A DNA stretch of 34,623 bases from an uncultured Ignavibacteriales bacterium (GCA_964611355.1 CAZSYD010000002.1:74409-109031); one strand, 5' to 3'. Shown: positions 1 through 34,623, numbered from the stretch's first letter. Notes: generated from the letters alone by a model not told the origin. Translations and numbers: made by a program.

Positions 1-1
1 G

Positions 2-601
2 CTGAATTTCCTTGTCTCTGCCGATGACCGGGTCAAACTCCCCGGCGGCCGCCTGATTGGTCAGGTCGATACAGTAACGCAGGGTGCCGGCCACCTTTTT
101 TTCGCCTTCGATAGCCTCCTCGCCAACCGATATACGGGTCGTGGGGGAGGTGATCTCTTCAACCGATTTACTCTCGGCTATGGCGCGATATATATCTTCT
201 TTTGTGATATCGATCTTATCTCGCAGGTACGGCGAAATCTGTGACTTGGGATCGAAGATGGCGATAAAGATATGTTCCGGCTCGACCAGGGCGTCATATA
301 GTTTGGCTTTCTCATCAATGGCCTGGGTAAAGACCTCCTGCATGGCCGGGGAGACGGTCAAATTTTCCCGCGCCGAGGATCGGCTGGATTGCCGCTTGAG
401 AAACTCTTCAACAACCGACTCGATAAAAACCGGGTTTTTGCCGAGCTGGTTTAGAATTGACTCGACTTTTGATCCCTCGTGCCGTACGGTGGCAATTAAA
501 AGATGCTCGATTTCGATCTCGGAATGTTTGAAACTTGCCGCGACTTCCCTGGCGCTTTTAATAACCGCCCGGGAGTCTGAAGAATAACTGGCTATATCCA
601 T
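2..601 (-). CDS. Clp/Hsp100 AAA+ ATPase, N-terminal part (ClpB/ClpC/ClpV-TssH family); runs off the left edge
   Basis: Not in the ORF track; translated by hand from ATG at 601: MDIASYSSDSRAVIKSAREVAASFKHSEIEIEHLLIA...EPEHIFIAI...LRYCIDLTNQAAAGEFDPVIGRDKEIQ. It has two Clp-N repeats (EHLL/EHIF) and the DLT...DPVIGR..EI start of AAA domain 1. The subfamily cannot be resolved. Confidence 0.9.
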   Translation of the reverse strand, partial: MDIASYSSDSRAVIKSAREVAASFKHSEIEIEHLLIATVRHEGSKVESILNQLGKNPVFIESVVEEFLKRQSSRSSARENLTVSPAMQEVFTQAIDEKAKLYDALVEPEHIFIAIFDPKSQISPYLRDKIDITKEDIYRAIAESKSVEEITSPTTRISVGEEAIEGEKKVAGTLRYCIDLTNQAAAGEFDPVIGRDKEIQ

Positions 602-641
602 ATTTGCCTGCCACGGTCCTTATTTGTCGTCATAACTCTTT

Positions 642-670
642 ATTGTAAACCCGCTTCTTACTATTGTCAA
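642..670 (-). promoter_or_regulatory. sigma70-type promoter for the Clp ATPase
   Basis: Minus strand TTGACA(670-665)-N17-TACAAT(647-642), about 40 nt upstream of the ATG at 601. Confidence 0.65.
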
Positions 671-824
671 GAGCTTTATTTTGGCCTCTTTTCGACTTCT
701 CCGATTCACTTTTTGTCAGCATCATTGATCGCCGTTTTTTCATATTTTTTTTTCGATTTTAAGCGCGCCTTACGGCAAAAGATAATCGTGTTTTCGATAT
801 ATAACTCATGCCGTAAGCTCGATT

Positions 825-1823
825 CTATTCTACCGGCGGCTCCGATGGAAATCCCTCGATGGTAAGATAGGGGGGGCGGGGGGTTTTCCAGGTAACCCCG
901 AATTGCTCCTCACAGAAAGCCTCAACACGGGCGTACCCACTGTCATCAGAAACGGCATTGTCATAAAGAAATGGCTTATCGGGAAAAACATAACTCAACG
1001 CAGCCATGATGTCTACCCTTACGGATCGCAGTGAAACCATTGGCATTTCTATAATGAGATTGGTGCGCATCTCGCCGGCAAGCGCATATAAGGCCGGCTG
1101 GGTACCTATAAACCCGAGATCGCGAGCCAGAGCTGCTTTCTGCTCCGGATTGGTTGTGCCGAGAAACTCCGTGATGAACTTTTGCTCCATTTTGGAATCG
1201 CCGAGAGCCGCTCCGGCGATGGACGTTTCTCTTATATCAATCCAGTCGGGAGATTGCATAAGTTCATTAATAAACGGCACTGCCTCCTGTGGTTTTGCCT
1301 TGGCGAGAACCAGCAACCCGGTTCCATCGGGCCATTGCTTGATATTTTCCGTTAGCGTGGCGCCGTGCTCCTTGAGCAGAGCCGATGGAACCGACCGGAG
1401 CAGCGCCTCAAGGGAATAGTCCCTGACTGTTCCCGGGCGGGCAAGCCCCGAATCTATCAGTATCGCCAGAATCGTCCGGTTCCGAATGATATTGCCGCCC
1501 TTGGAGTGTAACGGGTCTGTCTGTTTTCCAATCGCAACAAGTACTTTGACGAGCTGTTCTCTGACTGTTTCAGGTTCAGTGTGCAAAGCTTCTTTAAGCA
1601 ACTCCAGTGCTTTTGGATCGGGGTGCCCGTTGACCACGTATGCATCGACCGAACCCCGGAACTGTTCTCCCTGCCTGAATCGTTCGAGCTGTTTTGCTAT
1701 CTGTTCCAAACGCTGTACCTCCTCCTTTGATTTTTCCTGTCTAATGCATCCTGAATCTGTCAGAATAATAAGAGCGATGCACAGAAGGCCGATATATGTC
1801 GCGGCATATAAATGGCGTATCAT
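825..1823 (-). CDS. Exported, probably lipoprotein, alpha-helical (HEAT-like) protein; candidate immunity protein for the upstream metallopeptidase
   Basis: 332 aa. Hydrophobic N-terminus ends in DSG-C (lipobox-like), and the sequence has a helical repeat pattern. The start overlaps the upstream stop (ATGA, 1820-1823). The immunity role is inferred from position only. Confidence 0.6.
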   Translation of the reverse strand: MIRHLYAATYIGLLCIALIILTDSGCIRQEKSKEEVQRLEQIAKQLERFRQGEQFRGSVDAYVVNGHPDPKALELLKEALHTEPETVREQLVKVLVAIGKQTDPLHSKGGNIIRNRTILAILIDSGLARPGTVRDYSLEALLRSVPSALLKEHGATLTENIKQWPDGTGLLVLAKAKPQEAVPFINELMQSPDWIDIRETSIAGAALGDSKMEQKFITEFLGTTNPEQKAALARDLGFIGTQPALYALAGEMRTNLIIEMPMVSLRSVRVDIMAALSYVFPDKPFLYDNAVSDDSGYARVEAFCEEQFGVTWKTPRPPYLTIEGFPSEPPVE

Positions 1824-3286
1824 CGGCTAACCTTCTGCCACTGGTTTTCATTTCCACTTTCGTACTTTTTTGGCAATTCCTTGTATCGGATTTTAGTGTC
1901 CGTCCGTCCGATGGAATAATGCATAAGATTATTCGAAGAGTTAACATCCAGCCAATTCATGAGCGCGTGGCCGCATTCATGCCCCATGGTTTGCCGTACT
2001 TTGGCCTCGGTTTTACTTTGCTCGGCCACATAGATCGGGTTGCCGCTAAGACCGCTCAGCGGCCATATAAGACCTTCACTGGTTGTGTGTGCGTGAGTTA
2101 ACCCCGAACTGATAGTCACATTAGTTCCGGACTTGCTGGCAACAGTAATTGTCTCTTCATTGGCTCCGGTGCCGAGCTTATAAGAATTACCCGTTATGAT
2201 GTATCGCATGTAGCTGGTATAGGACGTTTTCAGATGAATGGTTGTATCTCCGACAGCGGCTGCAGTTTTGAGATAGAATATCCAGGCCAGGTCTTTGACA
2301 ATCACGATTTTTTGACCGCTCGGATTAAATGCGGCCCGAATAGCGCTCACTTCCTGCGACGTGGCTCCCGGCTCGATATCCAGTTTGCCGTTGCCATTCA
2401 AATCGTACTGGACATCAATGGCGACCCCGGTCGAGCTGTGGTCGGTCAGATTAATCGTCCCCACGGGTACTTTATACCAGGCGTTGATGGCCCTCTCGGC
2501 AGCTTCGACATCGAGGTTGGGGCGTGTAAGCGTTGTCCCGGATGACCTGCTGTCGTAAATTTTCGCCACGGTTGCCGTGACCGATTTTTCCTTGTACACG
2601 TTTACCTTCAGTCTGGCGCACACGGGCCCGGTATCTCTCGTGGCTCTGGCGAGGATATTTGTTTCATTTTTATCTTTCGCCTTCCCGTTTATCGTGAGAT
2701 CAAAAGCGGCTCCAGGGCCGGCTGGGGCCGTCGCCTCCGCGATTGACGTATCATCGCTGGTAAAACGAAGCGCGGTGCCAGTGGCTCCGCCGGTTATCGT
2801 CACCCGCACTGTCGTCGTGCCATTTTTCTTGACTGACGTGTGATGGTGTATGCCGGCGGCGTTATCCATGTTGTCATAGCCATAACTCTGGGTTGATGTT
2901 TCGGAAAAAACGACCCGAATAACGCTGAGCCGTGTCGTAACCGGCGGCAGGGCGCTTCTGCCGTCAGGCGTAAATATTAGTTGCACTTCTTCGGCATTGG
3001 CCGCCGGGCTGACATTCGTACGCCCGATAATCCGTACCGACTGGGCGTTTGCGTTTTCCAGCCTGATTCTGGTGCTGGACGTACTCCATAGATAACTACC
3101 CGAAGCATTGTCGCGATGTATCCCTTTCAATTCTATGCTCTCGGAAACCGGTACTACCGTATCCGGGTCGGATGTTCCATCGGAGGCTCGAATACGCACC
3201 GGATGGGGCGTCGTCCTGGTAACCACGGCCGCCCGGCCACTTGGTACCGAAGTTCCTTTAGGGGGGGGTGCAGATTCGCCGGTCAT
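1820..3286 (-). CDS. Putative Zn-metallopeptidase effector with Ig-like N-terminal domains
   Basis: 488 aa, no signal peptide, Thr/Ser-rich beta-strand N-terminal region. The C-terminal TMGHECGHALMNWLD...NNLM carries an HExxH motif plus a Met-turn-like motif. Confidence 0.65.
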   Translation of the reverse strand: MTGESAPPPKGTSVPSGRAAVVTRTTPHPVRIRASDGTSDPDTVVPVSESIELKGIHRDNASGSYLWSTSSTRIRLENANAQSVRIIGRTNVSPAANAEEVQLIFTPDGRSALPPVTTRLSVIRVVFSETSTQSYGYDNMDNAAGIHHHTSVKKNGTTTVRVTITGGATGTALRFTSDDTSIAEATAPAGPGAAFDLTINGKAKDKNETNILARATRDTGPVCARLKVNVYKEKSVTATVAKIYDSRSSGTTLTRPNLDVEAAERAINAWYKVPVGTINLTDHSSTGVAIDVQYDLNGNGKLDIEPGATSQEVSAIRAAFNPSGQKIVIVKDLAWIFYLKTAAAVGDTTIHLKTSYTSYMRYIITGNSYKLGTGANEETITVASKSGTNVTISSGLTHAHTTSEGLIWPLSGLSGNPIYVAEQSKTEAKVRQTMGHECGHALMNWLDVNSSNNLMHYSIGRTDTKIRYKELPKKYESGNENQWQKVSR

Positions 3287-4203
3287 TAGTCTCCTTTCTG
3301 ATCGCCTATGGAAAAATCCGCCTCGTCTTCAGAGTCGGGGAATTCGACGAAGACTTTTCCCGGAGGAATGTCCTCTTCTCGGGCCTGTCCATTATTATCC
3401 AGTTTCCCTTTTCTGGTATTGCCGTCTGGGAGGCGAAGAATATATTTTTCGTTGGGTATCGGATTACCTTGGCCGTCAATCAATTCAACATCAATCCAAT
3501 CCTTGAATAGAAGCAGTCCCGACTCCTGACCTCTGCCGAGCTCCAGATCGTCGAATTTGATGGTGAAAAAATATTCCGGCGGATTATAATGTCTTCCGTA
3601 CCGCTTAAGCTCTTCTTCGGTCGGGACTTCATCGGTATCTTCGTGATACTCGTATTCCCATTTAACTTCGACTTTACCGTCTTTAACAACCGCCGGAAGT
3701 TCGTTGATACGGTCGTGCGCTCCGTCCTGATCGTACTCGTGGATAATCAGCTTTACTTCGGTATAATCGCGAACCTCTTCCAATTCAGCCGACAGCGTAA
3801 CTATATCGCCTCTTCGAGCCTCGGGGGCGTTCCAGCCGATCTTTTTGATTTTCGGAACCGGCAGGACCGGAATTCTTTCCGATTTCCCTTCGAGATTGTT
3901 TTTTGGAAGTTTGACCTCGAAATAGATTTTATCGCCGATTTTGATATCTTCCGGAAGGTCAAACTCGCCGACGTACACATTGCTGTATATTTCGCCGCTT
4001 ACCTTGCCTAATTTTTCGCCTTCTTCGCTTTTGCCCTTGATCTTTATTTTGGCGCCGTTGCCGACCAGCGCCGTTTGTATATTAAAGCGGGTCTTTTGCC
4101 CGGCATAGGCGCATCCGGAGTTCCAGCAGGCGCTGATTAAATAGGAATCGAGTTCGATTTCGTGTTCTTCGTCGGTTCCCTTGTTAAATTTCAGCTCAGG
4201 CAT
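3286..4203 (-). CDS. PAAR-less paralog of the PAAR C-terminal extension (transthyretin/carboxypeptidase-regulatory-like domain); putative effector adaptor
   Basis: 305 aa. The C-terminal ~180 aa align visibly with residues ~213-381 of 7112..8272 (e.g. KDWIDVELIDGQGNPIPNEKYILRLPDG...GKLDNNG...IPPGKVFVEFP vs KDYIEITFKDEYGKPAKNAKYRVFLPNG...GTLDDNG...VPPGPWDVEFP). TAATG overlaps on both sides. Confidence 0.7.
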   Translation of the reverse strand: MPELKFNKGTDEEHEIELDSYLISACWNSGCAYAGQKTRFNIQTALVGNGAKIKIKGKSEEGEKLGKVSGEIYSNVYVGEFDLPEDIKIGDKIYFEVKLPKNNLEGKSERIPVLPVPKIKKIGWNAPEARRGDIVTLSAELEEVRDYTEVKLIIHEYDQDGAHDRINELPAVVKDGKVEVKWEYEYHEDTDEVPTEEELKRYGRHYNPPEYFFTIKFDDLELGRGQESGLLLFKDWIDVELIDGQGNPIPNEKYILRLPDGNTRKGKLDNNGQAREEDIPPGKVFVEFPDSEDEADFSIGDQKGD

Positions 4204-4661
4204 TACTCTTCTTCCAGGGGCTCATAGGTACCCGGCAGGATTGCCTCGATAGTGTCGCCAAGTTGCGTCCCGACCGTTTTGAGCGTCCTTTTTGAAAAAC
4301 CGGCCGAGAAAGTAAATCCCAGGTCATCTTTGATGACGAAAACGTATTTCATAAATGTGGCCTGCCCATCGCCCTGCGCCCATTTATAGACGAATTCATA
4401 GGCGGCGTTGCCGCCCTTGATCGTAACATCTTCGTCTTTGAGAACCTCGATGCTGTCCATGTTTGACGTAATCGGGTTGGTTTTCTCCCTTGCGAAGCTG
4501 ACGATATCCTTATGCTGCAGATGCCGGTCAACAACCAGCATCAGGCTGTGCCCGAGGCCGCCTTCTTCGGGCCCCCGGAATATATGAACGGTTTGATCCT
4601 CCCAGCCTTTGGGAAGGTCTATCCTGAATCTGTTTTGGCCGGACACGACATCTGTCTCCAT
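4203..4661 (-). CDS. DUF1795/DcrB-related (Eag-like) effector chaperone
   Basis: 152 aa. FRIDLPKGWEDQTVHIF...SLMLVVDR pattern and PsbP/Mog1-like layout typical of DUF1795; lies in a PAAR operon. Confidence 0.75.
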   Translation of the reverse strand: METDVVSGQNRFRIDLPKGWEDQTVHIFRGPEEGGLGHSLMLVVDRHLQHKDIVSFAREKTNPITSNMDSIEVLKDEDVTIKGGNAAYEFVYKWAQGDGQATFMKYVFVIKDDLGFTFSAGFSKRTLKTVGTQLGDTIEAILPGTYEPLEEE

Positions 4662-4683
4662 TGATTAAAATTGTCGTTTTCTG

Positions 4684-7107
4684 CTATTTATATTTCTCAA
4701 GGAATTTCCGATCCAAAAATTTCCGATCCCACCGGGAACCATCGCCGCCGAGATACGGTTGAAGTTTGACCAACTGGTAATTTTTCCAGTACCGCCACGC
4801 CAGTTTGACGTCTTTTTTCCCCGCTTCCGGCACGCACCCCGTAATTTCCCCCCGGCCAATACTGATCTGTACCGTCATATCCATGGCGACCGGTTTTAAT
4901 ATGACCCCCCTGTTAATCTCGACGTGCGGAACGCCCTCTTCCTTCTCGAGAGACGATCGAACCTGCGACTCCTCCTTGATGGCAAAAGGTCTTATGCCGT
5001 GGTAAACTTTACCCTTCCGGGCATAATTCAATTCGGCGATGGCGCAGATATTGAACTTGCGATATTTACGGGGAATGTAGTCGTCTTTCCTTATCTTTCG
5101 AGTAGTCGTGCTGTAGCCGGGGCCCTTGACGTCGCCGTAATCGGTTCTGACAACCTGGAAGGAAACCGGCACTCCAAGCCGGATATTGTCTTTGAAAATT
5201 ACCACTACCCGGACCGGAGTCTCGGTGTCGATTTCGTCGTCGTTGCCGAAATCGCTCCAATCGGAAACATCGGTGATATCGACGCCGTGCTTTTTGGTTC
5301 TATAGAAGCCGGCTGTCGCAAATTGCCAGAAAACGGCCTCGATCTGATCTTCATCGACACCGCCGTAATCGACCGACAGCCATTTGGCCAGTTCCACTAT
5401 ATCATCATGCTCGCTGTGATGGATTGGGAAATATCTATGGAAATTGACTTCCCACCAGTTGGAGAGATCATCGGGCTTCTTAAGGCTGATAACTTGGTCC
5501 CGGTTTTCCTGATCCTCTTCGAGGTGGTAGTACGTTACCCAGTTTTCCAGAAGGTATTCGTTCTTAACCCAGAATGGCCGCAGAATCAGATTGTCGATAT
5601 ATCCTTTAATGTCATATCCGCCGTCTTTGACTTTGGCAGTTACGTTTTTTTCGAAGTTATCTTCCGGCTCTTCGGGCGAGCCGCATTCGTCGATCAGTTC
5701 CAACAGACCGTATAGTACTTTGGACCGAAGCAGAAAGTCTGCGTACCGGGTGTGATACCATTCGTGAGCGACATCACGACCGATAAGGCGATGCTTGAGT
5801 TCATGCCAATTGGATACCTTGCAAAAAGTAAAATGCATGAACTCCTTGATTTCCCGCATGGTTGACGACCAGTACTGATCGACCTCGCTCTCATCGAGCG
5901 TTTCGAGCCCGGTTTTGACAACTTCGACCGCTTTACCCACATTCTCGGCGTTTTTACCGAGGGATGCCAGCCATCCGCCGGGAAAGGCAAAACCGATCAG
6001 AAGCGAGGAAACCGCCCAGGTAAACTCCACCCCGGCCATGAGGGCGTCGCCGCCTGCTTGATCGGAGGCCTGCTTGAGAATTTCCATCTGTTTCAACTCC
6101 GAACGGTTGAAGGTGGGATCATCGAACTGGCGGAAAATGCCGTTTTCCATATGATTTAAGTGACCCCGCATAAAATCGGTCAGAACTTCCAGCGATTTCT
6201 TTTCTTTCTGGGTAGCGTTATATAGATTGCCCGCTTTTTCGAAGCAATCCATTGCCTCAAATACCTTGCCTACCAACTCGACTGGCTTGGTGACCTTGTC
6301 GAATCCTTCCTGCCATTCCTTAAGGCCGAGCTTTGAGCAGGCGGCATCTTCGAGCGCATCGGGCAGGTCGGCCAGTTTTGCCTCTTCGATGGCATCCTGC
6401 ATTTTTTTGAAATTCGAAGTTCCCCAGACATCGCCGAAGATATCTTTGACGTTTTTAACCGCCTTGAAGTATTTATTGTCGAGCTTTATGGCGCTGAACA
6501 TGCCGGAAACGCCGTCATGGATCGATTTGAGTTGGTTGACGATCATTTTGAACTGGCCGACCGGCTCTTTGCTGTCCCGTGTAATTATTCCTTTGAGAAG
6601 CTGGAGGATATTATCGGCGTAAATATGGCTGAAATTATGCAGTAATGCTTCTTCGAGAGTATAGGCGTCGCCGATTAAAAACTCGAACTGGAAATGCTGT
6701 TTGGCGTCCTTTAGCAAAACCGGGCTGGCGGCTTCGGTGGTTTTTTTGGCGTCGATATTTTCAAATTGGAAATCGATGTTCACACGGTGGAAAATTTGCC
6801 CTAATTCGTTGCCGTCATACGGAACGGCGAGTACATACTGGCCGGGCTGGATAGTCCGCTGGGGAAAACCGCAGATCCACGAATCCTCGCCTTCCATTTT
6901 GCGGACAGGCTCTGATTCGTAAAGAGTTTCAAAGTAGCGGGTCCCCGATTCGTATTGGGGAACCGGATTCATCAGTTCGCAACGGCCTTTATAATGATCG
7001 CTGTGGAAAACGACAAAAACCAGACGGATCGTCTCCGGCGGGCGAGCCTCGATTATGCGACTCTGAGCTTTTAATCGACCCGCTTTTTTTCGTGTTTGAC
7101 CGGCCAC
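4684..7107 (-). CDS. Large hypothetical protein; candidate membrane-active effector
   Basis: 807-aa ORF (GTG start 4 nt after the PAAR stop; start uncertain), no signal peptide. A central helical region contains the Gly-rich hydrophobic segment AGGDALMAGVEFTWAVSSLLIGFAFPGGWLASLG. It lies between PAAR and DUF1795. Confidence 0.6.
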   Translation of the reverse strand: MAGQTRKKAGRLKAQSRIIEARPPETIRLVFVVFHSDHYKGRCELMNPVPQYESGTRYFETLYESEPVRKMEGEDSWICGFPQRTIQPGQYVLAVPYDGNELGQIFHRVNIDFQFENIDAKKTTEAASPVLLKDAKQHFQFEFLIGDAYTLEEALLHNFSHIYADNILQLLKGIITRDSKEPVGQFKMIVNQLKSIHDGVSGMFSAIKLDNKYFKAVKNVKDIFGDVWGTSNFKKMQDAIEEAKLADLPDALEDAACSKLGLKEWQEGFDKVTKPVELVGKVFEAMDCFEKAGNLYNATQKEKKSLEVLTDFMRGHLNHMENGIFRQFDDPTFNRSELKQMEILKQASDQAGGDALMAGVEFTWAVSSLLIGFAFPGGWLASLGKNAENVGKAVEVVKTGLETLDESEVDQYWSSTMREIKEFMHFTFCKVSNWHELKHRLIGRDVAHEWYHTRYADFLLRSKVLYGLLELIDECGSPEEPEDNFEKNVTAKVKDGGYDIKGYIDNLILRPFWVKNEYLLENWVTYYHLEEDQENRDQVISLKKPDDLSNWWEVNFHRYFPIHHSEHDDIVELAKWLSVDYGGVDEDQIEAVFWQFATAGFYRTKKHGVDITDVSDWSDFGNDDEIDTETPVRVVVIFKDNIRLGVPVSFQVVRTDYGDVKGPGYSTTTRKIRKDDYIPRKYRKFNICAIAELNYARKGKVYHGIRPFAIKEESQVRSSLEKEEGVPHVEINRGVILKPVAMDMTVQISIGRGEITGCVPEAGKKDVKLAWRYWKNYQLVKLQPYLGGDGSRWDRKFLDRKFLEKYK

Positions 7108-7111
7108 TCAA

Positions 7112-8272
7112 TCAAGCCCTTTTAAGATCGCTGTCGGATTCTGGGAATTCGACATCCCACGGGCCGGGCGGGACATTTTCGATTTTCGTGTAACCGTTGT
7201 CGTCAAGAGTTCCTTCCCTGATCTCGCCGTTAGGCAAAAATACCCGGTATTTGGCGTTTTTGGCCGGTTTGCCGTATTCATCTTTGAAGGTGATTTCAAT
7301 GTAGTCTTTGTATTCAAGAATGGCGGAGCGAGCCTGACAGGGGCCGACTTTAACCGTGAAGTAGAATTTGGGCGCATAGTATCGGTCAAGCTTATCCTGT
7401 ACCTTCCGGGCGTCTGCTTCTTCCTCCGGCCAATCGTATTGCCACTCGGCTTCGGCCTTGCCGCCGCTGAGTTCGATATCGCTCTTTGTGGCGATTTTTT
7501 TGTCAGCTTGGTTGATATCTCGCTCCCAGACTTCAAATTTTACTTTCTCGCCGTCATCGAATCCGACCGTTTCGATCTGCATTTTCACCTTTTCGCCGTT
7601 GCGTGCTTCCCGCGCCGACCAGGCCGCATTGGTGATAGTCCTCAAGGATATCTCGTGATCGCCTTCCTCAAGGCCGCCCTTTTTAATTTGCCCGGTGAGA
7701 GTCCCTTCCACCTGTTTATTATCCGGCGTTTTGATTGAGTATTTCAATCCGGTAATCGGCTTACCTCCCTTGTCCACGAATTTCGCATCAAGGTAATGCC
7801 CCTCTTTGGCTTCCACGGAAGTCGTTTCAGCTTTGACCTCGCCTTCCCCTCCGCTTCCGGAACCGCTCCCTCCGCCGCCGTTACCGATGAGAACATTGGG
7901 ACTGCCCATCATAATCTGGCCCTTGTTTGACGGCGGTTTTTGGAAAGGGCCGCCCTGTGGAATGTGGCTTGGAGTATTTGTGGCGGTGCTGTTTACCGTG
8001 GCTGCCGGTTGGCCCATGATTTTTACCGAAGAACTCAAACCTCCGTCGATTGTCCCCATAAACGGATGCGGAATCGGCGTCGGCACCGGCCCGCCCGGAG
8101 AAGGCACCATAATAATATGCGTATCAACCGCGATAATTTTGTCTCCCTGCTTGGCGGCAGGAAGGCCGTTTATCAAGACAGTACCGGTCGCCATCACCGT
8201 ACCGACCGGCAAATCGACCGGGTCATTGCAGGTAAGAGCCTTGTCTGTCGCTCTCGCAGCAGGTTTTCCCAT
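7112..8272 (-). CDS. PAAR-repeat spike-tip protein with C-terminal transthyretin-like extension
   Basis: 386 aa. Three PAAR motifs (KPAARATD, LPAAKQGD, QPAATVNS), candidate Zn ligands C15/H52/H69/H103, end motif GSPNVLIG, a GS linker, then two DxxGKP...Y....P...EGTL transthyretin-like repeats. Confidence 0.92.
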   Translation of the reverse strand: MGKPAARATDKALTCNDPVDLPVGTVMATGTVLINGLPAAKQGDKIIAVDTHIIMVPSPGGPVPTPIPHPFMGTIDGGLSSSVKIMGQPAATVNSTATNTPSHIPQGGPFQKPPSNKGQIMMGSPNVLIGNGGGGSGSGSGGEGEVKAETTSVEAKEGHYLDAKFVDKGGKPITGLKYSIKTPDNKQVEGTLTGQIKKGGLEEGDHEISLRTITNAAWSAREARNGEKVKMQIETVGFDDGEKVKFEVWERDINQADKKIATKSDIELSGGKAEAEWQYDWPEEEADARKVQDKLDRYYAPKFYFTVKVGPCQARSAILEYKDYIEITFKDEYGKPAKNAKYRVFLPNGEIREGTLDDNGYTKIENVPPGPWDVEFPESDSDLKRA

Positions 8273-8312
8273 ATCTCATCCAGAGGTTTAACAGATTTAT
8301 AATTCTTATCTT

Positions 8313-8341
8313 ATATTATATCGCCATATCAGCCAAGTCAA
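8313..8341 (-). promoter_or_regulatory. Putative sigma70 promoter of the PAAR operon
   Basis: Minus strand TTGACT(8341-8336)-N17-TAATAT (an overlapping TATAAT gives N15), in the AT-rich divergent intergenic region. Confidence 0.45.
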
Positions 8342-8459
8342 TAAATAGTTCACACACATTTATATACGCCAAAAAAGATAATCCTATGATTAAAAAAAAC
8401 TTGCGGTATGTTCCGGCGTTTCCATAGATTACATATCGTAACTTTTTGTGGAGCAATTG

Positions 8460-10259
8460 ATGCCCGACGACAATGATACCAAACCGTCAGGTGAATACGA
8501 ATCGCCGAAAGGTCCCGACCCGCTGGGAATAATCGGCTGGTCTATCGGCGGAAAATACAAGATTACCTCCTATATCGGCGGAGGCGGTTTTGGCGAAGTC
8601 TATGCCGGGTATAACGAAAATCTCACCGCACAACGTCTCGTAATCAAGTTTTTCAAGCGCGTTCAGGAGCGCGAGAAATTCGATAAAGAAGCCAAAATAC
8701 TCTGCCTGCTGGATCACCCCAATATTTCCCGGGTTATCGATTACCTGCCCGACGAAGGCGCTGTGGTCGTCGCCCTTATTGACGGTAAAGACGGCAAGCG
8801 TATCCTTAAAGAATCGGGAGCGCTGGTGGAGAAGATGTTCCTTAATGTCGCCCGATCATTAACCGACGCCATGGCCTATGCGCACAGCAGGAAGATCGCC
8901 CACCGCGATATCAAGCCGGACAATATCATTGTTGACAAGAATGATCACGTCTATATAATCGATTTCGGCATAGCCAAGGAGATGGGCGGCGAGGCCACTC
9001 GAACCGGTTATCAGGCGCTGACGCCGATGATTGCGGCTCCCGAACGGCAGCAGGGAGGACGGGATTATAACCCCTTCATAAGCGACATCTACGAAATCGG
9101 CGTTACCCTTTTTAACTTTGCCACCAATTCCCTGCCTTATCGCAATCCGGTCAATCCGAACGTCTCGGAATGGGGTGGCGAGGTGGCCGAGAAGCTTTCG
9201 CCGGAACTGAGAGTGATTCTTAGGAAAGCGACGCATCCCGACCCAAAGAGAAGGTATCAGACGGCCGCTGAGATGGCCGGGGAATTCAAAAACCTGACTC
9301 GCGTTTATGGCGGTCGTAAAGCCCGCAAACGGCCTGCCCTGACAGTGGCGGCCGTAATCATTGTGATAGCGGCTGTCGGGATTTTTTTAGGTCGGCATCA
9401 ATTGAGCGGCTTATGGCGGGATTTGTTACCCACGAAACAGGTGTCGAGCAAGGTCAGGTCGGAAGCCGAAAAGCCAAAGGAACCTGAAAAACTATCCCTG
9501 AAAGATACCGTTTCCGTTGAAAAGGTGGAGCCGCCCGAGGAAAAGGCTGTCGTGGAAAAAGTAAAAGAAAAGCCAAAGCCAAAAGCGACGGTCGAAACGC
9601 AGAAACCGGCCGCCAAAGAAGAGATAACAACCGCCGAAAAGACACCGGCGGAAGAAAAGAAGGAAATTGTAAAGCAACCTGAGAAGGAAAAGCAGATACC
9701 CCCGCCGCCTCCACCAATGTCAAAAATGCTGATTCAGGTCATCCCCGACAAAGATATCTCGATGTGGGTTGACGCTACCCATAGGCAATCCGGTCAGTCG
9801 TTCAAGATCAAACCGGGGCGGCATGAACTGACCATTGTTCATCCAGATTACCCGGTCTATCGGAAGAAGGTCAGCGTAGGAGATGATCCGGCTGACGTGA
9901 GGGTTGATTTTGAGAAGGAATTCGCCGCCGCCGGTTCTGTAGGTATTCAGTTGGCTCTCTCTCCGCCATCGGATAATCATATGCTTGAGTTATTACTGAA
10001 TGGCCGCAAGAAGACCATAACCCGCTTTCCTGTCTTTGGTATGGAGAAATTGGCCGGTGAGTGGCAGGTTGAGTTAGACCTGATACCGATTGATCCTTCG
10101 TCAAAGAGCAGTGCTCAGGTAGATTCCTGCGTTACCTTTCCGTACGGCGGGGGTTCGCGTTTTGTGCTCAAGGGTGGCAAAGGGATAATAAGAATGCAGT
10201 CCGACCGGGGAGAAAAATTAACCTCGGTTCCCGTGGTGATATTCTGGTCGGATAAATAG
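8460..10259 (+). CDS. Membrane-anchored Hanks-type Ser/Thr protein kinase with periplasmic PEGA-like domain
   Basis: GGGGFGEVY, VIK, HRDIKPDN, DFG, AAPE and SDIYEIG motifs. TM segment LTVAAVIIVIAAVGIFLG, a K/E/P-rich linker, polyPro, then a beta domain. ATG 8460 is preceded by GGAG (the ORF track starts at GTG 8448). Confidence 0.9.
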   Translation: MPDDNDTKPSGEYESPKGPDPLGIIGWSIGGKYKITSYIGGGGFGEVYAGYNENLTAQRLVIKFFKRVQEREKFDKEAKILCLLDHPNISRVIDYLPDEGAVVVALIDGKDGKRILKESGALVEKMFLNVARSLTDAMAYAHSRKIAHRDIKPDNIIVDKNDHVYIIDFGIAKEMGGEATRTGYQALTPMIAAPERQQGGRDYNPFISDIYEIGVTLFNFATNSLPYRNPVNPNVSEWGGEVAEKLSPELRVILRKATHPDPKRRYQTAAEMAGEFKNLTRVYGGRKARKRPALTVAAVIIVIAAVGIFLGRHQLSGLWRDLLPTKQVSSKVRSEAEKPKEPEKLSLKDTVSVEKVEPPEEKAVVEKVKEKPKPKATVETQKPAAKEEITTAEKTPAEEKKEIVKQPEKEKQIPPPPPPMSKMLIQVIPDKDISMWVDATHRQSGQSFKIKPGRHELTIVHPDYPVYRKKVSVGDDPADVRVDFEKEFAAAGSVGIQLALSPPSDNHMLELLLNGRKKTITRFPVFGMEKLAGEWQVELDLIPIDPSSKSSAQVDSCVTFPYGGGSRFVLKGGKGIIRMQSDRGEKLTSVPVVIFWSDK

Positions 10260-10279
10260 ATTTATGTAAAGGAGGTCTC

Positions 10280-10981
10280 ATGCAAAGAAACAACCTCATT
10301 TTTCGGGCCGCGGCGGTTATGCTGCTGACCTGTTTTATGCAGTTTGCGGTGTTGCCGGCCACTTCGTTTGCCCAGACGCCCGAATGTACTTATGATCGCA
10401 GCAGCCCGACTCTGGAAAGCGCCAGGATAAGCTTCAAATCGCTCAACTATTACTGCGCGGAAAAGGAGATCGAAGATTTCCTCAAACTGGAAACAATCGG
10501 TATCGAACAGAGAGCGGACGCTCATGTGCTCCTGGCCGCGGTCTATTACGCCAAGGTCAAGAACCAGAGCGAAAAGCGTAGTCGCGTGGTCGAACAGTTC
10601 AAGCAGGCTTTCAGGGCTTTTCGCGAATGGCGCGGCGAACTGGATATCAGCTCCACTGAGTTTATCGGCATGATGAATGAAGCTCAGGCCCAGGTTGACC
10701 GGGAACTGAAGGAACTGGAGGAACAGGAAGAGGCAAAGACAGAAGCTATCGAACCTCAGGCACCTGCCGAGCAGGAGCCTGAACCTGCCTATGTTGCCGA
10801 GGAAGTACCGTCTGAAAAAGAAGGAAAAGCCTGGTACAAGCAATGGTGGGCGATAGGTCTTGGCGTGGGGCTGGTGGCCGGTGTCGTGGTTATTGCCGCA
10901 GGAGGCGGAGATGATGACGGCGGCGGTACGGTGAATGAACCGTTGCCGAACTTCCCCGACACTCCTTCAAAGAAAAAGTAG
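10280..10981 (+). CDS. Exported TPR-like helical protein with C-terminal membrane segment
   Basis: 233 aa, AAGGAGG RBS, signal peptide ending SFA-Q, a TPR-like helical pair and C-terminal KAWYKQWWAIGLGVGLVAGVVVIAAGGG. Confidence 0.65.
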   Translation: MQRNNLIFRAAAVMLLTCFMQFAVLPATSFAQTPECTYDRSSPTLESARISFKSLNYYCAEKEIEDFLKLETIGIEQRADAHVLLAAVYYAKVKNQSEKRSRVVEQFKQAFRAFREWRGELDISSTEFIGMMNEAQAQVDRELKELEEQEEAKTEAIEPQAPAEQEPEPAYVAEEVPSEKEGKAWYKQWWAIGLGVGLVAGVVVIAAGGGDDDGGGTVNEPLPNFPDTPSKKK

Positions 10982-11061
10982 GTGTCCGGGACAGGCCTTT
11001 GACAGGGGCTAAATACAGGATGAAAGGTAAAGTAAAAATAAATCCCGAAAGGAGCATTAGG

Positions 11062-12081
11062 ATGAAAAATAGTGTTAACGTAACGCTTTTGTTTGCGCTG
11101 GCAATATTACTGGTGATGGCTATGAGTGCCGCCGCGCAGGCGCCCAACTCAATAATTTACCAGGGACGGTTGACCGATGCCGACGGCAATGCCATCACTG
11201 ATTCGACCGACGTCAAGTTTGAAATATTCGCGGCCCTGACCGGCGGCAGCAATATCTACAACATCACCCAAAAAGTCGGGCCGGATGGTAACGGCGTTTT
11301 CACGGTTGAGCTGACCGGCGTCACCTCCACGGTTCTGAATGGATCAAAGCGTTATCTTCAGTTGACGGTGGGAACGGATGTTTTAAGCCCCCGTCAGCTT
11401 CTGACTTCCGCGCCGTATGCCTATTCCGCTGAGTATGCCGACAATATTCCAGATAATTCGGTAACAACTTCAAAAATCGCCGCCAGCGGGGTGACCAACA
11501 GCGATATTGCAAGCAACGCCGTTACAGGCGCAAAGGTTTCCAATGGTAGTCTTACTGACGCTGATATTCTCGACGAGCCGGGGTTGGCGTTCAATGCATC
11601 CGAACCGGGAAATACATATCGAAACATGCCGTCATTGACAGAACCGATAGACTCAATAACGATTACGGTGCCGGCTGCCGGGTACATTTATGTTTGGGCT
11701 CACGCCACCTTCAGGATTTCTCATACGAATGGGATTAAGGATGAAGTCCATCTTCAGGTTTCGCCGGTTCGCGGAATTATAGACTATGGTGATTTCGGCT
11801 TTGGCTTCGTCGTCTTGCCGAACGTGGTTGCGACAGGAGATTATATCTATCCGGTCAATGTTCACAGGGCCTTTTATGTTAGTTCATCCGGGGCCTATAA
11901 ATATTATGCGAATAGCAGGATGTTCTCTGGTGCCGACGCCGATGATGATTTTTTTAATCTTCAGATAACGGCTTTTTATTTTCCGACTGCATACGGAACG
12001 GTTGATCAGCCAACCAAAAGCAGTGGCGGGAATGACAATCTATTGCCCACCGGGGTAGCAAGCCCTGATGAGGACAAATAG
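11062..12081 (+). CDS. Exported fibre-like protein (YQGRL N-terminal domain, 10-residue VTxxKIA repeats)
   Basis: ATG 11062 after AAGGAG. Signal peptide AAA-Q; APNSIIYQGRLTDADG...RQLLTSAPYA domain; repeats SVTTSKIAAS/GVTNSDIASN/AVTGAKVSNG/SLTDADI; C-terminal beta head. Confidence 0.65.
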   Translation: MKNSVNVTLLFALAILLVMAMSAAAQAPNSIIYQGRLTDADGNAITDSTDVKFEIFAALTGGSNIYNITQKVGPDGNGVFTVELTGVTSTVLNGSKRYLQLTVGTDVLSPRQLLTSAPYAYSAEYADNIPDNSVTTSKIAASGVTNSDIASNAVTGAKVSNGSLTDADILDEPGLAFNASEPGNTYRNMPSLTEPIDSITITVPAAGYIYVWAHATFRISHTNGIKDEVHLQVSPVRGIIDYGDFGFGFVVLPNVVATGDYIYPVNVHRAFYVSSSGAYKYYANSRMFSGADADDDFFNLQITAFYFPTAYGTVDQPTKSSGGNDNLLPTGVASPDEDK

Positions 12082-12167
12082 GCGAATATCAGTAGCCTTA
12101 TGACGTTCGAAAAGAGGTCATTTATGAGTCGATATGAGCAAAGAAAATTTGAACCAGGAGTAATGGC

Positions 12168-14042
12168 ATGATATTAAATAGATTCATTCCACCTGTTTTG
12201 GCATTGGTCCTGATGTTCTGTTTCGGCATTGCTTCCGCACAGATGTCGGGTTCCGGCAATGCCATAACGGCCGGAGGTCCGGTCGGCGGCGGCGGATCGT
12301 CATCTTCGTCGAATTATGCCGTTGCGGGCGCAGTACCTCTGATGGGAACAGGAGTATCTGCCGGCAGTTCATATGCTATTGCCGGCGGTGCGGCCGCTTT
12401 GTATTCCGGCGTCGCCGCGTTCATGGCTACTTACGCTGGCAGTGCCGTCGATACGGTTACGGTCGTCAACCGTACATTGCAGGTTGCCTTCAGCGGCGGT
12501 GAGGGCACGGCCTCGGGAACGATTTATTATCGTCAGGGTGGAGCCACCATATATCAATCAGCCGCCATGACCGCCGGTACGGATGATACCCTGGAATACG
12601 GTCTCTCATCCGGCCTTTTGACGGTGCGCGGTTTGGAGTTTTACTTCGTAATCACTCGCGGCACGTCTTCGACCAATGAAGGAAGTGCTTCTTCGCCGTA
12701 TATTTTTGTCACCAGCCTTGACAATAACCAGGGTCAGAGGCCGTCGGCCATGCCGGATGCCCAGTACCGGATTGTCGGCTTGCCGGTAGATCCTTCGTCC
12801 GGTTCGGTGACGGCCGTTTTCCCCGATGATCTTGGCTCCCCTGATCCGGTGCAATGGCGGCTGGGCAGCTATAGTCCTTCGCTTGATTCTGTTATAGAAT
12901 ATCCCAACGCCGCCTCTGTTGCGCCCGGCCGGGGATACTGGCTGATTGCGCGCGGCAGTAAGAAGTACGGCTCCGCCGGAACGTCCATACGACCGAACCG
13001 ATCCTATGGCGGGAACGATTATTACGAGCTCGCTCTTGATTCTGGCTGGAACCAGCTTGCCAACCCGCTGCCGTTTGACGTTTCGTGGTCGGATATATTA
13101 TTTGACGATGACGGGAGCGTATTGACCGATCATCCTGTCCTGGTTCTGGATGACTCCGCTTACTATTATAATGGTTCGGCCTATCAGACCGTTCAGACCA
13201 TAAATGCCTGGGAAGGCGTTTTTGTGCTAATCAAGAAACAAAACGTCAAGGCTCTTGTGCCGTACCATGAAGGTAGCAAAGGACCGGTCAAACCGCTAAA
13301 ACGGCTGGCGGAAAACCCCTCGTTTGACAATTGGAGTGTCCACCTCCGGCTGGAAGCAAACGGCCTGACAGATGACGGCAACGTCATCGGCGTGCGCGAA
13401 GACGCCTTACGCGGCGCGGATAGATATGACTTCGCCGAACCGCCCCCCGCGCCGGGTGCGCCGCGTCTGGCGTTTCGACTGCCGGGAGAGGCGACCTATC
13501 CCCGCCGGACGGATTATCGACCGCCTTATGCGGACGGCGCCACCTGGGATATTGAGTTCTCAAAGGTTCCGGGGCGGTCTCTTACCGCTGTCGGCCTTGA
13601 TCAAGTGCCGGAGGGAATGGAAACCTGGCTTTTCCTTGACGCCGCCGCCGCTATCCGGCTCACCGAAGGCAATGAGGTAAGATTGCCTGATAATGTAACG
13701 ACGGCGCGGTTGATTATCAGCAATAAAGAATATTTGTCCGATGAAGCCCATCTGACGCTTCCCCTTGAATATGCTTTGAACCAGAACTATCCCAATCCGT
13801 TCAATGCCGGAACCAGCATACGCTTTGCCGTCAGAGAACCCGGATACGTCAGCCTCGCGGTTTACAACGTAATCGGCCAGAGGATCAGATCACTGGTCGG
13901 CGGCGAGATGGGAGCCGGTGAATATACCGTCACATGGAACGGCAGCGAAGATGACGGCAGCGAGGTTGCCAGCGGTATATATTTCTATCGAATGTCAGCC
14001 GGCGATTTTGTCCAATGCCGGAAGATGATTCTGCTTAAGTAG
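12168..14042 (+). CDS. Exported protein with FlgD-Ig / T9SS type-A-like C-terminal sorting domain
   Basis: 624 aa, signal peptide ASA-Q, Gly/Ser-rich N-terminal motif, and C-terminal YALNQNYPNPFN...VASGIYFYRM...RKMILLK. Confidence 0.8.
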   Translation: MILNRFIPPVLALVLMFCFGIASAQMSGSGNAITAGGPVGGGGSSSSSNYAVAGAVPLMGTGVSAGSSYAIAGGAAALYSGVAAFMATYAGSAVDTVTVVNRTLQVAFSGGEGTASGTIYYRQGGATIYQSAAMTAGTDDTLEYGLSSGLLTVRGLEFYFVITRGTSSTNEGSASSPYIFVTSLDNNQGQRPSAMPDAQYRIVGLPVDPSSGSVTAVFPDDLGSPDPVQWRLGSYSPSLDSVIEYPNAASVAPGRGYWLIARGSKKYGSAGTSIRPNRSYGGNDYYELALDSGWNQLANPLPFDVSWSDILFDDDGSVLTDHPVLVLDDSAYYYNGSAYQTVQTINAWEGVFVLIKKQNVKALVPYHEGSKGPVKPLKRLAENPSFDNWSVHLRLEANGLTDDGNVIGVREDALRGADRYDFAEPPPAPGAPRLAFRLPGEATYPRRTDYRPPYADGATWDIEFSKVPGRSLTAVGLDQVPEGMETWLFLDAAAAIRLTEGNEVRLPDNVTTARLIISNKEYLSDEAHLTLPLEYALNQNYPNPFNAGTSIRFAVREPGYVSLAVYNVIGQRIRSLVGGEMGAGEYTVTWNGSEDDGSEVASGIYFYRMSAGDFVQCRKMILLK

Positions 14043-14090
14043 GCTGTGTCGCATGAGGACAACGTTTGAATAGCGTTTGATGTGTGATAG

Positions 14091-14128
14091 AAAGAGGGAG
14101 AATGAGCATCCTGCTGTTCTTCCTCTTT
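14091..14128 (+). terminator. Intergenic stem-loop (possible terminator)
   Basis: aaagagggagaa ... ttcttcctcttt arms (one G-U pair) after the 12168..14042 stop. Confidence 0.35.
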
Positions 14129-14172
14129 TACCTTGTTGCTTTTGTACTGGAAATAACAGAAGGAGGATTAAG

Positions 14173-14940
14173 ATGAAGAGGATGATTTCGTACGGCGTCC
14201 TGCTTGCTTTTGGCGTTGTTGCCGTCTTTGGGTTGGTGTCGCCGATCCACGCGGATTCATTTATCAAGCAGGTGACCCATACCGGCGCGATGAAGATTAT
14301 GGGCAAGGATCAACCGGCAAAGGACGATACTTCTATGATCTGGCTGGCCAAGGACAAAGCCTGCATGATAATGCCCGACGATCATGCCGTCATTATCCGG
14401 TCCGACGAAGGCTTCGTTTATATGGTTGACCATGGCAAAAAATCGTATGCCAAGATACCGCTGTCGGTATTGGCCAATCCCGAACAGATGATGGGCGCCA
14501 AAGACGAAGAAGAAGCGCAGGCCATGGCGGCCATGATGAAGAGTATGTCCGCCAAAGTGACTATTACGCCAACTGAGGAAACGAAGAAAATCCGGGGTTG
14601 GAATGCCAAGAAATATATCGTCGAGATAAAGATGCAGATGGGTTCCGTCAAATCCGAATTGTGGGCGTCGGAAGAAGTCAATATCGATGTCGAACTTTTT
14701 CGCTCGGTGACCAACGCCGTGAAGTCTTTTATGCCCGGCTATTCGGACGTTATGAAAGAGATGAAGAAAATCAAGGGAATAGCGGTTTTAAGCGATGACG
14801 AATCTCAGATGATGGGCGTCGCCGTTAAGACAAGAACAGAGCTTTTGGAATGTAGCAAAAAAGATGCGCCGGCCGGTATATACGATGCTCCGAAGGGATA
14901 TGAGGAAGAGGACACGTCCGATATGACGGGAAAACGGTAA
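14173..14940 (+). CDS. DUF4412-like exported protein
   Basis: ATG 14173 after AGGAGG. Signal peptide IHA-D; TEETKKIRGWNAKKY...ELWAS...G.AV and GIYDAPKGY motifs typical of DUF4412/GLPGLI-like proteins. Confidence 0.7.
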   Translation: MKRMISYGVLLAFGVVAVFGLVSPIHADSFIKQVTHTGAMKIMGKDQPAKDDTSMIWLAKDKACMIMPDDHAVIIRSDEGFVYMVDHGKKSYAKIPLSVLANPEQMMGAKDEEEAQAMAAMMKSMSAKVTITPTEETKKIRGWNAKKYIVEIKMQMGSVKSELWASEEVNIDVELFRSVTNAVKSFMPGYSDVMKEMKKIKGIAVLSDDESQMMGVAVKTRTELLECSKKDAPAGIYDAPKGYEEEDTSDMTGKR

Positions 14941-14984
14941 GGTCCTCTCCATAAAACGCTTTGGTATTATAACTGGAGGTTGGT

Positions 14985-16772
14985 ATGAATAGGATTGCGG
15001 TCATCCGGGGGATATTGTGCGGGTTAATATGTTTGGTATTCCTGTGCAGCGTCGCCCTGGCTGACATGAACGAGACCGTTGCTTATCAGGGGAATAAAGC
15101 TCGTATAGTAGTCGGCAAGATCAAGGACAAGGCCCACGATTGTTCATGGGAAATGGCCCAGGCGGTCGGCGAAATGCTTTCCACCGCCCTGACCAACAGC
15201 GGCCGATTTATTGTCCTTGCCAGTCAGGAAGAAGTTGACGAACTGATCGAAGAAATCGATTTCGGGCAGTCCGGTTACGCCGAAGAGGGAAGAGGTCCGG
15301 ACAAGGGTTTGATGGAAGGGGCCGACATCCTGGTTACCGGCGCCGTTACCGGTTTTGAACCGAATGCGGGCGGCACCGGCGGCGGACTGGGCGGTCTCAA
15401 GAAGAAAGCGTTCGGCGCCTTTGGAGCAAAGAAGAAAAGCGCCAAGATACTGTTGGATATCAAACTGGTTGATATCCGCACCCGCCGGATCATCAAGGCC
15501 TTATCCCTTGAAGGGAAATCAACGAGTTGGAAAGTCGGCGGCATCGGCGGCGGATGGACCAAGGATATTGCGCTTGTTGGAGCATTGGGAACGTATTCCA
15601 ACGAACCGATGGAAAAGGCGGTCAGAAACCTGCTGGCCAAAACGACTGAAAAAATATCGAAAGAAGTTCCCGACGAGTACTTCAGGTACAAGGGCGGCGG
15701 ACAATATACAACGGAATACGCCACACCGGGGGCCGCTTCTTCAACCGGTCAACCGGCCGCGGCGTCGCCGGCTGTCTCCGGCGCATCTGCCGTTCCCGCG
15801 GCTCCGGTTGCCGAGGATATGACTCTTTACACGAAATATGATTTTGTCCCCGGTAACAGGGTTATTTTCTACGATGATATGAGAAATGAAGAAGAAGCGG
15901 AGTTTCCATATCGCTGGAATCTTGACCGAGGTGTCTTCGAGGTTGTCCGGTTCGGCAATGAGTTCTGGATTATGTGCACCAATATTGGTTCCGTGCGACC
16001 GAAAATGCCCGATGGTCCTTTGCCCCTGAAATACACCGTGGAACTGGAGTATTACGATAATGGCCCTGACAAAAGCGGCAATCATTTCCGCATTTACTGG
16101 GTGAATAGTGATGGCCGAAATATCGGGTACCTTAGGTTACGTGGTAACGGCAGGACCTCACTGGAAATTCTCGGGAAGATCCTGGCTGATAAAACTCTGC
16201 CCCAAATACCCGGAAGGGGCGTCCATACCCTGCGAATTATGGCCACCGATCGCTCGATAAAGTGCTTCGTTGACAGGGAACGGGTGGCCAACGTGCCCAG
16301 GGTCGAAAACTTCAATCCGGTCGGTTTTCGTATACAAGCCGATCCTTATAGCGATCCCGATAACCCGGCCCTATTCCGGGGTTTCCGCTTTGCCGAAGGC
16401 GGTAAATCTATGCGGCAGCAGCTTGATGAAGACGGCATAATCGTCACGCACGGCATCCTTTTCGATCCGGATTCTTACGTGATTAAAGGCGAATCGTATA
16501 AGACCCTGAAAGAGATCGGGCAACTGTTGCAGGATGATGCCCAACTTCGCCTTTCAATAGAAGGCCATACCGACAGCGACGGTTCCGATGACCATAACCT
16601 GACCCTTTCGCAGAGCCGGGCAAAGTCGGTGCGGGATTATCTTATCTCAACCTATGGTATCGCCGCCGATCGTCTTGAATCCAAAGGCTGGGGTGAATCT
16701 AAGCCGATCGATGCCAATGATACCGCAGAAGGAAAAGCCAACAATCGCCGGGTAGAACTGGTCAAGCTATAG
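14985..16772 (+). CDS. CsgG/HfaB-like domain fused to OmpA-family peptidoglycan-binding domain
   Basis: Signal peptide; EMLSTALTNSGRFIVL...GADILVTGAVTGFE...DIKLVDIRT (CsgG-like); YDFVPG middle domain; IEGHTDSDG...LSQSRAKSV...GWGESKP...NRRVE (OmpA_C). Confidence 0.85.
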   Translation: MNRIAVIRGILCGLICLVFLCSVALADMNETVAYQGNKARIVVGKIKDKAHDCSWEMAQAVGEMLSTALTNSGRFIVLASQEEVDELIEEIDFGQSGYAEEGRGPDKGLMEGADILVTGAVTGFEPNAGGTGGGLGGLKKKAFGAFGAKKKSAKILLDIKLVDIRTRRIIKALSLEGKSTSWKVGGIGGGWTKDIALVGALGTYSNEPMEKAVRNLLAKTTEKISKEVPDEYFRYKGGGQYTTEYATPGAASSTGQPAAASPAVSGASAVPAAPVAEDMTLYTKYDFVPGNRVIFYDDMRNEEEAEFPYRWNLDRGVFEVVRFGNEFWIMCTNIGSVRPKMPDGPLPLKYTVELEYYDNGPDKSGNHFRIYWVNSDGRNIGYLRLRGNGRTSLEILGKILADKTLPQIPGRGVHTLRIMATDRSIKCFVDRERVANVPRVENFNPVGFRIQADPYSDPDNPALFRGFRFAEGGKSMRQQLDEDGIIVTHGILFDPDSYVIKGESYKTLKEIGQLLQDDAQLRLSIEGHTDSDGSDDHNLTLSQSRAKSVRDYLISTYGIAADRLESKGWGESKPIDANDTAEGKANNRRVELVKL

Positions 16773-16828
16773 GCGAATACTTTTGGGTTGCGTTTGAGTA
16801 TTTGCATCGACTGATATAATAGACAATG

Positions 16829-16856
16829 AAGGGCGACCATTCGGATGGCCGCCCTT
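16829..16856. terminator. Hairpin between convergent OmpA gene and hypE
   Basis: aagggcgaccat-tcgg-atggccgccctt: 12-bp stem, with the mismatch being G-U on the minus strand. Confidence 0.6.
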
Positions 16857-16871
16857 AATACATAAGGCCGG

Positions 16872-17927
16872 TTAGCAGATACGGGGAAGCTGTTCGCCGC
16901 TTAGCATCGACAATATCCGTTTGGCGCCGATGCGGCTTTTCAGGGTTACCATGGCATCGCCCCTGCCTGATACGTGCCCGATAATAGCGGCCCCTTCGCC
17001 GACAACATGTTTTTGCATTATCTTCCGGGCTTTATTCGCGTCGCGTTCCGCCACGAACGATACCAGTCGTCCTTCGTTGGGGGAATGCAAAGGATCAATA
17101 CCAAGCAGTTCGCCCAGCGCCTGCACCTCGCGGTGGACTGGGATTTGACTTTCGTCGATTTCAACGGTAACATCTGCCGATGTCGCCAGTTCGTTCAATG
17201 CGCCGGCCAGTCCTCCGCGGGTAAGATCACGCATGCAGTGAATCTCTATTCCGGCGTCAATCAGATCGAGGACAAGCTCCGCCAGCGGCGCGCAGTCACT
17301 TTCGATGGCGCTTTCAAAACCAAGCTCTTCCCGGGCGGCCATGATAGCCATCCCGTGCCGTCCGATATCGCCGTTAAGGAGAAGAATATCGCCCGGCGTT
17401 ATTTTGCTGGCTCCAATTTCAAGGTTATGCTCCATGATTCCGATACCGGAGGTATTAATATATACGCCGTCGCCTTTGCCCTTATCGACAACCTTGGTGT
17501 CGCCGGTTACGATTTCTACCCCGGTCTGTCGCGCCGCATTACTCATTGATTGGACGATGCGCCACAGGGTTTCCATCGGCAGTCCTTCTTCGAGGATAAA
17601 TCCGGCGCTCAGGTAAACGGGCCTGGCTCCGGATACCGCCAGGTCATTTACCGTCCCGTACACCGCCAGCGAACCGATATCGCCTCCGGGATAGAACAGC
17701 GGCGAGACGACATGAGAATCGGTGGTAAAGGCAAGCCGTTTCCCGGTTGCCTGCAGATAGGCGGAATCTCCTCGTTCTTTTAATGCGGGATTGTCAAAGG
17801 CAGTGAGAAACATTTTGTCGATAAGCTCGTTCATCAGTTTCCCGCCCCCGCCGTGAGCCATAAGGACGGTTGGGTAATCTTCAAAAGGTAATGGACAGGA
17901 AAGACTAAAATTATCTGATGATGACAT
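16872..17927 (-). CDS. hypE: Hydrogenase maturation carbamoyl dehydratase HypE
   Basis: [51 protein letters not shown] and C-terminal EQLPRIC. Start set at ATG 17927. Confidence 0.97.
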
Positions 17928-17938
17928 ACTACACCTGT

Positions 17939-19024
17939 TTAAGGTTTCCGGTAAAGATAGTAGGCTGCGCAGGCTCCTTCGGAGGAGACCATAGTTGCTC
18001 CAAGGGGATGCTCCGGCGTGCATCGTTTTCCGAAGGCCGGACATTCATACGGCTTTTTGGCGCCCTGAAGTATCTGCCCGCTGATGCATCCCGTTGATTC
18101 ATGAGTTACCTGATTGGCTGGTTCGAATCGATTCTCAGCGTCAAATTCAGCGAACTCACCGCGCAGCTTCAATCCGCTCTGCGGGATAAGGCCGATCCCG
18201 CGCCACCGGCGGTCGGTTTCTTCGAAGACCCGGTTAACGGTTTGCAAAGCCGGCTGGTTCCCGTCTCGTTTCACGGCGCGGGCATACTGGTTTTCCACCA
18301 GCGAGGCGCCTTTTTCCAGTTGCCTGACGCAAAGATAGATACCCTGCGTCAGATCGAGCGGTTCGAAACCGGTAACGACAATTGGAATCTCGTATTTGTC
18401 GACCAGCTTTTCGTACACTGCGTATCCTGTAACCGTGCAAACATGACCCGCCGCAAGAAAGCCCTGCACCCGATTATCCGGCGATGAAAGTATCGCCTCC
18501 ATGGCCGGAATGACGAGCACATGGGCGACAAGCATAGAAAGGTTGGTTAACTTCCGCCGATGGGCCTGAAGAATTGTCGCGGCGGTTGAGGGCGCGGTCG
18601 TTTCGAAACCGACGGCGAAAAAGACGACCTGTTTATCGGGCGATTCGATTGCGATTTTCAGCGTGTCCATGGGCGAATATACCGTGCGAATGTCGCCGCC
18701 CTCCGCTTTGACGGTCAGCAGGTCTTTCCGGGAGCCCGGTACGCGCAGCATGTCGCCGAAAGAGCAAAAGATAACATCATCGCGTCCGGCGATTTCGATT
18801 GCCTTGTCGAGTATTTCCACCGGTGTCACACAGACAGGACAGCCTGGGCCGTGAATCAGGGTGATTTCCGGAGGCAGCAGTTGATCTATGCCGAAACGCA
18901 TGATGGCATGCGTCTGCCCGCCGCATATTTCCATTATGTTCCAGGGGCGGGTCGTGATTTCGGCGATTTTATCCGCGTAAGTCCTGACGGCCGAAGCGTC
19001 CCGGTATTCGTCAATGAACTTCAT
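17939..19024 (-). CDS. hypD: Hydrogenase formation protein HypD
   Basis: [26 protein letters not shown] and C-terminal [29 protein letters not shown]. Confidence 0.97.
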
Positions 19025-19274
19025 TTTCTCCCCGGTCATCCGCGCCGGATTCGGTGATGCTTCTTAAATCCTCGAATACCTTTTGAGCCTCCTGCTCATC
19101 GATCACGCCGATGGCAAAACCGGCATGCACCAGCACCCAGTCGTTGACACCGACCTCGGGGACAAGCGCCAGATTGATCTCACGCAGCAAGCCGCCGAAA
19201 TCAACCCTGCCCACCCGGGTTAGAGGATCATCGCCGGTAATGGTTTTGATATTTCCCGGAACTGCAATGCACAT
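19011..19274 (-). CDS. hypC: Hydrogenase chaperone HypC/HupF
   Basis: Starts MCIAVPG (ATG 19274); contains VDFGG and [10 protein letters not shown]. Confidence 0.96.
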
Positions 19275-19278
19275 TATA

Positions 19279-21588
19279 TTATTCTCCGTCCAGAATGTAT
19301 GAAGCGGCCACAACCTGTCCCAGCGAGACACCCCCGTCATTGGGCGGCACAAGGCGATGTCGGAAGGGTCGAAATCCTTCCTGCTTCAATCGCAGGACCG
19401 CTCGTTCCGTCAAGTATTTATTTTGAAAACATCCGCCCGAAAGAACAACGTTGGTCTCGTTCGCTGTTCCGGCGACCGTCACGATCGCTTCCACGAGAGC
19501 GTTATGGAATTTGGCGGATATAATACCGGTTGAAACTCCAAGACGCAAGTCGTCGATTATGGCGCGAAACATATCCGACCAGTCTAATCGTACGGTTTCT
19601 TTCGAATCTGCGGCATTGTTTTGGGGATACGGGAACGTATAAGCTTCATCGGTTGATATGCCGTCCAGCAAAAACTCAAGCTCCATCGCCGCCTGCCCTT
19701 CGAAAGAAATAACCTGGCGTCTTCCGACAAGCGAGGCGGCGGCATCAAAGAGCCTGCCGACGCTGGAAGTCAAAGGAGAGTTTATTCTGCCCTTCAGCAT
19801 TTTTATCAATACCTGACGCTCGTCAGTCGAAAAACTCTGCACCGGCGCGAGATTATCCATTTCCGCAAGAGCTTCACCAAAGATTTCATAAAGCAGACCG
19901 AACGCCGTTCTTCTCGGTTCGCGGACAGCTTTGTCTCCACCGGGAAGGGCAAAATTACGCATCGCGGCAATACGATGATAGTTACGCTCGTGGACTTTTA
20001 GAAACTCACCTCCCCAAACCGTTCCGTCCGGACCATAGCCGGTACCGTCCCAGGAAACGCCCAGAACATTGCCTTCGATGTTATTTTCCGCCATGCAGGA
20101 AAGTATATGCGCCAGGTGATGCTGTACCGGTATCACCCGGCCGCCGTTTTCCCGGGCGAATCGGGTCGAGAGATAATCCGGGTGCATATCGCAGGCGATA
20201 GCCACAGGCGGCTGATCGTAGATGCGGCGAAATTGCCCGATCACCTCACGGAAAGCGTTATATGCCTGTTTGTTGTCAAGGTCTCCGATATGCTGGCTGA
20301 TAAAAACCGTATTGCCGGTCGAAAGAGCGACTGTGTTTTTCAGGTGAGCGCCGACGGCAAGTAATGGCGGCGACTTTTTTCCGGCGGTCACAGGAAGGGG
20401 AGCGTAACCGCGCGCCCGTCTCAAAACCAGTTCGCGCCCGGCCATGACGCGGATAATCGAATCATCAACGTGCCTTGCAATCGGGCGATTGTGCACCAGA
20501 AAAAGATCGGCGATATCGCCCAGACGATTTATCGCCTCCCTTTCGTCGATACAGATCGGCTCGTCGGAGAGGTTGCCGCTGGTGGCGATAACCGGCGAAT
20601 TCAACTCGGCCATGAGGATATGATGCAGCGGAGTATAAGGCAGCATTATGCCCAGGTACGGGTTATCCGGCGCGACCGACGGCGCTATATCAAATCCTGA
20701 CGGTGAAACCGGCGATTTTCTGTGCAGCAGCACAATAGGGCAGGCGGGCGACGTAAGCAGGTTTGATTCAAGCTCAGAGACGTCGCAGCACCTACGGATC
20801 GAATCAAGGTCAGGAAACATCAACGCCAGCGGTTTTTCTTCGCGTCCTTTGCGCTCGCGTAACCGGCATACGCCTTCTTCGTTTTCAGCGTCAACGATAA
20901 GATGGAATCCTCCCAGCCCTTTGACGGCTGCGATTTTGCCCGCCCGGACAGCTTTTACGGTTTTAACTAACGCATCGTGATGCGTCTCCGGTGTCCCGCC
21001 CTGTTTATCCCATAGTTCCAGATGAGGCCCGCACTTGGGGCATGCATTCGGTTGGGCGTGAAAACGGCGATTGGAAGGATCCTCGTATTCGGCCCGGCAC
21101 TCATCACACATGACAAAGCTATTCATCGTCGTGTTGGGACGATCATACGGCAACGCCTCGATAATACTAAACCGTGGCCCGCAATTGGTGCAGTTGGTGA
21201 AAGGATAAAGATAGCGCCTATTATTGGGGTCGAAAATCTCGCGGCGGCATTCAGGGCAGGTCGCCAGATCAGGCAAAATAAGCGCCGTTTTTTGGGAGTC
21301 ATCCGCGCTTTGGCGGATTTCGAAATCCCGATATTCTCCAACGGCATCCGATATTATTGTTTCTACTCTGTGTATCGAAGAAACAGCAGGCTTTTCTTTT
21401 CGGAGCCGAATCAAAAACTCGTCCAACGTTTGCCGTTCGCCTTCTATTTCGATTAAAACCCCCTGGGGCGTATTATTGATCCAGCCCGCAAGACCCAGCT
21501 CAACCGCCAGTCGGTAAACAAAGGGGCGAAATCCGACGCCCTGAACGGCGCCATAGACAGTCAGTCTCAGGCATTGGCGTTGAGTCAT
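19279..21588 (-). CDS. hypF: Carbamoyltransferase HypF
   Basis: GAVQGVGFRPFVY acylphosphatase domain, CxxC zinc fingers, KGLGGFHL, SQHIGDL, VQHH, DGTGYG and PPNDGGVSLGQ. Confidence 0.97.
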   Translation of the reverse strand: MTQRQCLRLTVYGAVQGVGFRPFVYRLAVELGLAGWINNTPQGVLIEIEGERQTLDEFLIRLRKEKPAVSSIHRVETIISDAVGEYRDFEIRQSADDSQKTALILPDLATCPECRREIFDPNNRRYLYPFTNCTNCGPRFSIIEALPYDRPNTTMNSFVMCDECRAEYEDPSNRRFHAQPNACPKCGPHLELWDKQGGTPETHHDALVKTVKAVRAGKIAAVKGLGGFHLIVDAENEEGVCRLRERKGREEKPLALMFPDLDSIRRCCDVSELESNLLTSPACPIVLLHRKSPVSPSGFDIAPSVAPDNPYLGIMLPYTPLHHILMAELNSPVIATSGNLSDEPICIDEREAINRLGDIADLFLVHNRPIARHVDDSIIRVMAGRELVLRRARGYAPLPVTAGKKSPPLLAVGAHLKNTVALSTGNTVFISQHIGDLDNKQAYNAFREVIGQFRRIYDQPPVAIACDMHPDYLSTRFARENGGRVIPVQHHLAHILSCMAENNIEGNVLGVSWDGTGYGPDGTVWGGEFLKVHERNYHRIAAMRNFALPGGDKAVREPRRTAFGLLYEIFGEALAEMDNLAPVQSFSTDERQVLIKMLKGRINSPLTSSVGRLFDAAASLVGRRQVISFEGQAAMELEFLLDGISTDEAYTFPYPQNNAADSKETVRLDWSDMFRAIIDDLRLGVSTGIISAKFHNALVEAIVTVAGTANETNVVLSGGCFQNKYLTERAVLRLKQEGFRPFRHRLVPPNDGGVSLGQVVAASYILDGE

Positions 21589-21821
21589 TTCTTTAGCTGG
21601 TTTTCTCAAGCCGGATTCTCCCGTGCAGGGCAATATTTCTACCCCTTGGCTATAGTTATAATTTTCAAGAAAGGATAATAAAATCATCCTTCAGAGACAA
21701 GCCCCCTGCCTCCGAAAAGCCGGTATCGGGTAACTATTCATATATGGGAAATACGGGCAGGTTTTATAATTTGTGGTAAGAACTGTTTTTTTTGAACCAA
21801 ATCTAATTCGAGATAAATAAG

Positions 21822-21892
21822 CTGGGAGACAGGGATTCGAACCCCGATTCCGTGGTCCAGAGCCACGTGTCCTGCCGTTGGACGATCTCCCA
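21822..21892 (-). tRNA. tRNA-Gln(CTG), CCA not encoded
   Basis: TGGGAGA acceptor pairs with TCTCCCA followed by G; anticodon arm CGTGG-CT-CTG-GA-CCACG; T-loop GGTTCGAATCC. Confidence 0.96.
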
Positions 21893-21964
21893 GTATATCT
21901 TCAGACAAAGATGCCAATGTCAAAAGAGCGCGGCCAAACCATCAGGCCCGGCCATAACTTCCAG

Positions 21965-21992
21965 AATATATTTAATATATCGTCGGTGTCAA
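21965..21992 (-). promoter_or_regulatory. sigma70-type promoter upstream of tRNA-Gln
   Basis: Minus strand TTGACA-N16-TATATT. Confidence 0.55.
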
Positions 21993-22084
21993 GAATCAAT
22001 TAATCAAGAATCAATCTACAGGATAGCCCGATCGGGTGATTGCTTGTAGTATGTTATTGATCGGATGAAATCCCGGAACTGCCG

Positions 22085-22120
22085 AAAAAAATCCCGCCGG
22101 CGGGGGAAGCGGGCGGGATT
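22085..22120 (-). terminator. Rho-independent terminator of the cohesin operon
   Basis: Minus strand aatcccgcc...ggcgggatt stem followed by a T run, 27 nt after the stop at 22148. Confidence 0.75.
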
Positions 22121-22147
22121 CAAACTCTATCTGATTGACGTTCCGAT

Positions 22148-22912
22148 TTACTTAATAAGCACCATCTCGCGGGACTGGCTCGCGCCATTGCCAAAAAGGC
22201 GGTAAGTGTATATGCCGCTCGACATGTTTTTTGCATGATATTGAAATGAGTAAGTTCCCGGTGCCTTGCGGCCCAGATAAATCCGGTCAACCATCTGCCC
22301 GGTGATATTGAATACCTCAAATACGAGATCGGTTGTCTTGCCTATCGAATATGAAATAGTTGTCGCCGGGTTGAAGGGGTTGGGATAATTCTGCATCAAT
22401 TCGAATTGATTCGGTAACGGCCCGGCGTCGTCGTTTGCATCGGTCGGAGAGATGCTAATACCTCCCGAATGGAGGACAAGATCAAGCACGTCTGCAACTT
22501 CATCAACGATTTCGTTGTTCCCGAAAAACTCGATCGTAGCGAGACCGGTTACGTTTTCGTCCACCTTGAAATAAAGAACAGCCAGAACGGCGTCGTCGGA
22601 CAAAGTGACAGGGTTTTCGAAATCTTCCCAGATGATATGAACCTCTCCCGGAATCAAAATATCATTAATCGTTGCTCCGGACAAAACGGCAGAACGGGCG
22701 GAATCAGCCGTCAGCATGGTGAAATTATATTGTATGTGTAATTCAAGTCCGGCTACGGCGTTAAAATCCCTGACGGTTACCGGCACCTGGATTTCATCCA
22801 GGGGAGAGCCATACAGATGAGGAATGGTCAGTTCAATCGCGGAAGCGGGACATGGAACAAGAAGTATTAACCCCAGCACCAAACCAATTGCCAAATAGCA
22901 TGACCTATTCAT
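22148..22912 (-). CDS. Exported single-cohesin protein with T9SS-like C-terminal domain
   Basis: Signal peptide; cohesin-like IQVPVTV...AGLELHIQYN...LAVLYFKV; FELMQNYPNPFNP...SSGIYTYRL...MVLIK. Confidence 0.8.
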   Translation of the reverse strand: MNRSCYLAIGLVLGLILLVPCPASAIELTIPHLYGSPLDEIQVPVTVRDFNAVAGLELHIQYNFTMLTADSARSAVLSGATINDILIPGEVHIIWEDFENPVTLSDDAVLAVLYFKVDENVTGLATIEFFGNNEIVDEVADVLDLVLHSGGISISPTDANDDAGPLPNQFELMQNYPNPFNPATTISYSIGKTTDLVFEVFNITGQMVDRIYLGRKAPGTYSFQYHAKNMSSGIYTYRLFGNGASQSREMVLIK

Positions 22913-22993
22913 TAGATCCTCCGAGGGACAGGTTGTCCTATTTATCAGGAGGAATCGAACCGTAAATCGACTCCTCCAATATCGCTTTTCTAT

Positions 22994-25900
22994 TTACTTG
23001 ATCAGAACCATCTTCCTGGTCTGGCTGAAATCAGCGGCTTTGAAACGGTAGAGGAATATACCGGAAGCTACCGGATTACCGTTTTCATTCCGGCCGTCCC
23101 AGACAAATTCAATCGCACCGGTTTCCTGATAACCCCGATACTCTTTTATCTTCTCGCCGACGATGTTGAAGATGGTCAGGGAGTATTCCCCGGCCTCCTT
23201 CATAGTCGCCCGGATAGTCGTATACGGGTTGAACGGGTTGGGGACGTTCTGATCCAGAGCGTAAGCGGTCGGAAGCGTGGCGTCGTTACCGTCGGTTCCT
23301 TCAAAGAGATAACCGCCTGACAATTCCAGAGGATATGCCGATCCGACGGCGTTAACCACTTCGGCTCCGGTAATGTCGATCTCGGCGGAGGCATGGAAGT
23401 TATCCGGGATCAGGAAACTTACGGTCGCGATCGTCTGCTTGCCGGGTATCGTGGCCGGATTTTTGAAGTCTTCCCAGACCAGATGGATGGTTTCATCGAC
23501 AGTATTAACAGTCATCTCCGACAGCACGTCGGAATTAATGTTAATGACGGTTAAGCCGTGAGCGTCATAGCCGAGGTGCAGTTCAATTCCGGCCAGTTCG
23601 CTGGCATTGGAAATCTCAATCGGCATCGTAACAACATCGCCGATATCTCCATAAATATCCGGCAGATCTATTTTAACCGGAGAACCGGCCGTCGGTTTCA
23701 TGGAGCCGTCTTTGACGGCGCTCCAGCTATTGTTAACGTCCCCGATTCGGACCGCGATAAAATCCTGCACGGTAACGTCGCTGTTGACAATCGTTATGTC
23801 GATCGACCGGGGCGCATCAAACCAGTTTTCCATGGTGATGGCAAAATCGGAATCGACAAAAGCCCAGGTACCGACGGTAAATTCGGTTTCGATTTTGGCC
23901 AGGTACAATCGAATCTTGACCACGTCCGCCACGCTCACCCTGTCATCGCCGCTGACATCCCCGGCAATCATCTTGTACGGCGAGTCGAATATCTCGATAA
24001 AGGCCAGATGCCGGCGAATTTTGACGGCGTCGGCTATGGAAACTCCCAGGTCATCATCGTCGCGCGACGGAGTGATGGTATAGTTTCCGGCCAGCAGGTC
24101 TTCGAAAAAATAATCGCCGTGATCGTCCGTATAGACGGTGGCCGTTGTGTCTCCGGTCAGGTCAACGGTGATGTCGGGTACATTCCTGGCCATATCGTAA
24201 TAGACGATTTTGCCGGTTACGTCGTAAACCGGCTCAACAACGGTTACGCTTCCGTCGCAGAAGCCAAGACCGAATATGGGATCGCCCAAAGGATCAACAA
24301 GTTCGTTCTCGCCGACCCACTGCAATGCCGAGACCTGTCCGATGGCTCCGATGGAAGTGAACCAGATGGTCATAATCGTCCCGCCGCTGGGGACCGATAC
24401 CGGATTGGGGATGTCTTCCCATATATAGGCGATGGTATCGCCCGGGAAACCTATTGTCGGGCCCTGCATATAGCCCGAGGCGATTGAATCGTACCGAAGA
24501 ATGCTTGGATCATAGCGGATATAGAATTGCAACGCCGCGAAGGTGGTGTCATTATAGGCATAAATGGGTACCGGCACTGGGAATCCCTGATGGCCGTTTA
24601 CCTCGGCGATATCAAACGTGCATTCCGCGCAGTCAACCACGAAAAGATTCACGGTTACCGTCTGCGGCGAATTCAGGGCTCCTTCGGCGGTTATGGTTAT
24701 CTCCAGCGCATGCTGCTGCCCGCTGGCCAGTTGATCAGTGTTGACCGAGAAATTCATAGTATATGGAGCGGTGCCGTTTCCGACCGGCAACTCAATACCG
24801 GCGTCGGCGGCAGCCGTCCATTCCAGGATTCCTGTACTATCATTGGTGATATTAAATGAATCGGAAACGATATCGCCTTTGCATACGTTGCCGAAATCGA
24901 AGGATGCTTCCGAAAGGACCAGTCTCGGCTGGACGGCTTCAATGTTTATGCCGCCCGGAATATAATGCGTCGGCAGGGTTGCGCCGTTTATATCGGAGAA
25001 ATGGAAATCGCCGTTGCTGCTGTCAATCGGTACAAACTGGGTCGGCGCCGCCAGGTCGGTCGAGAAGTAAAGTTTGGCCAAAAGACCGGAACCCGGATCA
25101 AGGAAAGGATCCAATACCGGCGCCGCTTCTATCACAATCGTATCATTGACGTTATCGATAGTGGCGTCATTTATTTCCATATATTCAAACCGACTGCCGA
25201 CAAAGGAGACCGAATCGCAATTTATATTGGTTCCGGAGAAAGTCAGCGGCATAAAAAAACCGGCGTTCTGGGCGAAGTTGACATAGTTGATTTCAACTAC
25301 CGCCTGCTCGCCGGCAATAACGGATACCGTTTCGACATAAACGGTGTCATCCACGGGTTCAGTCGTCAGGGTTAAATGCACCGGCGCCTTTTGTGGGCTG
25401 TTGGTGGCGTTGGGGTCCGAAACGATAATGGTGTCTTCATAATGTCCCTCGCCGAGACCGGCGATATCAAATACAACCGTTAGCGCGCCGTCCCCCGAAC
25501 CGCTGGGCGGATACACACTCACCCAGGTTGAACACAGAAAGGTGCCGGCCAACCAGTTTAATGTTCCTCCGCCTGTATTGCTGATAGAAATCTGCTCCGA
25601 GGGTATGGTCGATCCAACCTCGCCCTGAACATTGAGTTCTGTCGGGTTGAGTTCGATGGTGGGCGGGACGGGCTGCCCTTCCTCCTTAACCGGCCAGCAA
25701 CGGCCGCCTTGAGGCCAGAGCACTTCCGGTGCGTGGGTCGAACCGGCGATATCTATAAATATGAAATCGCCCGCCTCGCCGACCTTGTTGCTGTCGATGC
25801 AAAGCGTACCGCCATGGCCGGATGTGGCATGGAAATGAATCAGCCCCTGCCGCTCGAGCGGACCGGGATACAAACCGTAGTTTTTACGGGTACCGCCCCA

Positions 25901-26323
25901 CATGATGCTATCAAGTCCGTCGGCGCCGGTCGTATCCGCAGCGTTGATGTCGAAACTCTGATCCCAATATTTGCCAACCGGATACTGACGGGACCCTTCA
26001 ACCATGCTTATAATCGCCCAGGTAGTGTCAAATACCATAGGGTCGGGAGGCATTCCCGATACCCAGTCAATTCTCAGGATCGCCGTATCGTAAGCCCATT
26101 CTACACCGTTATCAGACCAGATTCTAAAACCGGTCGAATAGCCGCCGAGCGTGTCGCTGTTTTCGTAGTAGAAATCGAAGGTGCACGAATCATTGATCCA
26201 AATGGTGTCGGCATCGACAACACCGTCCACCGTGAGGCCGATATCCATTTTTCCGGCCTGGGCGTCGGCCAGACCGCCGAAAAGCAGAAGCAGGCCTGCC
26301 AGTAATGCGACAGTGAGTTTCAT
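22994..26323 (-). CDS. Large exported multidomain protein: about three cohesin-like domains, two BACON-like domains, a dockerin-like domain and an FlgD/T9SS-like CTD
   Basis: 1109 aa, signal peptide. ISNTGGGTLNW and ITNDSTGILEW (BACON-like); cohesin-like segments; GVSIADAVKIRRHL...AGDVSGDDRVSVADVVKIRLYL (dockerin); YALDQNVPNPFNP CTD. Confidence 0.82.
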   Translation of the reverse strand: MKLTVALLAGLLLLFGGLADAQAGKMDIGLTVDGVVDADTIWINDSCTFDFYYENSDTLGGYSTGFRIWSDNGVEWAYDTAILRIDWVSGMPPDPMVFDTTWAIISMVEGSRQYPVGKYWDQSFDINAADTTGADGLDSIMWGGTRKNYGLYPGPLERQGLIHFHATSGHGGTLCIDSNKVGEAGDFIFIDIAGSTHAPEVLWPQGGRCWPVKEEGQPVPPTIELNPTELNVQGEVGSTIPSEQISISNTGGGTLNWLAGTFLCSTWVSVYPPSGSGDGALTVVFDIAGLGEGHYEDTIIVSDPNATNSPQKAPVHLTLTTEPVDDTVYVETVSVIAGEQAVVEINYVNFAQNAGFFMPLTFSGTNINCDSVSFVGSRFEYMEINDATIDNVNDTIVIEAAPVLDPFLDPGSGLLAKLYFSTDLAAPTQFVPIDSSNGDFHFSDINGATLPTHYIPGGINIEAVQPRLVLSEASFDFGNVCKGDIVSDSFNITNDSTGILEWTAAADAGIELPVGNGTAPYTMNFSVNTDQLASGQQHALEITITAEGALNSPQTVTVNLFVVDCAECTFDIAEVNGHQGFPVPVPIYAYNDTTFAALQFYIRYDPSILRYDSIASGYMQGPTIGFPGDTIAYIWEDIPNPVSVPSGGTIMTIWFTSIGAIGQVSALQWVGENELVDPLGDPIFGLGFCDGSVTVVEPVYDVTGKIVYYDMARNVPDITVDLTGDTTATVYTDDHGDYFFEDLLAGNYTITPSRDDDDLGVSIADAVKIRRHLAFIEIFDSPYKMIAGDVSGDDRVSVADVVKIRLYLAKIETEFTVGTWAFVDSDFAITMENWFDAPRSIDITIVNSDVTVQDFIAVRIGDVNNSWSAVKDGSMKPTAGSPVKIDLPDIYGDIGDVVTMPIEISNASELAGIELHLGYDAHGLTVININSDVLSEMTVNTVDETIHLVWEDFKNPATIPGKQTIATVSFLIPDNFHASAEIDITGAEVVNAVGSAYPLELSGGYLFEGTDGNDATLPTAYALDQNVPNPFNPYTTIRATMKEAGEYSLTIFNIVGEKIKEYRGYQETGAIEFVWDGRNENGNPVASGIFLYRFKAADFSQTRKMVLIK

Positions 26324-26463
26324 GTCGAACTCCTTCGTTACCGGTTATCTAAAACCATGATTTGTTAATTCGTTGTTTCCAAATAATTAAAGACCTTACT
26401 ACCCCGCGTAGTAAATGGGGATATTTCCGGCTAATACCAGGTACTAACCTTCTGTCACTTAGA

Positions 26464-26491
26464 AATATACCATAGTTTGCGATCTTGTCAA
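26464..26491 (-). promoter_or_regulatory. sigma70-type promoter for the cohesin operon
   Basis: Minus strand TTGACA-N16-TATATT with TGG immediately before the -10 (extended -10). Confidence 0.55.
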
Positions 26492-26515
26492 CCAACAAAA
26501 ACCGAGCATTTTTGA

Positions 26516-26926
26516 TTATTTTCCGGTTTTTTCCAATGGCTGGTTTTCGGCTGACAGGCAGTTGCGCCTAAAATGGAAAAAATAAACGACTGCCCCAAGC
26601 ATTATGCCGGCCGAATCGGCCAGCAGATCATATATATCCGCCTTGCGGTTAGCAATAAAGGATTGGTGATATTCATCAAGGGCCGCGAATAAGACCGATA
26701 CAATAATGGCTGACAGGTAAAGCGAAAATCCTCTCAACGCAACCGGCAGGTTGGTCAGAGCCCGGATGGTCAAAAGCATAAAAATGAAGTATTCGACAAA
26801 ATGAGCCAGTTTATCGAGATATTCGAATTCAATTTCGGGTTCAGGAAGACGGGAAATGGAAGATACGATAAAAACCAAAGCGGCGTATAGAATTAGCGGT
26901 AGCTGATACGAGGCGAATTTTCTCAT
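26516..26926 (-). CDS. VanZ-family membrane protein
   Basis: DKLAHFVEY and ALDEYHQSFIANRKADIYDLLADSAG motifs; start at ATG 26926. Confidence 0.88.
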   Translation of the reverse strand: MRKFASYQLPLILYAALVFIVSSISRLPEPEIEFEYLDKLAHFVEYFIFMLLTIRALTNLPVALRGFSLYLSAIIVSVLFAALDEYHQSFIANRKADIYDLLADSAGIMLGAVVYFFHFRRNCLSAENQPLEKTGK

Positions 26927-27156
26927 GTCTTTCCTACTGTCGATAATTCCAAGCAGTGAACGATAAATTATAGCTCGAAAAACACGAAAACAAGCATTTA
27001 AGCCGCCCATGATAAACTTTAGGCGATTAAAGGCGGCTCAATGAGCGATTTTCGTCTATGCGGTTAATAGCTGCTATTAATCGGTTGCCAAGCCGGCCGA
27101 TTTATTGTAACCTGTCATACAATTGAAAGCTGAAAGACCGACAGGATAAAGCCGCC

Positions 27157-28347
27157 ATGAACATGCCGCTTATTACCTCGCCGGTTGGGATACTTACGGT
27201 TCTGGCCGCGATAGCCTCGTTTTTCTTCTATCTGGAGAAAAAAACCGGCTGGAAACTTTTTAACTATTTCCCGCCGCTTATATTTATCTATACCATTCCG
27301 GTCCTGTGTTCCAATATCGGACTCATTCCGAGTAAATCCCCCGCTTACGATTTCATGGGGGTTAATATCCTGCCGATGTTTCTGGTTATCATGCTTCTGG
27401 ACGTGGATATAATGGCCACCGTCCGGGTGATGGGCCGGGGACTTTTTGTCATGCTTCTGGGTACTCTGGGCGTGGTCATCGGCGCGCCAATAGCCTATTT
27501 TCTTGTCAGGGGCGGGTTGGGGGAGAATGCCTGGCAGGGATTCGGCGCCCTGGCCGGAAGCTGGATCGGCGGCACCGGCAATATGCTGGCGGTTTCGCAA
27601 ATGGTCGGGCTTGACGATCATTCGGTAACCTATGGCTATGCCGTTATCGCCGATAATGCGGTTTATCTGATCTGGCTGCCGATTATGCTGGGTTCCAAAA
27701 ACCTGGCCGGCTGGTTTGCCAGATTTACCAAAATGCCTCCTGATCGGCTGAGCAAAATGGAAAAGCTGGCCGGAGAAATTACCCTCGACAAGGGCTCGAT
27801 GGAGATGCGCCATTTCCTGTATCTGGCTTTCATCGGCTTCGGCGTTACCGCTTTGGCGGCATGGCTTTCGGGGATGATTCCGGCTGTTGAGACCTCGTCC
27901 GGGACGACAATTGTTTCCGCAAATACCTATAAAATCCTGCTGGTAACGATTTTTGGCGTCCTGCTGTCATTTACTCGGGCGCGGACGATTCCCGGGTCGC
28001 ACCCTTTTTCGATGGCTCTGGTATATCTGTTTGTTGCCCGCATGGGCGCCAAGGCCGACCTGTCGGATCTGAGCGTGGCCGTTTTGTGGTTTTTACTCGG
28101 GGCGTATATCTGGATTTTCATTCACGGTGTCGTTTTGGTCGGGGCCGCACGGGTTTTCAAGGTCGACGTTCATACCGCCGCCATAGCCTCCGCGGCTAAT
28201 ATCGGCGGCGCTGCGTCGGCTCCGATTGTGGCGGCTTACCATAACCGGACGCTGGTGCCGGTATCAATACTGATGGCTATGATCGGTTACGCCATCGGCA
28301 ACCTGGCCGCTTATCTGGCGGCGTTGCTCTGCTTCTGGATATCGTAA
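27157..28347 (+). CDS. DUF819-family membrane protein
   Basis: Polytopic; GSWIGGTGN and IASAANIGGAASAPIVA motifs. Confidence 0.88.
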   Translation: MNMPLITSPVGILTVLAAIASFFFYLEKKTGWKLFNYFPPLIFIYTIPVLCSNIGLIPSKSPAYDFMGVNILPMFLVIMLLDVDIMATVRVMGRGLFVMLLGTLGVVIGAPIAYFLVRGGLGENAWQGFGALAGSWIGGTGNMLAVSQMVGLDDHSVTYGYAVIADNAVYLIWLPIMLGSKNLAGWFARFTKMPPDRLSKMEKLAGEITLDKGSMEMRHFLYLAFIGFGVTALAAWLSGMIPAVETSSGTTIVSANTYKILLVTIFGVLLSFTRARTIPGSHPFSMALVYLFVARMGAKADLSDLSVAVLWFLLGAYIWIFIHGVVLVGAARVFKVDVHTAAIASAANIGGAASAPIVAAYHNRTLVPVSILMAMIGYAIGNLAAYLAALLCFWIS

Positions 28348-28368
28348 GGCGAAATCTCGAATAAAATA

Positions 28369-29016
28369 TTATGGCTGTACCGTTTCAACCAGGCAGAGGG
28401 TATCATAAGTCGGCGTAAAGCCGCGGTTGTTGTATTCCTCAAGCAACAATCGATGTTGTTCCACAAAAACCGAATCACCGAAGTTTAACGGGCAATAGGA
28501 ACGTTCGTTGGCGCCCTCCCCGAGATTGACCTGAAGTTCCGTCCGCCGCATGTTCTCCGACCAGGTGCCGGCTTCTCCCAGAGTATCGCCCGGCTCAACT
28601 ACGATATCTTCCAGAACATAGAGATTAAGGACATGATCATAAATAATAGTGTAATCGGAACCGGGCAGGGCCGTAACCAGTATCTTGTAGTCGCCCTGCT
28701 CGGGCGGATTTTCCGTGATTTTTTCCACCACCCCTTTTGTAACGGCCAGAACCGCCGCGCCCGGCCGGGTGTAATACTCAATAGCAGGAGATCGCCTGTG
28801 CAGGTCAAGTAAAGCTCCAAACGGAACGATTACCGGCTCGACCATCTTGATATCGCCGAAGGTGGAATCGGAAGAATCGTACGGGCCGGAAATGTCAACC
28901 GGCGTCGCTGAAAAAACCGGCGGTTCAGCGGTGACGGGATCCTTTTCATCGTCACACGATAGATTAATCAATAGGCCAAACGATAAAATAATAAACAGGC
29001 AGGTTTTATTAAGCAT
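28369..29016 (-). CDS. Lipoprotein with degenerate M23/LytM-like domain
   Basis: ATG 29016 after AAGGAG; lipobox LS-C. PGAAVLAVTKGVV, YDH and VEPGDTLGEAG match the M23 fold, but HxxxD and HxH are missing. Confidence 0.65.
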   Translation of the reverse strand: MLNKTCLFIILSFGLLINLSCDDEKDPVTAEPPVFSATPVDISGPYDSSDSTFGDIKMVEPVIVPFGALLDLHRRSPAIEYYTRPGAAVLAVTKGVVEKITENPPEQGDYKILVTALPGSDYTIIYDHVLNLYVLEDIVVEPGDTLGEAGTWSENMRRTELQVNLGEGANERSYCPLNFGDSVFVEQHRLLLEEYNNRGFTPTYDTLCLVETVQP

Positions 29017-29090
29017 ATTGATGCTCCTTGCAACTGTGGTTTCTATTGACCAAGAAAGCGACCGTGAATTATATTGAAATCTGGGGGAAT

Positions 29091-29504
29091 TCATGACGCT
29101 CTCCTGTAAACCAAGAAATACGGATCGTGATAAACCAATCGCCAGTGATTGGCGATCGCCTTGAAAACCGGCATCTCCATCTCTTTATACCGGGGAACCA
29201 CAGCCGTATTTATGTTGTATTTGCGACAATGTCTTTCTATGTCATCAATCCTGTAGCATTTCATCTCAAAAAAAGATAACACGGCGAAAAAAGACAGGAG
29301 CAGATGATAATAGGGGGGATGAAGAGTTGGGAATCCGGTTGCCGGATCGGCATAGAGGCTGCCTTCCATGACGTGCAGAATTTTGGCTTTAACGAATTGA
29401 ATATCGGGCATGAAGAAATACAGGGGCAGACCGTGATACGGAACCGGGACAGCTAAAATCAGGGCTAAAGCAATCAGGAACGGTTCTTTTTTGTATCTTG
29501 ACAT
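29091..29504 (-). CDS. Short membrane protein, possibly an internally deleted GT-C-type glycosyltransferase remnant
   Basis: 137 aa. N-terminal DPATGFPTLHPPYYHLLLS and C-terminal KYNINTAVV...WRLVYHDPYFLVYR resemble the two ends of much longer membrane glycosyltransferases. Confidence 0.4.
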   Translation of the reverse strand: MSRYKKEPFLIALALILAVPVPYHGLPLYFFMPDIQFVKAKILHVMEGSLYADPATGFPTLHPPYYHLLLSFFAVLSFFEMKCYRIDDIERHCRKYNINTAVVPRYKEMEMPVFKAIANHWRLVYHDPYFLVYRRAS

Positions 29505-29521
29505 CCGCTACCGGGCCGGAG

Positions 29522-32488
29522 TTATGCTTCGCGACCGCAGCATTTCTTGTATTTCTTGCCGGAACCGCAGGGGCAGGGGTCATTGCGACCGACTTTGGGG
29601 ACGGCCCGCCTGACCGGTTTTTTCTTTCCCCGCTGGGCGGCTTCGGCCATCGGGCTGGTTTCGATTATTCCCTCGGAACCGGCTTGCTGAGCGGCAGTGG
29701 CGAAACCCATACCGGTAGCATCGCTATGGCTGGCGATCATTTCTGACCGGCGGCGTCTTTCCTCGCGTGAAGGTTCGGGGATATTGACCTGCAGACGAAA
29801 AACCTTACCGACGATTTCGCGATCGATCTCGTCGATCAACTCGGCAAACATCCCGAAGGCTTCTTTTTTATATTCCAGGAGCGGGTCGCGCTGGCCGTAG
29901 GCGCGAAGGCCGATGCCGGCGCGGAGTTCATCGACATCGTTGAGATGATCGCGCCAGAACTGGTCAACGGTAACCAGGGCGGCATATTTTTCCAGACGCC
30001 GTATCAGATCGATGCCGTAGGCGGTTTCCTTGCTTTCATATATATGAAGAACCGCTTTCCTGATGTCGTCGAAAAGTTTTTTGCGGCTGAGCTCGGGAAT
30101 GTCCTCCTTCTTAACCCGGAGGTCAAGCAGGAAAATGTGGCGAAGCTGTTTTTGAAGTTCCTCGATATTCCATTTCTCGGGATATTCATTTTCAGGACAG
30201 GTGGCCTCCACCAGTGATTCGATGGTGTTGTCGATAAACTCCAGTATAGTGGCTTTGATATCCGGGTTTTCGAGCGCATCCAGTCGGCGGCTGTAAATGA
30301 CCTGCCGCTGCTGATTCATGACGTCGTCATATTTGAGAGTGTGCTTCCGGATGGCGAAATTTTGCGCTTCGACCCGTTTCTGGGCTCGTTCGATAGCGCG
30401 GGTTATCATTTTATGCGTGATTACTTCGCCCTCCTGAACGCCCAGTTTATCCATTACCGAGGCGATACGGTCGGAACCGAACAGCCGCATCAGGTCGTCT
30501 TCCAAAGAGAGAAAGAACTGCGAAGAGCCCGGGTCGCCCTGACGCCCGGATCGTCCGCGCAACTGACGGTCGATACGGCGCGCCTCGTGCCGTTCGGTGC
30601 CCAGAATATGCAGGCCGCCTTTGTCCACGACACCCGAACCGAGCTTAATATCGGTTCCTCGCCCGGCCATGTTGGTGGCAATGGTTACCGCCCCGGATTG
30701 GCCGGCTTCGACGACAATTTCCGCTTCCTGCTGGTGGCGCTTGGCGTTGAGGACGTTGTGCGCGAGACCGACCCGTTTGAGCATTTTCGAGAGGATTTCC
30801 GAGACTTCAACCGACACGGTGCCGACCAGCACCGGGCGGCCCTGATTATGAAGCCGAACGATTTCATCGATAATTGCCTTGTATTTTTCACGGCGCGTGC
30901 GATAAATATGATCGTCCATGTCGGCCCGCCACACCGGTTCGTGAGTCGGGATAACGACCACGTCGAGCTTGTAGATGTCCCAGAACTCGGACGCCTCGGT
31001 TTCCGCCGTACCCGTCATGCCCGCCAGCTTTTCGTACATGCGGAAATAATTCTGGATGGTGATTGTGGCCAGCGTCTGGGTTTGCGCTTCGACCCTGACG
31101 CCTTCCCTGGCCTCAATCGCCTCGTGAAGCCCGTCGCTGTAGCGGCGACCCGGCATAAGGCGCCCGGTGAATTCATCGACGATAAGCACCTTGCCGTCCT
31201 GGACGACGTATTCGACGTTTTTTTCATAGAGGGAGTAGGCCCTGAGCAGTTGGCTTATGTTATGTACTTTTTCGGAACGGAGGCCGTGCACCTTGTAAAT
31301 CTCGTCGCTGCGGCGGGCTTTTTCCTCCGGCGACAGATTTTCGTCGCCCTCAATAGCCGAAAGCTCGGTGGAGATGTCGGGAATTATAAACAGTTCCTGG
31401 ACGTCTTTGGGAAACTGGGCGTTGCCGTTGTCGGTCAAATTGATGGAATGTTCGCGCTCATCGATAACGTAATATAGCTGCTCATCCAGCTCGTACATTT
31501 TCTTATCGCGCATCAACGACGCTTCGACTTGTGAAATGAGCTTTTTGACGCCGGTTTCCTTGAGCAGTTTCATAAACTTTTTGTGTTTCGGCGTCCCGCG
31601 GCTGGCCATCAGCAGATAAAGACCGGCCTGGAATTCGTCGCCGTTGTCGCTGTTCAATATCTTTTCCGCTTCCGCGATTTTCTCGCCGACCAGCTGATTT
31701 TGCCTGCGCACCAGCTCATGAACGTACGGCCGCATCTCGTCGTAGCGACCGGTATCAGTGTTAGCTACGGCACCGGAAATAATAAGCGGCGTGCGGGCCT
31801 CATCGACCAGAACCGAATCGACCTCATCGACGATGGCGTAATGGAAAGCTCGCTGAACGCGGTCTTCCGCGGTTTGCACCATGTTATCGCGCAGGTAATC
31901 AAAACCGAATTCGTTGTTGGTGCCGTAGGTAATATCGCAGTTGTATTGAGCTTTCCGTTCCTGTGGATCCATGTCGTGCTGGATACAGCCGATCGTCAGA
32001 CCCAGAAATTCGTAGATTTTACCCATCCACCGGCTGTCGCGAAGAGCCAGGTAGTCGTTGACGGTAACGATATGCACGCCTTTTTTGGTCAGAGCATTCA
32101 GATAAATCGGCATGGTCGCCGCCAGCGTTTTCCCCTCGCCGGTGGCCATTTCGGCGATTTTCCCCTGGTGCAGAACAACGGCGCCAACAAGTTGAACATC
32201 ATAAGGCACCATATCCCATGTGGTCTCGATACCGGCCACATTCCACGACTGGCCGATAAGACGCTTACAGGTCTGTTTGACGACGGCAAACGCCTCGGGA
32301 AGGATATCATCGACCGTTTCGCCGGCTTCGAGACGGGAGATAAACTCGTCCGTTTTTTGCTTTAATTGTTCGTCTGAAAGCGAGTCGTACTCGTCAAAAC
32401 GCCCGTTTATTTCCCGGACGAGCGGCTGGAGTTTCTTGACGTCCCGTTCGTGCTTGGTGCCGAATATTTTTTCTATAATGTTTTTCAT
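29522..32488 (-). CDS. secA: Preprotein translocase subunit SecA
   Basis: [50 protein letters not shown] and C-terminal SEC-C ([18 protein letters not shown]). Confidence 0.99.
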
Positions 32489-32522
32489 ATCGCTCTTGGA
32501 GCTTGAATCCGCTTAACATTAG

Positions 32523-32552
32523 ATTATAACGGCATTTTACAGCCAATGGCAA
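32523..32552 (-). promoter_or_regulatory. sigma70-type promoter for secA
   Basis: Minus strand TTGCCA(32552-32547)-N18-TATAAT(32528-32523), about 35 nt before the secA ATG. Confidence 0.6.
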
Positions 32553-32561
32553 GCATTTTCC
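32542..32561. repeat. 20-bp exact repeat, copy 1 (copy 2 at 33520-33539)
   Basis: gccaatggcaagcattttcc is identical in both intergenic regions downstream of the CPBP paralogs. Confidence 0.85.
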
Positions 32562-32648
32562 CTGTCGGATTAGCCTTACATTTATATATACATTATCTTT
32601 TATTTTCGAGCGTACGGTAAGTTCCGTGATTGGTTTTCAATGCGGAAA

Positions 32649-32690
32649 CGCCAATTGTCTACTTCAACGGCGGGGGCAGGCCCCAGTTGA
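32649..32690. repeat. 42-bp repeat covering the CPBP 3' end, copy 1 (copy 2 at 33583-33624)
   Basis: cgccaat[t/c]gtctacttca[a/g]cggcgggggcaggccccagttga, 2 mismatches; encodes NWGLPPPLK*. Confidence 0.85.
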
Positions 32691-33450
32691 AAATAGTAAG
32701 CATTACGTAGCAACTTGTATTCCAACAGCCATGAAGAATGATTGAGGGATATAGCGATCTTGTTTTAGCATAAGGCCATGTCAATATCACGCCGCTTAGG
32801 AAATAAAAGGGGTAGTAAGTAACATCAAAATCCGATGGTTCAAAGTGAATTAACATGAATATCAAGGGGGTTACCCAGATCGCTCGACGATAACTATAAC
32901 GCCTCCAAACAACGGGAAACAGCATGCCGAAAAAAATCACGGTTTCAGAAATCGGCGCCATGACAACCGCTATCAGAAGCGGCTTTACTAAATAAGGAAT
33001 AACCAACTTCATATCCCTGTCGGCCAGGGCTTCGTAGATTTCTTCGTTCGGCTCCCAGCCGTAATAATCTTTATAAGGATATTGCTCGAATTGATGGGGG
33101 CCTATCTCCGGTATCGCCGTGTAGTCAGGTTTCGCGTATTTAAATAAAATGTACATTCCGACGTCTAATACCATTATAGCAGCGATTATTATCACTATCG
33201 CCTTTTTTGCACCGCGTGAAATCTTAAGATTGAGGCCAAGCTCGTTTTCGCCATCCGATTGAAACAGGAAATAGATGATAACACCCGCGGCAAATATCTG
33301 GCCAAGCGGTAATTTGGGGAAATCCGGAAGAAGTGAAAAAATGACAGTAATAATAATGGCCGTGCGGTACTGAAACTTCGCCGGTAGATTGTACTCCCTG
33401 TTTTTTATATGGAATAGATTTTTGATGATTTTTACGATTTTATCTATAAT
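32659..33450 (-). CDS. CPBP (CAAX/Abi) family intramembrane protease paralog; probable ATT start
   Basis: APISETVIFFG, FMLIH and SIILHGCWN motifs. The frame stays open upstream of the tracked GTG (33195) to 33462, with homology to the paralog (KNREYNLP, ENELGLNLKISRGAKKA). AGGAGG lies 8 nt before the in-frame ATT at 33450. Confidence 0.7.
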   Translation of the reverse strand: MIDKIVKIIKNLFHIKNREYNLPAKFQYRTAIIITVIFSLLPDFPKLPLGQIFAAGVIIYFLFQSDGENELGLNLKISRGAKKAIVIIIAAIMVLDVGMYILFKYAKPDYTAIPEIGPHQFEQYPYKDYYGWEPNEEIYEALADRDMKLVIPYLVKPLLIAVVMAPISETVIFFGMLFPVVWRRYSYRRAIWVTPLIFMLIHFEPSDFDVTYYPFYFLSGVILTWPYAKTRSLYPSIILHGCWNTSCYVMLTIFNWGLPPPLK

Positions 33451-33592
33451 ATGGCATTCCTCCTACGTTAAAGAGCCATTTTTAATACAACGAAATGTAA
33501 GATATAATGTTCTTTCATGGCCAATGGCAAGCATTTTCCAATACCGATTATTATACGCATTTTTGACATTACCGGTTGATTCCGCCAATCGT

Positions 33593-34405
33593 CTACTTCA
33601 GCGGCGGGGGCAGGCCCCAGTTGAGGATAGTAATCCAGAGGAATGCAAATGCATTATTATGAAAATGGAAAATAATGGATGGATACATCGACCGTGTCCG
33701 CATATAAAGATATGTCATGACATATCCTGATGTAAATACGCCAATTAAAGCGAATGGTCTAAGGAAAGCATCGGGATGAAGAATTGAAAATATCAGGGGC
33801 ACAATCCACAAGGTTTTCCCGGCGCTGCGCTTTTTCCAGACAATCGGGACGATAAACCCGAACAATATGATAGTCTCAAAAATCGGCACAAAAACCATGA
33901 TGCCAAGAATCGGTTTTACCGATGCAGAAAACACCCCTTTTAAATCACGGTTTGCAAGAGCTTCGTATATCGACTCGTCAGGCTTGCAGGATCCGGATGG
34001 GGTCAGTAGATCATAGGAGATTTGCTCCGAAAATTCAGAGTCCGACTCAAGGTCAAATATAATTAAAGGCTTCGCGACTTCTCCAAGACAGTATAGCCCG
34101 GTAAGCGCTAACGGAGCGATAAACAGGGTCAGAATCAGAACAACAAGGAGGGCGCGTTTGGCAGACCGGTTAAGCCGCAGGCTCAGACCGAGTTCATTTT
34201 CCGACCGGCAGAACGCGGCGCGGACGATAAAAGACAAGACTATGGCGAATCCGATAATGGCCTTGACCGGTGTATCTCCTATGAAATATGGAGGCAGGAT
34301 ATAGATAAATACAAGAAATCCAGATGGCCGAAACGATAACCTGCCCGGAAGATCGCACTCTCTTCCTTTCAGGCTCAAGAATTGCCAAATCTTCGACAAG
34401 AACAT
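33593..34405 (-). CDS. CPBP (CAAX/Abi) family intramembrane protease paralog
   Basis: VPIFETIILFG, FSILH and SIIFHFHNN motifs; shares SIYEALANRD and NWGLPPPLK with the neighbour. Start set at ATG 34405. Confidence 0.8.
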   Translation of the reverse strand: MFLSKIWQFLSLKGRECDLPGRLSFRPSGFLVFIYILPPYFIGDTPVKAIIGFAIVLSFIVRAAFCRSENELGLSLRLNRSAKRALLVVLILTLFIAPLALTGLYCLGEVAKPLIIFDLESDSEFSEQISYDLLTPSGSCKPDESIYEALANRDLKGVFSASVKPILGIMVFVPIFETIILFGFIVPIVWKKRSAGKTLWIVPLIFSILHPDAFLRPFALIGVFTSGYVMTYLYMRTRSMYPSIIFHFHNNAFAFLWITILNWGLPPPLK

Positions 34406-34433
34406 ACTGCGCAATGTACCACGTTAAAGCGTG

Positions 34434-34460
34434 TGAGAGGGAGAAATATTCTCCCTCTCA
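34434..34460. other. Perfect 12-bp inverted repeat (terminator-like on plus strand, or operator/leader element)
   Basis: tgagagggagaa-ata-ttctccctctca followed by tttttgctttt. Confidence 0.55.
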
Positions 34461-34623
34461 TTTTTGCTTTTGCTTATGGAGGCAGGTTCGATATCTGTCT
34501 GCAGGTACGGACGGACAGAACTAAACCTTATTACTAAGGATGTAGTGCAATTAAAAGATTTCTGATTTGCAAATTGCCGGCCTTTTCAATCCGCCGGGCG
34601 GGAGAAATGGCAAACGCCCCCTC

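Follow-up and report, generated by a model that had tools for sequence, protein, structure and literature searches.

[quoted passage not shown] In Bacteroides fragilis GA3, V2/locus II of the T6SS-iii encodes a PAAR or PAAR-like protein, the adaptor BtapC/Ate3 and the effectors BtpeA/BtaeB or Bte3 (PDB 9JG8, 9JDH, 8GRA). BtapC/Ate3 is an 11-strand open barrel, according to the portion of the report at hand (PMC13402684). Transthyretin-like (TTR) domains of VgrG recruit Tle cargo, and the C-terminal metallopeptidase of VgrG2b is itself a T6SS effector, as given in the accessible part of a further paper (PMC7376260).

The window analysed here, a 34,623-nt stretch of DNA from a member of Candidatus Zixiibacteriota, carries six tightly coupled, co-oriented ORFs on the minus strand between positions 8272 and 825 (Table 1). 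In gene order the junctions are a 4-nt gap, a 22-nt gap, TAATG, TAATG and ATGA. ORFs and junctions as given in the first-pass annotation were reproduced, its Zixibacteria-like placement was borne out, and the identities that it assigned (PAAR, DUF1795, paralog, HExxH protein and lipoprotein) agree with Pfam, alignment and motif evidence. Contigs of four public metagenome runs span positions 600-8500, all gene junctions included, with neither indels nor joints; the operon is therefore not an assembly chimera.

Table 1. Coordinates of the six genes, the adjoining start of clpV and promoter-like matches in the window
Feature	Position	Strand	Remarks
PAAR+extension protein	8272-7112	-	386 aa
E807	7107-4684	-	807 aa, GTG start
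Eag/DUF1795 protein	4661-4203	-	152 aa
A305, PAAR-extension paralog	4203-3286	-	305 aa
Zn488, HExxH protein	3286-1820	-	488 aa
HEAT-repeat lipoprotein	1823-825	-	332 aa
ClpV/TssH start (N domain), runs off the window	601-2	-	Clp_N E 1.8e-12
Sigma-70-like promoter match, 223-nt gap between lipoprotein gene and clpV	642..670	-	TTGACA-17-TACAAT, 11/12, consensus match only
Weaker promoter-like match upstream of PAAR gene	8313..8341	-	TTGACT-17-TAATAT, 9/12, consensus match only

Structural T6SS genes start 223 nt downstream of the operon on the same strand and include a split ClpV, TssB, TssC, Hcp, VgrG and TssE/F/G/K; the distance downstream to VgrG, TssB/C and Hcp is 6-12 kb, with no change of strand. 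ClpV is the first gene of the structural operon, and the remainder of the cluster is in contig L001. In whole-genome scans PAAR, VgrG, Hcp and Eag each turned up once. TssC matches PF17541 (E 9.7e-72) and Hcp/TssD matches PF17642 (E 9.4e-21), the same Pfam models as are matched by the sheath and tube genes of B. fragilis GA3; the two models match none of 14 control genomes. For three genes after TssK (307, 734 and 176 aa) no Pfam/NCBIfam family was found at E<=0.001. The system is read as a complete, single-copy T6SS of the T6SS-iii kind in a Zixibacterium, a host outside the Bacteroidota range stated in the available text on the subtype, with TssC and Hcp of the iii type.

PAAR and VgrG-like proteins are also found in extracellular contractile injection systems (eCIS) and phage tails, and the first-pass annotation had spoken of a T6SS or eCIS spike. 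Its reading of the operon as part of an injection system holds, since searching the flanks and the genome located the full T6SS cluster on the contig; the eCIS half of the wording falls away, as ClpV, TssB/TssC, Hcp and TssE/F/G/K adjoin. Scans of the cluster ORFs with Pfam/NCBIfam gave no phage family except those common to VgrG/sheath, and it is extremely improbable that the genes are part of an eCIS or prophage tail instead of a T6SS. The remark that the window holds no structural genes is right overall, except that the ORF at its edge is the Clp_N start of ClpV.

The locus resembles that of B. fragilis GA3 further in having a PAAR-headed variable region, with accessory genes and effector-immunity pairs, beside the structural genes. 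It differs in phylum and in having Eag/DUF1795 and A305 as conserved accessories, BtapC/Ate3 being compared by description only. The PAAR protein matches PF05488 at 38.8 bits (cut-off 27; E 1.1e-9) and has orthologues in 18 of 20 related loci. The PAAR domain (~1-130) is followed by a Gly/Ser linker (~131-145) and by a C-terminal extension in which beta-sandwich and putative prealbumin/TTR-like domains are placed. Within the extension, residues 326-376 match SpaA at 20.8 bits (cut-off 23.1) and CarboxypepD_reg at 15.3 bits, in both cases weakly and under the cut-off, and residues 222-272 show a weak likeness to the C-terminal portion of 8gra_J, the PAAR protein of B. fragilis (E 0.14). A hydropathy scan of the PAAR protein found no prePAAR-type transmembrane or hydrophobic segment. 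As in enteroaggregative E. coli (EAEC) VgrG1-Tle1 and P. aeruginosa VgrG2a/2b-Tle4/Tle3, a domain, here putatively prealbumin-like, ends the spike protein and the cargo gene comes next; here, however, the extension also occurs free-standing, PAAR-less and highly conserved, with its own cargo slot, and as toxin fusions.

The comparison set consisted of 20 fetched related Zixibacteria loci and 78 further related loci. The 20 Zixibacteria loci have a fixed order: PAAR-extension gene, variable slot 1, Eag, A305, variable slot 2 and ClpV. Cargo varies at two places, behind the PAAR-extension gene (slot 1) and behind its PAAR-less paralog (slot 2), and across the order the content of each slot differs between genomes. 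Slot-1 genes (n=39) fall into 8 families and genes behind A305 (n=63) into 32, with three cargo families common to both slots. Pfam domains were found in 19 of the 45 slot proteins scanned, including PG_binding_1+VanY, PG_binding_1+Amidase_2, Zn-dependent phospholipase C, Metallophos and OmpA-like domains, and the partner proteins bear HEAT, PQQ/beta-propeller, pentapeptide or FG-GAP repeats. The slots hold unrelated families, a number of them with enzyme domains directed at cell wall or membrane, beside immunity-like partners. The two cargo modules proposed in the first-pass annotation survive as two variable slots headed by the PAAR-extension protein and A305, found across the 20 and the 78 loci. 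Two points refine the proposal: Eag is not module-specific, and E807 has no adjacent immunity gene.

The Eag protein matches PF08786 DcrB at 41.2 bits (cut-off 27.2; E 2.1e-10) as well as EagT6 (6xrf, residues 14-110) and PA0094 (1tu1), both at E 3e-4, and is without a signal peptide. Eag (DUF1795) chaperones bind effector transmembrane helices, the cognate effector as a rule having a prePAAR motif and N-terminal transmembrane helices. The likeness to proteobacterial EagT6-Tse6 extends from the Pfam family and the EagT6 match to a cytoplasmic location, given the lack of a signal peptide, and to the PAAR-headed effector operon. It ends at the PAAR protein, which here has a contiguous PAAR domain and no transmembrane segment, and at the position of Eag, which is kept whatever the cargo and mostly just before A305. 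The Eag gene is present in 19 of the 20 related loci, is directly upstream of A305 wherever both are present (18/20 loci) and directly precedes 50 of 72 A305 genes. Because it is fixed whatever the cargo, it is judged to be neither an immunity gene nor the chaperone of one module, contrary to the earlier suggestion for the DUF1795 protein; it would serve the locus as a whole, as a conserved accessory or chaperone.

The narrower reading, in which Eag is a dedicated chaperone shielding a hydrophobic hairpin of E807 and genes 1-3 form one closed module, draws on the known binding habit of the family. Apart from the lipoprotein, E807 alone among the operon's products has a strong hydrophobic segment (355-383), and in L113, a near-identical contig, E807 is again next to Eag. 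Against this, Eag persists at 35-56% identity whichever of the unrelated slot-1 families is its neighbour, a hydrophobic segment occurs in only 3 of 19 slot-1 proteins, and Eag lies directly before A305 wherever both occur. Eag is also retained where the slot proteins scanned gave no hydrophobic segment, in about 10 of 21 loci. The dedicated-chaperone reading is rather doubtful, though it deserves some weight.

E807, the slot-1 cargo, has an N-terminal beta-sandwich (26-145), a long helical region with the hydrophobic hairpin, and a conserved C-terminal beta domain (~550-710) in an AF2 model of pLDDT 72.5. Its GTG start is backed by relatives P0047 and P0043, which align from residues 1-4. Searches gave no Pfam/NCBIfam family, no recognisable catalytic motif and no sequence similarity to any PDB chain. 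Among 1.84 billion representatives the family comprises 29 proteins at E<=1e-3, itself counted, and its profile matches 1 of 285 genomes of the phylum, which is its own. In L118 and L115 the relatives lie one gene behind VgrG; the C-terminal domain of one of these VgrG proteins, in L115, has 46% identity across 57 aa with the C-terminus of a PAAR extension, in the manner of TTR-type VgrG upstream of cargo. On this evidence E807 would be a rare acquisition, a VgrG-linked cargo.

E807 might instead be a structural co-effector that builds the spike cargo complex and is not primarily a toxin, as has been reported of BtaeB/Bfe7 and Bte3 in B. fragilis. Its top fold matches among 48,161 chains are the BtaeB N-terminal domain (9jdh, Z 8.6 over 118 residues, rmsd 3.4) and 9jg8_C of the VgrG-bound BtpeA-BtaeB-BtapC complex (Z 8.0), weak matches in that the BtaeB Z scores are only 0.7 above those of generic beta-sandwiches. 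Such a role would explain the missing immunity gene: none adjoins E807 here, and the relatives in L115 and L118 have no obvious one behind them. In B. fragilis the T6SS ceases to function when bfe5/bfe7 is lost, as far as the available part of the source goes (PMC13402684). Foldseek, however, gave no match to the E807 model at E<=0.001, and a family found in 1 of 285 genomes is therefore not an essential part of the lineage's machine. A structural co-effector is an unlikely identity for E807.

In the PAAR-less paralog A305, residues 119-294 align with positions 213-382 of the PAAR protein, with 33% identity across 178 residues (E 2e-26). A pair of beta-sandwich domains is followed by a putative prealbumin-like domain and a tail rich in acidic residues. 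No Pfam/NCBIfam family was found for it and the family is hitherto undescribed; a profile of the C-terminal domain matches the Bap repeat 7dm0 (E 5e-5) and also the EMC7 beta-sandwich. A305 is present in 87 of 121 genomes of the order, with identity up to 69%, and is found in all 27 TssC-positive relatives and in none of 13 TssC-negative ones. Sixteen of the 72 copies lie as orphans apart from any Eag, ClpV or PAAR gene, and behind 14 of the orphans comes a gene on the same strand for a protein of 257-1502 aa; one such A305-plus-cargo island, in L089, adjoins a housekeeping kinase/pyrophosphorylase gene. L024, L082, L089 and L107 have A305 in tandem, every copy with a downstream gene of its own. 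An AHH nuclease (PF14412, E 2e-15 to 5e-12) is fused to full-length A305 in L089, L095 and L107, that is in 3 of 5 long A305 proteins scanned, and L026 encodes a 737-aa A305 fusion. A large protein collection yielded no A305 fusions of 670-2000 aa, which is weak evidence. Some slot-2 cargo proteins bear their own copy of the A305 C-terminal domain.

The co-occurrence with TssC, the orphan cargo islands and the AHH fusions argue for A305 behaving as a toxin carrier or adaptor that heads slot 2, and this role is proposed here. By analogy, orphan islands, tandem copies and AHH fusions read as hallmarks of carriers of the Hcp, VgrG and PAAR type. Like the polymorphic-toxin carriers (Hcp, VgrG, PAAR, RIX-like logic), A305 stands alone directly upstream of unrelated cargo, the delivery of which it may assist, or is fused to a toxin. 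No sequence relation to RIX-like carriers was seen, A305 being a protein of ~300 aa with three beta domains derived from the PAAR extension, and it belongs to a T6SS-iii-type system of Zixibacteria, not of Vibrionaceae.

For the paralog, an adaptor of one cargo module in the first-pass annotation, the comparison adds a refinement: A305 is conserved like a core gene, among the best of the locus, and does not co-vary with cargo, identity being 56.4% between loci with a common slot-2 cargo family (13 pairs) and 55.6% otherwise (483 pairs). The same conservation and lack of co-variation are as compatible with a fixed structural part as with a generic carrier. A305 could then be a structural or assembly part of the lineage's T6SS that neither selects nor carries cargo, e.g. 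a spike, baseplate or cap accessory, with the slot genes loaded via Hcp, VgrG or the PAAR extension; the exact co-occurrence with TssC and the shift of cargo families between slots 1 and 2 suit such a part too. The islands far from T6SS genes, the tandem copies with their own downstream genes and the nuclease fusions do not, nor does the T6SS locus of L034, which is without A305 while a copy is kept elsewhere in that genome. A purely structural A305 is judged quite unlikely, and the generic carrier is retained.

The AF2 model of Zn488, encoded behind A305, has a pLDDT of 91.6. From a disordered N-terminal stretch it passes into a pair of Ig-like domains (~28-232) and then, at 231-488, into a zinc peptidase domain of metzincin-like fold that has a further Ig-like domain (334-409) inserted. 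No Pfam family and no sequence match to any solved peptidase was found. By fold, residues 231-488 match archaemetzincin 2x7m (Z 11.4, 157 aligned, rmsd 3.6) and adamalysin 1dth (Z 11.3), with ADAM17, ADAM8, ulilysin and fragilysin also among the matches (Z 8.3-11.3). Metzincins carry the motif HExxHxxGxxH/D and a Met-turn. Zn488 has HECGH at 436-440, and an alignment of 32 relatives shows no variation at H436, E437, H440, D447 or M455; its motif HECGHALMNWLD lacks the Gly at +3, and the Asp, the third zinc ligand, is one residue further from the HExxH. The likeness to metzincins thus lies in the fold (Z 8.3-11.4 over ~150 residues), the HExxH, the downstream Asp and the conserved Met, and the difference in the Ig-like insert within the catalytic domain and the two N-terminal Ig-like domains. 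Relatives bear LysM, OmpA or PEGA additions at the N-terminus, and two (P0003, P0004) have prealbumin-like N-termini. Zn488 is proposed, from the modelled fold, as the slot-2 effector, a metzincin-like zinc peptidase.

The lipoprotein gene that overlaps its end encodes a protein with a HEAT_2 match over cut-off (E 2.5e-8) and an N-terminal hydrophobic stretch ending in Cys26, a pattern repeated in all 5 homologues inspected. Its homologue follows a Zn488 homologue in L016, L046 and L062, and HEAT proteins also stand behind PG_binding_1 effectors in L027 and L028. It is likely a periplasm-facing immunity protein for Zn488. A partner of this kind facing the periplasm is a point of likeness in the comparison with metallopeptidases, which among T6SS effectors include that of VgrG2b (PMC7376260).

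Taken together, the six genes are probably the effector-loading front end of the T6SS, with A305 carrying a slot-2 zinc-peptidase toxin and the lipoprotein protecting the producer. The PAAR protein would cap the single VgrG trimer and its extension would hold the slot-1 cargo, here E807, the hydrophobic hairpin of which the Eag protein may shield. A305, as a secreted carrier riding with the spike, would tether the slot-2 toxin or, in some genomes, be fused to it. Zn488 would act in the periplasm or cell envelope of the target, and the producer would be protected by the HEAT lipoprotein encoded by the overlapping downstream gene.

The six-gene operon stands as the first-pass annotation gave it, borne out by its ORFs, its junctions, Pfam and the paralogy between PAAR-ext, the PAAR tip protein with a C-terminal extension, and A305, a PAAR-less paralog of that extension. 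The junctions are, in order, a 4-nt gap, a 22-nt gap, and TAATG, TAATG and ATGA overlaps. In Pfam the first and third proteins match PAAR_motif and DcrB/DUF1795, both above the curated cut-offs, and the third, Eag, also matches the solved chaperone EagT6. Residues 119-294 of A305 align with the C-terminal 170 residues of PAAR-ext (33% identity, E 2e-26). The fifth protein, Zn488, carries HECGH at 436-440, while the sixth combines an N-terminal hydrophobic stretch up to a cysteine with HEAT repeats. Contigs from four public metagenome runs span 600-8500 without indels or joints and bridge every junction. Among 24 runs listed, none is an RNA holder of the sequence.

Coordinates of the operon and of neighbouring or related features. 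L001 is the 20 kb of the same contig before the window; other L numbers are related loci or metagenome contigs. The last column gives presence among 20 related loci.
Feature	Location	Strand	Product or remark	Related loci
PAAR-ext	window 8272-7112	-	386 aa	18/20
E807	window 7107-4684	-	807 aa, GTG start	
Eag	window 4661-4203	-	152 aa	19/20
A305	window 4203-3286	-	305 aa	19/20
Zn488	window 3286-1820	-	488 aa	
HEAT lipoprotein	window 1823-825	-	332 aa	
ClpV N-domain ORF	window 601-2	-	runs off window start	
Split ClpV/TssH	window 2-601 and L001:18056-19998	-	483 aa (N domain + D1) and 365 aa (D2), ATGA overlap	
Three genes after TssK	L001:5598-9306	-	307, 734 and 176 aa	
Ser/Thr kinase and two family-less proteins	window 8448-12081	+	603, 233 and 360 aa	
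Type IX sorting-domain proteins	window 12168-14042, 22148-22912, 22994-26323		Por_Secre_tail/CHU_C	
CsgG-like + OmpA fusion	window 14985-16772	+	595 aa	
Hydrogenase maturation genes	window 16872-21687	-	HypE-like, HypD, HypF	
Two CsgG-like/TPR proteins	L001:1040-3511	+		
A305-AHH fusions	L089:8998-10410, L095:8998-10380, L107:6207-7619			
E807 in two ORFs	L113:38-2460		285 and 521 aa	

The operon had also been assigned to a contractile injection system, a claim hanging on structural genes in the flanking contig or elsewhere in the genome, and a T6SS set is present there. The window is the final 34.6 kb of a 109-kb contig; the ORF running off its start encodes the ClpV N domain, and the 20 kb before it hold, on the same strand, ClpV, TssB, TssC, Hcp, VgrG, TssE, TssF, TssG and TssK, with TssC matching PF17541 (E 1e-71) and Hcp PF17642. 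In the genome, which is 96% complete, PAAR, VgrG, Hcp and Eag each occur once. Given this structural cluster on the same strand and these single copies, the operon heads a single, complete T6SS locus. An eCIS or prophage reading is ruled out by gene content. ClpV is split in all 20 related loci mapped; single ORFs of about 820-870 aa occur in a few of 78 further loci.

A TssC of the T6SS-iii type is present in 28 of 41 relatives, including 13/13 of the same family. T6SS-iii is confined to Bacteroidota according to statements in PMC10781749 and PMC13584744. A literature search pairing 'Zixibacteria' with 'type VI secretion' found no paper with either in title or abstract. A Pfam/NCBIfam scan of the cluster's genes returned no matches to TssJ, TssL or TssM, and the three genes after TssK have no match in these databases at E<=0.001. 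Divergent from the PAAR gene lie a Ser/Thr protein kinase and two family-less proteins of 233 and 360 aa, and homologues of all three adjoin the PAAR gene in no fewer than 10 other loci; these three genes may form a T6SS regulatory module.

Other neighbours include three proteins with type IX secretion C-terminal sorting domains, two of them with cohesin domains, a CsgG-like and OmpA domain fusion, and hydrogenase maturation genes, the HypE-like one of the AIR-synthase family. Two more CsgG-like/TPR proteins lie just past the T6SS cluster.

Across the 20 related loci in which ORFs were mapped, the genes run PAAR-ext, variable genes (one or two), Eag, A305, further variable genes (one to three), ClpV(N+D1), ClpV(D2), TssB, TssC, Hcp and VgrG, and Eag directly precedes A305 in 18/20. 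The 78 further loci, drawn from named genome records, contain 72 full-length A305 genes; Eag is immediately upstream of 50 of these, with ClpV at most four genes downstream in 36 of the 50. Slot 1, the variable genes behind PAAR-ext, comprises 39 genes in 8 families. The 63 genes behind A305 (slot 2) fall into 32 families, the majority without a Pfam domain, and three families are common to both slots. Slot proteins were scanned at about one or two per sequence cluster (66 clusters) plus three neighbours, 45 in all, and 19/45 carry Pfam domains. Effector-type domains are PG_binding_1 with VanY, PG_binding_1 with Amidase_2, zinc phospholipase C, Metallophos and OmpA-like; partner domains are HEAT, PQQ/beta-propeller, pentapeptide and FG-GAP repeats. 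Judged by these domains, the slot content shows the pattern of polymorphic effector-immunity pairs directed against the cell envelope.

A305 belongs to no family in Pfam or NCBIfam, and a Protein Atlas search with it returned just unnamed Zixibacteria/Ignavibacteriota clusters and prealbumin-like clusters. Of 121 genomes in the order, 87 carry it, with identities reaching 69%, and among 40 relatives searched for both A305 and TssC it is in 27/27 TssC-positive and 0/13 TssC-negative genomes. Sixteen of the 72 copies are orphans with no Eag, ClpV or PAAR gene nearby. Behind 14 of the orphans the next gene lies on the same strand and encodes 257-1502 aa; one orphan island adjoins a housekeeping kinase/pyrophosphorylase gene. 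Tandem copies, each with its own downstream gene, are found in L024, L082, L089 and L107. Full-length A305 is fused to an AHH nuclease (PF14412) in L089, L095 and L107, at 46-57 bits against a cut-off of 22.3, and in L026 to a 447-residue tail without relatives among the loci examined. A copy of the A305 C-terminal domain also forms the start of three slot-2 proteins. From the orphan copies, the tandem copies and the toxin fusions, A305 looks like a carrier, not merely a fixed part.

Behind the three AHH fusions stands a family-less protein of 795-798 aa, followed in L089 and L107 by a second A305 copy; no small immunity gene for the fusions was identified at these three loci. Fusions of 670-2000 aa were not found in a large protein collection, which is weak evidence. 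A long open frame at G035 proved to be just a long acidic tail in a canonical locus.

Co-variation with cargo is small or nil. PAAR-ext shows a small effect, 48.0% identity between loci that share a cargo family and 44.2% between those that do not. A305 identity is 56.4% where a slot-2 family is shared and 55.6% where it is not, indicating no co-variation, which speaks against a cargo-specific adaptor; the locus pairs in both comparisons lack independence. Any recognition of cargo by A305 would hence be generic or through a small surface.

By sequence Eag is a true family member, but its context is atypical. The PAAR protein has no transmembrane segment in a hydropathy scan, and Eag is retained next to unrelated cargo, among others in about 10 of 21 loci where the scanned slot proteins showed no hydrophobic segment. 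Its client may be E807 in this operon, cargo at large, or A305.

The Zn488 family has 41 members, itself included, in the large protein collection. Its AF2 model is confident (pLDDT 91.6), with two Ig-like domains at 28-232 and, at 231-488, a domain resembling metzincins (archaemetzincin Z 11.4, adamalysin 11.3, and also ADAM17, ulilysin and fragilysin) that has an Ig-like insert at 334-409. This fold surfaced only in a wide VIA-align search, Foldseek against the PDB being swamped by Ig-domain matches, and the Zn488 profile found no match among PDB sequences. H436, E437, H440, D447 and M455 are invariant in the family. Some relatives add LysM, OmpA or PEGA domains, and prealbumin-like N-termini occur; the N-terminus of the relative P0003 has no similarity to A305. 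Zn488 itself lacks a signal peptide, but the next gene downstream, which overlaps it, codes for a lipoprotein. Homologues of this lipoprotein follow the Zn488 homologue in three of the five other loci having one (L016, L046 and L062; not L032 or L075). One PG_binding_1 effector likewise paired with a HEAT protein was taken as unrelated to Zn488 (hhalign probability 15%). We infer that Zn488 is a predicted periplasm-acting peptidase effector and the HEAT lipoprotein its putative immunity partner.

E807, the slot-1 protein, likewise has no family in Pfam or NCBIfam. Full HMMER over 1.84 billion representatives gave 29 proteins at E<=1e-3, 11 of them at E<=1e-30; a word-based homologue search and a profile search of the 20 related loci returned only E807 itself, and Protein Atlas gave no usable match. 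Among 27 relatives scanned none has a Pfam domain, save OmpA in three distant ones. As the profile matches one of 285 genomes of the phylum, its own, and E807 is a singleton among slot-1 genes, it is a rare acquisition. On two metagenome contigs relatives accompany VgrG: in L118 one lies one gene behind a complete VgrG, and in L115 one follows the C-terminal part of a VgrG, the tail of which shares 46% identity over 57 aa with a PAAR-extension C-terminal domain. In the AF2 model (pLDDT 72.5) residues 26-145 form a beta-sandwich; the model also has a long helical stretch, in which 355-383 make a hydrophobic hairpin, and a conserved beta domain. Its top two matches of 48,161 chains are the N-terminal domain of the B. 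fragilis T6SS effector BtaeB (Z 8.6) and VgrG-bound BtpeA-BtaeB-BtapC (Z 8.0), barely above generic matches; Foldseek gave nothing at E<=0.001 and a profile search of PDB sequences nothing meaningful. No immunity gene adjoins E807. On a metagenome contig 93-97% identical to the window (L113) the gene is in two ORFs, followed by the same Eag gene; either the copy is broken or the sequence is in error. E807 is taken here as putative cargo of the spike and would be a membrane-active toxin or else a structural co-effector.

A tentative reading, held somewhat nearer to doubt than to belief, is that A305 represents one more class of toxin carrier secreted by T6SS, next to Hcp, VgrG and PAAR. It would be a PAAR-less duplicate of a PAAR extension that rides the spike with a fused toxin, such as the AHH nuclease, or with whichever effector is encoded behind it. 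The machine would be T6SS-iii-like, would lie outside Bacteroidota and would use a membrane anchor of a different, undescribed kind.

Effector loading by T6SS has been described in Proteobacteria and, lately, in gut Bacteroides. The closest known systems are the variable region of B. fragilis GA3, described as encoding PAAR, adaptor and co-secreted effectors (PMC13699834, PMC13402684), the TTR-extended VgrGs treated in PMC7376260, the RIX class of effectors and secreted adaptors treated in PMC10435454, and the Eag chaperones. The loading logic is already known. What is new is the lineage, the pairing of an Eag protein with a machine of T6SS-iii type, and the A305 family as a putative PAAR-less, duplicable and toxin-fusable carrier. 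A T6SS-iii-like weapon is widespread in an uncultured sediment phylum, and its cargo region follows a simple, fixed plan of two slots around an unannotated family, A305, that acts like a toxin carrier. This two-slot frame gives a practical way into the mining of new antibacterial toxins and immunity proteins, and A305 a testable case of new carriers arising through duplication of a spike extension.
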